Virus record (IMG/VR): IMGVR_UViG_3300023371_001771
Coordinates: 1 to 64,000 of that record
DNA: 64,000 nt
Source of the DNA: a virus
Lineage: Duplodnaviria; Heunggongvirae; Uroviricota; Caudoviricetes
Direction: 5' to 3' (one strand)
Below the pieces are notes generated by a model. It was given only the letters and a program-made list of their open reading frames with translations. It ran no database searches and was not told the origin of the DNA. Shown in pieces: positions 1 through 64,000 of this stretch (position 1 is the first letter of the stretch; every line of letters begins with the position of its first letter). Position numbers and translations under genes: made by a program.

Positions 1-466
1 ACCTTCGATATATACTTTACTTCCATATGGAATTACCGTTGGGTCCACCGCAATAGTGCGTCCAGCTGTTACTTGTGTGCCTGTTGCGGTAATACCATCA
101 CCTGTGCCGCAAATATGAGATCGTAGTTCGCAACAGTAGTGAGTCAGCTTAAACTCTCCAATATAAACTAATTCATATTCAATATATTTTAGCGCTAAAA
201 TCGTCTCATTTGCTTCGCCTAAGGATTTGGTCGCGGAGTCCAATTCGGCGGCTAATTTCTCTGATTTTGTATACTCTAACTGTAAGTTTTCGGTAACAGA
301 AGCGAGCTCTTCCTGTGTCGCTTGCAATAAAGTGCTCTGTTCGTTCAGCTTATTGGTCGTATCTGCCAGCTCACTTCTTGATGAAGCGCACCAAGCGAAC
401 ACAGAAAGTACAGCTACAGCTGCAGTAACTCCAATTATACTAAATATTGTGTCTTTAACCATCATG
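1..466 (-). CDS. 3D-domain (MltA/YocH-like) cell-wall-binding protein, partial (3' end beyond window start)
   Basis: Minus-strand ORF starting ATGATG at 466 with an N-terminal TM segment and coiled coil. Its C-terminal region (LTHYCCEL...GTGDGITATGTQVTAGRTIAVDPTVIPYGSKVYIEG) matches the 3D domain. It overlaps the desulfurase stop by 12 nt. Confidence 0.55.
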
Positions 467-1588
467 TCTAATCCTTTCAACCAATTTTGTTATAATGTCT
501 GCTGCGGTGTCAATTTCTTGCTCTGTGTTTTCGCGTCCAAGAGTAATACGAACGCTACTCAGTGCTTCTTTGTTTGACAAACCAATTGCCTTGAGCACAT
601 GAGATGGCGTTGGCTCATACGATTGGCATGCGGATCCTTTGCCGATATATAAATCATATAGCCCACACAGCGTTACCAATCTTTCAGCGTCAACTCCATC
701 AATAGTAAGATTAATGTTATTCGCAAGCCTGCTTGATCCAACTGAGACCCCATTTAAAGTTGTACCTGAAATTTGCAGTAGTTTGTTTAATAGTTTGTCA
801 CGCAAACTTGTAATGCGATCCTGTACGCCAAACATATTATGGTTGCGAGTAATACTTAGCGCCTCGCCCATTCCTGCAATAGCTGCTGTGTCATATGTTC
901 CTCCGCGCAGTTCATTTTCCTGTGATCCATAAATAATTGGTGTCAGTTCAATTCCATTTTTAACGTATAAAAATCCTGCACCACGAGGTCCACAAAACTT
1001 TTGAGCAGATACGGATACCATGTCAACACCAAGTTCTTTTACGTCAATACGCTGCTCTGGGTACAACTGAGTTGCGTCTGTGTGTAAAATGCAATTACAA
1101 TCATGCACAGTTTGCGCAATAGCTTTAAGATCTTGTATTGTGCCAATTTCTCCGTTTGCCGCACCGATAGATACTAGAGATTTATGAGCTGGAAACTTAG
1201 TGAGGCTGCGAGAGTATTTTAGAAATGTTGGTCGAAGTTTTACATAACCTTGCTCATCATTTTCTATAAACATTGCGCGTGGCATTTTATAAATAGATGC
1301 ATGTTCCATACGCGTAGTCCACCAACGAGCACCATTATGTGCTTTGAGATAGCCCTGAATTGCCATACTATTGGATTCGCATGCGCCGCTTGTGAAGATA
1401 ATTTCTGTTGGGTCTGCGTTAATATCTTCTGCAACTTGCACTCTCACACCTTCAATAATTTTCCTAGCGCTATCACCAATTGCATATGGACTTGACGGGT
1501 TGCCCCAACATGTTTTCATAACATGAGCCATAGTAGCAATAACTGACTCATATGGTTTTGTAGTCGCTGCATTGTCAAGATAAATCAA
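455..1588 (-). CDS. cysteine desulfurase, class V aminotransferase (IscS/NifS family)
   Basis: Carries YLDNAATT, SGACESN, HTDATQ and SAQKFCGPRGAGFLY (PLP-lysine region) motifs. A sigma70-like promoter and the conserved leader motif lie upstream. Confidence 0.85.
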   Translation of the reverse strand: MIYLDNAATTKPYESVIATMAHVMKTCWGNPSSPYAIGDSARKIIEGVRVQVAEDINADPTEIIFTSGACESNSMAIQGYLKAHNGARWWTTRMEHASIYKMPRAMFIENDEQGYVKLRPTFLKYSRSLTKFPAHKSLVSIGAANGEIGTIQDLKAIAQTVHDCNCILHTDATQLYPEQRIDVKELGVDMVSVSAQKFCGPRGAGFLYVKNGIELTPIIYGSQENELRGGTYDTAAIAGMGEALSITRNHNMFGVQDRITSLRDKLLNKLLQISGTTLNGVSVGSSRLANNINLTIDGVDAERLVTLCGLYDLYIGKGSACQSYEPTPSHVLKAIGLSNKEALSSVRITLGRENTEQEIDTAADIITKLVERIRHDG

Positions 1589-1603
1589 ACATATTTCCCC
1601 TTT

Positions 1604-1622
1604 CCATTAATTTTGTACTGTT
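1604..1622 (-). promoter_or_regulatory. conserved leader/promoter motif copy (AACAGTACAAAATTAATGG in gene sense)
   Basis: Directly downstream of the sigma70-like promoter 1623-1660 and upstream of the desulfurase gene. Confidence 0.6.
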
Positions 1623-1660
1623 ATTATACCATATATTTGCATTTTGTCAACATAAAAAAA
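1623..1660 (-). promoter_or_regulatory. sigma70-like promoter (TTGACA-N17-TGgTATAAT)
   Basis: Read on the minus strand: ttgacaaaatgcaaatatatggtataat. Confidence 0.6.
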
Positions 1661-1676
1661 TAAAAGGGTGGGAGGA

Positions 1677-2669
1677 TTACTCCTCTCCACCCATTGGAAT
1701 ATCAATAATTGGAAGTGCGCCAGAACCCATCATATAAGTTGGAAGGTTGCCAGTCCAGTTCTGTGCGTACTCATAAGCAACAACTTCGTTTGTGATAGCT
1801 TCTGCAAGAGCCTTAGTAGCTTCCGCTTCCTTTTCGCCCTTGTAAGCAATTGCATCAGCCTCAAGCTGTGCTACTTCAAAGTCGGCCTGAGCCTTAATGC
1901 GAGCGGCTTCAGCTTCTGCGTTTGCGTTAATTTCACGAATTGCAGCATCATTTTCGGCCTGAATCTTAGTGCGCTCAGCAGACTGTCGAGTACGCTCTGT
2001 TTCCATCTGCTGCTGAGTCTTGTCACGAAGAGCTTCCTGCTCGGCCACCTGCTTTGCTTCGATTGCAGCAGTGTAAGCATCAGAGAAATCAAAGTCATCA
2101 ATTACAACAGCGACTTCAATACCATACTTAGACGCGAAAGTAGAAACCGTGGCATCAATGTTACTCTGCAGCTGAGTGCGTAGTTCAGTCATGTTTTCTG
2201 CCTCAACAAGACCAAATTCTGCCTTGATTGCGTTGTTAACCTGCGGCTTAATTAGAATGTTGAAATAATCAATACCAACAGTCTTGTAGATATTAGGCGC
2301 GGAAGATGAAAGCAGATTGTACTTTACAGTGTAAGTGTAAACAACTTCCTGTAGGTCAGAAGAAAAGCACACGTTTCGTTCAGTAAAAATCTGTTCCTTG
2401 TTCGTCATAGTCGTGATATTCTGCCATGGCGCGTGAATGTTCATGCCTTCTGGTAGGTTTCTATCTTCTACGCGACCAAAGGTGGTAAGAATACCAGTAT
2501 GACCAGTAGGCACCGTAGAGATACAAGAACTACCAATAATAACCACCGCAAGAATTACTGCGATTACGCTTGCAATACCACCGATGCGGCTACATTCGAG
2601 CTTGGATGCAACAATGGGGATTACAATTGCGGCGATTAGAAGTAGGATACCGATTACGACACTAAACAT
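1677..2669 (-). CDS. SPFH/band-7 (stomatin/prohibitin/HflK-like) membrane protein
   Basis: N-terminal TM helix, SPFH-like core and a long Ala/Glu/Gln-rich coiled-coil C-terminus. Confidence 0.6.
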   Translation of the reverse strand: MFSVVIGILLLIAAIVIPIVASKLECSRIGGIASVIAVILAVVIIGSSCISTVPTGHTGILTTFGRVEDRNLPEGMNIHAPWQNITTMTNKEQIFTERNVCFSSDLQEVVYTYTVKYNLLSSSAPNIYKTVGIDYFNILIKPQVNNAIKAEFGLVEAENMTELRTQLQSNIDATVSTFASKYGIEVAVVIDDFDFSDAYTAAIEAKQVAEQEALRDKTQQQMETERTRQSAERTKIQAENDAAIREINANAEAEAARIKAQADFEVAQLEADAIAYKGEKEAEATKALAEAITNEVVAYEYAQNWTGNLPTYMMGSGALPIIDIPMGGEE

Positions 2670-2825
2670 AAGGACACCCTTTCTTTTTGTGTTTTATTTT
2701 AAGGCTTGTGCAGTGGCGTCCCACCGTATTAACCTGGGTTGAAAAAACCAATACTCTAAATGTTTCCATCCGTTATTGGTGAAAGTTATACCCCTTTTTC
2801 ACGCACAATTTAATAATACCTTACC

Positions 2826-2899
2826 TGGAGCATCGTACCAGATTCGGACTGGCACTCCAACCTTGGAAGGGTTGTGTGCTACCATTACACCAACGATGC
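2826..2899 (-). tRNA. tRNA-Gly (anticodon UCC)
   Basis: Cloverleaf read on the minus strand: acceptor gcatcgt/acgatgc, anticodon arm caacc-cttccaa-ggttg, CCA encoded. Confidence 0.8.
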
Positions 2900-2960
2900 A
2901 TATTTGCATAAGCTCTAGTTTAAACACCTACACGACGTGAACATACTTATGCTGGTAGGC

Positions 2961-3096
2961 TTGTCCCTCTGGGACTCGAACCCAGACTATGCCTTGCTAG
3001 GGCCTACGGCTTATTGGTGACAGATTGTAGATTTGCACTACAATATCCTAAATGAATCTGCCAAGGCCGTGGCTCTCACCATTGAGCTAAGGGACA
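2961..3096 (-). tRNA. tRNA-like gene interrupted by a ~60-nt insertion in the anticodon region (possible intron; anticodon perhaps UGG/Pro)
   Basis: The 5' half (acceptor tgtccct, U8, D arm gctc-aatggtga-gagc, anticodon 5' stem acggc) lies at 3096-3066. The 3' half (gccgt, T arm ctggg-ttcgagt-cccag, acceptor agggaca) lies at about 3010-2961. They are separated by an insert containing a perfect hairpin, attgtag-tgcaaat-ctacaat. Confidence 0.5.
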
Positions 3097-3630
3097 TTAT
3101 AAAGCGGTTTTTCTTTCGGACATCTCCTATTGAGGTATGGATTACCGAAAACCACTAAGGTAGGCACATGTGCGTCACTTTCCTCAACAAGCTAAAACAC
3201 TTTAAAAGCCTTGGTGGGCAAGGTTGGTGCCGCCCCAACTACTCCCGAAGGAAACGGGTTTACAGCCCGTCGCGTTTGCTGATTCGCTACTTGCCCAAGG
3301 TGTCACGCCATTTTGAGACTAACGTGCTGTCTTGGCTTTTTGTTGTCGTTGTTTCACAGGTGCCATAACCAACGCCTTTCTCATGTTGCCACATATTAAG
3401 CCTGTGTTATTGAGAAATAGTAAGAGTCAATACCAGCTTGGTGCACGTGGAGGGCCACGATCCCTCAATCCCTTACGGGCACTGGTTTTTGAGACCAGCT
3501 TGTATGCCAATTCCAACACACGTGCGCATGCCCAACACTTGTCCATGCACCCACGAAAATTCGCACGTCAGCTGTTGGCACTGAACAGAAACCATTTGAG
3601 CTCAGAGGCCGTTTACTGTCATATTACCTC

Positions 3631-3660
3631 TCTGGTGCTGGATACCAGACTTGAACTGGT
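3631..3660 (-). ncRNA. tRNA-like 3' terminal element (T-arm plus acceptor plus CCA) without a recognisable 5' half
   Basis: The minus strand reads ccag-ttcaagt-ctgg tatccagc a cca. The only upstream acceptor partner is about 130 nt away. It sits inside the 1.3-kb ORF-free stretch. Confidence 0.25.
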
Positions 3661-4418
3661 ACGGTATATTTCAACCAGCGGATTTTTTGTGATAGGCATG
3701 AGTGATGACCTCACTACTGCTCTGGCAACCCACCAAGTCCGCTGTGTCTGCCGATTCCACCAATCCAGCATATCGGGCAGTTTTACATCTTGCCCAGGAT
3801 GCCGATTAAAACTTCGGACCATCCTCCAAGTTGGAATAAGCAAATACAATCATAAGCAATTTCCTCCTTTGGATTATTTACTGCTGCTAACTAGAACGTC
3901 GAAACATAACTCCAATTACGAATAAGGAGCGACCTTTGTCCAGCGGACGCTATGCCCGAAATCCTTACAACCTAACAGTGTGGGAGCGACCTCGGTTAAA
4001 ACTTTTTATTATATTGAGCTTGCTACTTACCAGCCACGGAGACAACCTATGGGCCTTGACCACCAACCCAAACTCTTTATCGTGGATTTGGTAAATCTTT
4101 TGTGGACTACGCATTCTTCTGCGATCTTAGCCCTCTTTACAACCTTAATAAACGACCTTTGATCAAATCAATCTTTGAAGTTTGAACGTTAAATTTTGAA
4201 CCTTGATCCTTAATCTTTACAGCAACACTTATAATATATATCATATATTTTAAATCTTTATCATGCCTAAAAGATTTACAGTATAAGATTCTTGCTTAAC
4301 GGGCAAGTCTTCTATTAATTGAAGATACTTTCTTTAACTTATTAATATCACTCTAAGTATCAAAAAGAAGAGATAAGCAGTCGTTTAAGGTTTCCGATAA
4401 GTAGCAAGCAAGTTTGCC

Positions 4419-5072
4419 TTAGTACTCGAACTCGATAACAGTTACAGCGTTGGAAACACTGAGAGCTGCATCAACTTCAGTTTCAAACTCATTAATCTCG
4501 TCCATGAGATTTTCCATAAGGTTAGTGACGCCAAGCGGGTCAATTAGGTCATAAGTATTGTTCGTAATGTAATCCTTGCGAAGAGCCTTCATTGCATCAC
4601 TATCGATAGCCATCTTAGAATCCTTAGGCTGAGCCTGGATTACAGACAGCACATACTGTTCAGCTCGCTTTTCAATGGCTTCGCCACTATTACGATCAAG
4701 CTCAACATATGCTGCGCGATAGTTGTCTACAATGCGCTGACGAAGAATCTTCTTGTATTCCATGCCGTGATTCTTCTCTTCGATAGCCTCAGCGACCGTC
4801 ATTTCCTTTTCGCCAACTACAACCTTGGTGGTTGCATTGGAAATCACAACAGCTCGCTTCATTGCGTCACGACGCGCAATTAGAGACTGAACCTTCTGGT
4901 AAGCACTCTTGATGTTTTCCTTGAACTCGGCCACGGTAACTCCGTTAACCTTTTCTGCTGAGTGCTTAACTGCCATCGCGTAAGGATGTGCGTTAATTGC
5001 CTTTAGGATGCGATCATCCATAGTCTTGAGTTCTGCAAGTGCCTTGTGAACCGTCATCTTTTCCTGAGTCAT
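4419..5072 (-). CDS. hypothetical protein
   Basis: ORF trimmed to the ATG (MTQEKM) preceded by AGGGGG. Sigma70-like promoter and leader motif lie upstream. Confidence 0.55.
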   Translation of the reverse strand: MTQEKMTVHKALAELKTMDDRILKAINAHPYAMAVKHSAEKVNGVTVAEFKENIKSAYQKVQSLIARRDAMKRAVVISNATTKVVVGEKEMTVAEAIEEKNHGMEYKKILRQRIVDNYRAAYVELDRNSGEAIEKRAEQYVLSVIQAQPKDSKMAIDSDAMKALRKDYITNNTYDLIDPLGVTNLMENLMDEINEFETEVDAALSVSNAVTVIEFEY

Positions 5073-5100
5073 TTTCTTGTACCCCCTAATAAGCTTTGAA

Positions 5101-5119
5101 TCATTAATTTTGTACTGTT
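5101..5119 (-). promoter_or_regulatory. conserved leader motif copy
   Basis: cagtacaaaattaatga on the minus strand, between promoter 5137-5165 and the RBS. Confidence 0.55.
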
Positions 5120-5136
5120 TCCCTTGAACTGGAATT

Positions 5137-5165
5137 AGTATATCACACATTCCATATTCTGTCAA
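5137..5165 (-). promoter_or_regulatory. sigma70-like promoter (TTGACA-N17-TATACT)
   Basis: Minus strand: ttgacagaatatggaatgtgtgatatact. Confidence 0.55.
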
Positions 5166-5189
5166 TAGAGTTTTTAAATCTTAACAAAA

Positions 5190-5266
5190 TGGCGTCCCAG
5201 GAGAGATTCGAACTCCCGACACACGGCTTAGAAGGCCGTTGCTCTATCCTACTGAGCTACTGGGAC
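5190..5266 (-). tRNA. tRNA-Arg (anticodon UCU)
   Basis: Acceptor gtcccag/ctgggac, anticodon arm acggc-cttctaa-gccgt, T loop ttcgaat, CCA encoded. Confidence 0.8.
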
Positions 5267-5515
5267 ATAATATGGTAGGGTATCTCCAACCTACCGCGAA
5301 CTACTAACAACATCACTTGCGTTTATTCTTTAGCAAGCATCCAATCAAGGCTGTGATGAACCCTGCTTGCCGCCGAAGACTAACTTGAATTATAAAGCCT
5401 AATAGTTTGTGGACTTGAACCACACAGCGCTCTTCCACTGGCCATCCTGCAACGTACCATATAACTTTTCGAGCAGTTTCTTCTCAACTGGTTTAACGTG
5501 CGAAGTCAGCACGGC

Positions 5516-5591
5516 TGGTGGAGATGATGGGACTCAAACCCACGACTTTTACCTTGCAAGGGTAACACTCTATCAACTGAGTTACATCCCC
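5516..5591 (-). tRNA. tRNA-Ala (anticodon UGC)
   Basis: Acceptor ggggatg with the G3:U70 Ala identity pair, anticodon arm ttacc-cttgcaa-ggtaa, CCA encoded. Confidence 0.85.
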
Positions 5592-6007
5592 ATAAAATGT
5601 GTATACCAGTTTTGATTGGGACGAAGACTGGAAACTTCTTTTCTCTCGACTCGCTCCGTAGAGTCGGCTTAACCGACGTACTATTCTGTCTCGCATACAC
5701 TTTCTGAGACTTGTGAAGAGAGCATTCACAATAGCGACCTAAGCCTTTTTGCCGTTAGAAAGCATTATCTTGTCGCCTGGATAGGTGGACTTTTGGAACG
5801 TGCACCACCATACACTCCGTCCTATATCTAACTGGACATTTCGCTTTTCTTTCAGATAAAAATCTTAGCTGCTTTGTGGTTTTGCGATAACCCATAGTGT
5901 TCTCCATCAAGTACCGCATGGCAGCACGGGATTGACTTCACAGAACGAGCCTAATCTCAAGTATTAGGCAAAACACGTGTATGATATTCTAAGTGTCATA
6001 CCCGCTG

Positions 6008-6098
6008 TGGCGGAGATGGTGAGCTTTGAACTCACGCGCCAATTTCTTGACCTAATCGGTTAGCAACCGATCCCCTTCAACCGCTTGGGTACATCTCC
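6008..6098 (-). tRNA. tRNA-Ser (anticodon GCU), class II
   Basis: Long variable arm, anticodon arm atcgg-ttgctaa-ccgat, acceptor ggagatg/catctcc, CCA encoded. Confidence 0.8.
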
Positions 6099-6101
6099 AT
6101 G

Positions 6102-6192
6102 TGGCGACTGGTTTCGGACTTGAACCGAAACACCCTTTCGGGTTACTGGCAGATTTCGAATCTGCTGCCTTACCAATTAGGCTTAACCAGCC
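6102..6192 (-). tRNA. tRNA-Ser (anticodon CGA), class II
   Basis: Long variable arm, anticodon arm gcaga-ttcgaaa-tctgc, T arm ttcgg-ttcaagt-ccgaa, CCA encoded. Confidence 0.75.
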
Positions 6193-6202
6193 GCATGATT
6201 GA

Positions 6203-6325
6203 TTACTTCTGCTCCAGCTGTCTAATCTGACGCTTTAGCTTATTAATGATGTTTGCGTTGCCAACAGGATCTCTCTGCTGTAGAAGGTTAATACGTGCCT
6301 GAAGTCGTTCAACAGTCTTAGTCAT
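6203..6325 (-). CDS. small hypothetical protein (40 aa) inside the tRNA cluster
   Basis: ATG preceded by aatGGAGGtataaaatc, and a variant leader motif (ttaattaataatggagg) lies upstream. Predicted coiled-coil peptide MTKTVERLQARINLLQQRD... Confidence 0.35.
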   Translation of the reverse strand: MTKTVERLQARINLLQQRDPVGNANIINKLKRQIRQLEQK

Positions 6326-6434
6326 GATTTTATACCTCCATTATTAATTAAATATGGTAGCAGTGTTTTTAGTCCATATTAAACTAGGCACCCACCTCTG
6401 TGGATCCCGCCAGGATTGAACTGACATCTCTGCT

Positions 6435-6510
6435 TGGAGCCGAGTATCGGACTTGAACCGATAGCCTGCTGATTACAAATCAGCTGCTCTGCCAATTGAG
6501 CTAACTCGGC
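6435..6510 (-). tRNA. tRNA-Thr (anticodon UGU)
   Basis: Acceptor gccgagt/actcggc, anticodon arm gctga-tttgtaa-tcagc, CCA encoded. Confidence 0.8.
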
Positions 6511-6811
6511 ATAAAATAGTCTAAGACTCTTCCGTCCTGTCAAGGATAGGTCATCGCTTGTTTCTAGCCAAACCAAGAATCAATTAACTCGAAAACGCTT
6601 TTACATTCTTAGACTATATGGCTGGGAACCAGGGTAACGCTCCCCGTCTTCATGGGTCAAAGCCATGCGTACCAACTTTTATACGAGTTCCCATCATTGA
6701 CCCAACTTTCTGCTCCTTGTATGCTTGCATCAGAGGCCAGGACGCTCTCTCCGTATTGGGTCGGAGTACGTATATTTCACTACTCACGTGTCTGTTCGCG
6801 AAACAGCATGT

Positions 6812-6886
6812 TGGCGGTCACGGTGTGACTCGAACACACAACCTAGCGGTTAACAGCCGCTTGCTCCACCATTGAGCTACGTGACC
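6812..6886 (-). tRNA. tRNA-Asn (anticodon GUU)
   Basis: Acceptor ggtcacg/cgtgacc, anticodon arm agcgg-ctgttaa-ccgct, CCA encoded. Confidence 0.8.
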
Positions 6887-7057
6887 ATATGGTGTCTCTA
6901 CAGGCGGGGCCAGTGCAGCGACCCTATATGAGGGCTTTCCACGAACTACTTTTGCAACATTTTGTATGTCTGTTAATCTTACTGCCGTCAGCTAATTGGC
7001 AGTCGTTGCTATCCTTGTTCCGTACTAACACCTATACATTGCACTACCTGTAGAGAG

Positions 7058-7133
7058 TGGTGGGTGATTGGAGAATCGAACTCCAGACGCCATGATTAAA
7101 AGTCATGTGCTCTACCAACTGAGCTAATCACCC
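7058..7133 (-). tRNA. tRNA-Lys (anticodon UUU)
   Basis: Acceptor gggtgat/atcaccc, anticodon arm catga-cttttaa-tcatg, CCA encoded. Confidence 0.8.
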
Positions 7134-7148
7134 ATATCGTGCGCCAGT

Positions 7149-7223
7149 TTATAGTCTTGGCGCAGGACTTCCCTTAACGGGTGGACTATCCAGATCATTG
7201 CCGATTTCACGAATTCTCTTCAT
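7149..7223 (-). CDS. tiny ORF (24 aa) between promoter and tRNA cluster
   Basis: ATG preceded by GGGAGG at the end of the leader motif. MKRIREIGNDLDSPPVKGSPAPRL. May be only a leader peptide. Confidence 0.2.
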   Translation of the reverse strand: MKRIREIGNDLDSPPVKGSPAPRL

Positions 7224-7235
7224 ATGAATCATCCT

Positions 7236-7255
7236 CCCATTAATTTTGTACTGTC
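7236..7255 (-). promoter_or_regulatory. conserved leader motif copy (drives tiny ORF plus tRNA cluster)
   Basis: gacagtacaaaattaatggg on the minus strand. A sigma70-like promoter lies at 7278-7306. Confidence 0.55.
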
Positions 7256-7277
7256 TTGCTTCGTTTGAAGTGTATTT

Positions 7278-7306
7278 ATTATAACACATCTTCCAGCATT
7301 TGTCAA
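7278..7306 (-). promoter_or_regulatory. sigma70-like promoter (TTGACA-N17-TATAAT) for the tRNA cluster transcript
   Basis: Minus strand: ttgacaaatgctggaagatgtgttataat. Confidence 0.55.
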
Positions 7307-7330
7307 TACCTTTTTTCAAAAAACTTTATG

Positions 7331-7675
7331 TTAAGTATTTTCCTTGAACGTTTCACTTACTCGATCATTAAGTCGTTCAAGCGCCTTCTTGAACATCGCA
7401 ATCTTAGAATCAAAGCACTTGTAATACTTCTTCATAAGCTTTGCCTTAGCGATCCGCTCACCAGTTGCTTCATCATAAACATCGTCACCATGGCAGTGAG
7501 TTTCTACCCTAAAAGTATCTGGCATCATGTACTTATCATCAAACATGAAATCATCAGTTCCAAATTCGCTTGTTAGCTTTAGGATCTTATTACAAGCATC
7601 AAACTGAGTGCCGTTTAGCACAGCTACCGTCTTCTTCTGTTCTGGAACGTGATAATAATTAATTGCCATTTTCAT
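7331..7675 (-). CDS. hypothetical protein
   Basis: ORF in the co-oriented array. Promoter and leader motif lie upstream at 7691-7751. Confidence 0.5.
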   Translation of the reverse strand: MKMAINYYHVPEQKKTVAVLNGTQFDACNKILKLTSEFGTDDFMFDDKYMMPDTFRVETHCHGDDVYDEATGERIAKAKLMKKYYKCFDSKIAMFKKALERLNDRVSETFKENT

Positions 7676-7690
7676 TGTCTCCTTTGTTGC

Positions 7691-7708
7691 TCATTAATTT
7701 TGTTTTGT
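7691..7708 (-). promoter_or_regulatory. conserved leader motif copy (variant aacaaaacaaaattaatg)
   Basis: Between promoter 7722-7751 and gene 7331-7675. Confidence 0.5.
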
Positions 7709-7721
7709 TCAACCGTGTATA

Positions 7722-7751
7722 TATAATACCATATATTTCCATATATGTCAA
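7722..7751 (-). promoter_or_regulatory. sigma70-like promoter (TTGACA-N17-TATTAT)
   Basis: Minus strand: ttgacatatatggaaatatatggtattat. Confidence 0.5.
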
Positions 7752-8434
7752 GTGGTTTCTGAAATATTTTTTTCATTTCTTTTTTCAACCAGATAATCGT
7801 ACAGATCTTCTGCACTCGCAAGCAGCTTACCATCAACAGTACGATCACTTTCGAGCCCAGTCAACCAGCGCATAATCAGCGGATCTTCATCAATATTGAA
7901 ATACAGCTCAGGATCATAGAACTGTGGTTCAAGCTCCTCTTCTAGCGCATCAACAACTCTATCAATAATATCCATCATCATGCCGCGCTCAAAATAAACA
8001 TTAAGAATGCCCTCTAGCGCCCTTAGGTTGGTCCAATAGCTTTCCAGCGCATTTACAACTTCACAAAACGACTTCTTTGTAATCACAAACTTTTCACTGC
8101 TTTCTTCATTGGTGTAATCCTTTAATGTTTTCAGTTCGCTTAAAGAAATATTGTCCAAACGTGCAGAATACTCGTCGCAAACATTGCCTAGAATTCCATA
8201 TACCCATTTCTTGAACGGAATCTCTTTTGGATGACACTCATTTACATATGCTCTCCAACCAGTTAAAGTTGGGACAAAGTAAAATGGGCTCATATACAGA
8301 AAATACTGGTCAGTGTCTTCTTCGTAGTAGAATTTAATTGGTTCGTTTGAAACAAAATCTGTAAATGTGTAGCCGTCTTCTGGTCGTAACAGTTTGTGAA
8401 CTAGGCGTTTGCGTAGATTTTTAAATAGATTCAT
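7748..8434 (-). CDS. hypothetical protein
   Basis: ORF trimmed to ATG (MNLFKNL). A 46-aa ORF sits upstream at 8428-8568. Confidence 0.5.
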   Translation of the reverse strand: MNLFKNLRKRLVHKLLRPEDGYTFTDFVSNEPIKFYYEEDTDQYFLYMSPFYFVPTLTGWRAYVNECHPKEIPFKKWVYGILGNVCDEYSARLDNISLSELKTLKDYTNEESSEKFVITKKSFCEVVNALESYWTNLRALEGILNVYFERGMMMDIIDRVVDALEEELEPQFYDPELYFNIDEDPLIMRWLTGLESDRTVDGKLLASAEDLYDYLVEKRNEKNISETT

Positions 8435-8587
8435 TTTTCTTTTCCTCAATCATATCAATAATCTTGTACTGAGTTGGATCTGTTTCACAAATTTCAACTC
8501 TAAAGCCAACCTGGTTGAAAATCTCATTAAGCTCTTCGATACTCATATTGTTGTTCATAAATTGCATCTCCTTTATTGTTTTTATTG

Positions 8588-8616
8588 ATTATACCACATT
8601 AATCTTGTATTGTCAA
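8588..8616 (-). promoter_or_regulatory. sigma70-like promoter whose 17-nt spacer is the conserved motif (TTGACA-atacaagattaatgtgg-TATAAT)
   Basis: A class A arrangement, where the motif occupies the promoter spacer. Confidence 0.55.
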
Positions 8617-8625
8617 TAGTTGGAA

Positions 8626-10167
8626 TTATTGTTTTTTAATGATATAACCAATATGATTCCAAATATTGTAGTCCAAATTATAATCAAACAGCATAATTTT
8701 ATCTTTATCTCCAAGCCTATTCTTGTCCACTTTGATCGCGAAATATTTCTTCTTTGGATCTAAGTCATGAGCAACTTCCTCTCCCCAATCGTCATTAATT
8801 GCCATATATTGATAGTTATTATACTCATCAATATTGATTCTCTTACCAAGCGTCAGCAAGTCTACAGGGTGCTTAATGCCCTTTGCCGCACCAATGTTAT
8901 TTGAGCTAAGATCAAACACACTATCAAACACTGTTGCATCGGTAAGCTGAAAAGTACAGACACCAAACAGCTTCAATTCCTTTCCAAGCTCAACAATCTT
9001 TGTGGCTGTCATCTTTACCTTAACCCAATCCTCTGCGCCCCATGCCTTTAATGTATCTACCGCAAAACAATTGCAGTCATAAACCAATTTCGCTCTTCTA
9101 ATCTCAAGCTCAATTGCCTCGTCACTATAGTCAGCAGTAATATCATTAAAATAAAACTTACCTTCCAACTGCGCTTCCATCCAGCGAGTCACTGCAATAA
9201 CATCCTGATATTCCTTAGTGCTCTTAACTCTATTCAGAAAATCTTCATCGCTTTCAAGCCAATTACCATCTGCATCTCTAACTCTTTCAATAAACTCATG
9301 CGTTACGTCGTCCCTGAATAGGCCCATTGTAATTTCCTTTTCAGGTTTAATCAGCTCAACACCGTGAAGCTCCTTAAACTCCTTGCAATTCAGTACAGTA
9401 GTAATTAAGCAATTCTTAATTGCCTTCTCAGTCATCTCATTGCTAAGGAGCATAAATTTTTGTTTCTTAATCAATGTGACATACGCAATAAGATTTACCA
9501 AATTTCTTGATTTACCCTCATTTGACAAGAAGCCCTGAAACAAAACGTTCTCAGGAAGTAATCCTCTAAAATATTCATTATACCCATCCCAGTGAGTTTG
9601 AATACCAAACTGTGGTGCAAGCAAATAAGAATCTATTACATCAGACACTCCCTGAGTCAGCAACACAGGCTCTTCAATAACATTAATTTTTGTATTAATT
9701 TTATCTGCCTTACTGCGCATGTAACGATACACATCGCCTGCTGTCATATATTGAAAACTCTTTTTTGACAATATCTTTTCTGCGGGAAAACCTTGCTTAT
9801 CATATTCTCGCACAAGTGAAAACTTTTTTACCGTATTAAAAACATTTTTAAAATCACTAGGGTCTGCAATATCCATCATGTGCTGAATAGTCTTCCATCC
9901 ACCATATGATTTGTATAACTTAAGCCTTTCCGAATTCTGTGTTGCAAAATTATTGACTTTATTTTGAGACATATCCTGGCTAAAAGTCAAATAACACTCT
10001 TCAAATAAATCGTAAAAAAATCTAGTTGATTCTCCAGAAAAATCATATTTAGACTTTGTAGATTCTCCATAGCTTAAATAAAGATCTGGATCTTTATACA
10101 TGCAACCACAGAACAATAATTCTGCTTGATAGTTTGTTTTTTCAAATTGAATTACATTTTCATCCAT
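8626..10167 (-). CDS. hypothetical protein (513 aa), possible P-loop NTPase
   Basis: Large ORF. A QGFLSNEGKSRNL segment loosely resembles a Walker A loop. It lies in the early/replication region near the Sak4-like and SSB-like genes. Confidence 0.45.
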   Translation of the reverse strand: MDENVIQFEKTNYQAELLFCGCMYKDPDLYLSYGESTKSKYDFSGESTRFFYDLFEECYLTFSQDMSQNKVNNFATQNSERLKLYKSYGGWKTIQHMMDIADPSDFKNVFNTVKKFSLVREYDKQGFPAEKILSKKSFQYMTAGDVYRYMRSKADKINTKINVIEEPVLLTQGVSDVIDSYLLAPQFGIQTHWDGYNEYFRGLLPENVLFQGFLSNEGKSRNLVNLIAYVTLIKKQKFMLLSNEMTEKAIKNCLITTVLNCKEFKELHGVELIKPEKEITMGLFRDDVTHEFIERVRDADGNWLESDEDFLNRVKSTKEYQDVIAVTRWMEAQLEGKFYFNDITADYSDEAIELEIRRAKLVYDCNCFAVDTLKAWGAEDWVKVKMTATKIVELGKELKLFGVCTFQLTDATVFDSVFDLSSNNIGAAKGIKHPVDLLTLGKRINIDEYNNYQYMAINDDWGEEVAHDLDPKKKYFAIKVDKNRLGDKDKIMLFDYNLDYNIWNHIGYIIKKQ

Positions 10168-10182
10168 CGTACACGTCCTCCA

Positions 10183-10845
10183 TTAATCATCGTCGTCATC
10201 CAACAAATCAGAAATATCTCCCAGTCCTTCATGCTTAATTTCTGTTCTTTGCATGTTGTTATAGTTAATACGAGGAGTTGGCGTTTTAATTTCTGCCTGA
10301 AACGCATCTTGTTTTGCTTTATAAGCTAAAAATTCTGGTATTTTTCCTACAATAATAGCAAGATCATAAACAAGTCTTGTGTCATCATTTCTATGGCCAT
10401 TATGATTCATTTTCTTTTTATTATTAATTTTGTTTAGAGTTACTTGTCCCCATTGCCATGCTCCCAACAGCACCTCCATGGAAACAGGCTTACATCTTCT
10501 GCTTTGGTAGATTCCTCGTTCAAGGTCTGCAAGTCTTTGCCAGAATGAACATGGTACTTTTGTAATATTGTAATGATTTAGCAACCATTCATTTAAGTTG
10601 TCCCGAGCAAATGAATGCTTAATTTTTTCTTTTGCTTCTGCTTTGAGGTTTTGTATATTGTAAAGGGCGTCTCGCCACATTTCTGGTTTTCCACGCTTTG
10701 AACATGCTTTCTTAGTAGCCATTTCTTCGAAACATGCAATATGATAATACTTGTCTTTAAAAGATATCACTCCAGTGATATTGTTTATATTAACTTCTAT
10801 TGTATTTTTACAATAAGCACACTTATATTCCTGTTTATCTACCAT
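10183..10845 (-). CDS. zinc-finger protein with poly-Asp C-terminal tail
   Basis: N-terminal CxxC...HxxC cluster and C-terminal DLLDDDDD. Own promoter at 10871-10899. Confidence 0.5.
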   Translation of the reverse strand: MVDKQEYKCAYCKNTIEVNINNITGVISFKDKYYHIACFEEMATKKACSKRGKPEMWRDALYNIQNLKAEAKEKIKHSFARDNLNEWLLNHYNITKVPCSFWQRLADLERGIYQSRRCKPVSMEVLLGAWQWGQVTLNKINNKKKMNHNGHRNDDTRLVYDLAIIVGKIPEFLAYKAKQDAFQAEIKTPTPRINYNNMQRTEIKHEGLGDISDLLDDDDD

Positions 10846-10870
10846 GTTGCCACCTCCACTTTCTGTCGGT

Positions 10871-10899
10871 ATTATACTCCATTAATTTTGTATTGTCAA
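10871..10899 (-). promoter_or_regulatory. sigma70-like promoter with the motif as spacer (TTGACA-atacaaaattaatggag-TATAAT)
   Basis: Follows the intrinsic terminator 10912-10948 and precedes gene 10183-10845. Confidence 0.6.
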
Positions 10900-10911
10900 G
10901 CACCTACGCGT

Positions 10912-10948
10912 ACAAAAATAAAAAAATAGGGAGGCACGTGGCCTCCCT
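10912..10948 (-). terminator. rho-independent terminator after the Sak4-like ATPase gene
   Basis: Minus strand: GGGAGGCcacgtGCCTCCC followed by tatttttttattttt. Confidence 0.6.
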
Positions 10949-10959
10949 TTATATTCATA

Positions 10960-12138
10960 TTATTCTGAAACAATCTCAAGGATGTGTTCAAGCACGCTTA
11001 CGTCAGTTACTTTCTGATACGCAACAGGCAAACCAGCAGCCTTAAGCTTCTGTTTCATTTCCTGAACCTGAGGAGGAGTCATCGCCTTAGTAATTGGCCT
11101 AATCTGTTCAATAAGAGATTCAGCAGTTACAGGACTATCGCCTTCTGTCACCTTACTCATTTCCTTGTCCATATCATCCTTACTAATGGGCGCAGACGCT
11201 CTGCCCATAACTTCACGTGCATATAGCTCCTGTTCGGTTGCTGCGGCATCAGAAAGATCATTTCTTAGCACGAACTTCTTCTTGCCCTTAGAACGGTCAA
11301 TCACAACCTGCCAATCCAACAGCTGCGGGTCAACGAGAGTTTCCTTTGGATGCACACCAGTTCTATCCTTTTCCACATATGCTACAACATCATCATCTTC
11401 GTTTCTATAGAATCTTACAACAGTATCTGCGTTATAGCTAATGTTCTTAAATCCAGCAGGAATCTTTTTGCCAGTAGAAATACTAGTAGTATTTCCCTGA
11501 GAATCTACATATGTTTCCTTTTCATCAGTTTCGCGACAAGTTACTACAGAATGCACACCTGCGCCCTGTAGAGATAGAATTAGATTCTGTCCCTTATATG
11601 AAATAGATCCCCAATCCTTGGTTTCCAGGGAGCTTCCCTCAATAGCAACTAGTCTTTCTTCACCAACCTGTCCCTTCTTGTCAGCACGAACTCTTGCTCT
11701 CTTCTTAGAGAACTCAAGAAGTCCCTGCTGTACAGACATATGAAGAATAGATGCTCCGTCAACTACCATTGCATCTGCTCTAAATGGATTTCCGTTAGCA
11801 TCAACAACAACTTCATCAGTTTCGTTGCCTTCATCGTCCAAGACATAGAAATCAGAACCATTCTTTACCTTGTCTACGTACTCAAGCACCTCTGCAAGGC
11901 TAGAAGTGTACACAATAAAAATATTCTCAAGGTCAACGCCATTAGCTTCCATTTCATCAATATAATTATCAATAGAACCTGCTTCGCAGTCAATATATAA
12001 AATTCTTAGCGGACTACCATCTTCATTTCGCATGTATGCTAGTTGAGATGCAAATGTACTTTTACCAGTAAATGATTCTCCATATAGAATCATATTTAGC
12101 TTTTTCTGAATAGCCGCAGCCTTACGTGCCTTTGCCAT
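10960..12138 (-). CDS. RecA-fold AAA_24/Sak4-like ATPase (putative recombination/annealing helper)
   Basis: N-terminal Walker A MILYGESFTGKSTFA typical of phage Sak4-like ATPases, with a long C-terminal extension. An intrinsic terminator follows at 10912-10948. Confidence 0.55.
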   Translation of the reverse strand: MAKARKAAAIQKKLNMILYGESFTGKSTFASQLAYMRNEDGSPLRILYIDCEAGSIDNYIDEMEANGVDLENIFIVYTSSLAEVLEYVDKVKNGSDFYVLDDEGNETDEVVVDANGNPFRADAMVVDGASILHMSVQQGLLEFSKKRARVRADKKGQVGEERLVAIEGSSLETKDWGSISYKGQNLILSLQGAGVHSVVTCRETDEKETYVDSQGNTTSISTGKKIPAGFKNISYNADTVVRFYRNEDDDVVAYVEKDRTGVHPKETLVDPQLLDWQVVIDRSKGKKKFVLRNDLSDAAATEQELYAREVMGRASAPISKDDMDKEMSKVTEGDSPVTAESLIEQIRPITKAMTPPQVQEMKQKLKAAGLPVAYQKVTDVSVLEHILEIVSE

Positions 12139-12161
12139 ATATATTCAATCTCCTTTTATGT

Positions 12162-12185
12162 CATTATTAATTTTGTATTGTTAGG
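12162..12185 (-). promoter_or_regulatory. conserved leader motif copy
   Basis: ctaacaatacaaaattaataatg on the minus strand, between hairpin 12184-12205 and the RBS of the Sak4-like gene. Confidence 0.5.
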
Positions 12186-12205
12186 AGTGAGCTGTCGCCC
12201 ACTCC
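12184..12205 (-). terminator. stem-loop after the SSB-like gene (terminator-like, no clear U-tract)
   Basis: ggagtgggcgacagctcactcc. Confidence 0.35.
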
Positions 12206-12214
12206 TTGCTTGAT

Positions 12215-13288
12215 TTATTCAGCGTCCCATGGATCTTCATCGTCATCGTCATAATCATCGCCCCAGCCGCTAGTGTCTGCGCTTGAGGTTGCCTTGCCAG
12301 AGAAGTTCTGTTCTGCAGTCTGAGACGCACGGATCTTCTTGATTGCTTCAGCAACATTCTTTTCGGTATAGCTTTCCCTATCAATACTAGAAGGCTTAGC
12401 ACCAGTAACAACCAGTTCAGTTCTAGTGGGCGCAGACACACTATTCATTGCGTTTGCTTCGCCCCAACAATCATCTTCGGTTACTTCCTGAACACTATGA
12501 GTCACCTCAATCTTACCATGCACTTCAATAGCAGTATAAGGCTTAAGGTTCTTCTTAAATAGACCAGCAAGCTTGGTGTCAACAATAATGAACTGAGTGT
12601 CAACAATATCAGAATAGGTTACAATCTTTGCAGAAAGCACAAATCTTCCAGTGTCCTTACCATTTTCCTGTTCCTTTTCAATACCAGTGAACACAATAGC
12701 CTGAGTAAAGTCATGAGTTGGCTTAACATCAACACCATCATATGCGCTATAATCAATATCCTTGCATAGAGAAATCTGATTTGGCACATACTTAATGCTT
12801 CTGCGAATATTTCCATCTCCATCCATAAAGCTACTAAAATCAAGATTGCCTCGAATAAAAGTTGACATATCATCCTTTAGATGCGCATTAATATAATCAC
12901 ATGCGTCAAACTGCGTCATTGTCTTTTTGTCATTAACTGTCTTACCATTACTGTCTACTGTCTTAGTAAGACCAAGATTAACACCAATCATTCGCCAGCC
13001 TTCTGCATTAAACTTGTTTCTATTTGCCCAATCTACAGCCTGTGTTTCGGTCTTGCCAGACTCCTGATCTCTCTTAGAAAAATATACCTTCTGCTGTGGC
13101 ATGCCATTTAGGCTCATATACACACTCTTCTTGTCATCATAAGCACAACCGAAATTTACAGCTCTAAAATCCTTCCCAGTCTTTGTCTTCTTACTGGTAT
13201 AAAACTTATCTCTTTCGGTGCCGTTAATAATACCTGCTACCTGAAATGTACCCTTAGTTTCTGGAAGCTCAAAAATCCTATTCGCCAT
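12215..13288 (-). CDS. putative single-stranded DNA-binding protein (non-canonical, acidic C-terminal tail)
   Basis: C-terminus WGDDYDDDDEDPWDAE resembles the acidic SSB tail. It sits adjacent to the Sak4-like ATPase. Confidence 0.4.
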   Translation of the reverse strand: MANRIFELPETKGTFQVAGIINGTERDKFYTSKKTKTGKDFRAVNFGCAYDDKKSVYMSLNGMPQQKVYFSKRDQESGKTETQAVDWANRNKFNAEGWRMIGVNLGLTKTVDSNGKTVNDKKTMTQFDACDYINAHLKDDMSTFIRGNLDFSSFMDGDGNIRRSIKYVPNQISLCKDIDYSAYDGVDVKPTHDFTQAIVFTGIEKEQENGKDTGRFVLSAKIVTYSDIVDTQFIIVDTKLAGLFKKNLKPYTAIEVHGKIEVTHSVQEVTEDDCWGEANAMNSVSAPTRTELVVTGAKPSSIDRESYTEKNVAEAIKKIRASQTAEQNFSGKATSSADTSGWGDDYDDDDEDPWDAE

Positions 13289-13317
13289 AATTACGTCTTC
13301 TCCTTTTAGTCCTTAAA

Positions 13318-13659
13318 TTATTCCTTGCAATTGCAATGTTCACAATTGCCATCACAGTCACATTCATCTTCAACTAGAATGTCTGCAAATCCATCCTTGA
13401 ACATTTCGTCCAGTACATTAAGCAGTTCGTAAACGTCATCACATTCAAAAACCTGCTCCATAATGTTAAATTTTACGCGTTCGTAATCAGAAGGGGTGCT
13501 CATATCAAACTCATAAACCCAAGTAGGATCACAGCAACAACTTACCCTAAACATAGATTCATCACAATGCTTCTGAAGCTCAATACAGTACATGTCTTCA
13601 TAGATGCCAGCAGTGTGAAAAGTGATTACCTCAGCAGTATAAGTTCCGTTGTACACCAT
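13318..13659 (-). CDS. hypothetical Cys-rich protein
   Basis: ORF with a C-terminal CDCDGNCEHCNC cluster. RBS and leader motif lie upstream. Confidence 0.5.
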   Translation of the reverse strand: MVYNGTYTAEVITFHTAGIYEDMYCIELQKHCDESMFRVSCCCDPTWVYEFDMSTPSDYERVKFNIMEQVFECDDVYELLNVLDEMFKDGFADILVEDECDCDGNCEHCNCKE

Positions 13660-13679
13660 ACCATTAATCTCCTTTTACG

Positions 13680-13698
13680 CCATTAATCTTGTGTTGTT
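13680..13698 (-). promoter_or_regulatory. conserved leader motif copy (variant with caagattaatgg)
   Basis: aacaacacaagattaatggcg on the minus strand, upstream of gene 13318-13659. Confidence 0.5.
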
Positions 13699-13906
13699 AA
13701 TATATGAATCGATCCATATTAGGATTCATATATAAATAAATATCTTCCTGGTCTTCGCCCAAGTTCAAACCTGTAGTTATACCACAATTTGGACAATTAG
13801 CTTTCACAAACGTCTCGTCAATTGGGATATCGTGCGGGGTTATATATATTACTCCACATGTTTGACATTGGATATAACAACTTTCTCTTTTCCATTCCGT
13901 ACTCAT
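13697..13906 (-). CDS. zinc-ribbon protein
   Basis: Contains CQTC...CPNC. Promoter 13980-14008 and leader motif lie upstream. Confidence 0.5.
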   Translation of the reverse strand: MSTEWKRESCYIQCQTCGVIYITPHDIPIDETFVKANCPNCGITTGLNLGEDQEDIYLYMNPNMDRFIY

Positions 13907-13943
13907 TATTCATGTTTGGCCTCCTTCCATACCGTCTCAATAC

Positions 13944-13963
13944 CATTAATTTTGTGTTGTAAT
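13944..13963 (-). promoter_or_regulatory. conserved leader motif copy
   Basis: ttacaacacaaaattaatgg on the minus strand, downstream of promoter 13980-14008. Confidence 0.5.
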
Positions 13964-13979
13964 CTTACATCATGTAAGC

Positions 13980-14008
13980 ATTATATCATATATTTTCCAG
14001 CTTGTCAA
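13980..14008 (-). promoter_or_regulatory. sigma70-like promoter (TTGACA-N17-TATAAT)
   Basis: Minus strand: ttgacaagctggaaaatatatgatataat. Confidence 0.55.
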
Positions 14009-14036
14009 GTGTTTCCCCGCCCCAACCGCCATATTT

Positions 14037-14303
14037 TTATAATATAGTATAATCAATATATAATTCCATTACTTCACTTTTCAAACAACATGCTTTGTCA
14101 TCAATGCTTATCTCACAAAGCTCGTCCATAGTGATATATCTCTCTTCGTCTTCAATAATAAGGCCGATGCGACCCTCGTCCACAAAAGGATGAAGGACAC
14201 ATCTGTTCATTTTTTGGTTACCATACAGCAAATGATTGATTCGCAAATTTGCGTTCTTATTTTCTAGTGCCATAAATTTCTCTATAAAATCTCTTGTCAA
14301 CAT
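14037..14303 (-). CDS. hypothetical protein
   Basis: ORF in the co-oriented array. Confidence 0.45.
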   Translation of the reverse strand: MLTRDFIEKFMALENKNANLRINHLLYGNQKMNRCVLHPFVDEGRIGLIIEDEERYITMDELCEISIDDKACCLKSEVMELYIDYTIL

Positions 14304-14327
14304 TTGTTATACCCCCTAGGCTGTCAA

Positions 14328-15242
14328 TTACACAAAATCCTTAAAGCGATGTGCTAAATTATCTACGTAGCTATCTGACTGAAATCCATACTTTTCAGCT
14401 AACTGCCTACCATCTTCAGATCTTAAAAAGCTTTTAAGCTCAAGCCCTGTTTCTTGCATGCCTTGAACTAAATAATGGTACATGCCGCTGATGTGTATGT
14501 TTTTCATTGTTAGGCTGGGGATACCAACTAGATCTCTGAAGTTTTGCAGTTTTCTATACACCCATCTAAAATTGCGGTCATCAGAATCTGCGGCATGTGC
14601 ATTATCTCTTTCCTTGTATAGTCTGCCAACTCCAATGAGTTTTTTAACTCTCAAGGATTCTCCATAACACATATATTCAACTTCATCGAACGCTTTTGTC
14701 AAAAGTTCATACAGTCTATCTGTCAATTGAACCACTCTTCCGTCAGAGAAATATAATGATTTCTCCCTTGAATTGACCATAGATCTATCAATCTTCACCA
14801 AGTCATTCATACTTGGTCCAGAAATGCCCTCCCATAAGCACTCTAAGATTGCCTTGTCAGTCCAATTGTATAACTGACCCTCGATTTCAGTTATTTCTTC
14901 TCTACTTAAGAATTTCATGCTATCAGGTGGAACGCATGGCTTTAATAAATCTATTGTAATACTATTATATGAGTCCGTTGTTTTATCTTTATGATAATAC
15001 TTTCTCCATGCGCAATATGCTTTTAGAATTACGTTGTAATTCATAAGCACATAAACCGATTTTGCCTTAAATTCTTTATACATTTCTAAAGATTCTGCGT
15101 TATTGAACTGACTGCAATCTTTATTATTTTTTTCTTCAAAAGGTTCTGTTTTTCTGAATAGACTATATAAAGACGTTCTGGCTACCACCCTTGACCTTAA
15201 ATAATCGTTTATAAAACCTTCTTTCATGTCAGATTGATACAT
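14328..15242 (-). CDS. hypothetical protein
   Basis: ORF trimmed to ATG (MYQSDMKEG) downstream of the sigma70-like promoter at 15267-15295. Confidence 0.5.
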   Translation of the reverse strand: MYQSDMKEGFINDYLRSRVVARTSLYSLFRKTEPFEEKNNKDCSQFNNAESLEMYKEFKAKSVYVLMNYNVILKAYCAWRKYYHKDKTTDSYNSITIDLLKPCVPPDSMKFLSREEITEIEGQLYNWTDKAILECLWEGISGPSMNDLVKIDRSMVNSREKSLYFSDGRVVQLTDRLYELLTKAFDEVEYMCYGESLRVKKLIGVGRLYKERDNAHAADSDDRNFRWVYRKLQNFRDLVGIPSLTMKNIHISGMYHYLVQGMQETGLELKSFLRSEDGRQLAEKYGFQSDSYVDNLAHRFKDFV

Positions 15243-15266
15243 TGATATTGCCACCCCTTTGTGGAT

Positions 15267-15295
15267 TATTATATATGACGAACATGTGTTTGTCA
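15267..15295 (-). promoter_or_regulatory. sigma70-like promoter (TTGACA-N17-TATAAT), motif-like AACAATTACAAA immediately upstream of the -35
   Basis: Minus strand: caacaattacaaattgacaaacacatgttcgtcatataataat. Confidence 0.5.
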
Positions 15296-15316
15296 ATTTG
15301 TAATTGTTGGAATATT

Positions 15317-16291
15317 TTAAATCATACCATCCAAAATATTCGCTGCCTTTTTCTGCTTTTCCTTGGACAGTTCAGCATATCTTTGCGTGGTTGATACATT
15401 TTTATGATGCAGCTGTTTAGCGCACAAATAAATATCACCAGTCGCTTCGTACAAGTTAGTCGCGCAAGAATGTCGCATTACGTGAGGCGTAACATGCTTA
15501 TCGGTTGCCCCTTTTGCATATTTGTCCATCATGTCCTTGACTGTTCTTACGTCCAGTCTTGTGTTTCGCTGAGTGACAAACAATGCATCATTGTCCGCAG
15601 CATTAAAATACAGTTCACGATCTTTAAGCCACAATTTGATTTGTGTTTTAAGATTATCGCCGATTACTACGCAAGCGTCATGATCACCCTTTTCTGTAAT
15701 ATAGATTTGATTATGCTCCAAATCCAAATCGCTAATATCGATTTGTACAATAGCAGAAATTCGTAGACCAGTTGCAAACCCAAGTTTCAAAAGACACAAA
15801 TCTCTATTTATTAGCTTTTCGTTTGCTGTCTGTTCTACATTTTTCAGAATTTTTGCGATTTCTTCTGAGGTCAAAAAAGTTACATTAGGATTGTCTTTCA
15901 TCTTCGGTCTTGATGTATTGCTTACTGGATTTGTGTCAATATAATCAGGCACCAAAAACTGAAAAAACGAGTTAAGCGCGGACCAATTCGTTGTCTTATA
16001 GCTATCGGATGTCCTTTCGGTTTTTCCATTAGTTGATTTAGTTCTCAAAGAAGAAATGTACCTGTTAATATGGCTAGTATTTACATCAAGATAGAATTCT
16101 TCTGGACATTTCACCTTAAATGTAAATTTAATAAATCGAATTACACTTGAAATGTATTCTTTTGCCGTTCTATATGATTTGCCTGCACCAATTAGACTGT
16201 ACCAGTAATCAGTCAAAATAGACGGCATACCTTGTATATTTTTCATAACATTTTGTTCAATCTGCATTTCATTTTCAAATCTACCACTCAA
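15317..16291 (-). CDS. tyrosine recombinase/integrase (XerC/D-phage integrase family)
   Basis: C-terminal catalytic motifs HVMRHSCAT ... LHHKNVSTTQRYAE (R, H-x-x-R, Y). The start is uncertain: a TTG after AAGGAGG at 16291, or an upstream ATG at 16342. Confidence 0.8.
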   Translation of the reverse strand: MSGRFENEMQIEQNVMKNIQGMPSILTDYWYSLIGAGKSYRTAKEYISSVIRFIKFTFKVKCPEEFYLDVNTSHINRYISSLRTKSTNGKTERTSDSYKTTNWSALNSFFQFLVPDYIDTNPVSNTSRPKMKDNPNVTFLTSEEIAKILKNVEQTANEKLINRDLCLLKLGFATGLRISAIVQIDISDLDLEHNQIYITEKGDHDACVVIGDNLKTQIKLWLKDRELYFNAADNDALFVTQRNTRLDVRTVKDMMDKYAKGATDKHVTPHVMRHSCATNLYEATGDIYLCAKQLHHKNVSTTQRYAELSKEKQKKAANILDGMI

Positions 16292-16697
16292 CGTAACGGC
16301 CTCCTTTTTCGATCTTCTTCTTTCTCCAGCTGAAAAAAACATATGAAATCAAACACCACAGTATAATATTTCCTTTGAAAATCGTCGCGACAATCATAAG
16401 GAAAATATACCATACCCACCCAATGGTGAGTCCGTCAATCATTGAATCTGGCAACACTTTTTCTTCTGGAAAATGTACATTACTATTTGTTTTACTTGTT
16501 ATTTTAATAAAACAGTTATCAAAATGTTCCTGATACGCATGATACCTTGCGTGGCCAAGTTTATACACATACACTTCACGTTTCGTATCATAACAAATAA
16601 ACGTAGCTTCCGTTTCTTCAAGGCCATCTTTAACAATAAATACTGTACCAGTATAATATTTTTGCCCATCAACAACAAAATAATTTTGAAACCTCAT
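16281..16697 (-). CDS. hypothetical membrane protein
   Basis: ORF trimmed to ATG after GGAGG. C-terminal TM helices. Confidence 0.45.
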   Translation of the reverse strand: MRFQNYFVVDGQKYYTGTVFIVKDGLEETEATFICYDTKREVYVYKLGHARYHAYQEHFDNCFIKITSKTNSNVHFPEEKVLPDSMIDGLTIGWVWYIFLMIVATIFKGNIILWCLISYVFFSWRKKKIEKGGRYVEW

Positions 16698-16912
16698 TGA
16701 ATTTCCTCCAAGCAAGAAATCGCTTCTTCGAGCGCATCAATCGCTGCTTCCAAGTTTTCTTGTGCCTCCTCAGATTCCATTCCTCTGTCAGATCCCTGCA
16801 AACTTTCGGGCATGTTGTCAAACGCTTCCTGTTCATCATCGAGAATGTTCTGTACCAGTTCTTCGATGCGCTCAATTGCCTGTTTGATTTGCTTTCTTCT
16901 TGCCTTATTCAT
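16694..16912 (-). CDS. small acidic coiled-coil protein
   Basis: ORF with ATGA overlap to the next gene. Confidence 0.45.
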   Translation of the reverse strand: MNKARRKQIKQAIERIEELVQNILDDEQEAFDNMPESLQGSDRGMESEEAQENLEAAIDALEEAISCLEEIQ

Positions 16913-17175
16913 GCCTGTACTCCTCCAGTTACTTCCATAATATATTCGTTGATCATAATCTTTCTAGCTTTACGCTTCTGTTTAACCAATTCCCGCTGTC
17001 TCCAATACTGGTGTTCTTCATTCTTAACAAGATGCTTGCACTCTTTCTGAAGACAGTTCTTGCACTTCATCTGCTTTACAGTCATAGATGCGTGATGGTG
17101 TCGGCAGTACGCAGCTACATTGTTTGAGCAGGTATTAAACAGACATTCCTTCATAGTATACCACCTTTCCTGCAT
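16909..17175 (-). CDS. Cys/His-rich zinc-binding protein
   Basis: Contains CLFNTC...CRHHH...CKNC...CKH. Promoter 17175-17202 lies upstream. Confidence 0.5.
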   Translation of the reverse strand: MQERWYTMKECLFNTCSNNVAAYCRHHHASMTVKQMKCKNCLQKECKHLVKNEEHQYWRQRELVKQKRKARKIMINEYIMEVTGGVQA

Positions 17176-17203
17176 TATACCTCATTAATTTTGAATTGTC
17201 AAG
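17175..17203 (-). promoter_or_regulatory. sigma70-like promoter with the motif as spacer (TTGACA-attcaaaattaatgagg-TATAAT)
   Basis: Class A arrangement. A tandem second TTGACA lies upstream. Confidence 0.55.
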
Positions 17204-17230
17204 ATTGTCAATTTTGAATATTTCAACTAT

Positions 17231-17746
17231 TTATGCGATCTTTTTACGCTTTTCAAAAGTTCTCTTGTATGGTTCAAATTCTTTTGTCTCATCATATCCA
17301 ATGCTTTTAAGAATCTGGATCCTTTCTGTTTCATCAATAATTCTAGTAATTTTAATCTTATCCGTAATAATCCATATGCGATTGCATCCAGTCTCTCTAA
17401 ACCTGTAAAATCCGTTCTCTGGGATATGATCTACAAAACATTTTTTAGGTAGTTGCGCAACCACGTCAGTATAATCTACTGCTGTGTTACATTCTACTTC
17501 ACACCAAACTCTTTTCCATGTTTTACCCCTTTGTGACTTATACATTCCATTGGCAGACATAAGCCATGGTGCAGAACAAATCTGGCCTACATGAATACCA
17601 GGTCTTTTTGCGAAGCCTGCAGTTGGATGATTTTCTGCTTGAATCCATTGTCCAATTGGATATACAGTTTTCTTATCAATAAACAACGGATACAAATTGC
17701 CGAACCTATCCATTTCAAATAACTTGTAGTATTTCTGTTTGCTCAT
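17231..17746 (-). CDS. hypothetical protein
   Basis: ORF in the array. Confidence 0.5.
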   Translation of the reverse strand: MSKQKYYKLFEMDRFGNLYPLFIDKKTVYPIGQWIQAENHPTAGFAKRPGIHVGQICSAPWLMSANGMYKSQRGKTWKRVWCEVECNTAVDYTDVVAQLPKKCFVDHIPENGFYRFRETGCNRIWIITDKIKITRIIDETERIQILKSIGYDETKEFEPYKRTFEKRKKIA

Positions 17747-17949
17747 ATATTATACCTCCCTTATTCCTCTGTATCAAACAGCATTTCAATTGTATTATTT
17801 TCTTCATCAATATTAAATTCCTGAAAATATGTTTCAAACCATTCCTGTTTATTTCCATCTACAAAATAGATTTCTGCATTTGGATATATTTCTTGCAATT
17901 TTAACAAATTCTTAACGAGTTCTTTAATTTTCATACTTCCATCTCCTTT

Positions 17950-18279
17950 TTAATTATCATACTTTGAACAATGCCCACTTGCGCACACCAGATCTTCAAT
18001 AAAAGGTTCATATGCCTTAATAAACCTAATTAGTCTACCAACATCAGATCGCCATGTCTTGCGTTCATCTTCGTATTCGCTATGCCTCATTTCTTCATTG
18101 CAATGCCCAACCTCATAATAAGTACTAAGCACATAATCGCACTCAGCAACCATATCACGCAAATTCCATTCGCTTGTATTTTCACTAAGCGTTTCTCCAA
18201 TTGTGTTATGTTCATAGCAAAGTGAATACATGATATTGTTGTATCTTTTAAGCGCACTTTCCATGTTTAACTTCTTCAT
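17950..18279 (-). CDS. hypothetical protein
   Basis: ORF in the array. Confidence 0.45.
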   Translation of the reverse strand: MKKLNMESALKRYNNIMYSLCYEHNTIGETLSENTSEWNLRDMVAECDYVLSTYYEVGHCNEEMRHSEYEDERKTWRSDVGRLIRFIKAYEPFIEDLVCASGHCSKYDN

Positions 18280-18494
18280 TATTCAAACCTCCATTCGTCA
18301 GGAAACATCATCCAACCATTACGCATCATATCTTCAAACTGAATGCAATAGCATTGATTCTGTTCATATGCGTTAAGATTACACCATAAAAATCCTGTGT
18401 GGTTGTATCTATCTTCTGCTTCTTTCCATACTGTATTTACAAACTCCAAATGACTCATACACTGTCCAGTTTTAACATTTATAAATTTTAACAT
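18279..18494 (-). CDS. hypothetical protein
   Basis: ORF in the array. Confidence 0.45.
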   Translation of the reverse strand: MLKFINVKTGQCMSHLEFVNTVWKEAEDRYNHTGFLWCNLNAYEQNQCYCIQFEDMMRNGWMMFPDEWRFE

Positions 18495-18507
18495 TATTTA
18501 CTCCTCC

Positions 18508-18759
18508 TTATACGTTCAATGTTCCAGTTTCAATCATGATCACATGATAATTTTTAACAACAAAACTATACGAATAACCTACCGCACCAGGAGCCACACT
18601 CCACCCCATAGATTCTCTTACTCCAAAATAATCACATCTCTCTTCAAAATTCATGCTTTCCAATTCCCAAAATTCATCATCGTTCTCAAGTTCAAAAACA
18701 TGAATCTTTTCCGCAGTTTCATCCCAGCTGTTCCACTCAGATTCAAAAACCTTTTTCAT
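18508..18759 (-). CDS. hypothetical protein
   Basis: ORF in the array. Confidence 0.45.
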   Translation of the reverse strand: MKKVFESEWNSWDETAEKIHVFELENDDEFWELESMNFEERCDYFGVRESMGWSVAPGAVGYSYSFVVKNYHVIMIETGTLNV

Positions 18760-18760
18760 A

Positions 18761-19231
18761 CTATTTCTCCTTAAGCTGCATTTTCAAGTGCGCAATTTCA
18801 AGTCTCAGCTCACAATTATCTCTTGTAAGCCTATTAATCAAGCTTTCATTTCTTTCAGCCTTCTGAAGTCGTTCTTGTTTAATCTCGTCTTCACTGTACA
18901 TATCCCAATTTTCTTGAGTGTAATCGTGCATCACATCAAAGATGCTATAGTCAATGATTCCCTTGCTAATGATTTTATTAGTATCACAATCTACAATTAC
19001 ATACGCATTCCCCTCAAAATACATATAAATTAAAGACAAGTCATAATCATTATCAAACTTAGTTCTTTCAATGCGCTCTCCATACAACGGATCATCAGAT
19101 AAATTTCTTATGTCTGTAATCAGCATGTCATACTGGCCGCGCTTCTTTGGTTTCCATTCGCTCTTAACAATAGTTAACCAATCTTCATCAAATCCTAATC
19201 GTTCTAATTTTTTAATTGTTCTTATATCCAT
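18761..19231 (-). CDS. hypothetical protein
   Basis: ORF in the array with a coiled-coil C-terminus. Confidence 0.45.
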   Translation of the reverse strand: MDIRTIKKLERLGFDEDWLTIVKSEWKPKKRGQYDMLITDIRNLSDDPLYGERIERTKFDNDYDLSLIYMYFEGNAYVIVDCDTNKIISKGIIDYSIFDVMHDYTQENWDMYSEDEIKQERLQKAERNESLINRLTRDNCELRLEIAHLKMQLKEK

Positions 19232-19248
19232 TTAACATATCTCCTTTT

Positions 19249-19602
19249 TTAACAATATTTATCACAATACTTTTGAATCGCTTTTCTGTTTTCATTTGTG
19301 TCAATCCAGCCCAAATATTTTCTGTCAAAGTTTTCAGGAAGTTCTTCAATAGGAATAATTTTAACTCCATCTTTAATTGCTTGCTCTGTAGCCTTATCAT
19401 CATCAAAACATCCTACATCACTAATTGCTTCAATCTCCAACATTCCAGTTCCATCAAAGTTAAAAACCTCATAGCCCTTATTGCAACTTTCAGGTCCCCA
19501 ATCATAAACTATATCTTTAATTGCTTCCTCGTCGTTTCCATAATATCTCATCATTTGTTCGTATCTTTCTTTTGTCAAACCAAATTTACTCATAATAGCC
19601 AC
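19249..19602 (-). CDS. hypothetical protein
   Basis: ORF with the leader motif immediately upstream (19603-19623). Confidence 0.5.
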   Translation of the reverse strand: MAIMSKFGLTKERYEQMMRYYGNDEEAIKDIVYDWGPESCNKGYEVFNFDGTGMLEIEAISDVGCFDDDKATEQAIKDGVKIIPIEELPENFDRKYLGWIDTNENRKAIQKYCDKYC

Positions 19603-19623
19603 CTCAATTAATTTTGTACTGTT
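19603..19623 (-). promoter_or_regulatory. conserved leader motif copy
   Basis: aacagtacaaaattaattgag on the minus strand, directly upstream of gene 19249-19602. Confidence 0.5.
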
Positions 19624-20300
19624 TAATGCTGATGAAACACAACTGCTTTGAGCGCTTTAGACCAACATGCGCCACAAGCCGAGCAAGTAGATTCTCTTCC
19701 AGGACATACGAACGCGTTCTTAGGAAAGTCAGGATTCAAACGCTTGTCGTTAAAATCTACATACGCAACACCCAGTCCATGAGGATTAGGAACTTCCCAC
19801 AGCTTGTCCCAAGCGGAAAACATGATATTAAGATTGTCAGGCAGTTTTCCGTTCTTGTCAATGTAGTCATTTACAAGTTCGTACTGCTTAGTAAACGCCA
19901 TGTATTTAGTGCTAGGAGTTTTCTTACACAGATCCACAAGTCTTACCAGAAAAGCCATATCAGGGAAATCACCGCTATCGAAAATTCTCACCTTAGGAAG
20001 TCCAGAAAACTTTACCTTGTAATAAACCTGTTCAAAGAAATTGTCAGGATCGTCATAGTACAGTCTAAGGTTTCTGTAATATGCTGCCTGTACATTCGCC
20101 ATTTGCTGAAATCCCTTACATGCATAGCAAGTTGACTTACAAGGTGCATCATTACGACAAGTACATACTGGAAATGCAAGATTCAAACAAGCTGCGCCAG
20201 TCTTGCTGTTCTTATTAGCCATGTTAATTTCATTACTCTTGTTTGCGAGAAAATCAATATACTCCTGTTTAGTTGCAAAAAATTCTTTATTCTGTTTCAT
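19623..20300 (-). CDS. Cys-rich protein with CX3CX2C motif (possible Fe-S/radical-SAM-like enzyme)
   Basis: CKSTCYAC (C-x3-C-x2-C) plus a C-terminal CPGRESTCSACGAC cluster. Trimmed to ATG after GGGAGG. Confidence 0.45.
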   Translation of the reverse strand: MKQNKEFFATKQEYIDFLANKSNEINMANKNSKTGAACLNLAFPVCTCRNDAPCKSTCYACKGFQQMANVQAAYYRNLRLYYDDPDNFFEQVYYKVKFSGLPKVRIFDSGDFPDMAFLVRLVDLCKKTPSTKYMAFTKQYELVNDYIDKNGKLPDNLNIMFSAWDKLWEVPNPHGLGVAYVDFNDKRLNPDFPKNAFVCPGRESTCSACGACWSKALKAVVFHQH

Positions 20301-20304
20301 GTTA

Positions 20305-20586
20305 TTATACCTCCCATTTTTCCATTTCTCTTTTAATTTCTCCATCAAACGGTTCATCTTCCAAGCTAACTCCATATGCCATGTAAATAGCTTCAAGAAT
20401 CATATCAGCAAACCCAATAAGTCCGTTCCAGCACAGATATTCTGCAAGAAATTCCTTACCAGACATGGATAAAATCTTTTCGTCTGGGGTAGTGTCATCT
20501 TCATCATAACCGAGGCGCTGACGCATATCCTTCATGACGAATTCGGGAATTCCAGGATGCTTGTCAATATAATAGTTAATATCCAT
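20305..20586 (-). CDS. hypothetical protein
   Basis: ORF in the array. Confidence 0.45.
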   Translation of the reverse strand: MDINYYIDKHPGIPEFVMKDMRQRLGYDEDDTTPDEKILSMSGKEFLAEYLCWNGLIGFADMILEAIYMAYGVSLEDEPFDGEIKREMEKWEV

Positions 20587-20870
20587 TATTCTTCCTCCTT
20601 ATATACTCCAATAATATGTTTGTGAGTATAATCCTCATCATCGGAATCTGCCCACACAAGACAATCTAGAACATCGTCATACGTTGCAAATTCCATTGTT
20701 CCATGTTTGACTTCATAGTGCGGCCTCACCAAACATACATCCTGAATAATTCTACCGTCCTTGTCCCGAATACAGATAATCATTTCTGGCGGAATTTCAG
20801 GTTGATTTCTGTCATCAATTTCTGCGACAATCTGATAGCTCCCAAACGGAATAATAAGTTTATTTTCCAT
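20586..20870 (-). CDS. hypothetical protein
   Basis: ORF in the array. Confidence 0.45.
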   Translation of the reverse strand: MENKLIIPFGSYQIVAEIDDRNQPEIPPEMIICIRDKDGRIIQDVCLVRPHYEVKHGTMEFATYDDVLDCLVWADSDDEDYTHKHIIGVYKEEE

Positions 20871-21241
20871 TACTCTTCCTCCATTTCAACAAATACATAA
20901 TCATCAATACCATTGATATCAGGGCAATGTCCTTTAAAATATTCCTTTACATATTGTGGGACAATATATTCATCATCACCGTCACTTCCGTTTTTATAAC
21001 AATTGAGCGGAATCGCAAAAGCAGATTCTCCTCCAGCATAATCAATCAAAATAAACCTAGAAGTGTATTCTGGGATTTCAATTACTCTTGCAAAATACCA
21101 TGCCTCTACGCTATGAGTATCTGGAATTTCGTCAGGCCAATCAACCCCTGGGTCGCATCCAAATTCAACCGTGTCTCCGTTTTTAAGAGTCAAAAGATGC
21201 TGGGCAAAATCATCGCACGTCATAGGCTGGATGTATTTCAT
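20870..21241 (-). CDS. hypothetical acidic protein
   Basis: ORF with an acidic C-terminus (VEMEEE). Confidence 0.45.
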   Translation of the reverse strand: MKYIQPMTCDDFAQHLLTLKNGDTVEFGCDPGVDWPDEIPDTHSVEAWYFARVIEIPEYTSRFILIDYAGGESAFAIPLNCYKNGSDGDDEYIVPQYVKEYFKGHCPDINGIDDYVFVEMEEE

Positions 21242-21744
21242 TCTTCTTCCTCCTCACAATCAAGCAGCTCTCCCCAACCAAAATATTCAATTTCTTCGTC
21301 TGTAAGGTCAATATTTCTGAATTTGGCGAGCGTTTCTTCTTCATCAAGTCGATACGATCCATAACAATCTGCAATATAGCACAGACAATCTCTAATGATT
21401 TGCATTGCTCGCTGGTAGTCAATTCCATCTCCACCAAGATAGATTTCTCTTGAAACATAAATCAGCAAATCATACGTTTCAACATGCGCCAATTCATTTG
21501 CGCATTGAAAAATTGCCTTTTCAAAGCTTCTTGTCATGAACAGAATTTTACCTACCGCTTCAGCTGCATCATGGCGATCATCTATTGCATTGAGCTGATC
21601 CTCGTACCATGCTTCGTCTCTAAATGCGTTCTGTCCGCATTCAACAACATACTGAATTGCTGTGCGGAAAATCACATCTCCTTTGCATATGTACTTGGCG
21701 CGAATTTTATCTAACTTCTGTTTAGATTCTGTGTAATTGTTCAT
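21238..21744 (-). CDS. hypothetical acidic protein
   Basis: ORF with a C-terminal DCEEEEE tail. Confidence 0.45.
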   Translation of the reverse strand: MNNYTESKQKLDKIRAKYICKGDVIFRTAIQYVVECGQNAFRDEAWYEDQLNAIDDRHDAAEAVGKILFMTRSFEKAIFQCANELAHVETYDLLIYVSREIYLGGDGIDYQRAMQIIRDCLCYIADCYGSYRLDEEETLAKFRNIDLTDEEIEYFGWGELLDCEEEEE

Positions 21745-21896
21745 AATTAAACCTCCTTAATGTGCGATCATTTTCCACAAATCAGAAATAATATCGTGAA
21801 TTGCGTTCGTAATTGCTTCTTTGTCATCAAATTGTTCGTCTGTAATGTAACCGAAATCTCTTAGACTGATTTGTTCTTCGTCGTCAATTGTAATAA

Positions 21897-22100
21897 TCAC
21901 TCTTGTGTCTGACATGACCCATCCTCCTCACTTACATTCATAGGCTGAACATCAATTATAAACTCCTCTGTGTCACATGGACTGATCGCACCAAGAAACA
22001 CTAAATTTCTTGCGGCACTTTGTGCTTCTTTGGCGCTACCTGCAACAACTTTTGTGATATACTTAGCTACTACTTCTACTGTTACTTCTCTTAGTGCCAT
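21897..22100 (-). CDS. hypothetical protein
   Basis: ORF in the array. Confidence 0.4.
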   Translation of the reverse strand: MALREVTVEVVAKYITKVVAGSAKEAQSAARNLVFLGAISPCDTEEFIIDVQPMNVSEEDGSCQTQE

Positions 22101-22112
22101 AATTAAACCCCC

Positions 22113-22607
22113 TTAGCCACCCCATCTCAAATTAGTCCACTTTCCATCATAGCAACCATATCGTCCGCCCACAATCATTTTATACACTGCACACAATCCT
22201 TCGTTCCACTTGTCACGGCTACCCTTGAACACGGTCATAGGATAAATCTGTTCTTTATAACTATCACCGCTACCAACATAATCAAGAAACCAGATGTCTT
22301 CAATTTGCTTTGCCTTATATACCATTGCTGGTTCAAGCGCCAAAAAAATCTTTTGACCATTGATATCAATTACCTTTTGAAGTCCAAAGTCCAATTCAAA
22401 CTTTGCGTTTCCAACATCTTCATCGTCGCAATCATAATCATTGTACTCTGCTTCTCCGTTTATAGTGGCGACGATCTCTGTTGCAAAAGTCCTCATTAAA
22501 CTTGTATTGTTACATAGAATGATGATGTTTTCTGTGATTGGACACAAAAGATTATTGTCGTCTTTCGTATCAAATCTTTCGTGATTAAATTTGATGCCGT
22601 TTACCAT
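22113..22607 (-). CDS. hypothetical protein
   Basis: ORF in the array. Confidence 0.45.
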   Translation of the reverse strand: MVNGIKFNHERFDTKDDNNLLCPITENIIILCNNTSLMRTFATEIVATINGEAEYNDYDCDDEDVGNAKFELDFGLQKVIDINGQKIFLALEPAMVYKAKQIEDIWFLDYVGSGDSYKEQIYPMTVFKGSRDKWNEGLCAVYKMIVGGRYGCYDGKWTNLRWGG

Positions 22608-22632
22608 GTTGTCACCTCTTCAAATTATCCTT

Positions 22633-22959
22633 TCACAAATTCTTGCAAGCATCAATGATTGCCTGTGCATTGTTAATCTGCGGCTGAAGATTTGCCTTTG
22701 CAGCTTCCTCAGTGAGCCACATCTCTCCACTAAGATATGTCTTCAGGTAAAATGCTTTTTCATTGGCAATACACTTTATCCTGCTGAGTTCTCTTACTTT
22801 TTCTCTAAGGGTATTATTAACGTCTGCCAACATTTCGCTAAGCTGTAATGCTGAAATATCGTCATAGCATACATAAAGATATCGCTTTAGAATATCTTCA
22901 ATCGAATTCAGGCTATCGTTTCCATTCAGCATGCCCAGCAGTCTTTCTCTGTCTGTCAT
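22633..22959 (-). CDS. hypothetical protein
   Basis: ORF in the array. Confidence 0.45.
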   Translation of the reverse strand: MTDRERLLGMLNGNDSLNSIEDILKRYLYVCYDDISALQLSEMLADVNNTLREKVRELSRIKCIANEKAFYLKTYLSGEMWLTEEAAKANLQPQINNAQAIIDACKNL

Positions 22960-23229
22960 ACTTTCACCTCATCAAATCGTCATTTTATTTCCTTTTCTAC
23001 ATCAATTACAACAGTTACTTTTGAACCCACCTTTATATGCTTACCAATAAATCCATTTAAGCAAACTACTGAATATCCATACTCGTCATCTTGCGTATCA
23101 ATATAGACATTATTTTCTGCTTTCCAGTATGTTCCTTCAAATACATATCTCATATTATCACCTCATAAAATTATCCTTTCAAGTCGTTATTATTTCATAT
23201 ACACTCATGAATTCCGTAAGCTCTCTTTA

Positions 23230-23553
23230 ACAGATTCATGTTTGAGCTGCATTGAACCTGGGAATGATCTCAGAACCGGGTGATAACCGGGTGACGAGAT
23301 CAGCGCCCAGGTGTTTGTGCAGCTCGGCTGAATTGAATTCCCTTGTGTATATTGGCGCTTATACCAAATTAAAATGCACTCTGTATTTCCGTAGATATTT
23401 CTTTACAAGTTCCATATTCGGATCAATCTGAGAAAGTTACCAGCAAGGAAGCCGGGTAGATAAACCGGCTGTAATGCTGGTAAATTGAGCTTGAGGATTG
23501 ATCGGAGTTAAATTGAAACACCTTATGCATTCGCAGTATCTATCTGCGTTATG
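23230..23553. repeat. tandem ~170-bp units (2 copies): conserved ~90-bp module plus unit-specific long hairpin (array A)
   Basis: Hairpins at 23244-23325 (nested: gagctgca/tgcagctc, cctggg/cccagg, gatctc/gagatc) and 23440-23480. Flanking modules share tGAATTGAATc ... cTTGTa ... tttcAT motifs with array B. Confidence 0.6.
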
Positions 23554-24486
23554 TTAATAGCCCTTTACTCCAAGCTCATGCATTCTATTAGCATAGTTGA
23601 AATTATTGTCCTTAATTACCTTCTTCATCAGCGCAAACATTCTCCAACCTTCTCCCCTATATTCGTTAAGCTTGTATTTAAGCTCCTGCATAGACCCATA
23701 ATTGGTAAGCGTTCCATTGTTATCTTTAATTACACAGTCGTGATACATTACCAGATTCTTAAGCGTATAATAAGCACCTTCTCCCTTGAAAGCATCAACC
23801 CATGCCTTGCTTTTGCGAGTTTCATAAGGAAGCTTAATCATGTCCTTCATAAAGTCCTTAAGATAACCATACAGTGAAGCGTAACTAACTGCATACTTAA
23901 GATACACAATCTTACTCATCAGCGGACGATACAGTTTCTTGTTCAAATCCTCTACAAAGATGTCAATTCCATTTACTCTCTTGTAAGGAACTCCCTTGCA
24001 CTTCTTAGTAGGAAGCTTATCAACATAATCCTTGAGTTTTTCCACATAATCACATGCCACATCAATAACAACTTCCTTGGTGAAGAAGTGGCTTCTTTCA
24101 TCAAAGCTTTCCTTGTCGCTGATTTCAAGGCAGCTAAGCACTCTTACTTCTTCGAGCATCATATCGAAAGTGTACTGATAGCCGTACATTCTATGAAGGT
24201 AATCAGTGTAGCCCTCATGCATTCCATCATAGGACTTCCAATTCAACATCTGGAACATCTGAGCCATTACGAACCTTCTGTGAAGCTTGGTGTTCCTTAC
24301 ATATCCATTGGCGATAATCTGTTCTACAATGGGATCGGGTTCTTTGCCATTAACCACCACAGGCTGTCCATTTTCATCAATAATCAGATGAATCTTGGTT
24401 CCATTGTCAAGGTCCACAGTGAAGTACTTGCTGGTGTTGATGCCTGCCTGGTTCAATTTTTCCATTCTTTCTTTCTTGTTCAACAT
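23554..24486 (-). CDS. hypothetical protein
   Basis: 310-aa ORF lying between the two hairpin arrays. Confidence 0.5.
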   Translation of the reverse strand: MLNKKERMEKLNQAGINTSKYFTVDLDNGTKIHLIIDENGQPVVVNGKEPDPIVEQIIANGYVRNTKLHRRFVMAQMFQMLNWKSYDGMHEGYTDYLHRMYGYQYTFDMMLEEVRVLSCLEISDKESFDERSHFFTKEVVIDVACDYVEKLKDYVDKLPTKKCKGVPYKRVNGIDIFVEDLNKKLYRPLMSKIVYLKYAVSYASLYGYLKDFMKDMIKLPYETRKSKAWVDAFKGEGAYYTLKNLVMYHDCVIKDNNGTLTNYGSMQELKYKLNEYRGEGWRMFALMKKVIKDNNFNYANRMHELGVKGY

Positions 24487-24506
24487 AATATCATTCTCCT
24501 TATCTT

Positions 24507-24974
24507 TTAATTATTTTCAATCCACTTTCTTAGAATTACTAGATCTTTATCATTCTTTGACTGGTAAAACCACTTACCCATAGTCTTTTCATCCCACACA
24601 AAGCTGCCTTCAAGCGCAATGCATAGGATAAATCCTTCAAGCCGTGCTTTTGTAATCTCCCTCCTGTTCGCCAAAAATAATCTTTCATCAGGAATCTCTT
24701 CAATTGGCAGCGCTTTGAAGTATGTTCGTCTCTTATTATCACTCCTTTCACTTGGTAGAGAATACTTATATCTGTCATATAATACATCAATCGTTCCAAG
24801 AACAAGTTCCATCGTTGTAGGATCTCCTTTACGATTAAACAAATTCCTTGAAGTATCATATTCTCCGTTCTTAATCAGATAATCATTGCCGACTTTCATT
24901 GTTCGCTTCTCAAAGTCAATATGGAACGTCTCTCCGTTTTCAACTCTTAAAAGCAGCTCTTCATAAATTGTCAT
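24507..24974 (-). CDS. hypothetical protein
   Basis: ORF trimmed to ATG after AAGGAGG. Hairpin unit H1 lies immediately upstream. Confidence 0.5.
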   Translation of the reverse strand: MTIYEELLLRVENGETFHIDFEKRTMKVGNDYLIKNGEYDTSRNLFNRKGDPTTMELVLGTIDVLYDRYKYSLPSERSDNKRRTYFKALPIEEIPDERLFLANRREITKARLEGFILCIALEGSFVWDEKTMGKWFYQSKNDKDLVILRKWIENN

Positions 24975-25028
24975 TGTCTTACCTCCTTTTTGATAGATGC
25001 TCAACAGTTTTGGTATATATCTTTAGAA

Positions 25029-25712
25029 GTCTCATATATCCTGAAGCGAGGCTCGTATTGGAGGCAGCCCCTGAAAGATAATTCGGCTGGCAGCCTCCTA
25101 ATGCGAGACGTTATAGCTTCAGGAAATTGAATCAACTGCCTTGCTATCTACTGCTATACTGCATAGATTACTCATAATACTGGTGTGTTCCTTTACCTGT
25201 TTCATGTTTGACTGCGCATGCCAGATTTAAGGCCATGATGGCAGGATGATAACCCTGCGATCTGGCCTGTGATCTGGGTTAATGAGCAGTCGTCTGAATT
25301 CTATTACCTTGTAATCCATCGTCACACTACGAATTAAATTACTCAACAACATTGGTGCATTTCTCTAGTTGTTTCATATAAGAGGCAAATGCCTGCGTGA
25401 GAGACGGGATAATTCTGAGGTCTCAGTGTGTTATCCCGTTGGGCACGCAGGTCTACTTGCCTTCTATTGAATCTAGTTGTCTTGTAATTCACTGTTGCAC
25501 TACATCATTACTCATAGCCATTGTGCGTTTCTTTAACTGTCTCATATTGGGGAATTATTTCAGCGACCTGGCATGGGAGCTGGAGCAATTTGAAACTTGC
25601 GTGCGCCTTCAAAGTGATAGCGACTAGGCGCAGCCAGTTTCAATGCGTAATAATTCCCCAGTTGAATCTCGGCTACATTGTAATTTGCTTTTGTCGCACT
25701 CCAAAATGTCAA
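25029..25712. repeat. tandem array of four ~170-bp units: conserved ~90-bp module plus unit-specific long imperfect hairpin (array B), immediately downstream of the RT gene
   Basis: Unit starts at about 25029, 25199, 25366 and 25540. Hairpins at 25040-25123 (27-bp arms that are near-identical inverted copies with 3 mismatches), around 25211-25290, 25392-25451 (nested cctgcgtg/cacgcagg) and 25589-25644. Conserved module reads ...tGAATTGAATC...cTTGTAAT...ATTACTCAtAA..cattgGTG..tTTCTcTAactGTtTCATaT. Confidence 0.7.
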
Positions 25713-26972
25713 TCACATGCTTCTCACCAAAGTGTCATAAACTGCTCTGTTTGTGAGGATTGCATTCTGCATGCAGCGGATTGACAGATAACCGTCAATT
25801 TCCTTGTCGGTTTTATTTCTGTTCGCCGCTACATTTTTGCCCGTCCCTCTTAAGATGGTGTAATCTTCTTTATCACTTACACTACCAAGACCTCCAATCT
25901 TTTTCTTATTTGTTGCACAGGCTCTAATGCAATCCATTACGAACTGATTCAAAATGTCAATATCTTTTTGTACATTAATGATGGGAAGCACTGAAGTTGC
26001 CCACGAATACTTGCCATCTCCTTTATACAAATAAGATTGAACTTGATTGAGCGCTCGCTTCATGGAAATATTGCGCTGCTTGATTGTCCGAGATTCAATC
26101 TCTTTTTGAAAACTCTTTACGCGAGACTTGGCAAGTGTAATTTGATTTCCTTTGATATAGAAACCAAGGAACTTAAACCACCTGTCTTTCGTAAGAATCT
26201 CAACTTTCTTTGGATTCAATTCGAGTTCCATTTCATCAAGCATTCTCTTAATGGCTGCGTATGCTTGCTCCCACTCATTTCCTAGTGCCAACAAATCATC
26301 TGAATATCTAACATAGTAAACATTCATATCACTTATTGCCTTGTCAATGGGATACAACACTGCATCAGCCAAGAAGCTTGCCACAGCGCAACCTTGTTTC
26401 AAAGACTGATAATGTTCAATCAGTTCTCCATTGAAGTCAAAGCACAAATCTGCATGATAGTATTTCCTTACAACATCAATGATCTTTGACTTACCAACTT
26501 TCGATTCCATTCTGTCAAAGATGTCATCAATGTATCTGATAGGAACCCTATCAAAATACTTGGTCAGGTCTGCTTTCAGTCCAACCTCGCGAGTCTTTGT
26601 ATTAATCACCTGCCTTGATACTTCCTGTACAATCTTGCCGCAACCAATGCCGCTTTGGTATGATTTGCAACTCTTATGAACGAACTCAGGAAACATCTCA
26701 AAGAACAAATTGTTTGCAATGGATAAGAAGATTCGGTCTACATTTTCATTAACGTAAACAATTCTCATATCTCCATTGTCTTTAGGAATCTGTGCTTGGT
26801 GCGGCGGAGCGATTTCGTAATTATCAGTGATAATTGCATTGTACAGCGCAAGTCTAACTTCTGGAGATGTAAGTTTTCTTAATTCTCCCTTGTCGATGTG
26901 CTTGTCGACACCAACTTCAAGTGCCTGCTCCCAGCGTTCAGTTTCAAAAAACTTCTTCAACAAAATGTCCAA
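25713..26972 (-). CDS. reverse transcriptase (prokaryotic RT, unclassified lineage)
   Basis: RT motifs IPKDNGDMRIV (1), LKADLTKYFDRVP (3), QGCAVASFLADAVL (4), YVRYSDDLLAL (5, YxDD), LNPKK (6), FKFLGFYI (7). No maturase X domain and no obvious VTG motif. Confidence 0.8.
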   Translation of the reverse strand: MDILLKKFFETERWEQALEVGVDKHIDKGELRKLTSPEVRLALYNAIITDNYEIAPPHQAQIPKDNGDMRIVYVNENVDRIFLSIANNLFFEMFPEFVHKSCKSYQSGIGCGKIVQEVSRQVINTKTREVGLKADLTKYFDRVPIRYIDDIFDRMESKVGKSKIIDVVRKYYHADLCFDFNGELIEHYQSLKQGCAVASFLADAVLYPIDKAISDMNVYYVRYSDDLLALGNEWEQAYAAIKRMLDEMELELNPKKVEILTKDRWFKFLGFYIKGNQITLAKSRVKSFQKEIESRTIKQRNISMKRALNQVQSYLYKGDGKYSWATSVLPIINVQKDIDILNQFVMDCIRACATNKKKIGGLGSVSDKEDYTILRGTGKNVAANRNKTDKEIDGYLSIRCMQNAILTNRAVYDTLVRSM

Positions 26973-26984
26973 ATTTTCACCTCC

Positions 26985-27004
26985 CGTATTAATTTTGTGT
27001 TGTT
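26985..27004 (-). promoter_or_regulatory. conserved leader motif copy immediately upstream of the RT gene
   Basis: aacaacacaaaattaatacgggaggtg on the minus strand, then the RT ATG. Confidence 0.55.
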
Positions 27005-27007
27005 ACT

Positions 27008-27568
27008 TTAATACCATTCGTGATAGAACAGTGCTTCTTCGTCAGTCGGGTCTTCTTCGGAAACATGCTCATCAAATTCCGTGTTCATTTCCGCAATCCG
27101 TTCTGCGTCAAGGATGTAATAACCACAATTGTCTACATCTTCGAGGTTGTCATAGAACCACTGCTGCAGTTCATAATGCTTGCGCCAGTACGCTTCCTCT
27201 TCTTCATACCAGATGTAAGTAGGAACAGATCTGGTAATTGTATATTTCTCTTCAATTTCCTCTCTAGAAATGAACTGGCCTACATATTCGTCATTGTCAT
27301 TTCTTCCAGAGATACGTATTCCTTCATAAGAATACATTCCAATGCGTGAATTTTTCGGCAGCTTGTAATCTTCAATCATCTTTTCTTTGTTGTAATATTC
27401 TGTAAGTACATTTCTTACAACAGTATATGGAATAAGCTGTTCAAAATTCTCTTCTACTTCTTCAACAGCAACCATTGCATAACCCATGTTACTAATTTCT
27501 TCTACAGTGTACACCTTATCTTCAAGATCAGGTTTTCTTACACGTCTAACCCACATATCGAGTCCCAT
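27008..27568 (-). CDS. hypothetical Glu-rich acidic protein
   Basis: ORF upstream of the RT. The leader motif lies at 26985-27004 between them. Confidence 0.45.
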   Translation of the reverse strand: MGLDMWVRRVRKPDLEDKVYTVEEISNMGYAMVAVEEVEENFEQLIPYTVVRNVLTEYYNKEKMIEDYKLPKNSRIGMYSYEGIRISGRNDNDEYVGQFISREEIEEKYTITRSVPTYIWYEEEEAYWRKHYELQQWFYDNLEDVDNCGYYILDAERIAEMNTEFDEHVSEEDPTDEEALFYHEWY

Positions 27569-27585
27569 AATTAATCTCCTTTCTT

Positions 27586-28529
27586 TTACACAGCAATCTT
27601 TTTATTTACCATGTTGTTAAACTGGTCAAAGATTGCATGTCCATCCATGATTTTGCTCCAGCGGTTTTCTTGATACGTTGCGGTGTTGCGTCGAGGTGCT
27701 GCGTGGGTAATAACATCACTCATTGCGTTAACTGCCTTCCATGCGCTGTCTTCAAACTTTGCAATATCTGGCATGTTGTATGCAGTCCAGTAGTTATTCT
27801 TAAACTGCTGTACATTGTTCTTTTTCTTCTGGCTTGCATCTTCCTTTACAGGGAACATTTCATCAAGAATCTGCTCAATCTGTTCACGATAAAGCTTTGC
27901 GTTTGCAAGTCGGTCTGCCTCTTCATCAAGATTTACCATATAATCGTTAGCCAACTGCAAACACAATTTCGCTTCTTCAAGCTTAGACTGCATATCGCCA
28001 ACGTGCTTAGTGCTCCACTGACGCTTTGCACCATTAAGTGCCATACTTAAAGTGTTCTGACAAACCACTCGAATAGGAGTCATGGCAATTCTGATTGCGC
28101 CTGTGCCATCATGAGAATTTGTAAACACCATAAAAGGATCTACATCATCATCAAGCACCTTCTTTGTAGGCATCTTTGCGAGCAGCCAAATTCTCTTGCC
28201 TCCTGCGAGAGAGCCTGCGGTTTCATAGGTTACAACTCCGTCTTCCGTTTCACCAACAATTTCATCAGTAAACTCAAACGCTTCAACGTCTGTACAATCT
28301 TATAGCGGTCGCTTACAATACCAAGAATCGTGCCATCAGTGTCACGTCTGTTTGCCTTATATCCAGGAATCTCAATGCCAGAATCAGTGAACACAGGAGT
28401 CTGTTCTACGCGCCAATCAAGTCCAGCAAAATGCAATGCGTCTTCGCTCGTCGGTGCCTTTTCAACATTCACACCCAGTCCATGCCACGGTACCTGTCTT
28501 ACATAAAACATAGATTCAACATTATGCAT
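27586..28529 (-). pseudogene. frame-split gene (two ORFs, 28529-28230 and 28173-27586) encoding one ~320-aa protein if a -1 frame change occurs near 28190-28225
   Basis: The upstream ORF ends ...GIVSDRYKIVQ. The -1 frame continues without a stop as DVEAFEFTDEIVGETEDGVVTYETAGSLAGGKRIWLLAK-MPTKK.... No canonical slippery heptamer is seen. Confidence 0.45.
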
Positions 28530-29112
28530 TTTCCTTTTCTCCTTTTTCTTTATAGTAATTACTTACAGTTTCTTTCCACGATTTACCAGACAAAATGCCA
28601 TTTACCAACCCTCTGCTTAGACCGAGCATCTTGGCAATTTTCCTACATCCAAAGCCTGTATCATCTCTTATCTTCAAGATTGTACATACTATATCGCTTG
28701 TGATTATTGCATTATAGTGCTGCTCTTCTCTTGGTGCATATGTTGCTACATCCGCTGGATGTCTTAGCCCATTATCAAGCGCATGCTGATTGTTTTCAGA
28801 TGGCGTCACATATTCAAGATTTTCAATTTTATTGTTATGCTTATTACCATCTTTATGATTAACAACATATCCTTCTGGACACTTGCCAAGAAATGCTTCT
28901 GCAACCGCTCTATGCACACGAATATTTATCACTTGATATTTCTGTGGCCTTGCTTGTAATGTCATATATCCATTTTTATTTTCGAATTGCTTTAATGTAC
29001 GCTTAGTGATTGCATTTCTGAATCTTCCGAAGTTGCTTGCTTCGTACATATTGTTCAGTGACGGAATTGGTTTCCATATTTCATTGCATAGATTTTCATC
29101 ATTAGCTGCCAT
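28522..29112 (-). CDS. HNH homing endonuclease (NUMOD4 N-terminus, HNH_3 core, C-terminal HTH)
   Basis: EIWKPIPSLNNMYEASNFGRFRN (NUMOD4-like), VNHKDGNKHNNKIENLEYVTPSEN (HNH) and IAKMLGLSRGLVNGI (HTH). Confidence 0.8.
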   Translation of the reverse strand: MAANDENLCNEIWKPIPSLNNMYEASNFGRFRNAITKRTLKQFENKNGYMTLQARPQKYQVINIRVHRAVAEAFLGKCPEGYVVNHKDGNKHNNKIENLEYVTPSENNQHALDNGLRHPADVATYAPREEQHYNAIITSDIVCTILKIRDDTGFGCRKIAKMLGLSRGLVNGILSGKSWKETVSNYYKEKGEKENA

Positions 29113-29124
29113 TGTTTTATACCT

Positions 29125-29144
29125 CCATTAATCTTGTACTGTCC
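29125..29144 (-). promoter_or_regulatory. conserved leader motif copy (variant caagattaatgg)
   Basis: gacagtacaagattaatggagg on the minus strand, upstream of the HNH gene. Confidence 0.5.
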
Positions 29145-29451
29145 ACTCATCTACGCAAATCTGATGACTTTCATAGTTCTCATCTGCACCATATGAGATG
29201 CAATAATAACCATGTTCGTAATCTTCTTCAATCCACAGCGCACCACTATCCCAGTCATCATCTGGATACAACTCTTTATTTGAATACTTCTTCATTTCAT
29301 CAGCATACGCTTCTTTTATCTCTTCAAAACCCTCCTTCGCGCACTGAAGTGCTTTGTTTCTGTCGTAAAAACAACCATGTTTTCGTTGTTCAAACGATAT
29401 GTCATAGTCTATTTTGTCTGTGCTTGTTACCGTATATACTTTATTCATCAT
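29128..29451 (-). CDS. hypothetical protein
   Basis: ORF with a leader-motif variant upstream (29125-29144 overlaps the RBS). Confidence 0.45.
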   Translation of the reverse strand: MMNKVYTVTSTDKIDYDISFEQRKHGCFYDRNKALQCAKEGFEEIKEAYADEMKKYSNKELYPDDDWDSGALWIEEDYEHGYYCISYGADENYESHQICVDEWTVQD

Positions 29452-29666
29452 TAATCATCCTCCAACACATCATAATAACTAAGTTCATTTTCTTTCGCTT
29501 CTCTTAGAGCGCTAATATCATATCCGTCATAATCGTCAACGTCAATACAAAACACACCTTCGTTGTAAGCAGCTTCTACTTTCTTTTCTGCATCACTTGC
29601 GTTTTCTGCGGCCACTACAACTGTTCTTGCCAGTGTTTCTTCAATGCGCACAACATAATGCTTCAT
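29451..29666 (-). CDS. hypothetical acidic protein
   Basis: ORF in the array. Confidence 0.45.
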   Translation of the reverse strand: MKHYVVRIEETLARTVVVAAENASDAEKKVEAAYNEGVFCIDVDDYDGYDISALREAKENELSYYDVLEDD

Positions 29667-29678
29667 AGTTACAACTCC

Positions 29679-30275
29679 TTACTCAATCAAGTCGTAAATT
29701 TCATTTCCGTATCTGCAAACAAAGTTTACCTTATTCATTTCCTCAATGACATAATCAATATCTTCAATTGCAATCTCTCCAAGGTCATATCCAATATCGG
29801 TTATGTTGTCAAGCGTTTTCGGTTCAAATTCATCGCCATATTCTGCGATTTCTTCGTTGTAATGTTCAATGCAATCGTAATAATAGAATACGCTGTTATG
29901 AATCACCTCGTCATCAAGGTCAATTTCAATATCGCCCTCACTCCAATACTGAAGTTCTTCCATTCCCTTTTCACTTAGTGCAATGAGACCGCGGTTTCTG
30001 CTATAGTCTTCCTTTTTGAAAGTTTCATTCGGATAAAGTTTCTGAATGTAATCAAACTCATAAGCGTCACCTCGAATGCCGCCACCATTATCTTCGCAGA
30101 ATCGAATCAGTCTGAGCAAGAGTGCGCTTTCGCTTTCATCTTCGCTGTTGTAAATGCAGTTTACTATGTCTCTTGCTTCCATCAGTGCACTGTGACTGTA
30201 TGCGCTCCAATGAAAGTAAATCTTGCACAAGTCCTTGCCACATCTATTAACTGTTACAACCAATCTCTGTCCCAT
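29679..30275 (-). CDS. hypothetical protein
   Basis: ORF in the array. Confidence 0.45.
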   Translation of the reverse strand: MGQRLVVTVNRCGKDLCKIYFHWSAYSHSALMEARDIVNCIYNSEDESESALLLRLIRFCEDNGGGIRGDAYEFDYIQKLYPNETFKKEDYSRNRGLIALSEKGMEELQYWSEGDIEIDLDDEVIHNSVFYYYDCIEHYNEEIAEYGDEFEPKTLDNITDIGYDLGEIAIEDIDYVIEEMNKVNFVCRYGNEIYDLIE

Positions 30276-30277
30276 AT

Positions 30278-30460
30278 TTATTCTCCTTTCTTTGCACCAT
30301 CAATAATTTCCATTATATCTTCAAATGGATCTCTAAAATGTTCGGTGGTATCAAGTCTTGCGCAGTATGTGTCAACACCATCGTAGAACTTGTCTCTTAA
30401 TCGTTGTATTTTTTTATATTCTTTTTCTGTTATTGTTATCACGCACTTCGCTCCTTTCAT
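30278..30460 (-). CDS. hypothetical protein
   Basis: ORF with the leader motif upstream at 30457-30476. Confidence 0.45.
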   Translation of the reverse strand: MKGAKCVITITEKEYKKIQRLRDKFYDGVDTYCARLDTTEHFRDPFEDIMEIIDGAKKGE

Positions 30461-30476
30461 TAATTTTGTACTGTTT
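30457..30476 (-). promoter_or_regulatory. conserved leader motif copy
   Basis: aaacagtacaaaattaatga on the minus strand. Confidence 0.5.
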
Positions 30477-30682
30477 CATTATATCACTTTCCTTACTAAT
30501 TTGTCTTTCTATTTTTTCAATCCTTTATTTTAAATGTTCGTAAGTAGCAAGTGACCCGATGTTTCCTATGCATATGAGAATAAACCCTATTCTCATCATC
30601 ATTTCGGAATCTCCTGCACACATCCACGTTAAAATGCCTACAATGCTTGTTTGTATAAATGCTATCATTCGATCACTCTCCT

Positions 30683-30877
30683 TTAATACATCATGAATCT
30701 TCCTTCTTCGTCCTCGGCATTGGCTACATTCCAGTTGATGTTTTCAAGCCGACCAAAGTTAATCTCACATACCATGTCGTTTGCCTTATCTGCCGCTTCA
30801 TCAAAACTATTAGCTTCAACTTCAATGTACACTCTGCCATCTACGGCAACGCCTACTGTGTACTTCATTTCATCCAC
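30683..30877 (-). CDS. hypothetical protein
   Basis: ORF in the array. Confidence 0.4.
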   Translation of the reverse strand: MDEMKYTVGVAVDGRVYIEVEANSFDEAADKANDMVCEINFGRLENINWNVANAEDEEGRFMMY

Positions 30878-31200
30878 TCTCCAAATCCGTTAATGTACAT
30901 ATCACCATTCTTTACTCGAATCGAACGAAAAGCAAGCGCAATTCTTTCTCCAAGACTTACACTGTCGAAGTAATTGTCCACCTCCATTAGACATCTTATA
31001 AATGCGCTTGGCTTGTCACAGCTGTCAAGATAATCAAACATTGCGGTTTTCATAATCTTTGACATTTGGGATTGAGTGTATTCTTCAATAGGAACATCAC
31101 ATTCTTTTGACATGTATTCTTTAGCGGCTTCAATTACATCTCCATACGCTACCTTTTTACATGCCATGATTATGTTGTAGGTTCTTTCGGTCATTTGCAT
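30865..31200 (-). CDS. hypothetical protein
   Basis: ORF in the array. Confidence 0.45.
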   Translation of the reverse strand: MQMTERTYNIIMACKKVAYGDVIEAAKEYMSKECDVPIEEYTQSQMSKIMKTAMFDYLDSCDKPSAFIRCLMEVDNYFDSVSLGERIALAFRSIRVKNGDMYINGFGEWMK

Positions 31201-31460
31201 CTCCTTAAAATTTCGTCTCTCAAAAGATTCACAGCCCTGTTAATTGTATCCTCATATCCTTTTCGGCATACACCACCATACCACCATCTATTAGACATGA
31301 GCCTTCCAATATCACTTTCATTATCAAAGCGAATGTCAGTTTCCTTTCGTTTATGAATTCGGTGGCATTCCTCGCAAATGTAACAATGGTCGAATGTAAC
31401 AAGTCGGACAATAAGGTTGGGTAGCTGTTTAAGTTTCCATTTAATGTGATGCAGTTTCAC
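31191..31460 (-). CDS. zinc-finger protein
   Basis: Contains CYICEECHRIH...C. Confidence 0.45.
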   Translation of the reverse strand: MKLHHIKWKLKQLPNLIVRLVTFDHCYICEECHRIHKRKETDIRFDNESDIGRLMSNRWWYGGVCRKGYEDTINRAVNLLRDEILRRCK

Positions 31461-31766
31461 TTATATCACCCTCTCAACAATGCCAAGGTTGTAAATGTGA
31501 ATATCATTTGGATTGATTTCATTGCTCTCGCCAATAACTGATTCAAATGTAGAACGATGGAATTTGTGAATCTTATCAAAGTCTCCTTTAATTTGATCCA
31601 CAATATCTCTTGCGTTAGCAAGTCCAACAATAATACTTTGATCATCAATATAAGGCATTTTAGGTTGAATACCCCATACGTGACCTCTATCTATATAAAG
31701 ACAGATTAGTTCGTTTGGTGCTGTTCCGAGTACGTAGAGGTTGCTTCGCGGTTTTGTTTTGTACAT
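31461..31766 (-). CDS. hypothetical protein
   Basis: ORF in the array. Confidence 0.45.
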   Translation of the reverse strand: MYKTKPRSNLYVLGTAPNELICLYIDRGHVWGIQPKMPYIDDQSIIVGLANARDIVDQIKGDFDKIHKFHRSTFESVIGESNEINPNDIHIYNLGIVERVI

Positions 31767-31936
31767 TTAAGTTACCTCCGTTAATCAAATCCATATTTAA
31801 TAAACGTACCACATTCAGCAATTACTACGCATACGAGTAGCGCCCAAAATGCCGCTCCATCAATTCCGTTCTTGCGTGCGATTATACCAAAAAGAATGTA
31901 TCCGAGTGAACTGATGATTTGTCCAATTACTTTCAT

Positions 31937-32206
31937 TTACTTTACCTCCGTACAGTCATTTTCCCAAACAACACCATTATTTTCAACTATAAGCCTGCAA
32001 TTCAATGGGATTACCATGTCACTCGGGCGAAAAATTCTTGTAAGTCCATGTGAGATAGTAACTGCGTTACACATAATTGTTCCAAGTGAGTTTTCTACTG
32101 GACCAATTACCATAAACATTGCTCCACCATGTTCAAATACAGTTCCGCTACTAAGATTTCTGAATTCTACACTGGGAATCTTGGATCTGTTATCAGCAAC
32201 TACCAT
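31937..32206 (-). CDS. small protein, member of a 4-copy paralogous family
   Basis: Shares the G.VF...G..FM......N.AV.L..G......E.VI.L...L.I pattern with 33829-34038, 34054-34275 and 34290-34538. Confidence 0.5.
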   Translation of the reverse strand: MVVADNRSKIPSVEFRNLSSGTVFEHGGAMFMVIGPVENSLGTIMCNAVTISHGLTRIFRPSDMVIPLNCRLIVENNGVVWENDCTEVK

Positions 32207-32207
32207 G

Positions 32208-32465
32208 TTATTTTACCTCAGTCCTCTCTACGGCTTCATTCCACTTTTCTCTTGCTTCACGAATAGTCTTACCACGTTCGCTTCTGAGACCACACGTGCA
32301 TTTGTAAATATAACCAGATTCTTTTGCGACCGAATCGTATGTTACGTAGTTGTCAATGCGCTTGCGACCACAAACACAAGGAAGTAGCTTCACTGGTTTA
32401 GGTGGAATCTTGATGATGTTGTAGCCCAGCTTTTTCGCTTCGAGTTTGAGTTCTTCAACTGTCAT
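32208..32465 (-). CDS. zinc-ribbon protein
   Basis: Contains CVCGRKR...CTCG. Confidence 0.45.
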   Translation of the reverse strand: MTVEELKLEAKKLGYNIIKIPPKPVKLLPCVCGRKRIDNYVTYDSVAKESGYIYKCTCGLRSERGKTIREAREKWNEAVERTEVK

Positions 32466-32480
32466 GGTGCACTTCCTTTC

Positions 32481-32681
32481 TTAGTAATGCTCTTTCAGCG
32501 TTTCGTCCAGATATGCAAATCCGTTGTGGTTTTCAATGATCTCATAGTCTTCAGGTTCAATATATCCACCACAACAGAAACACAGGATAAATCCGTTGTC
32601 GAAGAGAATACCGAAATGCTCTGTGGAGTTTTCTTCCAGAGTGTCTCTGAATTTTACGAGGCTTACTGCATTTTCACCCAT
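32481..32681 (-). CDS. hypothetical protein
   Basis: ORF in the array. Confidence 0.4.
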   Translation of the reverse strand: MGENAVSLVKFRDTLEENSTEHFGILFDNGFILCFCCGGYIEPEDYEIIENHNGFAYLDETLKEHY

Positions 32682-32862
32682 TGTTATTCTCCTTTACAAA
32701 CTGTTGTTTTTTAAACTCAGGATTATGATGGATTTGTGAAACATAATATAACATTTCAATGAGTCCTTCTTCGTTTAGTTTTGATGTTAAAAGGAGAATA
32801 CACTTTATCAAGATTTCTTCGTCGCTTATAGTATGGTGTTTGGCACTCATAACTACTCTCCT

Positions 32863-33231
32863 TTACAACTCATATGCACTCAACGACCAACTGTAGCCAT
32901 ACTCAAAATATAGATTATACTTTGCGAATAGCTTCTGAAGCTGTTCTTCAAGCTTATAGCCGCCGCGCACATATCCGTTAAGCACTGAGTACAGCGGCCC
33001 TTCAAAGCTCATTGTGATTGTGTCGGGATTTGCGTATTCGATGTATTTCAGAGGATCTTTGCCTTCGTACTGATATAGATCTTCATCAATTTTCTTGCCA
33101 AGCACTCCCTCCCATTCGTCACAGTCTGCAAATGCCTTGCCATCGAAGTAGATTACAATGTCGCTCCAGAGATGATGCTTTTTGCACCATGTGTATATGT
33201 CTATTGCAAGTGATTCGTTTCTGTTGGTCAT
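32863..33231 (-). CDS. hypothetical protein
   Basis: ORF in the array. Confidence 0.45.
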   Translation of the reverse strand: MTNRNESLAIDIYTWCKKHHLWSDIVIYFDGKAFADCDEWEGVLGKKIDEDLYQYEGKDPLKYIEYANPDTITMSFEGPLYSVLNGYVRGGYKLEEQLQKLFAKYNLYFEYGYSWSLSAYEL

Positions 33232-33246
33232 TGTTTTATACCTCCT

Positions 33247-33546
33247 TTAATCAGTTGTTCTCCAATAATACTCAAGCTCTTCTCCCTTAAGCTTCTCCCA
33301 TGCGTAGTTATTTGCTTCGTGATACAGGTTTGAATACAGCAGAGAGTATTCGTTATTTCCTGTATGGTAAAAGTCCCAGCATTTCCAGTTAAGCACCATT
33401 ACAAGTTCTGTAAGATACTTGTGGTTTGACTTCCATTCGTTGAACGCTCTGGTGTATGTTTCCTTTATTGCGTGAATACCGAATCTGTCTGCGATGCTGA
33501 AATCCTGCCAGAAAGTGGTGATTGTTTCGTATCCGTTTATGTTCAT
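33247..33546 (-). CDS. hypothetical protein
   Basis: ORF in the array. Confidence 0.45.
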   Translation of the reverse strand: MNINGYETITTFWQDFSIADRFGIHAIKETYTRAFNEWKSNHKYLTELVMVLNWKCWDFYHTGNNEYSLLYSNLYHEANNYAWEKLKGEELEYYWRTTD

Positions 33547-33828
33547 GATTTTACCTCCTTACATTTCATCAATTAGTTCAAGTAGATCATTAAGTGCGGA
33601 AACTCTTCCATATTCAAAATCATTCATATGACGATTTTCTGTTGCATCATACACTTCTTTTAGCAACCGTTCAATTAGCAATCGCAATTTATTTTCCATG
33701 ATTTTCAACCTCATTTATTGCTTCAATCATGCTGTCTGCGCTACAGTAGTATTCTCCATTGATGTAGACTTCGTAGTGTCCGTTGACTTGTACGATGCGC
33801 AAGTTATCTGGCATTTGAATCACTTCCT

Positions 33829-34038
33829 TTATTTGATGGTGAATTCGTAATCAACGATGTAAACGATTGTTTCTTCATCAAAGTAACATACATCTCCGTC
33901 ATACAGGTTAACTGCATTGTTATTGCACATAGGGTCGTAAATTTTCATGTAGTATAGCCCACCACTTGTGGCGAAAACTGAACCACATGTAAGGTCTTCA
34001 AGTTTTGCCGTGTTATTATGAGGTTTGTTAATGTACAT
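33829..34038 (-). CDS. small protein, paralog family member
   Basis: See 31937-32206. One of three adjacent paralogs. Confidence 0.5.
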   Translation of the reverse strand: MYINKPHNNTAKLEDLTCGSVFATSGGLYYMKIYDPMCNNNAVNLYDGDVCYFDEETIVYIVDYEFTIK

Positions 34039-34053
34039 ATGTAATTTCCTTTC

Positions 34054-34275
34054 TTACTTGATGATGAGTTCGTGGTCGAGAGTGATAACAACAGCAGTTT
34101 CATATGCCATTTCAAGACTGCCGTTTGTCAAATCAACCACATTACACATGAAGTCACCAGTTTCAATTCTTTCAGTTTTCATGAAAATATGGTCGCCAGT
34201 CTGAAACTTGAATACAGTTCCTTTTTCGAGGCTGTGAAAAAATTTTGCATTCTCCGGTTTCTTAGTGATATTCAT
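34054..34275 (-). CDS. small protein, paralog family member
   Basis: See 31937-32206. Confidence 0.5.
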   Translation of the reverse strand: MNITKKPENAKFFHSLEKGTVFKFQTGDHIFMKTERIETGDFMCNVVDLTNGSLEMAYETAVVITLDHELIIK

Positions 34276-34289
34276 GTTGCATTTCCTTT

Positions 34290-34538
34290 CTATAGTACAA
34301 TCAGTTCACAGTTGAAAGGGATGACTGATTCGTCTGCGTTGAAGCAATGCGTTGTTCCTTCTTCAAGGTTTACTGCATTGTGATAACTCGTTTGGCATGA
34401 GATTAGTGGTATTTTTATAAAATACTCTTCTCCATACTTGAATGTTGCGCCGACCCCAAGGTCTCCAAATTCAATACCACCCAATGCATTATCAATTATT
34501 TTCATTTCTTTACCTCCATTCACCACGGAAAAATCCAT
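34290..34538 (-). CDS. small protein, paralog family member
   Basis: See 31937-32206. Confidence 0.5.
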   Translation of the reverse strand: MDFSVVNGGKEMKIIDNALGGIEFGDLGVGATFKYGEEYFIKIPLISCQTSYHNAVNLEEGTTHCFNADESVIPFNCELIVL

Positions 34539-34720
34539 GAATCATATTGTTTGATACTAATTTCACCGTTACGACAAAGCGAGTCAACGAAGATTTCCCA
34601 TTCGTACTGCACTGCAAGTCTATCTTTCTTGATAGCTTGATGCAAGTTTTCTTTATCTCCGTAGTAAGATTCTACGAAGAGCTGAGTTGCTTCTGCCTTC
34701 TTCATTGGACCATAGTCCAT
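34520..34720 (-). CDS. hypothetical protein
   Basis: ORF trimmed to ATG (MDYGPMKK) after AGGAGA. Confidence 0.4.
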   Translation of the reverse strand: MDYGPMKKAEATQLFVESYYGDKENLHQAIKKDRLAVQYEWEIFVDSLCRNGEISIKQYDSWIFPW

Positions 34721-34721
34721 G

Positions 34722-35108
34722 TTATTCATCTCCTTCGCAAAGCATTCTTGCGGCCTCCTTGAGGACGCATACACATTCGGATGGACTGTATGTTCTGATG
34801 TCCTTGCGCACAAACAAGTTTGCAATACCTACGCGCATTCGCTTGTATTCAAGCACTTTTGTCTTGTTGTCTGCCTTTGGGTGAAATCCAGATGCTGCAT
34901 CCCACACTCGAAGTGGAGTGTTATTGAAGTTGATATCTGTTTTGTATTTCTCTTTGAGGTAGTCAAGCTCAAACGGAATGTAATACTTAACATTATCAAA
35001 TCCAAGCTTGTCTATTACACGGCGCATGTAATCACGCCATGATATTTCCTGACCTGTGTCAAGATCTCTGTAGTAGGAATCCACATTTGCAAACTCTTTA
35101 AGAGTCAT
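34722..35108 (-). CDS. hypothetical protein
   Basis: ORF in the array. Confidence 0.45.
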   Translation of the reverse strand: MTLKEFANVDSYYRDLDTGQEISWRDYMRRVIDKLGFDNVKYYIPFELDYLKEKYKTDINFNNTPLRVWDAASGFHPKADNKTKVLEYKRMRVGIANLFVRKDIRTYSPSECVCVLKEAARMLCEGDE

Positions 35109-35110
35109 GT

Positions 35111-36232
35111 TTATTTCTCCTTTCTCTTACTGAATTTCTTGTTGAATGCTTCAATTGCTTCGCGCTGCTCTTCATTGCAAGGAGTATTGTATGCCTGGAA
35201 AGCCTGCACAATTTCTCCGTTGCGCACTTCAATGGTTACTACACTCTTAGTGGGATTGTCTTTCTTACGCAAGAACAGAATATCACAACCACCATTGATT
35301 ACGCGCTCAATGTAGCTTGCGACGCAATTCTGTTGCTGAACTGCTTCATCCTTGATATCCTGAGTGCAACGAGGATAGAAGAACTTGTAATCTCCGTGAG
35401 TGATTTCATATTCAGGCTTGATTTGCTTTGCAAAGTTCCGTTCGTCGAACTGGTGCTTCAAGCGCTCAAAGTTTCTAGCTGCAATCTTGTGAGTGCTCAG
35501 GAAGTAACGAGGATATTTTTCAAACTTGTTGCTGATAAGTGACATCATGTTTGCGTAGTCACCAATTTCTCTTACAAGACCGTATGTGTTCAGTCCTTCA
35601 AGGGTGAGCAAGTAGTCAATGTAGCGCAAAAGTGCCTTGAGGTCGTAGTTGAGGTGGTGAAGCAAACGGCAAGATGCATCATATCCGTAGTAATCACGAG
35701 GAGTGAGCGCATTCAAGATGCCCCAAAGCTCATTGTCAGTTAGAGTTTCAAATTCCATTGAGAAAGCGACAGTGTAGGCGTCCGGCATTTTCTTGTAGCT
35801 GTTAATCAGCTCTCTATTGAGCGATTTATTGTACGTTCTGCACAGCTTCAGAAGTCCCTTGGGCACTTCCTTTAACGGAATGCTAATATCCCAATCTGCC
35901 TTGAGCCCCGCAATGTAATACTGTTCGTAAGTCTTGTATTCATTTGCGTATTTGAGCAGAGTGCCCAAATTTGTTACACGACTCTTGCTATTGTAATATC
36001 TGTATGTGTGCGGCGTTTTGTGCTGCCATACTTCAATCAAAAATCCACGATATTTTTCATCCGTAAACGAATTGAGAATGTCCATGATTTCCATTCCAGC
36101 AAGTGCGCTGGTAAGAGTTTTAACAGGATAACCTCCCTTGCCAATGGTTTCACCAGTATTCATGTTGTAGGTTGCACGCTTTCCGTTCTCGAAATCAAAT
36201 ATGATGAGTTCTTTTTCTTTATAGCACTTCAT
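35111..36232 (-). CDS. PcfJ-like protein
   Basis: C-terminal NCVASYIERVINGGCDILFLRKKDNPTKSVVTIEV...GEIVQAFQAYN resembles the PcfJ domain. Trimmed to ATG (MKCYKE) after AAAGGAGA. Confidence 0.45.
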   Translation of the reverse strand: MKCYKEKELIIFDFENGKRATYNMNTGETIGKGGYPVKTLTSALAGMEIMDILNSFTDEKYRGFLIEVWQHKTPHTYRYYNSKSRVTNLGTLLKYANEYKTYEQYYIAGLKADWDISIPLKEVPKGLLKLCRTYNKSLNRELINSYKKMPDAYTVAFSMEFETLTDNELWGILNALTPRDYYGYDASCRLLHHLNYDLKALLRYIDYLLTLEGLNTYGLVREIGDYANMMSLISNKFEKYPRYFLSTHKIAARNFERLKHQFDERNFAKQIKPEYEITHGDYKFFYPRCTQDIKDEAVQQQNCVASYIERVINGGCDILFLRKKDNPTKSVVTIEVRNGEIVQAFQAYNTPCNEEQREAIEAFNKKFSKRKEK

Positions 36233-36293
36233 GCTGTCATTCTCCTTTGCTAGGGGTGAGGTTTTGCGCCCCACCCCATAGTCGTTGTTTGCC

Positions 36294-36857
36294 TTATGCG
36301 ATGTAATTTGCGCCGCAAATAGGACAAATGCTATCTTCATGCGTTACAGGATTTTCAACGAGTTCATCATTGTCAATCCAGTTTCCGCAATGTTCGCACT
36401 TGGTGACAGTTCCCTTTTCCCACAGGTCATCAAGGCACTCTTCGCATACCACATACTCTGCGCCAATTCCCTTGTTGACCACAGTTGCATATTCCTTGAC
36501 GATAATCTGACCGCATTCATCGCAGGTAACAACTGCAGGCTTAGGTTCATGTTTCTCTTCAGGCTTCGTTTCATATACAAAGACCATGCTGCTCAGGATT
36601 TCAGACTTGTTGCTCCAATTGCGCTGCATTTCCTTGATGGTTTCCGTTACGTCAAAATTTCCATCAATCTGCACATTGGCATCTACTTCATAAAGGTCAT
36701 ATTCCTTGTAGGTCGTGTTTCCATCACAGGATGCCATGAAACTGCCGCTTCGCAGTCCAAGAGTTTTCGCAAACTCCATGAGTTCTCGCTTGCAAATCAT
36801 TTCCGCAGTGTTGGTGCTGATTGCCTTGACCGTGAGGATGATGTTCAGAGTCTTCAT
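36294..36857 (-). CDS. multi-zinc-ribbon protein
   Basis: C-terminal half carries four CxxC pairs (CDECG, CEEC, CEHCG, CPICG). Confidence 0.5.
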   Translation of the reverse strand: MKTLNIILTVKAISTNTAEMICKRELMEFAKTLGLRSGSFMASCDGNTTYKEYDLYEVDANVQIDGNFDVTETIKEMQRNWSNKSEILSSMVFVYETKPEEKHEPKPAVVTCDECGQIIVKEYATVVNKGIGAEYVVCEECLDDLWEKGTVTKCEHCGNWIDNDELVENPVTHEDSICPICGANYIA

Positions 36858-36905
36858 GATGTCATTTCTCCTTTTGATGTTGTGTATTATTAACAGACTG
36901 TGCTG

Positions 36906-37109
36906 TTAATCTCCCTTGCAATTAGAACAGTATACATTTCCCTCGTCGTCAATGAATGCACTGGGCAGCGCCATAGTCATAGTGCAACAGCTGCATTCCA
37001 CAACCAGAGGCAAACCACGCTTATGAAACCAAGTTCCGTCAGTCATTCCCTTGGGCATTTCTTCGTTGTAGTTGTCTTTGAGCCACTTAGCAAAGGATTT
37101 CATTTGCAT
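36906..37109 (-). CDS. zinc-finger protein
   Basis: Contains CSCC...C..C. Confidence 0.4.
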   Translation of the reverse strand: MQMKSFAKWLKDNYNEEMPKGMTDGTWFHKRGLPLVVECSCCTMTMALPSAFIDDEGNVYCSNCKGD

Positions 37110-37444
37110 TATCTCCCTTCTACATGCTGCATGAGCTTTTCCATATTGAACTGGAATTCGGGATATACACAGAAACCACTTGCCTTGAGGTTTCCAGTGG
37201 GATGGCCAATTTCGTTTTCACAAAGCCATTCAATGATTTCGTTTCCATTGTTGTTGGTATCAATGAATGCACAGTTCGGTTCACATTTAACACCGAGATT
37301 CACAGTGAGATTCTGCCAAGGCTCAGGATATCCTTCTTCGTGAGTGATGAGACCCACATAAAGATTTCCGTTTTCGAGGTAAGTGTCAATGTCAAAGGTC
37401 ATAGGATGTTTCTTTCCGTATTTGTTAAGGATGATTGCTTTCAT
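37109..37444 (-). CDS. hypothetical protein
   Basis: ORF in the array. Confidence 0.45.
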   Translation of the reverse strand: MKAIILNKYGKKHPMTFDIDTYLENGNLYVGLITHEEGYPEPWQNLTVNLGVKCEPNCAFIDTNNNGNEIIEWLCENEIGHPTGNLKASGFCVYPEFQFNMEKLMQHVEGR

Positions 37445-37447
37445 TTT

Positions 37448-37714
37448 TTATTCCTCCCTTTTAGTTTCTGGTTTATCATAGGCAAGCTCGAAGCTAAATC
37501 GACCAACATGCCATTCCCTTAAACTTTCAATTGTGTTGCGTATAATTTCAAGCTCTCCAAAGAAATGTACTGCTTCATCGACAGGAATGTGGACATGAAA
37601 AATTTCGCTTTTCCTTCCTCTGCTGCCTATTTTTACTACTGTAACATTAATGTACGTTGCACCATCAAGAAATCCCATTTCTTCAAGAGAGTTGATAGTA
37701 TCTTTCAGTTTCAT
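37448..37714 (-). CDS. hypothetical protein
   Basis: ORF trimmed to ATG (MKLKDT) after AAGAGG. Confidence 0.4.
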   Translation of the reverse strand: MKLKDTINSLEEMGFLDGATYINVTVVKIGSRGRKSEIFHVHIPVDEAVHFFGELEIIRNTIESLREWHVGRFSFELAYDKPETKREE

Positions 37715-37718
37715 ATCG

Positions 37719-38042
37719 TTACCTCTTATTCTTGATTTCCCTTTCGTATTCGTCATCATCAATACGCTTTACCAGAGCAAGGATTTCCCTCCAGCACATA
37801 CAGCATGCGACAAAGAATATCAGCTTGTCTTTGAATGTTTCCTTTGCGTTGCCGTTTGCCTTCAGTTCGTCCAGACGCTTCTTGTGCGCTCTGTACCTCA
37901 GCAACTTTTCTCCATCTCGCTTGTCGTGCTGACGCTTAATCTCCGTGCTCACAATGCTTTTCATCAGTTCCAAATCTCCCTTTCCACGAATTTCTACATT
38001 TCCGTTGCTACGGATAATAGCTACAGTTGCGAGGTTAGTCAT
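37719..38042 (-). CDS. hypothetical protein
   Basis: ORF in the array. Confidence 0.45.
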   Translation of the reverse strand: MTNLATVAIIRSNGNVEIRGKGDLELMKSIVSTEIKRQHDKRDGEKLLRYRAHKKRLDELKANGNAKETFKDKLIFFVACCMCWREILALVKRIDDDEYEREIKNKR

Positions 38043-38274
38043 TTTCTTCTCCCTTCAGCCATTTGGCATACAATTCATTCACGTTGTCGTTGGGAATTAC
38101 TTCTTTCGCTTCCAGAGTCAGCATGTAACCACCAAAGTAACTGCCGCAAGGACTGTCACACAGGTTTACCTTGCCGTCGTAGTTGCCGCACAGATAGACC
38201 AAGTAAATGAATTCCCTCATTTCGCTTTCGGTCATGCGCTTGATGCGTTCGTACATGGTTTCCATTGCTGTCAT
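38035..38274 (-). CDS. hypothetical protein
   Basis: ORF in the array. Confidence 0.45.
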   Translation of the reverse strand: MTAMETMYERIKRMTESEMREFIYLVYLCGNYDGKVNLCDSPCGSYFGGYMLTLEAKEVIPNDNVNELYAKWLKGEEND

Positions 38275-38366
38275 CTCCCTTTGTTGTATTTGAGTTTAGC
38301 TGTTAAGCCAAGCCCATAATGAAACCCACAAGTTTGTGCAACCTGTGGGTTTGATATAGGTTTCGC

Positions 38367-38747
38367 TTATTCAATCAAGATATAGTCGAACCTGTAAAGA
38401 ATGTCATCATAGTAATCAGTGTAAGGGTTGTATACGCAGTATGTGAGGATTACGTTTCCCTTCTGCGCACCCTCTACGTACTTGTAGCTGATGTAATTGA
38501 ATTGCTCTGGCGCATTGAGAATCTTGCCATTTCCGTTGTTATCGGTTACAATGCCAATGATTTTCTCAATGATTAGCTTTCCGTTGCGGTTTTCAAGCAT
38601 TTCTGTTGTGAGGTCTGCGCTGTCGATTACTTGTATGATGTTGAGATTATCTGTTATTTCCCTATAGTAATCAACATCTTCCGCATGTGCAGTGTAGGTG
38701 ATTACCATGATGGCGAGTAAGAGTATTGCGGTGAGTTTGCGCTTCAT
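38367..38747 (-). CDS. secreted protein (signal peptide)
   Basis: N-terminus MKRKLTAILLLAIMVITYTAHA resembles a Sec signal peptide. Confidence 0.5.
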   Translation of the reverse strand: MKRKLTAILLLAIMVITYTAHAEDVDYYREITDNLNIIQVIDSADLTTEMLENRNGKLIIEKIIGIVTDNNGNGKILNAPEQFNYISYKYVEGAQKGNVILTYCVYNPYTDYYDDILYRFDYILIE

Positions 38748-38763
38748 TTCCGTTGCACCTCCC

Positions 38764-38949
38764 TTAGTACCATTTGCGTTGCGCTGCCTTTTTGCGACGC
38801 AAGCATTCGTTGAGGTACATGTTGAGTCCGTCAGTTGCCTTGGTGCACACTTTGTTTGCCTTTACTTTTGCCTTGCCATATGCCTTGTATGCGTCATGTG
38901 CAACGGCTCCTGTCATTGCGGCTGCGCCGATCAGTATTATAATGCTCAT
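38764..38949 (-). CDS. small single-TM protein
   Basis: N-terminal TM helix and a basic C-terminus. Confidence 0.4.
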   Translation of the reverse strand: MSIIILIGAAAMTGAVAHDAYKAYGKAKVKANKVCTKATDGLNMYLNECLRRKKAAQRKWY

Positions 38950-39563
38950 GCTTTTACCTTCCCTTCCAGTTTCATAAGATTCATTTCTGCTTCATGCAGT
39001 TCATTTTCTGTTTCCATCAGACGAGATACACGACGCTGGAGCTCATCGTTTGCCTGCTCAACCAAGCGCTGACGTCTGCACAGTCTTGCATTGAGCGTTT
39101 CAATCAGTTCCCTTGCGTCATTGAGCGACTTGTTGTATGCTTCTTCTGCCTTGCGCTTTGCTTCCCTTTCTGCCTTCCATGCAAGGTATTCTTCAAGTTC
39201 ATCGTTGGGAATGGCGTTCTTTGCCTTTTCCTTTTCGAGTTCGTCCATGAGATAGCTTGCGTGCTCCATGAGCAGGTCAGCACACTCTTCGGGATGGTGC
39301 GCATAAGCCAACTTACACGTTCCGATGAAGCGGATTCTATTTCCGTTCTCGTCACGTTCGTACATTCTGAGAGCAGTCGTTCTTCTCTTGAGGACGTCAA
39401 GTACTGTGTTAATTGATACACCAAAGTACTCTGCTGCATCCGTGCAACTGTTGAAAGTCTTGTGAATGTCGATTGCAATGACGGGCTTACAACAGGCGCT
39501 GTTTCGCTTTCCTGCGCTGGTAAGGGTTGCCTTGTTCTGAACGGTAATGATGGTCTTCTGCAT
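38946..39563 (-). CDS. HTH plus coiled-coil protein (putative DNA-binding)
   Basis: N-terminal IAIDIHKTFNSCTDAAEYFGVSINTVLDVLKRR helix-turn-helix-like segment, then a long coiled coil. Confidence 0.4.
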   Translation of the reverse strand: MQKTIITVQNKATLTSAGKRNSACCKPVIAIDIHKTFNSCTDAAEYFGVSINTVLDVLKRRTTALRMYERDENGNRIRFIGTCKLAYAHHPEECADLLMEHASYLMDELEKEKAKNAIPNDELEEYLAWKAEREAKRKAEEAYNKSLNDARELIETLNARLCRRQRLVEQANDELQRRVSRLMETENELHEAEMNLMKLEGKVKA

Positions 39564-39659
39564 GATGTCTACCTTCCTTTCGCTTTACAAGCGTTATGTC
39601 GTGGATATGCTTAGCACTCCATGGGACTCGGTGGCGTGTGTCACTGAGTCCTAGCAATG

Positions 39660-39839
39660 TTATGCAAGTACGAACGTGAGTACGTCTTTGTGTGCGCTTG
39701 CTATGGCACAGTTTTTACAGTTGTTGTGCCTACCTGTCGTGCTGCACCTGTTACAGCTATAGTGTAGTGCTTTCTTTGCTGCATTTACTGTCCTTGCTTC
39801 GTACTGTCGTTCAACACCTCTTTCTTCAAATATTGACAT
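39660..39839 (-). CDS. Cys-rich small protein
   Basis: ORF trimmed to ATG after AGGAGG. Confidence 0.35.
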   Translation of the reverse strand: MSIFEERGVERQYEARTVNAAKKALHYSCNRCSTTGRHNNCKNCAIASAHKDVLTFVLA

Positions 39840-40452
39840 GGTTGATTCCTCCTTAACTGGGGTTATCCCCAATACTGATTTTCCAAAGCTTCCAGAGCCT
39901 TCTTCAGTACCTTCTGCTCCTTGCGAAGACAGTGGTATTCAGGGCTGGTCTTGTTCTTACAAACCAAGAGCTTCTTGCGGTTGTGCTCAATGGCGCTGTA
40001 GAGTTCGTCACGCTTGTCAGTGTATTCGGTCATGAACATAATTTATTCCTCCTTCTCTGGACTTATAAGCCCATAATTGGATAGTCCGACATTAGCCGAA
40101 CTAGCCTATATAGGTTTACAGAACCCATGCCGTATTGCCATCATTAAGCATAGCCATAATGCCTGGTACATAGTAGTCGTCGCAGTCCATATACGCAACA
40201 CGGGCATCCAGGGCGTCATGGATTGAGTCATACTCTTCGAAAGTTCCATGGCGATAGTAGACACGATACTTGACAATCATTCGTGTAGCACCCATATAAA
40301 CACCTCCTGAGTTTATTCATACCTATCGGTCTGCCCCATGAATTCGATGTACGTATAGCCATCGGCATAATAGGGCTTCAGATTGCACATGATGAAACGG
40401 TACTCTGCGAACATCAGAGCGAGAACGAGCAGAGTGATTGCGATAAACTTCT

Positions 40453-40743
40453 TCATGATACTACCTCATCAAATTTCATACCAAGATAGGCTTCTACCAG
40501 CGCAGGGTCTACCATAGCAAGCTTACAGAATGTGCGCATGGCTTGAGGTTTTGGTTCGTGCCAACCAAAGAAGTCATAGTCTATGAGCATGTTGGACAGA
40601 TATTCTACGAACTTATCAAAGTCGGGTTCGTCGTTGTGGACTTCTTGCGCTGCCCAGTACGCTCCACCCATTACGGCTACTGCATTGTCGTGCTTGTCCT
40701 CTAATGCAAGAATATTGCGCTGGATGATGCTAGGGTTGAACAT
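40453..40743 (-). CDS. hypothetical protein
   Basis: ORF trimmed to ATG (MFNPS) after GGAGGTGAG. Confidence 0.4.
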   Translation of the reverse strand: MFNPSIIQRNILALEDKHDNAVAVMGGAYWAAQEVHNDEPDFDKFVEYLSNMLIDYDFFGWHEPKPQAMRTFCKLAMVDPALVEAYLGMKFDEVVS

Positions 40744-40745
40744 GA

Positions 40746-40994
40746 TTATCTCACCTCCTGTTCTATACATGACACATAGATATCTAGATTGCCGGACTGG
40801 TAGTTAAACTCCAGGTCATCCATCTCACGGATATCAGCTTGGCTAATATTGTGGTAATGTCCTCGTGCCATGCTAATTATTGCGGATATGGCTACGCTTT
40901 TAGCCTTGTCCCTAGTTGCATAAACTCCATGCAAACTATTGGACTGGTGTCCTTGAATAATAGAATCACTGATAACAACATAAACTTTTGACAT
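40746..40994 (-). CDS. hypothetical protein
   Basis: ORF with RBS AGGAGTG. Confidence 0.45.
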   Translation of the reverse strand: MSKVYVVISDSIIQGHQSNSLHGVYATRDKAKSVAISAIISMARGHYHNISQADIREMDDLEFNYQSGNLDIYVSCIEQEVR

Positions 40995-41181
40995 AATACA
41001 TCACTCCTATGGTTAGATTATTTATGTCGTTACCTATGATGTCTGTGGTGTGGGTCTCAGACCATGCCATAACACCACATATGGCAGGAATGTCTGGAGC
41101 TAATCCCAGACTAAGCAACTCTAGGTGATGCCCGAAGGCATTGGAAAAGAGCCTGTTTAGGGCACAGACTCTTTAGGAAGC

Positions 41182-41202
41182 CCACTAATTTTGTATTGTT
41201 GG
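41182..41202 (-). promoter_or_regulatory. conserved motif copy (variant caaaattagtgg) just after the first leftward gene
   Basis: ccaacaatacaaaattagtgg on the minus strand, followed by hairpin 41120-41160. Confidence 0.45.
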
Positions 41203-41203
41203 A

Positions 41204-42037
41204 TTACTTTGCTTCAGCTTCAACCTTCTTAGCTTCTTTAATCTTCTTGTCCTGCTTTCTGCCGCCCTGAATCTGTGCATCCTCCTTCTCCAGCTGTTCA
41301 TCGGTCATGGAGTTACGTGCGCCCAGCAGGTCTGCCATTGCATCTTCAATGTCCTTACGGGTAGAGTCGGGTGCATGCTTCAAGTCCTTACCTCTGGTGT
41401 TGGTCATAGGATTCTTGTAGTCCTTGTAGCACTGCCATGCTTCCTTGCCAATGGCTTTCTTCACTTCCTTGAGTCTTTCCAGTTCGGCATTGAGAACATT
41501 CAGCTGAAGGTTGGTGTGGTTCTGGTCAACGGATGCCACAAAGAACTTGATAATGGCATTGTAGTAGTCCTGCGTATCTGCGCTGAAGTATTCAGTCTGC
41601 ATGGTTGCAGAGTCTACAGCCTTGGGGAACAGCACGGACTCGGGATTGTTAATGTCTGCACCAGACACATAGCATGCCCATTCAATAGCCTTCTTGAAAG
41701 TGCGTTCCTCCTTCTCTGCGTCACGGTACTTCTTGGACTTGATAACCTTGTAGGGAATTACCCTAAAGAACTGGGCACAGTATGCGTCAAGGGACAGAAT
41801 GCGAGTGTCACATCCTACAAAGGTGAACAGTCTGTGCAGTGCAGAACGGAACTCTGCAAAGGTGCCGGACTCAGTGGGGGACAAGTACTTATAGGTAGTG
41901 CTTGCAATGTCGTCACAGATAGACAGATAGGTTGCCCATTCTGCCTTAGTAAATTCTTCCTTGTCAAGCTGTTCCATGATGGAACGGTTGTCAATCATCA
42001 TTTCGCCGTATTCATTGTAATTGGTATGAGTTGCCAT
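41204..42037 (-). CDS. hypothetical protein (first gene of the leftward arm)
   Basis: 277-aa ORF with RBS AGGAGG. Terminator-like hairpin and leader motif lie downstream. Confidence 0.5.
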   Translation of the reverse strand: MATHTNYNEYGEMMIDNRSIMEQLDKEEFTKAEWATYLSICDDIASTTYKYLSPTESGTFAEFRSALHRLFTFVGCDTRILSLDAYCAQFFRVIPYKVIKSKKYRDAEKEERTFKKAIEWACYVSGADINNPESVLFPKAVDSATMQTEYFSADTQDYYNAIIKFFVASVDQNHTNLQLNVLNAELERLKEVKKAIGKEAWQCYKDYKNPMTNTRGKDLKHAPDSTRKDIEDAMADLLGARNSMTDEQLEKEDAQIQGGRKQDKKIKEAKKVEAEAK

Positions 42038-42639
42038 AGTATTACCTCCTGTGCGGGTTTACCGCTTATTATTGTTAGCCCATGTGGACTACTTACGACA
42101 CACAATGATATACTATGTGTCCTAAGTAACCCACACGACATACTATCATAGTCCTTTGGAAGGGACTCTATTAAATCTTGATTGATAGTATTGTGGGATT
42201 ACTTGTCTATCAAAATATATACGGATACCGCTTTATATTCATAGACTCTACCGCCAGTTTATTCACACTCATGCCCCAATATTATCCTATGGGGACTACT
42301 TCCTTTCACCTAAGTAGTATCTAAACATTCGGTTGGTCTGTGCTATGGATTAGAACCATACGATACACAGGCATTTAGGGTATTTTGTACTTGCGCCGTG
42401 TCATAGTTGCGAATGGGCAGACCTATGACATATGCGAATGAGCCAGCGTTTTCCTACTTTATGTGCCGTCACTCCTGTAAAGACTTGCAAAGGGTACTTG
42501 TTTTCGATTCATGCACATTGCTGTGGTAGATATATAGTTTTCAAAGAGCGAAAGTTGTATTGCGTCTAGGCTGTGGGCTATGGCTTGCGCCTACTGTAGG
42601 GCTTGCGCCCTGTGTCGTTGCCCTGTCGCTTTCGACATG

Positions 42640-43290
42640 CTTATTATAGCACAATTTTCACGACAAATATGTATTTGTTTTGATGTGTGTATTTATACAA
42701 AAATCCTGCATAAATTGCATAGGGGAGCATAAAACTACAGCTTTTTTGCATAAAAAGTGTATAAAGGAAAGGTGGTTTATTTACACACTGACTGCAAAAT
42801 ACGCCATATATGTACACATATTCAGATATTGGCATGTCATCAGCGCATCCCTAAAACCACCCCATTATAATTAGCCAACCGCATGCGCACTTATTGATAT
42901 TGCAACACCTCCAAATCATCAATGATCGCATCTTTATTTAAATTTTTTATTGTTTAATCCAACAACGAATCATTATCGTTTTTACACCTATTTTTTAAAA
43001 ACACCTCGTTTATCGATAAACCGCAAATAAATCATTATTGCTTTCCATCAGTTTTCGCCCAGTAAAACAACCGCTTAACAAAGCATAAATAAAACTACCA
43101 TTAAACAGCAGCACTAAAAACCAACTAACAATTCATTGCGTTTTTTAAAAATTTCAAATCACCACTCATAAAAAACAAACCCCAAAAATCACTTAAAACA
43201 TTTTCAAAATTTAAACCGACCCGCAAAACCCTCAATAAATCATTACCACTTTCACAGCAACACCACCCGGGGCACCTTCAAACTACCTCT
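42640..43290. promoter_or_regulatory. AT-rich divergent control region between the two arms, strongly G-depleted on the plus strand
   Basis: The plus strand is almost only A, C and T across about 42,900-43,280. It carries degenerate direct repeats aaataaatcatta(t/c)...ctttc at about 43,021 and 43,232, and ttttttaaaaa at about 42,993 and 43,144. Confidence 0.45.
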
Positions 43291-43319
43291 TGACAAACCA
43301 TTCTTACGCATGCTATACT
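43290..43319 (+). promoter_or_regulatory. sigma70-like promoter (TTGACA-N18-TATACT) for the rightward arm
   Basis: ttgacaaaccattcttacgcatgctatact. Confidence 0.55.
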
Positions 43320-43325
43320 CTATCA

Positions 43326-43347
43326 CACAATACAAAATTAATGGAGG
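43326..43347 (+). promoter_or_regulatory. conserved leader motif copy providing the SD (CAATACAAAATTAATGGAGG)
   Basis: Sits between the promoter and the ATG at 43356. Confidence 0.6.
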
Positions 43348-43355
43348 TTATATGC

Positions 43356-43715
43356 ATGCAGCAATATAAGCACACTCCTTTTGATGAAGAGACCCTCGAA
43401 GCAATGATCCAATACAATACAAATAATCCATCCAAAAATCACTTCAGTTTAATTGATGCACGAATTATAAGTCTTATTCACTCATATTCCTATTCCGAAA
43501 TGCTATTTTTTGCATCAAACAAGTACCTTGCAGAAAGATGTCTCACCTCATCCCCAACAGTACAAAAGTCAATTAATAAACTGCTAGATCACAATTTTAT
43601 TACAAAAAAAGTAGCATGTATTAATGGACGCAAACAGCGCATACTATCTTATAACGAACATGCCGTAGACCAATTCAAAAAGGAAATGTTGTTGGCTGCG
43701 CCGCAGGCACCATAA
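43356..43715 (+). CDS. winged-helix DNA-binding protein (candidate origin-binding/initiator or regulator)
   Basis: ATG after AATGGAGG. The LAERCLTSSPTVQKSINKLLDHNFITKKV segment resembles a wHTH. Iteron-like repeats lie immediately downstream. Confidence 0.45.
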   Translation: MQQYKHTPFDEETLEAMIQYNTNNPSKNHFSLIDARIISLIHSYSYSEMLFFASNKYLAERCLTSSPTVQKSINKLLDHNFITKKVACINGRKQRILSYNEHAVDQFKKEMLLAAPQAP

Positions 43716-43828
43716 TAAAGATTTTTTATTTTACTACCCCGACCATAATAAAGAATCTTTACTGACCATAATAAAGCAGCTTTACTATATTACATTAGTA
43801 TTATTACATTAGAATATTATTACATTAG
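43709..43828. repeat. iteron-like direct repeats: 3x gACCATAATAAAG(a/c)a..cTTTAc then 3x ATTATTACATTAG
   Basis: Copies at 43709-43720, 43741-43753, 43764-43776, and at about 43786-43798, 43801-43812, 43816-43828. Confidence 0.6.
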
Positions 43829-43894
43829 ATTAGCGTAAAAATACTCGTGCCTCGTATTTTTCCTTTACTCGTTAAATGCTTACGCATTTAACTC

Positions 43895-43975
43895 GTAAAT
43901 ATTTATTATTTATTTTATTTATTATTATATATAATAATATAATATATAATATATATAATATAATAAACAAACCAT
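43895..43975. repeat. low-complexity AT tract (TA/TAA-type) - candidate DNA-unwinding element
   Basis: atttattatttattttatttattattatatataataatataatatataatatatataatataataaac. Confidence 0.55.
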
Positions 43976-44003
43976 AATATACTCATTATACTATGCTTTT
44001 CCT

Positions 44004-44033
44004 ATTGACATTTCCAGCATTTGGTGCTATACT
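44004..44033 (+). promoter_or_regulatory. sigma70-like promoter (TTGACA-N17-TATACT)
   Basis: ttgacatttccagcatttggtgctatact. Confidence 0.55.
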
Positions 44034-44036
44034 ATT

Positions 44037-44057
44037 AACAGTACAAAATTAATGGAG
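44037..44057 (+). promoter_or_regulatory. conserved leader motif copy (AACAGTACAAAATTAATGGAG)
   Basis: Sits downstream of promoter 44004-44033. Confidence 0.6.
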
Positions 44058-44068
44058 CGTGAAACCGC

Positions 44069-44254
44069 ATGAAGATCCTAAAACACGGCAATGTTCCAGA
44101 GCGCACTTTCACATGTGACATATGTGGATGTGAGTTCATTGCAAGTTTTAGTGAATACACTCACACTCGACTATATGACTATAAAACGAATCGCACATTC
44201 ATGGAGATATTTGAATCACAATGTCCATGCTGCGGAACTACGGTGCAAGGTTAG
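44069..44254 (+). CDS. zinc-ribbon protein
   Basis: Contains CDICGC...CPCCG. Promoter and leader motif lie upstream. Confidence 0.45.
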   Translation: MKILKHGNVPERTFTCDICGCEFIASFSEYTHTRLYDYKTNRTFMEIFESQCPCCGTTVQG

Positions 44255-44275
44255 TGGGGGGGGGTACTTTCAACT

Positions 44276-44560
44276 ATGAATCTAAAACCAATTAACTGTC
44301 CTGCATGTGGCGAGCATGCAGAAATTATTGGCGAAGGTGTTGCTAAAGCAATATATGATGAGCATGGCAACAAAACAGAAATGCACTTTACTGAGTTTGA
44401 TGGATATACCGTTCAGTGTTCAAATTGTTTTGAACAAACAGTGCTTTTCAACACCATAGAAGAGGCCGTTCAAAATTGGAACGACTTATCTTCACACGAC
44501 GATACAATTGACCAATTGCTTAAGGAGTGTATTTATGAGAGATATCCTATTTCGAGGTAA
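44276..44560 (+). CDS. zinc-ribbon protein
   Basis: Contains CPACG...CSNC. Confidence 0.45.
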   Translation: MNLKPINCPACGEHAEIIGEGVAKAIYDEHGNKTEMHFTEFDGYTVQCSNCFEQTVLFNTIEEAVQNWNDLSSHDDTIDQLLKECIYERYPISR

Positions 44561-45134
44561 GCGCCTAGATAATGGCGAATGGGTATATGGGGGCTACTTC
44601 AAACACGATAAAGTAAAAGTATGCTTTACGAGTGATGACCCGCATACAAAGCACTGCATTATTAGTGACGGTTCTTGTGATTGGGGATTTGAACCGCCGC
44701 TGGAATATTGCGAAGTAGATCCTAAAACTGTAGGTCAATTTACTGGAATGAATGATTTTGTAATGGCACATGAATTGAGACACCCTATTTTTGAAGGTGA
44801 CATTATGGAACTATGGAGTCGTCGCAGAATAGGGGCAGACGGGTATTGGACAGTGAAAAGCCAATATGATGGTGATTGCATAGTACGTGCGGTTGTAGTG
44901 TTTAAGAATGGTGAGTGGAGATTGGATTACGACAATGCGTATAATAATAAAATTGCCGCAGCCAGGGGAAACGAAGTGTACGACAGAGATGTGTATGCGC
45001 ACTGGTCACTTTATCATTTGATACCACATTCAAAAAACATAGACATGTTTAGAAAGCTTAACAGCCATCATAAAACAGATGATATTAAAATCATCGGAAA
45101 TATTCACGACAACCCAGAACTCTTGGAGGAATAA
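44535..45134 (+). CDS. YopX-like protein
   Basis: C-terminal IIGNIHDNPELLEE is characteristic of the YopX family. The N-terminus (RGKRLDNGEWVYGGY) also fits. Confidence 0.5.
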   Translation: MRDILFRGKRLDNGEWVYGGYFKHDKVKVCFTSDDPHTKHCIISDGSCDWGFEPPLEYCEVDPKTVGQFTGMNDFVMAHELRHPIFEGDIMELWSRRRIGADGYWTVKSQYDGDCIVRAVVVFKNGEWRLDYDNAYNNKIAAARGNEVYDRDVYAHWSLYHLIPHSKNIDMFRKLNSHHKTDDIKIIGNIHDNPELLEE

Positions 45135-45137
45135 CAT

Positions 45138-45422
45138 ATGTTTGGCACAGTGCATTTCACAGACGGCCACACAGAGCCAGTAATAAGTTACAACTTTAAC
45201 CCAACGGGAACAGAGCTATATTTTACAACAGAGTCTGGCACTTATGGGTTTAAGGAAAATGTTCCATTATCAGAATTTGAACGCGAATATGAGTACGGAT
45301 ATTCTATCGTGCCATTTTTGACTAAGCTGCACAAGTTTTATAGATATGATTGTTCTATGTGCAGATGGCTTGTAATCAACGACATTGAATGCATTGAACT
45401 TTTTACGGAGGTGTTACACTAA
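45138..45422 (+). CDS. hypothetical protein
   Basis: ORF in the rightward array. Confidence 0.45.
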   Translation: MFGTVHFTDGHTEPVISYNFNPTGTELYFTTESGTYGFKENVPLSEFEREYEYGYSIVPFLTKLHKFYRYDCSMCRWLVINDIECIELFTEVLH

Positions 45423-45703
45423 TGGCTGACTTTAAGGAAACTTGCGTCGAATATCTAGACGTAGACTCACACGCAACTTTTTGCTCGGCGGAGCGCAAAT
45501 GGATTAATAAGATTATGAAGCTAAAAGAAGCTTATCCTGACGAAGTGGAAATTCAGGAATATCCAGAAAACAATTGCGGTAACATTCTAGTACACATTCC
45601 AAAGAGCTGGCTCAAGATTGCACCACCACGTCAGGTGAATTTTACAGAAGAACAGCGTGCGGCGGCTGCAGAGAGAATGGCTGCAGCAAGAGCGTCAAAA
45701 TGA
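45422..45703 (+). CDS. hypothetical protein
   Basis: ORF in the rightward array. Confidence 0.45.
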   Translation: MADFKETCVEYLDVDSHATFCSAERKWINKIMKLKEAYPDEVEIQEYPENNCGNILVHIPKSWLKIAPPRQVNFTEEQRAAAAERMAAARASK

Positions 45704-45824
45704 TAGACTTGACTATTAGAAAATCGCACTAATTTTGCGTTTTCTTATTGAGTTTGATAAGTTGTAGGGGTATGATATTAAAATCAATTTTTACGGCGAA
45801 AACCTTATAGATAAGAGGTACAAA

Positions 45825-45971
45825 ATGAAAACCGATGTAAACACGCTTCTCAAAGCAATCCATAAAAAGTGCCTTGACTGTTGCGCAGGTATGTGGAGTG
45901 AGCTTGACAAGTGTAAAATCACAAATTGTCCGCTATATAACTACAGAAAATTAAAAGGAGAAACAAAATGA
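45825..45971 (+). CDS. small Cys-rich protein (48 aa)
   Basis: ATG after AAGAGG. Contains CLDCC...C..C. Confidence 0.3.
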   Translation: MKTDVNTLLKAIHKKCLDCCAGMWSELDKCKITNCPLYNYRKLKGETK

Positions 45972-46096
45972 CGAAGTATGAAATTGCACAGCTAATTCGT
46001 GCGCTACTTGATGTTGAAGATGTTAGTGAGCTTCCTGATGCGGTTCTAAGCTTGGCTGATATGGTTGAGGATGATGAAGAGGATGATTGCGAATGA
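45968..46096 (+). CDS. small acidic protein (42 aa)
   Basis: ATG after AAAGGAG. C-terminus DDEEDDCE. Confidence 0.3.
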   Translation: MTKYEIAQLIRALLDVEDVSELPDAVLSLADMVEDDEEDDCE

Positions 46097-46539
46097 CAAT
46101 CACTCAGATATTTGGAATAATAATTCTTGTTGTGATATTTTTAATTGTTTTTATGGGAATTCCAATAGTGAACTGGTGGGTAGATGGCCATGGATATCCA
46201 AAAATTAAATTCTCCGCATTTAAAAAGTTCTATGCCATAAACCAAAACAGATGGGAATTGTATGATGGCCATGTTATGTGTAAAAGTGATAGCAAATACG
46301 GAGGCACATTAGTAATGGACCACTTCAGTTTCGGTGTTATTGATTTTTACAGATATAAACTTTGGCGCAAGAGACGTGATAAGATGCTAGAAAATCAAGT
46401 GCAGGCCAAATCAATAGAGCGCATGGTCGAATCTGTTAAAAGGGACATCAAAAACATGGAGCTTCTTTCTCAACAAGAAATTAACAAGGCCAAAACAAAC
46501 ATGAAATATATTTTTGATAATATAAACGGAGGACATTAA
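46093..46539 (+). CDS. membrane protein
   Basis: N-terminal TM helix (IFGIIILVVIFLIVFMGIPIV). Confidence 0.45.
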   Translation: MTITQIFGIIILVVIFLIVFMGIPIVNWWVDGHGYPKIKFSAFKKFYAINQNRWELYDGHVMCKSDSKYGGTLVMDHFSFGVIDFYRYKLWRKRRDKMLENQVQAKSIERMVESVKRDIKNMELLSQQEINKAKTNMKYIFDNINGGH

Positions 46540-46541
46540 TA

Positions 46542-46919
46542 GTGTTTGGTAATGAATACTTATGTCGCGCCATAAGATCAGATAACGGCGAGCTAATTTG
46601 CGGTTATTTTGTGGGCGCAGGATTTGGCTCAGCTTATTTGTCTGTACAAAACGAAAACAAAACAATGTGGCGCACTTACTCGGTGTACGAAGATACAGTA
46701 TGTCGTTGCACTGGACTTGCGGACAAAAATGGCACATTAATCTTTGAGCACGACTATGTGCGCACGGAGTACGGTAGAATTTGCGAAGTGGTTTGGAAGT
46801 CACTTCCAGGTCATTGCGGTTGGGATCTTGATCCAGCTGCTAGGCTTGATTGTGAGCCGCCATATAAATTTGATTTGTGGAAATCTTGCAACCTTGAAGT
46901 AGTTGAAGCACAAAATTAA
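46542..46919 (+). CDS. hypothetical protein (possible YopX-like N-domain)
   Basis: GTG start. YVRTEYGRICEVVW resembles a YopX core. Confidence 0.35.
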   Translation: MFGNEYLCRAIRSDNGELICGYFVGAGFGSAYLSVQNENKTMWRTYSVYEDTVCRCTGLADKNGTLIFEHDYVRTEYGRICEVVWKSLPGHCGWDLDPAARLDCEPPYKFDLWKSCNLEVVEAQN

Positions 46920-46934
46920 CGGAGGAATAAACAA

Positions 46935-47228
46935 ATGACATATTGTGAAAGATTAATGAGAGGTACCAAAGAAGATCTAATTAACGAGCTCGTTCTAGCC
47001 ATTAAGTGGGCGCGAAATCTATCCGAAGCAGATTGGAACGCAATTACTACTGGGTCTGGTGGACTTGAAAAGTTCGTATGTGACACACTTGATAATAAGT
47101 CAAAAGAATCCGCACTCAATGAGTGTACATGCGAGCACGCACATGGAATGTTTCAGGATCATTATGGGACAAGATATTGGTGTGCAGTTTATGGTAAAGA
47201 ATGTGACAATTGTAGAATGGTGAAGTAA
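46935..47228 (+). CDS. hypothetical protein
   Basis: ORF with RBS GGAGGA. Confidence 0.45.
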   Translation: MTYCERLMRGTKEDLINELVLAIKWARNLSEADWNAITTGSGGLEKFVCDTLDNKSKESALNECTCEHAHGMFQDHYGTRYWCAVYGKECDNCRMVK

Positions 47229-47229
47229 T

Positions 47230-47532
47230 ATGTGGTTCATTACAGTATTTGAAAAATTCGAAGTCAACGAACATGGCTTCCCAGACTATGGCAGCATGAG
47301 AACGTGGGGCTATTACTCAAATCGCGAAACTGCACTCCAGGCACTTCATGAAAATTGGACTGATATGTGGGAATGTTTTTACGATTATGCTGTTCTTGAA
47401 AAAATTGGCGAGGGCATTTCGCCATCTGTAGAGCGCACACAATACTTTAAGTACGACCGTGAGCGTGATGGCTATTTTGAAATGAGAACTCCTGCATATT
47501 ATGATCATTTTGGTAACTTTGCGCTAGGCTAA
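47230..47532 (+). CDS. hypothetical protein
   Basis: ORF in the array. Confidence 0.45.
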   Translation: MWFITVFEKFEVNEHGFPDYGSMRTWGYYSNRETALQALHENWTDMWECFYDYAVLEKIGEGISPSVERTQYFKYDRERDGYFEMRTPAYYDHFGNFALG

Positions 47533-47547
47533 AAGGAGAGATTAATA

Positions 47548-47907
47548 ATGCGTTTTTATTTTGATATTGACGAAACTGATTTTCAGGATGACTATGGGCT
47601 TAATTTCCAAGAAACCGTCATGAACCGTGTGTCAAACGAAATCGCTTATAGTGTTTGGGATAGCGTTTCTGATCCAGACCGTTGGCATTCAGAAACAAAA
47701 AAGCACATTGATGCAATTCTGAAATCCAAGCAAAACGAAATCGTTGAAGCCGTAATTGAGCGTGTAGCTGAAAAGATTGCCAAGAAGAAGGCGCTTATGG
47801 AATTTACTCCAAAGGTTAGCGAGTTGGCCGCGCTAGACAAAGACAACGTTGCTTACTTTGAAGAAATGATCGACAAGGCAATTGCGAAGAGATTTAACGG
47901 GAAGTGA
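47548..47907 (+). CDS. hypothetical protein
   Basis: ORF with RBS AAGGAGAG. Confidence 0.45.
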   Translation: MRFYFDIDETDFQDDYGLNFQETVMNRVSNEIAYSVWDSVSDPDRWHSETKKHIDAILKSKQNEIVEAVIERVAEKIAKKKALMEFTPKVSELAALDKDNVAYFEEMIDKAIAKRFNGK

Positions 47908-48119
47908 GTGGTTGTGTGGCAACAAATCATAAATCTGGTATCAGTACATACGTTGTTGGAGACATAATTTATTTCAGAGGTGAACGGCTTCCACCAGCAC
48001 CTCGTCGTTCTAACAAGCAAACTGTATTTGTAGGAGATACAATATGTATTAATGGCCATGAATGGAAAAATGGAAAGTGGAAGAAAACGCTACGTGCGCT
48101 ATGGCACATGATGTTTTAG
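47904..48119 (+). CDS. hypothetical protein
   Basis: ORF with a non-ATG start. Confidence 0.35.
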   Translation: MSGCVATNHKSGISTYVVGDIIYFRGERLPPAPRRSNKQTVFVGDTICINGHEWKNGKWKKTLRALWHMMF

Positions 48120-48132
48120 GAGGTCGAGCGTT

Positions 48133-48318
48133 ATGAAAATTTTTAAATATATTCGTTCGCTATTTTGCAATCATGAATGGGAGATGCTATCTACGCACTG
48201 TGAATCATATGCGGACGATCCAAAGCACATTTATATCGTTCAAACATTCCATTGCGCAAAATGCGGTGCGGTATGTACAGATATGAGCGGCAACATTAGT
48301 AAATTTAAAGTGAGGTAA
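48133..48318 (+). CDS. zinc-ribbon protein
   Basis: Contains CNHEW...CAKCG. Confidence 0.4.
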   Translation: MKIFKYIRSLFCNHEWEMLSTHCESYADDPKHIYIVQTFHCAKCGAVCTDMSGNISKFKVR

Positions 48319-48323
48319 TATAC

Positions 48324-48671
48324 ATGGACAATATTTTAACTCCAGAACAGGCCGCACGGCCAGTAACTCAGGCTGATCTTTTATCGGCGCTTAATGAGCT
48401 TGCAAAAATGGTGTCTCAGAACAGCGCATATTACCAGGATCATATGTTTAATGCAGTAAACGAAGCTTTGGGCACTGTCGCAAGGGCAATCGATGAACTT
48501 GACTACAAGAGGATGAGAGATGCGTATCATGTAATTAGCTTGATTAGTGAACTTCACAACTTGCCGCGAGACACTATGATTGAAAATTATATCAAGTGGT
48601 GCGAAGATTTTGATAAGATGAATGCGCCAGTGGCTAATGATGCTGAAAACAATAAGGAGACAGAAGCATGA
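48324..48671 (+). CDS. hypothetical protein
   Basis: ORF in the array. Confidence 0.45.
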   Translation: MDNILTPEQAARPVTQADLLSALNELAKMVSQNSAYYQDHMFNAVNEALGTVARAIDELDYKRMRDAYHVISLISELHNLPRDTMIENYIKWCEDFDKMNAPVANDAENNKETEA

Positions 48672-49174
48672 AAGCAAAACTAATTGTTGAAGGTAGAGAG
48701 TTTACCATTGAAATTAATGATCCAGAACTGGAGAAACTACTTAAGCCGCAGAAGAAGACTGGATATGAGCGCGTGTCGCCTCTTGATCCTTATTGGGCAG
48801 TAGATGAATTTGGTGTTTGTCAACATCTTGGAGAAGAAAAAGAAGTTGTAGATGAGATATATGATAATGCCAACTACTATTCAGATGAGACCGTAGCCGA
48901 AAATAATGCTCGCGCCGACAAGCTTATGCGCCAGCTTAGACGGTATGCGGTGGAGCAGAGAAAATATAAATTGCTTTGGAACAAAGACTACTGCAATGAA
49001 AAATGGAGCATTGTGTACGATTGTAAAAATTGTAGACTTGTAACTAGAAAACATTGGGACGAACGCGAAGCTTTTGTTATTTATTTTGATACCGAAGAAA
49101 TTGCTAATCTTGCTGTAGAAACTTTCCACGACGAACTAATCTGGTACTTTACTGAATATAAGGACAGTCTATGA
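48668..49174 (+). CDS. hypothetical protein
   Basis: ORF in the array. Confidence 0.45.
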   Translation: MKAKLIVEGREFTIEINDPELEKLLKPQKKTGYERVSPLDPYWAVDEFGVCQHLGEEKEVVDEIYDNANYYSDETVAENNARADKLMRQLRRYAVEQRKYKLLWNKDYCNEKWSIVYDCKNCRLVTRKHWDEREAFVIYFDTEEIANLAVETFHDELIWYFTEYKDSL

Positions 49175-49183
49175 GGTGAACAC

Positions 49184-49411
49184 ATGAGTAAAAGTAATCT
49201 CCCAAAGTTTATTGAATGCCCTTGGTGTCATTCACCAATGGAGTTGCACGAAATAGAATGTGATGATGGAATGATTAGACGCGGAGACAAACGGCTGAGA
49301 GACTATTACTATGATTGTGATGTATGTTGGGCACACTCACCGAATGTTTATGAAGTGTGCACTCATGAGCAAGCAGAAAAACGTTTGAGAGAGCTGTGTA
49401 GATTGAGGTGA
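49184..49411 (+). CDS. zinc-ribbon protein
   Basis: Contains CPWC...CDVC. Confidence 0.4.
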   Translation: MSKSNLPKFIECPWCHSPMELHEIECDDGMIRRGDKRLRDYYYDCDVCWAHSPNVYEVCTHEQAEKRLRELCRLR

Positions 49412-49713
49412 TAGTATTAATGGGATATTGGTATGAGTTCTACGACCCAGAGCATGATTTTAAGCTCATTGACGAAGGCAAATTTGCTGGCATGCCATTT
49501 TATGATAGCACTTGCCCAGTAAACATCCCAATGTCATTTGGTGATGTTGGGTACTACTCACATCCAGATTACTCAGATCCGTACAACTGCACTGGGTTGA
49601 TTAGTAGGAAGTTGGCCATTGAGCTGCAAAAGTATATGAAGAGCAACAACACTCTTTTTACTGATATGATGGATGCGAATTACACAAATACTTTAGTTTT
49701 TAGAATAACTTGA
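49408..49713 (+). CDS. hypothetical protein
   Basis: ORF in the array. Confidence 0.4.
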   Translation: MIVLMGYWYEFYDPEHDFKLIDEGKFAGMPFYDSTCPVNIPMSFGDVGYYSHPDYSDPYNCTGLISRKLAIELQKYMKSNNTLFTDMMDANYTNTLVFRIT

Positions 49714-49725
49714 GGTGATATCGTA

Positions 49726-49926
49726 ATGGTAGGAAAATATCTTACAATCAATCTTTCAGAGCATGCCGTTAAGAAAATCATCGCAGAGTATCTTATAAGA
49801 GAAGGATACGAAGTAACTGCTAATGATGTGAGACTTTCAGTTGGTTCAAAAATTGAAGGATATGGTATGGGTGAATGTGAAGTAGTTTATTTTAATGGTG
49901 CTCATGTAAGTATAAGGAGTGACTGA
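49726..49926 (+). CDS. hypothetical protein
   Basis: ORF in the array. Confidence 0.4.
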   Translation: MVGKYLTINLSEHAVKKIIAEYLIREGYEVTANDVRLSVGSKIEGYGMGECEVVYFNGAHVSIRSD

Positions 49927-49929
49927 ACA

Positions 49930-50187
49930 GTGAAGATTACAGACATTGTACACGCCGACACTGGAAAAACAAGAACTGATGGAAGATATTCACAGCGCAT
50001 TGGTAGTACAGTAGAATTTTTTGTTGCTCCAAGAGTTGGAGTGTCAATGATGCTATTGTACGTAGAAGATAATCAGGGAAACAAAAAAGACGGTGTTCTA
50101 CAAACTAGCACAGTTGAACATATTATTGACAACGGTGCGGTGATTGCAGTATACACGCGCAACAGCGTATATTATCTTGAGAGGTGA
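49930..50187 (+). CDS. hypothetical protein
   Basis: ORF with GTG start. Confidence 0.35.
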   Translation: MKITDIVHADTGKTRTDGRYSQRIGSTVEFFVAPRVGVSMMLLYVEDNQGNKKDGVLQTSTVEHIIDNGAVIAVYTRNSVYYLER

Positions 50188-50193
50188 CAAAAC

Positions 50194-50580
50194 GTGAAGC
50201 ACAAATATCTGCTTGAGCTTTTCCCAGACAAGCTCCCATTCCCCTACAATGAAGAAGATTACCATGATTTTGATTATCGTGATACTTTTAGTATGGATGA
50301 AACTATTGTTCTATGGATGTATCAATGCTTAAGATTTTTCCAAGACGAAGCATCAAAGATTGTTAATTTTGATTTTCATAAGGTTGAAATTGACGGCGTA
50401 GAACTTACTCAAAGACAGTGTATTGACAGAATGGTTGAAGATTGTAAAAAGATTCTTTATGACGAAAGTGCTTTTGAAGATTACAAAGATGAAAATGAAT
50501 ATATTATAAATGTGGTAGATCCAGCTGTGGATGATCTTTTTATGGTTTTTAGTAAAGTACATATGCACATGTGGTGGTGA
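50194..50580 (+). CDS. hypothetical protein
   Basis: ORF with GTG start. Confidence 0.4.
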   Translation: MKHKYLLELFPDKLPFPYNEEDYHDFDYRDTFSMDETIVLWMYQCLRFFQDEASKIVNFDFHKVEIDGVELTQRQCIDRMVEDCKKILYDESAFEDYKDENEYIINVVDPAVDDLFMVFSKVHMHMWW

Positions 50581-50852
50581 TTTGTATGAGTGATTATGAA
50601 GAAAAGTGTAAGCTGTGCACACATAATTACAAACCAGTTGACTGCGAGCCAAAGTGCAATATGATGTGCGCCAATCATGAATATTTTAAACCAATAACCA
50701 ATTATGACATGATCATGAAAATGAACGAAGAGGATTTGGCGGATGAATTCTTCAATTGGTTTTGCAATGGATATTGTGAAAATTATGTTGATGACTTCGG
50801 TGAAGTTTATGATAATATACTTGAGTGGCTTAGAAGCATGCGCTTGGGGTGA
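50571..50852 (+). CDS. Cys-rich protein
   Basis: Contains CKLC...CEPKCNMMC. Confidence 0.4.
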   Translation: MVVICMSDYEEKCKLCTHNYKPVDCEPKCNMMCANHEYFKPITNYDMIMKMNEEDLADEFFNWFCNGYCENYVDDFGEVYDNILEWLRSMRLG

Positions 50853-51205
50853 TTAATATGAATGATGTAAATGAGCTAATTAAAAATATATATGAATATA
50901 TTGGAGAGCCAGTTGATTACGCTGAGTTAATTGGTTCGCCAGTGCCATCTACATACGGCATCTGTTATACATACGAAGATCCTGGTGATATATTGCTTGC
51001 ACAGGCCGCAAAAACGTTAGATGAACTATCTAACAATTTGAATGTGTGTGCAAAATGGGAACCTGGTAATGGTTATATGGATTACAGTTTGGATTGTGAT
51101 ATACCAACATATAGATGCTCAAATTGCAAATGCGAAGAAGAGCTTACGACAGACTATTGTCCGAATTGTGGCGCAAAAATGGATTTGGGGGATGAATTGC
51201 TATGA
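50849..51205 (+). CDS. zinc-ribbon protein
   Basis: Contains CSNCKC...CPNCG. Confidence 0.4.
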   Translation: MINMNDVNELIKNIYEYIGEPVDYAELIGSPVPSTYGICYTYEDPGDILLAQAAKTLDELSNNLNVCAKWEPGNGYMDYSLDCDIPTYRCSNCKCEEELTTDYCPNCGAKMDLGDELL

Positions 51206-51408
51206 AAGATCATGACGCAATTGAACAAGCTTATAAAAATGGGTTTGAAGATGGCAAAGCAAATGCCATAAGATATGGCGTTTGGGAAGTAATACGGGAT
51301 CCAGTGGGCATGCCGCTTAGATGGATGCATAGAGAGTGCGGCAGAATTACTATTGAAGCCAGTAAGTATTGTCCTGACTGTGGAGCACAAATGCAATGGG
51401 AGGGATGA
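51202..51408 (+). CDS. zinc-ribbon protein
   Basis: Contains ECGR...CPDCG. Confidence 0.4.
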   Translation: MKDHDAIEQAYKNGFEDGKANAIRYGVWEVIRDPVGMPLRWMHRECGRITIEASKYCPDCGAQMQWEG

Positions 51409-51593
51409 TTGTGGAGAATGTAAATACAGTAACAATTACACTTGATGAATATTTTGAGCTGCGAAATAAAGCAGATGCGAATGCATTTTTAACTATGCAT
51501 TTTGGACAAATTGATGCGCAAATGCAGGAGCTTCGCACAAAATACGAAGAGCTTAGATGGCGTTTTGAAGAGCTAGAAAGAAAAAACAAGTAG
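51396..51593 (+). CDS. hypothetical coiled-coil protein
   Basis: ORF in the array. Confidence 0.4.
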   Translation: MGGMIVENVNTVTITLDEYFELRNKADANAFLTMHFGQIDAQMQELRTKYEELRWRFEELERKNK

Positions 51594-51613
51594 AAACAAT
51601 ACAAAATTAATAG
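51594..51613 (+). promoter_or_regulatory. conserved motif copy upstream of the RNAP-like gene (AAACAATACAAAATTAATAG)
   Basis: No sigma70-like hexamers are evident nearby. Confidence 0.5.
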
Positions 51614-51631
51614 TTAAGGCGGTGATGTTAT

Positions 51632-54430
51632 TTGGCAAAGCAAAAAAAATTACAACAATATGTCTTTAAGATAAACTCTACTCTATTGAGAAAAAATGAT
51701 TGGAACTTAACTTTGCCGCTAAATAGGGCTAGAAATACGACAGGTCTAGTTGTCGCGCTTGCTGATTCTCAGATTTTGTCTTGGATCAACGAGCTTAATG
51801 GAACTACGGATTATGATATTCAAGCTAAAGAAATAAAGCGCCAAATTAAAGAAATTAAAAAGCAGCCAGTAAGTCGTAACAACAAAACTAAAATCTCAAA
51901 TTTGTACAAGCAGTTATATAGACTGCAGTTCAAAGAAGATTACTTGTGTGTCATAATGGACAAGAAATCAGATTATGATCGCGCAAATCAAGGATTTTAT
52001 GTTAATGGTATTAAGTATTTGCGACTTTTGTGCACAACAGGCGGTGTAAAAACCTCAACAGTTGTGTATGTGAGCGAAAAGCTACATCCAGAACTCAAAA
52101 AGCGTATTGAAAACGGCAAGAACAATGAAGTGCAACTTGTCCCTGCCAAATTGGGCGCATATGAGGCTTTGGCCGCTAGTGGATCTCTTGAGGTGAGTTG
52201 GCCAAAGGACAAATATGCTCCAATCCCTGGTGGTGTAATAGTAATCAAGGACGCGTTTACTGAGTTTTATGCTGATTTGATTAATATTGATGATAGCGAC
52301 CGCTCACAGGAGCCAATTGTGCAGTTTGAGCCAAATCAATTAGTTAAAAATGACTGCTCTGACGGATGCTCTATGATGCTTCCATCTTTGTCTAGGCGCT
52401 GGAATGGCGAGCTTAATGATGATTATGAGCACACAATGAGCGGATGCAATCTTCGTTGCGCGTGGACCAAAGGCATGACTTTTACTTTTGATTATATAAA
52501 GTTTGCAGAAGAGGTTGTCGGTGCATCAGATGATTACCCAGAAAAGTATTTGATAACAGATATTTGGGGACAGCAAAGAGATATTAGAGACTCTGAGCTG
52601 ATAATCACTGAAAGCCAGCTTAAACTTTGGAACTGCTATGATTCGTGGGAAGATTTTTACTACAAGTGCCTTGAAAATAAATATACTCTTAGAATTGCGA
52701 AGACTGCGCCGCATGAAGTGGACAATGTAAGACAGTTAAACTATCAGTTTATACAGTCTTTGAGCCTATCAGATGATGATATTCGGGAGCTTATAGCACC
52801 TACTGTTGATGAAATTAAGGATACGCTTGGCATGGATCCAAGAAAAAGCCTTGTGTATTTGTGCGGCAAAAATCTTAAAGCTGAAAACATAAAGTACTCT
52901 GATGTTGCAGCAAGGGCAATAATGGCAAATACGGATGTTATTAATGACCCATATATTCGTAACAGAATCAAAAAAATGATCAATAAGCGCATTAGAGAGG
53001 CAAAAATTGGAGTGCTTGACGTGCGCGGCAACTTCCAGATTATATCTGGTGACATATATGCGCTATGTGAGAGTATGTTTGGCCTTGAGGTGCATGGGCT
53101 ACTTAAGGCAGGTGAAATTTACAGTAAATATTGGAAGGATAATGGCGTTAAGCGTGTAATGTGCGCTAGAGCGCCAATGTCAAACGAGCATTCGCTGGTC
53201 TCTCAGGATATTTGTTACGACGATAAGGTTGAATATTGGTTCAAATACATGGATACTGTGGCAGTTGTAAACGCTTGGGATACGATGCCAATGGCACTTA
53301 ATGGCTTTGATTTTGATGGAGATTTGCTATTTACTACTGATAGCACTCCATTGCTTAACAATCAGAAGAACTTGCCTGCGCTAAATTGCATTCAGTACAA
53401 GGCTTCAAAGAAGGTTGTTACCGAAGAAGATGTTATCAAAGCAAATAAAAATGGTTTTGGTAGTAAGATTGGCAGTATTACAAATAGAATCACTGCAATA
53501 ACTTCTTTGATGGCAAATTATGAGCCAGGAAGCGTTGAATATGAAACTTTAAGGTATAGAACTCAGTGCGGACAGGCGCTTCAGCAAGAAGAAATTGATA
53601 AAGCAAAAGGCATTTTGCCAAATCCAATGCCTAAAAGTTGGTATATTTTTAGTGAAAATGTCATAAAAGATGATGATTCTGACGAGATTAAAGCTCAAAA
53701 AACACTCAATCAGAGGCTTTGCGCAGCCAAAAAACCTTACTTTTTCGGCTATAATTACACCACTTTGAAGCAAGAATATGACTCATATGTGCGTGATACA
53801 GACGATCATGTTCAGAGTATAACGGGCAAAAACATCCGTGATTTGCTTAAAAATGATGGAAAATTGCCCGAAAATGAGCAAAAAATACTTGATTTTTATA
53901 AAAAGAGGCTCCCTCTTGACATTTCTCCATCAACAATGAATCGAATTTGTTGGGCTATTGAGGATGAGTTCGATGGTGTTGATATGTTTTCTAATGTTGA
54001 TTTTGATTATTCTATTTACAAAAGTGGAATAGAATATTCTGTTGAAGATTATGAGCTTATAAAATCAAAATGCGAGTCATTCAAGCAGAAAAAACGAGAA
54101 ATCAATAAGAAAAAATTTGTTGACTGTGAAGTTGAAGACGAAAGTTTCGCTGATCAAATGCAAAAATTGAACTCCGATTTAGAAGAAGATTGCTTTTCTA
54201 TCTGTTCCAATGAGCAGGTTTTATGTGAAATTTTGCTTGATATTTGTTACAAAGACGGATTTGATACATGTATCGTGTGGAGTTTGTGCGGAGATATAAT
54301 TGTGGAAAAACTTGTGAGTAAATCTGGTGTCTACAGTTATCCAGAGCAGTGCGCTGATGGCGAGTTTAACTTCGGAGGTCTGCAGTTTGTCATGAAAAAT
54401 ATTGCGGTTGGAGGTGAAGTGGATGGTTAA
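51632..54430 (+). CDS. YonO-like single-subunit RNA polymerase (two-barrel, beta-prime-like catalytic motifs)
   Basis: VMCARAPMSNEHSL aligns with the beta-prime NRAPTLH motif. About 40 aa downstream, ALNGFDFDGDLLFTTD aligns with the universal beta-prime NADFDGD catalytic motif. Size 932 aa. TTG start after AAGGCGG. Leader motif lies upstream at 51594-51613. Confidence 0.55.
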   Translation: MAKQKKLQQYVFKINSTLLRKNDWNLTLPLNRARNTTGLVVALADSQILSWINELNGTTDYDIQAKEIKRQIKEIKKQPVSRNNKTKISNLYKQLYRLQFKEDYLCVIMDKKSDYDRANQGFYVNGIKYLRLLCTTGGVKTSTVVYVSEKLHPELKKRIENGKNNEVQLVPAKLGAYEALAASGSLEVSWPKDKYAPIPGGVIVIKDAFTEFYADLINIDDSDRSQEPIVQFEPNQLVKNDCSDGCSMMLPSLSRRWNGELNDDYEHTMSGCNLRCAWTKGMTFTFDYIKFAEEVVGASDDYPEKYLITDIWGQQRDIRDSELIITESQLKLWNCYDSWEDFYYKCLENKYTLRIAKTAPHEVDNVRQLNYQFIQSLSLSDDDIRELIAPTVDEIKDTLGMDPRKSLVYLCGKNLKAENIKYSDVAARAIMANTDVINDPYIRNRIKKMINKRIREAKIGVLDVRGNFQIISGDIYALCESMFGLEVHGLLKAGEIYSKYWKDNGVKRVMCARAPMSNEHSLVSQDICYDDKVEYWFKYMDTVAVVNAWDTMPMALNGFDFDGDLLFTTDSTPLLNNQKNLPALNCIQYKASKKVVTEEDVIKANKNGFGSKIGSITNRITAITSLMANYEPGSVEYETLRYRTQCGQALQQEEIDKAKGILPNPMPKSWYIFSENVIKDDDSDEIKAQKTLNQRLCAAKKPYFFGYNYTTLKQEYDSYVRDTDDHVQSITGKNIRDLLKNDGKLPENEQKILDFYKKRLPLDISPSTMNRICWAIEDEFDGVDMFSNVDFDYSIYKSGIEYSVEDYELIKSKCESFKQKKREINKKKFVDCEVEDESFADQMQKLNSDLEEDCFSICSNEQVLCEILLDICYKDGFDTCIVWSLCGDIIVEKLVSKSGVYSYPEQCADGEFNFGGLQFVMKNIAVGGEVDG

Positions 54431-55313
54431 TTTTAAGTTTAATGATAAGACAGATATTGAGCGCAAGCTTTTAGATAGTTATGCTAATCACGAGAATCCC
54501 GAAGAGACAATCAGAGAATTGGCAAGATATAACCATCATATACTTGGCATGAAAAAAGAAGATAATTATGATGCCATACTAGCTTATATGAATAAGAATT
54601 GCGAGGACTTCTATGAAGAGAAGTATTTTAAAACAATATATAGAAATATCTCCAGCGCAAAGAAGTATAAGTTTAGAAATGTTGATCCAGTTATAATTAC
54701 CAAGTCTGAAATTGATAAAATCATAAGTTTAAATGATATCAGGAAAGAAAAGCTTGCGTTTGTTTTACTTGCTGCGGCAAAATATTATAATAACGTTTCA
54801 CCCGACAACAATAACCGCATGTATATATCCATGAGTGACCTGTTTAAACTTGCGAGAGTTGCAATTCCTAGTAAGGAAAGGGCAAGTTATTTGCACTTTG
54901 CATATGAAGATGGTGTGCTGATTGAACATAGTTTTGTTGGTACAAATTTAAAAATTGTTGGGTTTGTGGACGATGATAGTGAAATTGCAATGACTCTTCA
55001 GGAAGATGATTACAAAGAGCTTGCGTATACATATTTAAACTATAAAAATGGCGGATACAAGCGTTGTAAGAAATGCGGAAAGCTATTTAAAATGCATAAG
55101 AGTGCGCCTGGTAGACTGTATTGCAAAGAGTGTGGACAAAAGGAAGAAACAAGTGAGTTTAAGTTGATTAAATGTATAGATTGTGGCGTTGATGTTGCGC
55201 TTAGCACCAGAGATACAGAAACCTGTAGATGCGAAGAGTGCAGAGAGGTGCATATTAAGCAGCTTCGCAGTGAGCAAAACAGAAGATATTATCAAAGCAA
55301 AAAGATTCAGTAG
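54423..55313 (+). CDS. hypothetical protein with C-terminal zinc ribbons
   Basis: ATG after GGAGGTGAAG overlaps the RNAP end. C-terminal CKKCGK...CKECG...CIDCG...CRCEEC. Confidence 0.45.
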   Translation: MVNFKFNDKTDIERKLLDSYANHENPEETIRELARYNHHILGMKKEDNYDAILAYMNKNCEDFYEEKYFKTIYRNISSAKKYKFRNVDPVIITKSEIDKIISLNDIRKEKLAFVLLAAAKYYNNVSPDNNNRMYISMSDLFKLARVAIPSKERASYLHFAYEDGVLIEHSFVGTNLKIVGFVDDDSEIAMTLQEDDYKELAYTYLNYKNGGYKRCKKCGKLFKMHKSAPGRLYCKECGQKEETSEFKLIKCIDCGVDVALSTRDTETCRCEECREVHIKQLRSEQNRRYYQSKKIQ

Positions 55314-55325
55314 GTCGCTTCAAAA

Positions 55326-55346
55326 CTTACAATACAAAATTAATGC
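55326..55346 (+). promoter_or_regulatory. conserved motif copy (CTTACAATACAAAATTAATGC)
   Basis: Lies between gene 54423-55313 and gene 55461-55646. Confidence 0.5.
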
Positions 55347-55460
55347 CCAAAACACCAATAAATCATTGGTGTTTTTGGCATTTCTAAAAAATGACTTTCA
55401 ATTTTTATAAAATGAATAGTAAATAGTTTGACAAATTAGCAATACAGGAGGTACAAAATT

Positions 55461-55646
55461 ATGGCAAAGGCAGCAATTACTAAGAAATTTTCACTGAGTG
55501 CCCAGGGCATTCTTTCTATTGAGGAAGATGGTGCATTTATTGAAAACGCAGATACTGGTGAGCTTATTGACCTAAAGGATCTTCTTGCGGACTTCGCAGA
55601 CAAGGCTGTAAAGCTTAGTGTAAATTACGACGAAGATTACGAATAA
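55461..55646 (+). CDS. small acidic protein
   Basis: ORF with RBS AGGAGG. Leader motif lies upstream at 55326-55346. Confidence 0.4.
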   Translation: MAKAAITKKFSLSAQGILSIEEDGAFIENADTGELIDLKDLLADFADKAVKLSVNYDEDYE

Positions 55647-55655
55647 TTTATTGTC

Positions 55656-55982
55656 TTGGAAGGAGCAAAAAAAGATATGGAAAGGGTAATGAAAAAACCA
55701 GAGCTTGCGCGTGAATTGGCGCAACGCACAGGGTTTTATATAAAAAATATGGAAGCCGTCTTAGACGCGCTTGATGATATTATCGTTGACAACATGAGTA
55801 TGGCCACAAAAGACGAGCCGTCAGAAATCCGTCTTTCTCTTGGGTTTATACTTGGCGGAAGATATTCTCCTAAGCATGAGGTTAGGGATCCACGCACAGG
55901 TGAAAGTGTAATGACTCCTGCAAAATATATTCCTTATGCTAAGTTTAGTCCAGCATTTAGAAAGAAAATTAACAAGAAGTGA
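55656..55982 (+). CDS. HU/IHF-family DNA-binding protein
   Basis: ELARELAQRTGFYIKNMEAVLDAL ... RDPRTGESVMTPAKYIPYAKFSPAFRKKIN matches the HU fold signature (RxPxTGE..I.P....P.FK.GK.L). Confidence 0.7.
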   Translation: MEGAKKDMERVMKKPELARELAQRTGFYIKNMEAVLDALDDIIVDNMSMATKDEPSEIRLSLGFILGGRYSPKHEVRDPRTGESVMTPAKYIPYAKFSPAFRKKINKK

Positions 55983-57190
55983 TGGTGACGGCAATGAATG
56001 ATAATTTGAAAAGACTGCCTCAGGAGACAGATGATCAGTATTTTTATCGTGTGTGTCAAATGAAGGACAGTCTTGGTTTTACATGGCCACAAATGGCAGA
56101 GATTTTTAATAATGAATTTGGTCGTAACATTGGTGATTCGGCGTATCGCAAAAAGTGGGCCGCATTTAGAGGTGTATTTAATGCTAATACTGACAAGCTT
56201 GTCGGCGAGAATACATATTTAAATGAGCTGAAAGAGCAGACCGACGAGCTGTACAAAGCAAAAAGGCAGCTCTACGATCAGAGACGTGAGTATAATAAGA
56301 TGCTTGTTAGTGACGCGAGAGCCGATCATTTGGTTGAAATGCTAATTGAAGCGGCAAACATCGCGCCGCTAGAAAATTACTCAAACATTTTTGTGTGTGA
56401 CTCAAATTCATCCACAAAAGAAGCGGTTTTGCTACTTTCAGACTGGCATTACGGACAGATTTCAGATAATATTTGGAATAAGTATAATACTGAAATTTGT
56501 GAAGATCGCGCTGGCAGATTATTTAAAAAAGTTTATAGCGCATTAAAAGATCATTGTGTTAGAAAAGTGCATATTGTACTGTTGGGAGATTTGATTAATG
56601 GCGCAATTCATAATACTTGCCGTGTTGCCTCTGAGGAAAATACTTGTGAGCAACTAATGCATGTTTCAGAGCTGATTGCGAATTTTATTAATGCTGTATC
56701 TAGATGCACATCAGAAGTATATGTGTATTCTACTTATGGCAATCACGCACGTACTATTCAAAATAAAGAAGATAGTATTCATGCGGACAACATGGAACGA
56801 GTTATTCCATGGTGGCTGAAGCAGAGACTTAAGGACAATAATAAGGTTACTGTAGTTGACAGTGAATATCATGAATTTATTTATGTTGATGTGTGTGGGC
56901 ATCATGTTGTTTGTACACATGGTGACTTAGATAAGTTTAAAGACATTGGTATTACCATTAACAGCCTGTTTTCCAAGAAGTATGGAAAGACTATTGAGTA
57001 CACATTCTCTGGAGACAAGCATCATTTAGAGTCTTTTGAGCAGTTTGGTATTGAATCTGCGCTTGTCGGTTCTTTGTGTGGCACTGATGAATATGCCAAT
57101 AATAAGCGATTGTATTCTAATCCTATGCAGACACTGTGCATTTTTACTCCAGAAGATGGTAAATTATGCTCTTATAATATAAAATTATAA
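55982..57190 (+). CDS. metallophosphoesterase (calcineurin-like; possible SbcD/Mre11-type nuclease or phosphatase)
   Basis: MPP motifs SDWHYG (DxH), LLGDLINGAIH (GDxxD), GNHA (GNH[DE]), and a later THGD. Confidence 0.55.
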   Translation: MVTAMNDNLKRLPQETDDQYFYRVCQMKDSLGFTWPQMAEIFNNEFGRNIGDSAYRKKWAAFRGVFNANTDKLVGENTYLNELKEQTDELYKAKRQLYDQRREYNKMLVSDARADHLVEMLIEAANIAPLENYSNIFVCDSNSSTKEAVLLLSDWHYGQISDNIWNKYNTEICEDRAGRLFKKVYSALKDHCVRKVHIVLLGDLINGAIHNTCRVASEENTCEQLMHVSELIANFINAVSRCTSEVYVYSTYGNHARTIQNKEDSIHADNMERVIPWWLKQRLKDNNKVTVVDSEYHEFIYVDVCGHHVVCTHGDLDKFKDIGITINSLFSKKYGKTIEYTFSGDKHHLESFEQFGIESALVGSLCGTDEYANNKRLYSNPMQTLCIFTPEDGKLCSYNIKL

Positions 57191-57207
57191 CAACACAAAA
57201 TTAATAT
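57189..57207 (+). promoter_or_regulatory. conserved motif copy (AACAACACAAAATTAATAT) ahead of the packaging module
   Basis: Directly after the metallophosphoesterase stop and upstream of gene 57301-57519. A hairpin (ggtgtattgtacacc / ggggaatttcccc) follows. Confidence 0.5.
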
Positions 57208-57300
57208 TTGGGCTGGTGTATTGTACACCCTGGTCCACCTAGCGACGGGGAATTTCCCCGTCATTTTTAATATACAAAGAATAAAGGAGAACAAATAATT

Positions 57301-57519
57301 ATGGAAAAGATGACTAAGAAAGAAGCGAGACTAGTATTCAATATGGGTGTTGGCAGAGCCCTACTTAAGGCAGGCTGCACTGTTATCGACGTAAAGCCCG
57401 ATAGAACTAACCCCGATAAGACTGTTCTAGTTTTCAAGAATGATGAAGTTTTTGAGCGCGAGTTTGCGAGAATTAATAAGGAAATCGCAGAGGTCAAGGC
57501 TAAGGAAGAGCAGGAATAA
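57301..57519 (+). CDS. hypothetical protein
   Basis: ORF with RBS AAAGGAGAA. Leader motif lies at 57189-57207. Confidence 0.45.
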   Translation: MEKMTKKEARLVFNMGVGRALLKAGCTVIDVKPDRTNPDKTVLVFKNDEVFEREFARINKEIAEVKAKEEQE

Positions 57520-57560
57520 CCACCTCTTTTTAAATAATTCAAAAGAAGGGAGGTAGAGTT

Positions 57561-58814
57561 ATGGCTGCTAGAAACGCGGGAAGAAGACCAGCTGCCAAGA
57601 AAACAGTGGCAGATGATAAAAAATATTTGTGCCCATATTGCATGAAGGAAAAGAAAAAGAGCGAATTCTATGTTTCAACAGACCCAAGGGTGCTAACTGG
57701 CATTACATCAATGTGCAAAGATTGTGTTAAAAAAATTGCGCTTGACTGGGACGATAATAGGCAGGAGTTTGGATTGTGCACTAAAAAATCTGTAATGGAC
57801 GCACTCGAATATATTGATCGCCCTTTTTTAAGTAACTTATGGGATTCTAGTTACGCAGAGTGGGCAAACACTGAAGCGAAAGTGCGCAGAACAACCATTT
57901 GGGATGCGTATATAAAAAATGTAAGTATGATTAATTATCGCGGTATGCGTTGGCGTGACGGCGATATTTTTAATACATATGTTGAAGATGCCAAGCAAGT
58001 CGCAGCATTGGAAATGGGCAATACTGAAGCAGCGCAGACGTTAATTAGTAGTCAAGAAGTTGATGGCGAATTTGACAAAAATAGAAAAGACGTTATTAGG
58101 TTACTTGGCTATGACCCATTTGAAGGAGAAAAGCTTGAAGATCAGCCATTGCTCTACTCTCAGCTAATTGGATATCTTGACGCAGGCGGAGATGGTAATG
58201 ATGATATAATGCGTACATCGTCCGCTATTACTATTGTTCGTGGATTTTTGCAGCAAGCAAAACTAGATGACAAGCTTGCAAAAGTTATGGCAAATTCAAA
58301 CTCAAATGCTTCTGAAATGAAAACTTTGCTAGATGCCAAGAAGAATATTAGTGCTACTATTTCTCAGTTGGCAGAACAAAGTTGTTTAAGTTTGAAGCAT
58401 AACAAAAACGCAAGCAAAGGCGAAAATACATGGACTGGTAAAATTAAAAAGCTCAAGGATCTTAACTTGCGTGAAGCCGAAGTAAATGGCTTTGATATAG
58501 GTACATGTCGTGGCATGCAACAAGTTCTTGAAATGAGTGATGCATCTATCATGAGACAATTAGCACTAGATGAGTCTGAATGGTCTGACATGGTTGCAGA
58601 GCAACGCAAGAAGCTTGTTGATGTACAGAACGAAAGAGACGTGTATAAAGAAATTAATAGAATTCTTCTTAGAGAAAATCTTGATTTAAGAGACACACTT
58701 GAAGATCAGGGCTTGCTTGATGTTAAAAACTTACAAGACCTAAAAGAACTCTTCTCTGCATTTGGAGAAATAGAAGAACCTCAGGCAGAAGAGGAGGATG
58801 ACGATAATGAGTGA
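57561..58814 (+). CDS. hypothetical protein immediately upstream of terminase large subunit (possible small terminase/DNA-binding)
   Basis: N-terminal zinc finger (CPYC...CKDC) and acidic C-terminus EEEDDDNE. The TerS call rests only on position, and the size (417 aa) is atypical. Confidence 0.3.
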   Translation: MAARNAGRRPAAKKTVADDKKYLCPYCMKEKKKSEFYVSTDPRVLTGITSMCKDCVKKIALDWDDNRQEFGLCTKKSVMDALEYIDRPFLSNLWDSSYAEWANTEAKVRRTTIWDAYIKNVSMINYRGMRWRDGDIFNTYVEDAKQVAALEMGNTEAAQTLISSQEVDGEFDKNRKDVIRLLGYDPFEGEKLEDQPLLYSQLIGYLDAGGDGNDDIMRTSSAITIVRGFLQQAKLDDKLAKVMANSNSNASEMKTLLDAKKNISATISQLAEQSCLSLKHNKNASKGENTWTGKIKKLKDLNLREAEVNGFDIGTCRGMQQVLEMSDASIMRQLALDESEWSDMVAEQRKKLVDVQNERDVYKEINRILLRENLDLRDTLEDQGLLDVKNLQDLKELFSAFGEIEEPQAEEEDDDNE

Positions 58815-60873
58815 TTTGTCAAGTATCAGGTTTAAAATAGTTAATGAAATACAAGATGAATGGCTTGAAACTTTGTTCGATGATGATTCTGTAATTTATG
58901 TTAAGCCTGGTGTTTACGCAATGTCAACACGAAAACTTGAGGCGTTGTTCCACATTGCTAAATTACAGAAGTATTATCAGTGCAATCCAGTTAGATTTAT
59001 TAATGATTTTTTCAATATAGAATTGCTAGATGCACAGGCGTATATTGTGCAACGAACTTGGAATTGTCCAAATGTGCTTGTGCTTGCAAGTCGTGGTTTT
59101 GGTAAATCTACAATTATTGATTTGATTTTAATGTCAAAAGATATGTTGTTTTGCAATGTGTGGAGCTATATTGCATCTGGTTCAGGATCTCAGGCAGAAG
59201 AAACATTTACAAAGCTTGAGCAAATTGCAAATGATAATATTGATGAGATGAAGGGTTCTACTGGATACATATTTAAGCACGAAGTTGAAATTAATAATGC
59301 TGCCGGAGATGGCTTTAGTCATGGCAGCAATGGATTTAAGTATAGCCTTTATAATGGATCTTTCACTCAGACGCTAAACTCAAATATAGATAAAAAGCGC
59401 GGTAAGAGAGGCTCGGTTATTTTTGATGAGTGCGGTTTCTTATCTGATGAAATGCTAAAGGTATATGGCGCTTTTGCTGCGGTCAATAAAAACTTTGCGT
59501 CGGGCAAAGATAGAGACGGACATTCTCTTGACCCAATTCGTTTGCGTACTTTTGCAATAAATCTTCCAAACCAAAAGTTTTATATTAGTTCTGCATCTAG
59601 CACAGATACAGAATTCTATAGACTTTATAGAGAGTTTTCTAAAAAACAGATTATGGGAGATAGAGATTATTGTGTTATTCAGGTTGATTGTGAGGTTGTT
59701 TTGAAACCAACAATACGTGGAGAAGTGGTTAATGCGCTGCTTACGCGCAGCACTATTGAAACCGAAATGCGTACAAATCCTGAAAAGGCACGTAGAGAAT
59801 ATTATTGTGAGTTTACTTCTGATGCTGGTATGAATGCAATTATTAGGCGTGGTGTTATTACTAGAAATAGTGAGACTCGCGCACCACTTTTGTATAATGA
59901 TACTGGCAAAAAGAAGTTTGTTATAGCGTATGACCCAGCAAGAAGCCGAGACAACTCTGTTATTCTTGTTATGGAGATTTACCAAACAGATGATGGAGAG
60001 TATAAGGGTCGTATTGTAAATTGTGTTAATTTGCTAGATGTTGGTAAAAAGATAAAGAGCCCAATGAGAACTCCAGATCAGATTGAATATTTAAAACAGC
60101 TTATATTAGATTATAATGGTGACGCACCAGATTATGAAAATATTGAGTGTGTTTTAATTGATGCTGGTTCTGGTGGTGGCGGCGTTAATATTGCTGACTT
60201 CCTAATGGAAGATTGGTATGACAAAAGAGGTAAAATGCATCGCGGCTTAATTGATAGAGAATATAGCGAAGAATATTCAAATAGATATCCCAATGCGGTT
60301 AATAAATTGAGATTGGTGTCACCAACTCAATACAAGTCTATAATTTATGAAGCATTGATTGAAATGCTTGATATAGACACTATTAGTTTCACGGCAGATT
60401 ATGATAACAAGGGATATCTCACTGTGTTTGAAGCTGATGAAAAAAAGCTTGAAAAAGAAAAGAAACGTATTGGAGAAGAATGGAAGGCAAAGGGCTTAAC
60501 TGGTGAAGATTTAACAAAGAAGATCGAAGATGAACTATCTCGTGCTTCTTGTGTTAGCACAAAGGTTGTTAAGCTTGACCAGTTCCAAGAAATTGCGCTT
60601 GCAAATATTGATGCCATGAAGGAAGAAATGGTCAATATGGTTCGTAAAAAGAGAGATTCTGGTAAAGACTCTTTTGAGCTGATTCCTGAAAAGGCAAACA
60701 AGTTGCATGACGATAGAAGCTATTGTATGGCTTTGTGCGCGTGGTTCTTGTCTGAAAAACGTTTGGAAGGCATTCGCGTTCGTAGAAAGCCAGATGCAAA
60801 AGATATATTAACAAAATTACAAGTTAATCGTGGAAAACCACTTAATAAGCTATTTGGAGTAGAAAGGCGGTGA
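58798..60873 (+). CDS. terminase large subunit
   Basis: Walker A LASRGFGKST, Walker B VIFDECGF, and an RNaseH-like nuclease half (AYDPARSRDNSV...). Confidence 0.8.
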   Translation: MTIMSDLSSIRFKIVNEIQDEWLETLFDDDSVIYVKPGVYAMSTRKLEALFHIAKLQKYYQCNPVRFINDFFNIELLDAQAYIVQRTWNCPNVLVLASRGFGKSTIIDLILMSKDMLFCNVWSYIASGSGSQAEETFTKLEQIANDNIDEMKGSTGYIFKHEVEINNAAGDGFSHGSNGFKYSLYNGSFTQTLNSNIDKKRGKRGSVIFDECGFLSDEMLKVYGAFAAVNKNFASGKDRDGHSLDPIRLRTFAINLPNQKFYISSASSTDTEFYRLYREFSKKQIMGDRDYCVIQVDCEVVLKPTIRGEVVNALLTRSTIETEMRTNPEKARREYYCEFTSDAGMNAIIRRGVITRNSETRAPLLYNDTGKKKFVIAYDPARSRDNSVILVMEIYQTDDGEYKGRIVNCVNLLDVGKKIKSPMRTPDQIEYLKQLILDYNGDAPDYENIECVLIDAGSGGGGVNIADFLMEDWYDKRGKMHRGLIDREYSEEYSNRYPNAVNKLRLVSPTQYKSIIYEALIEMLDIDTISFTADYDNKGYLTVFEADEKKLEKEKKRIGEEWKAKGLTGEDLTKKIEDELSRASCVSTKVVKLDQFQEIALANIDAMKEEMVNMVRKKRDSGKDSFELIPEKANKLHDDRSYCMALCAWFLSEKRLEGIRVRRKPDAKDILTKLQVNRGKPLNKLFGVERR

Positions 60874-62411
60874 GTTTTGTGGCAACAGAATTAACTAACA
60901 GGGAAAGAATTGAAATGTTAAGTCGTGAGGAACGTAATCGTGCCGCATTTGCCGCCGTTAAAGATACTATAGCACTTATTGACTTAACTCAAAATAAGAG
61001 TATTTCTTATACTACTTATTCCAGAGAGAGTTTGCGAAATTATTTGAGGAACCCCGCATCAGAAACCAACCAGAAAAACCTCAGAAAGTTAAGTAATTAT
61101 TTATATACGGTCTCTCATGTGTACAGGAGATTGGTTAATTTTAAAGCATATCAGATGCAACTTAAATCTTGGACGGTATATCCAGATATTCCTTTAACAG
61201 AAGAACCTGATACGGATAGTATACTGCAAAACTACGACAATGTAACGAAGTATGTTCGTAATATGGACATGAAGAGTCAAATTCTAAAATGTATGTTGCA
61301 GGCGTGGAAAAATGATGTTGTATTTGGTTTTTGCTATGGTGATCCAGAGAATGATGGATCATTTTTTATACACCTTTTAGATCCAGATTATTGTAAGATT
61401 TCTAGCCAACAACATTATAGAGGCGTGTTAAATTTTGCATTTGATTTTACATTCTTTGATTCAAGCACAAATTCATATTATTTGGATGTGTATGATCCCA
61501 TTTTTAAAAAAATGTATAACAAGTACTCATCTGATAGCACATTAAGGTGGCAGGAACTTCCTATTGAAAATACATTTTGTTTAAAGATTAATACTGATAA
61601 TATGGATTATCCTATCCCTCCACTTTCTGGTTTGTTTGATAGTGTTATCAATCTTGCAGACTTGCAAGCCGTTCAGGATTTAAAGGACGAGCTTGAGGCA
61701 TACAAATTGATTTGGGCAAAAATTGGCACAATATCTGGAACCAAGGACGTTGATGATTTTGAAATTGATCTTGATTTGGCCAGTGCTTTTTATCAGAAAT
61801 TGCAAAATGTATTGCCAGAAAATGTTGCGCTTGCAATGTCTCCTATGGATTTAGATACTATTGACTTTCAGAGTAATAATGCAAATGATGTTAATATTAT
61901 TTCAGAAGCCTATGAAAACATTATTAATGCTAATGGTGGTATTGTATTAAATCAGAATAAGATCACTAATAGTGCGAGCTTTAAGCTGGCATTACAGTTT
62001 GACTCAATGGACGCAATGGCACCGGTAGAACAAATTAATGCATGGGTCAATCTATGGATTATTAATCATCTTGGTGAGACTGGAATGGTTGTTGAATATA
62101 GTGATGTGAGTCCATATTTTGTTGATGATAAAATTGACAAACTGTTAAAACTTGCACAATATGGCGTTCCAGTAAAACTTGAATTAGCATCTTTGACTAA
62201 TGCAAATCCTGTTAAGGAGCGTGGCATGTCGTTTATGGAAACTGCGCTTGGTTTGGGAACAACATCATGGATGAATCCTTTGGTGTCTAGTAATGTGCAA
62301 AGTGGAACTCTGTCAGAAAATGGAGATGGCTCTGAAGGTAGAGCAAAATCAGAGGAGCCACTTACAGATGAGGGTGAAGCCACAAGAGATGGCAATAAAA
62401 ATGACAAATAA
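60870..62411 (+). CDS. probable portal protein
   Basis: 513-aa ORF translationally coupled to and directly downstream of TerL. The call rests on size and synteny only. Confidence 0.5.
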   Translation: MSFVATELTNRERIEMLSREERNRAAFAAVKDTIALIDLTQNKSISYTTYSRESLRNYLRNPASETNQKNLRKLSNYLYTVSHVYRRLVNFKAYQMQLKSWTVYPDIPLTEEPDTDSILQNYDNVTKYVRNMDMKSQILKCMLQAWKNDVVFGFCYGDPENDGSFFIHLLDPDYCKISSQQHYRGVLNFAFDFTFFDSSTNSYYLDVYDPIFKKMYNKYSSDSTLRWQELPIENTFCLKINTDNMDYPIPPLSGLFDSVINLADLQAVQDLKDELEAYKLIWAKIGTISGTKDVDDFEIDLDLASAFYQKLQNVLPENVALAMSPMDLDTIDFQSNNANDVNIISEAYENIINANGGIVLNQNKITNSASFKLALQFDSMDAMAPVEQINAWVNLWIINHLGETGMVVEYSDVSPYFVDDKIDKLLKLAQYGVPVKLELASLTNANPVKERGMSFMETALGLGTTSWMNPLVSSNVQSGTLSENGDGSEGRAKSEEPLTDEGEATRDGNKNDK

Positions 62412-62417
62412 GGAGGA

Positions 62418-62609
62418 ATGTATATGAAGGATACAAAATTTATCGTTGTTCAGGATGAGAGCATTGCAAATAAGCTTATATCAAGCGGATTTACAGTGGT
62501 TTCTAAAACTAATGATATGTATACATTTATGAATGCAATTCCTCAGCATTTTAATTTTGAAGAAATTGATATTAAAAAGCTAGTCTATACAAATAGGCTT
62601 GTTTTCTAA
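62418..62609 (+). CDS. hypothetical protein
   Basis: ORF with RBS AGGAGGAA. Confidence 0.4.
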   Translation: MYMKDTKFIVVQDESIANKLISSGFTVVSKTNDMYTFMNAIPQHFNFEEIDIKKLVYTNRLVF

Positions 62610-62653
62610 TATATAGACTTATGTCTGAAATCCTATGAGAAAGGAGGACAAAC

Positions 62654-64000
62654 ATGGCTAAGAAAATTATGACACTTGATGATTTATATATGTTTTTTGT
62701 GCAACAAAATAAATCTTTTAGTTTTAGCGCAAAAGAGTCTGGCGAGCCAATTATTGTTACTACAAATGGTCTTTTTGCCGCTGAAGAAGATAATGATATG
62801 CCAGGAATGTTAAAGTTAAAACTTAAAGTTTGTCATACTGAAACCAATAGAAATGGTAGTCACATTTCAAAAGAAAATATGGAAAAGGCAATGCCTACCC
62901 TAAAATATAGACCTATTTTAGCGTATATCCATGAGTTGCCAGATGGCACCAAGGACTTTTATGCTCACAATGTTGAGTTTGTTGAAGATGAAGACGGAGA
63001 TGCACAAGTTGTTTATTTAGAAAAACAAGTTGGATGTTTTACTGTTGACAATCCGTGGCTTGAATATGATGAAGATATGGATAAGACATATGTTATGGCA
63101 TATGCGGTTATTCCTGAAGAATATACAGAAACTGCAGACATTATTCGTAGAAAGAATGGAAGCAAGGTGTCGTGCGAGTTAGTTATTAACGAGCTTTCAT
63201 ACAACGCAAAGGAAAAATATCTAGATCTTACTGACTTCTATTTTGGAGCAACAACATTATTGGGATGTGACGAAAATGGTAATGAAATTGGAGAAGGCAT
63301 GCTTGGAGCAAGGGCTGACATTACTGATTTCTGCCACAAAGAGCCAGTGTTTACACATCAAGAAAAGTTGATTGAAACTCTTGAGAAGTTAAATGCAACT
63401 TTATCAAGTTTCAATAAATCAAATTCAGAGGAAGGAGGAGACGAAGAGATGGATGGTATTGAAAATATCGTTGTAGAGGAAACGTTTGAAGATACAACTG
63501 AAGAAGTTGTTGTAGAAGAAGTTGAAACTACAGAAGAAACTCATTCTGAAGAAGAAACCACTGTTGAAGAAACTTCTGATTCTGAAGATGGTGATGAAGT
63601 ACAGGATGAATTTGAAGAGACTGTCGTTGAAGAAAAGTTTACTAAGAATTTTGCTATTGAGCTATCTCATGATGATATTCGTTACGCACTGTATAATTTA
63701 ATTGGTCAGTATGATGAAGAAGATAATGACTGGTATTATATTAGAGATGTATATGATAATTACTTCTATATGCAAAGCTGGTGCACTAATAAGCTTTACA
63801 AACTTGGTTATTCTATTGATGGTGAAAATGTTTCACTTGAAGGCGACAGGCAAGAAATGTTTGAGCTAATTGTTTCTGAATCTGAAAAGATGGCCATTGA
63901 AAAGATGCGCGAAGACTATGCTGCGCTCGAATCTCAATATAATGAGCTTAAGGCATTTAAGGATAATTATGACGCATCTGTGCTCAAAGCAGAGAAAACA
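62654..64000 (+). CDS. head-morphogenesis protein (scaffold/protease-like), 3' partial
   Basis: ATG after AAGGAGGA. Open frame to the window end. Very acidic central region (EETTVEETSDSEDGDE) and coiled coil. Position after the portal. Confidence 0.35.
   Translation, partial: MAKKIMTLDDLYMFFVQQNKSFSFSAKESGEPIIVTTNGLFAAEEDNDMPGMLKLKLKVCHTETNRNGSHISKENMEKAMPTLKYRPILAYIHELPDGTKDFYAHNVEFVEDEDGDAQVVYLEKQVGCFTVDNPWLEYDEDMDKTYVMAYAVIPEEYTETADIIRRKNGSKVSCELVINELSYNAKEKYLDLTDFYFGATTLLGCDENGNEIGEGMLGARADITDFCHKEPVFTHQEKLIETLEKLNATLSSFNKSNSEEGGDEEMDGIENIVVEETFEDTTEEVVVEEVETTEETHSEEETTVEETSDSEDGDEVQDEFEETVVEEKFTKNFAIELSHDDIRYALYNLIGQYDEEDNDWYYIRDVYDNYFYMQSWCTNKLYKLGYSIDGENVSLEGDRQEMFELIVSESEKMAIEKMREDYAALESQYNELKAFKDNYDASVLKAEKT

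Follow-up and report, generated by a model that had tools for sequence, protein, structure and literature searches.

A YonO-family two-barrel RNA polymerase gene, its overlapping partner gene and a repeated 17-nt motif in an SPbeta-like phage

The question raised by this locus is whether a 932-aa open reading frame of a metagenomic phage encodes an RNA polymerase related to YonO of phage SPbeta and, if so, how such an enzyme would find its promoters. Among the relatives of cellular RNA polymerase, none is known to be smaller than the YonO-type enzymes, of which a single member has been studied. These enzymes serve thinking on the origin of cellular RNA polymerase. No description of a promoter or a helper of YonO was found in the literature searched.

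The phage is SPbeta-like, with a genome of about 171 kb, and the stretch of 64 kb analysed here is referred to as the window. Its features are displayed in Table 1. The 932-aa protein does belong to the YonO family, in which it is unremarkable. This family is large (1,688 clusters at 50% identity were matched) and already recognised; therefore, the protein is one more member of a known family, and nothing new about catalysis is added by the locus. As a whole, the locus is best explained by a YonO-family two-barrel RNA polymerase of an SPbeta-like phage, with the roles proposed below, and this explanation is likely to be correct.

Table 1. Coordinates of the features in the window
Feature	Position	Strand	Details and basis
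Sigma-70-like promoter	43290..43319	+	11/12, TG-extended; head of early operon; motif follows at 43327
Second sigma-70-like promoter	44005..44033	+	11/12, TG-extended; promoter scan; motif follows at 44038
Motif copy ACAATACAAAATTAAT	51596..51611	+	16/17-nt motif; 3 nt after stop of upstream ORF
Shine-Dalgarno-like AAGGCGG	51617..51623	+	8 nt 5' of TTG
YonO-family two-barrel RNA polymerase CDS	51632..54430	+	932 aa, TTG start, TAA stop
Beta-like barrel signature D244-G245...R275...K280-G281	52361..52474	+	DGCSMMLPSL...RCAWTKG; alignment, profile
ARAPMSNEHS	53165..53194	+	residues 512-521; sequence
R513-A-P515, RxP of beta-prime-like barrel	53168..53176	+	homologue alignment; Rpb1 R446/P448 equivalents
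NGFDFDGD	53300..53323	+	residues 557-564; sequence
D560-F-D562-G-D564, predicted Mg-binding aspartate triad	53309..53323	+	homologue alignment, BLASTP, family profile
Partner gene	54423..55313	+	296 aa; overlaps polymerase gene by 8 nt
Motif copy	55329..55344	+	16 nt after partner stop; before YonK-like gene, at the P_YonO-equivalent place
Hairpin	55345..55380	+	A-tract before, T-tract after; -18.4 kcal/mol; stem covaries among relatives
YonK-like gene	55461..55646	+	61 aa; weak Pfam YonK match
HU-type DNA-binding protein, YonN counterpart	55677..55982	+	Pfam HU match
YonJ-like metallophosphoesterase/exonuclease	55982..57190	+	Pfam YonJ_N match
Motif copy	57190..57205	+	overlaps stop codon of YonJ-like gene
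DUF3800-XI RNA, Rfam RF02975	57209..57262	+	46.1 bits against a cut-off of 37.8 bits; 3' end is a terminator-like hairpin (57244-57262)

The 932-aa protein and its family

The list of open reading frames gives exactly the span, length and TTG start shown in Table 1. This TTG is the earliest in-frame start possible after the stop codon TGA at 51623-51625, and the arrangement of AAGGCGG and TTG is also found in a relative with 94% identity (L010). Gene prediction carried out independently for the source contig yielded an identical 932-aa product, most homologues at 90-83% identity have the same length, and the alignments of homologues and of phrog_25339 begin at residue 1. These findings support the TTG start after AAGGCGG that had initially been proposed. 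The reading frame is intact and full-length.

Two-barrel polymerases share a signature of eight invariant residues (PMC2919709): the DxDxD triad, an Arg and a Pro belong to one barrel, and an Asp and two basic residues to the second. All eight are present in the protein; D244, R275 and K280 belong to the beta-like barrel, whereas R513, P515, D560, D562 and D564 are part of the beta-prime-like one. Among 82 diverse homologues (25-58% identity), seven of the eight are invariant, and R275 is found in at least 90%. Both ARAPMSNEHS and NGFDFDGD, the segments on which the polymerase was first proposed, are contained in the reading frame, and the spacing given for them, about 40 residues, is roughly right (47 residues from R513 to D560). 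Since R513, P515, D560, D562 and D564 are invariant across the homologues, and in YonO as well, the RAP and DFDGD segments are not a chance pair. The equivalents of D244, R275 and K280 are D709, R738 and K743 in QDE-1 and D837, K979 and K987 in Rpb2 (residue equivalences from PMC2919709). The aspartate triad of YonO was shown to be essential (PMC5467207); by analogy with YonO biochemistry, D560, D562 and D564 would hold the catalytic Mg.

Sequence, profile, structure and gene context all agree with the YonO-like RNA polymerase named in the preliminary description. BLASTP aligned residues 116-623 to residues 128-602 of SPbeta YonO (E 1e-33, 25% identity over 526 aa), pairing DFDGD with the catalytic DNDGD of YonO and RAP with RSP, and tblastn against SPBc2 yonO gave E 1e-23. 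The multiple alignment reaches approximately residue 790 of YonO, with W883 of the body aligned to YonO W777 at the end of the core. Searches with the single protein returned no matches in Pfam (E up to 1, PF05183, RdRP, included), NCBIfam or the PDB sequences; here, answers came via profiles and structure only. When the family profile was compared to solved structures, the sole significant matches were the cellular two-barrel polymerases RDR2 and QDE-1 (E 4e-5 to 1e-2). These alignments cover the DG.G...R..KG barrel and, more weakly, G-DxDGD, and in the one with RDR2 both signatures fall on the corresponding motifs.

The AlphaFold (AF2) model is very confident (pLDDT 93.5, pTM 0.90), and Foldseek matched it to the two-barrel polymerase folds of RDR2 (E 1e-17, TM 0.48) and QDE-1 (E 2e-13), with a probability of 1.00 over about 900 columns. 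The matches to these two enzymes range from E 1e-17 to 1e-11 and from TM 0.38 to 0.48, over about 750-960 columns, and among the BFVD models, phage entries named 'RdRP' were matched with E 6.5e-41. At the level of the overall fold, the model thus agrees with a chain in which two barrels are predicted to form one active site.

The likeness to the beta-prime subunit emphasised in the preliminary description holds for the active-site motifs; however, among solved folds QDE-1 and RDR2 come nearest, and beta-prime chains rank far lower, at E >0.02. Multisubunit enzymes have RxP...DFDGD in the beta-prime barrel and an Asp with two basic residues in the beta barrel, as here, whereas both barrels here lie in one 932-aa chain with no detectable sequence match to those subunits. 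Beyond the active-site barrel, no Pfam or PDB sequence match to beta-prime was found, and Foldseek gave E >=0.02 and TM <0.1 on the whole chain. Unlike in the multisubunit enzymes, a flap (SBHM) insert is not expected in the YonO-type lineage (PMC7824862). The T7-type right-hand fold found no match as RNA_pol in Pfam, in Foldseek or in BFVD. [quoted passage not shown]

Genome neighbourhood and the overlapping partner gene

The polymerase gene was reported to lie between an early small-ORF array and the structural and packaging module, and the neighbouring genes bear this out. The small-ORF array extends upstream from 43.3 to 51.6 kb. Synteny with the late region of SPbeta is seen downstream, in the genes for YonK, the HU-type YonN counterpart, YonJ, YonG, terminase and portal; Pfam matches were obtained for YonK, HU, YonJ_N, YonG_N and YonD_N, and the terminase encoded there is the large one. 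The lack of sigma70 hexamers before the gene was likewise confirmed by the promoter scan, in which no site near the gene scored better than 9/12, and strong plus-strand promoters (11/12) were located solely at 43290 and 44005. From this context, the early operon would begin at these two sites, and host RNA polymerase would produce the 932-aa enzyme from its penultimate gene. The enzyme may then transcribe the late genes from the YonK-like gene onward, including terminase and portal, and possibly more. The host assignments of the closest relatives from MAG bins are contradictory (Prevotella, Gastranaerophilales and Paludibacteraceae), and therefore no host is claimed.

As in SPbeta YonO, both barrels are carried on a single chain with the same catalytic residues (Forrest et al. 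2017, PMC5467207). Several differences from SPbeta can also be seen. YonO has 839 aa compared to 932 aa here, the order of the HU and YonK genes is swapped, and the 1.7-kb non-coding late leader of SPbeta (yonN-yonK) contrasts with short motif-bearing intergenic regions in the present phage. Additionally, YonO has a C-terminal zinc ribbon (residues 796-820), and a homologous ribbon is located here on the product of the next gene.

This partner gene overlaps the stop codon of the polymerase gene. Its product is predicted to consist of a helical N-domain, a winged-helix-like domain and two CxxC...CxxC zinc ribbons. It directly follows the polymerase gene in 161 of 162 related loci, SPbeta being the sole exception, and has homologues in c-st (CST177) and next to the polymerase genes of BUCT082 and PMBT24. 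Full-length homologues of the polymerase are encoded by c-st (CST179/178), the Enterocloster phage PMBT24 and the Bacillus phage BUCT082, with 37%, 39% and 28% identity, respectively, and in all three the partner homologue overlaps or abuts the polymerase gene and is followed by an HU-type gene. In hhalign, the partner zinc ribbon and YonO residues 794-830 were matched as homologues (87%, E 3.7e-6). A relationship of this ribbon to Rpb12/RpoP or S27e was rejected, as E values of 0.01-0.4 reflect generic ribbon similarity. The 932-aa chain itself ends in a small beta domain, and its C-terminus has neither a zinc ribbon nor Cys pairs. Since the split form is found in 161 of 162 loci, the C-terminal ribbon is a trait of YonO itself and not of the family.

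The term 'single-subunit' used in the preliminary description is right in that both barrels lie in one chain, but it may be too simple because of the conserved overlapping partner. The 296-aa protein, with its predicted winged helix and zinc ribbons, probably works with the polymerase as a subunit or initiation factor. The gene appears to be undescribed so far. Taken with 160 others, the present locus shows that the polymerase gene hardly ever lacks a predicted DNA-binding-type partner; in SPbeta, the zinc ribbon of this partner has its counterpart on the YonO chain.

The repeated 17-nt motif

The 17-nt motif ACARYACAARATTAATG occurs in 21 copies in the window with at most 2 mismatches, compared to 0.4 expected. 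All 21 copies have the same orientation as the genes, the copies are placed after stop codons, and the one previously observed before the polymerase gene is indeed among them. These properties agree with the profile of phage promoters, which have about 17-23 conserved bp, are intergenic and co-oriented, and occur in many copies per genome. On these grounds it is proposed, tentatively, that ACARYACAARATTAAT-G could be the promoter of this polymerase, transcription beginning at the G or close to it. The copy at the equivalent of P_YonO and the conservation of the motif at syntenic sites in phages with a 60% identical polymerase also speak for this reading.

The chances are about even for another explanation, in which the polymerase is an active YonO-type enzyme and the motif has a different role. 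It would then function either in RNA, as an element of leaders or intercistronic regions with a part in translation, processing or antitermination, or in DNA, as the operator of a DNA-binding phage regulator that controls host-polymerase promoters. The polymerase itself would rely on a single late promoter that has escaped recognition, as in SPbeta. Of the 21 copies, 11 fall within the spacer of a strong sigma-70-like promoter or 1-25 nt downstream of one, as this explanation would suggest; however, the other 10 have no such promoter nearby. Many copies adjoin GGAGG and a start codon, and several are followed by a hairpin and T-run, like an RNA-binding antitermination site. At copies with a -10 hexamer ending 1 nt before the motif, the host transcript would start inside it, yet the 5' half is conserved, which points to a role at the DNA level. 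Three to four copies lie in promoter spacers and so would not be part of the RNA from that promoter, contrary to an RNA element. An operator is disfavoured by the uniform orientation of the copies and the non-palindromic site, both of which are unusual for an operator.

The motif is present in the clade of the window and in the L003 clade, whose polymerases are 60% identical, and is kept there at syntenic sites. It is absent from L015, with an equally 60% identical polymerase, and from all clades with polymerase identity of 46% or less; searches of c-st, PMBT24 and BUCT082 did not find it. L015 and SPbeta, without the motif, favour a role other than promoter. In the P_YonO region of SPbeta, the best PWM score was 14.4, compared to 22-32 for true copies, and was located outside the start-site interval bracketed by the published primers (L001 5946-6140). 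An 8-nt resemblance to the motif seen by eye in this interval (ACACAAAA) was dropped as chance, as the PWM gave no credible match. Repeats of ACCGCAAAGG... in clades with 42-46% polymerase identity are tandem terminal repeats near contig ends and not gene-proximal, and syntenic sites are not where the PMBT24 repeat TTCAATTCGTAAAG occurs; neither was accepted as an analogous motif. A sigma-70 promoter replacing the motif before the hairpin in L015 was not found by the promoter scan. The motif was also rejected as the promoter of the DUF3800-XI RNA, which L012 has without the motif.

In BUCT082, the SPbeta late leader is kept at 95% identity, while the polymerase is just 25% identical to YonO, which argues that promoter choice is not fixed by the catalytic chain alone. 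A more speculative proposal, which we consider rather unlikely, is that YonO-type enzymes are not truly single-subunit. In almost all phages and prophages, a co-translated partner with winged helix and ribbon would recognise the promoters, in the present clade the T7-like 17-nt ACARYACAARATTAAT-G, and SPbeta YonO would be an exception in which only the ribbon was kept, fused C-terminally. If true, this would answer the question of 2017 of how YonO finds its promoter. The strongly repeated motif of the present phage is directly testable as a promoter, and together with the partner it opens a way to study by experiment how a minimal two-barrel polymerase recognises its promoters.

The reaction performed by the enzyme

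The same fold is used by enzymes that copy RNA, and the 932-aa protein might be an RNA-dependent RNA polymerase that copies phage or host RNA instead of transcribing DNA. RDR2 and QDE-1 are its best structural and profile matches, sharing the DG.G...R..KG and DxDGD signatures. Pfam PF05183 is matched by 4 of 8 relatives (best E 2.1e-20) and, in precomputed form, by many close homologues, and PMBT24, Perkons and one NR entry carry the annotation RNA-dependent RNA polymerase. However, this label derives from fold kinship and not from assay. QDE-1 and RDR2 are eukaryotic silencing enzymes acting on RNA, with 10-14% identity and without phage context or partner gene, and according to entry titles some QDE-1 structures hold a DNA template. 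YonO, the sole characterised phage member, is DNA-dependent and transcribes late genes (PMC5467207), and the present gene heads the late region of a dsDNA phage, as in SPbeta. An RNA template is therefore considered very improbable, and transcription of DNA remains the preferred reading.

It is hardly credible that this is a relative which has decayed or taken on another function and lacks polymerase activity, or a primase for phage DNA replication: nothing specific speaks for it, except that Pfam, NCBIfam and PHROGs supply no functional name, and against it stand the fully retained catalytic residues, which are invariant or nearly so across the 82 homologues, the intact frame, the confident model, and the DnaB-like helicase and further replication genes encoded elsewhere, on the minus strand. 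Relatives have also kept the gene although introns appear to have invaded its catalytic codons. The candidate group I introns inside these codons are sub-threshold matches that do not reach the Rfam gathering score; in c-st, unlike in the present phage, a 317-nt insertion with such a match interrupts the polymerase gene between D562 and G563.

The window polymerase among two-barrel enzymes

The open reading frame proposed in the preliminary description as a YonO-like single-subunit RNA polymerase is returned by the ORF listing with 932 aa and a TTG start. This start, previously only inferred, is the first in-frame one after the TGA stop at 51623-51625 and has AAGGCGG 8 nt upstream. An identical 932-aa product was obtained by an independent gene call on the source contig (ERZ27248446 k141_738774, 171.5 kb, ENA metagenome). 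Most homologues at 83-90% identity also have 932 aa, and the alignments of phrog_25339 and of more distant homologues begin at residue 1. The two motifs that suggested a polymerase, ARAPMSNEHS and NGFDFDGD, are present at residues 512-521 and 557-564.

As a single sequence, the window polymerase has no match in Pfam, NCBIfam or PDB sequences, and its PHROGs matches are families of unknown function only. In tblastn against phage records, homologues were found in Clostridium phage c-st (37% identity, full length), Enterocloster phages (39%) and Bacillus phage BUCT082 (28%, full length), followed by yonO of SPbeta and relatives (25% over residues 116-623, E 1e-23). The likeness to YonO holds in direct BLASTP comparison (E 1e-33), where DFDGD is paired with DNDGD, RAP with RSP, DGCSMMLPSL with DGCGMMLPSL, and R.AWTKG with R.PWVKG. 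A total of 1,688 clusters at 50% identity match the window polymerase (E up to 1e-3), and prophage copies exist in Lachnospiraceae, Oscillospiraceae, Ruminococcus, Paenibacillus and Cohnella. Among the residues invariant across 82 diverse homologues at 25-58% identity, whether or not YonO is part of the alignment, are D244, G245, K280, G281, R513, P515, D560, D562 and D564; R275 is conserved in at least 90%. Two-barrel RNA polymerases share eight residues, Rpb1 R446/P448/D479/D481/D483 and Rpb2 D837/K979/K987, equivalent to D709/R738/K743/R962/P964/D1007/D1009/D1011 of QDE-1 (Ruprich-Robert and Thuriaux, PMC2919709). D244, R275, K280, R513, P515, D560, D562 and D564 of the window polymerase are these eight.

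Against all solved structures, the family profile is significant only for maize and Arabidopsis RDR2 and for QDE-1 (E 4e-5 to 1e-2). A YonO-family structure is absent from the PDB copy searched, and in the comparison of a 2024 paper QDE-1 and crAss-like gp66 are the sole other reported single-chain two-barrel structures. The alignment-based AlphaFold model has very high confidence (pLDDT 93.5, pTM 0.90). Its matches to RDR2 (E 1e-17, TM 0.48) and QDE-1 (E 2e-13) extend across about 750-960 columns, with beta-prime chains matching only weakly behind them; in a viral model library, its best matches are phage proteins labelled RdRP. Profile and structure searches both lead to two-barrel polymerases and therefore favour the original proposal. 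The window polymerase belongs to the YonO-like branch of these enzymes. This branch is already known: sequence analyses have recognised it since 2003, and one member was characterised biochemically in 2017. Both the partner gene and the repeated motif should be read as leads rather than results.

The partner gene and the late region

The polymerase gene is overlapped by a gene whose 296-aa product, the partner, is homologous to that of the gene directly 3' of the polymerase in c-st (CST177, E 5e-17), BUCT082 (E 1e-8) and PMBT24 (E 3e-4). HMMs built for polymerase and partner were run on 167 loci, 162 of which have at least 900 nt downstream. The partner directly follows the polymerase in 161 of these 162, SPbeta being the sole exception; in the 161 loci it has 240-310 aa, a predicted winged helix and zinc ribbon(s), and its gene overlaps or abuts the polymerase stop. 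The bodies of the window polymerase and YonO can be aligned to residue ~895, and the first zinc ribbon of the partner has its homologue in the last 45 residues of YonO, a CxxC...CxxC ribbon (BLASTP E 0.008; hhalign probability 87%, E 3.7e-6). Unlike YonO, the window polymerase has no fused zinc ribbon, and this split form is the common one. No description of the partner was found in the literature searched; the c-st record notes only the resemblance of CST177 to the YonO C-terminus.

The window covers 64 kb of a 171-kb phage. The expected site of the polymerase, between a small-ORF array and the structural and packaging module, is borne out. Upstream is an array of small + strand ORFs from ~43.3 kb; the two sigma-70-like promoters at its head are the only strong ones on that strand. 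Downstream, the order is partner, YonK-like, HU-type (YonN counterpart), YonJ-like metallophosphoesterase, a 72-aa gene, YonG-like, large terminase, portal and YonD-like. These downstream genes correspond to the SPbeta late region. [quoted passage not shown] By analogy, the window polymerase would be made from the early operon and may then perform YonO's job of late-gene transcription.

Coordinates of features in the window and in loci with related polymerase genes (L numbers; L001, SPbeta; L005, c-st; L007, BUCT082)
Feature	Locus	Position	Strand	Remark
Polymerase gene	window	51632-54430	+	
Partner gene	window	54423-55313	+	own GGAGGTG; 8-nt overlap with polymerase gene
Partner-type gene	L003	12822-13697		
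Partner-type gene	L005	10104-10934		
Partner-type gene	L006	11366-12088		
Partner-type gene	L007	6034-6870		
Sigma-70-like promoter	window	43290	+	11/12, TG-extended
Sigma-70-like promoter	window	44005	+	11/12, TG-extended
Motif copies	window	1606, 5103, 7239, 7693, 8598, 10881, 12166, 13682, 13945, 17184, 19607, 22495, 26988, 29127, 30459, 41184	-	
Motif copies	window	43327, 44038, 51596, 55329, 57190	+	
Motif-hairpin unit	window	55329-55380		
Motif-hairpin unit	window	41131-41199	-	
Motif-hairpin unit	L003	13711		
Motif-hairpin unit	L008	13699		
Motif-hairpin unit	L013	13711		
Motif-hairpin unit	L023	13725, 16949		
Motif-hairpin unit	L088	10431, 13648		
yonN-yonK leader	L001	5847-7342		
yonN-yonK leader	L007	7447-8960		
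DUF3800-XI RNA	window	57209-57259	+	
DUF3800-XI RNA	L012	13321-13368		
DUF3800-VIII RNA	L001	7021-7086		
DUF3800-VIII RNA	L007	8632-8697		
RAGATH-18 RNA	L005	12965-13025		before HU gene
Polymerase-gene insertion	L005	8672-8988		317 nt
Polymerase-gene insertion	L009/L010	11969-12996		1,028 nt
GGTGAG[CT]GAATG cassettes	L015	974-5398		seven gene junctions
tRNA cluster	window	2826-7133	-	11 tRNAs
drum RNA	window	5837-5946		RF02958, 68.6 bits
DnaB-like helicase	window	8626-10167	-	
Sak4-like annealing protein	window	10960-12138	-	
Integrase-like gene pair	window	14328-16342	-	
419-aa ORF	window	25713-26972	-	
HNH endonuclease	window	28522-29112		

The 17-nt motif

With up to 2 mismatches allowed, the 64 kb contain 21 copies of the motif ACARYACAARATTAAT, usually with a G after it, where 0.4 would be expected. 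All copies are co-oriented with the surrounding genes, on the - strand up to 41.2 kb and on the + strand from 43.3 kb, and the sequence flanking them shows no conservation. Strong sigma-70-like promoters accompany 11 of the 21. Three of these copies (8598, 10881, 17184) lie in a 17-nt spacer, with the ACA of the motif forming the end of TTGACA, and the other promoter-linked copies are found 1-25 nt past the -10 hexamer. Further copies stand directly between a stop codon and GGAGG plus start codon, without promoter-like hexamers; the copy before the polymerase (51596) is of this class, in agreement with the preliminary description. A hairpin and T-run follow three copies (41184, 55329, 57190), and at 57190 the hairpin ends a DUF3800-XI RNA. 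Phages with a polymerase only 57-69% identical also carry the motif, at syntenic positions. The distance from the partner stop to the motif is 0-27 nt in 12 loci, in 10 of which a hairpin with compensating stem changes comes next, and in L009 and L010 the motif also precedes a homing-endonuclease ORF within a polymerase-gene intron.

Tentatively, and at somewhat less than an even chance, the motif is the promoter of the phage polymerase. Strict co-orientation with genes argues for this, as do the copies without any host-type promoter and one copy at the position equivalent to P_YonO, the SPbeta promoter region used by YonO (Forrest et al. 2017, PMC5467207). Against a promoter, host-type promoters are linked to half of the copies; no motif is present in 16 kb of L015 (polymerase equally related, 60%), both syntenic sites included; every clade with a polymerase at most 46% identical lacks it; and the mapped SPbeta start-site interval contains no match. 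The SPbeta late leader also counts against it: the non-coding yonN-yonK leader, YonO start-site interval included, is 95% identical in BUCT082, although the BUCT082 enzyme shares just 25% identity with YonO and belongs to the window type, which has a separate partner gene. Promoter choice thus probably depends on more than the catalytic chain. That the motif acts instead in the RNA, as a leader or antitermination element, is rather doubtful; conservation of its 5' half extends to copies inside which a host transcript would begin, a point in favour of a promoter. An operator is unlikely, and the non-palindromic site likewise speaks for a promoter.

Structured RNAs, interrupted genes and other features

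A recurrent unit of motif and hairpin, with A-tract and T-tract, was observed in the window and in relatives, its stems varying between phages by compensating changes. In this unit the promoter-like element precedes, rather than follows, the terminator-like hairpin. Seven gene junctions of L015, a phage lacking the motif, share a cassette that joins the ribosome-binding site to the start codon.

Structured RNAs of unknown function are found in the late-region leader of several YonO-type phages: DUF3800-XI in the window and L012, DUF3800-VIII in SPbeta and BUCT082, and RAGATH-18 in c-st. A sub-threshold skipping-rope match lies directly past yonN in SPbeta. One of the late-leader RNAs may be the "unannotated non-coding RNA" of Forrest et al.

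The c-st polymerase gene is split between the D562 and G563 codons, and that of L009 and L010 between D656 and K657, with a GIY-YIG endonuclease ORF inside. Both insertions fall at conserved codons and match Rfam group I introns below threshold (E 1.6e-4 and 3.6e-3). Many database homologues of the polymerase stop near residue 560 or begin near 577-596, probably from the same cause, interruption of the gene at conserved codons.

On the - strand, window positions 1-20000 contain seven perfect 12/12 sigma-70 consensus promoters (TTGACA-16/17-TATAAT), and promoter-like sites number 86 vs 60 in shuffles. A drum RNA lies amid the tRNA cluster (Gly, Tyr, Leu, Arg, Ala, two Ser, Thr, Gln, Asn, Lys). 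The 419-aa ORF matches PHROGs annotated as reverse transcriptase and as polymerase (E 7e-23), and an HNH endonuclease was also found. Two adjacent integrase-like (tyrosine recombinase) genes share the - strand with the DnaB-like helicase and the Sak4-like annealing protein.
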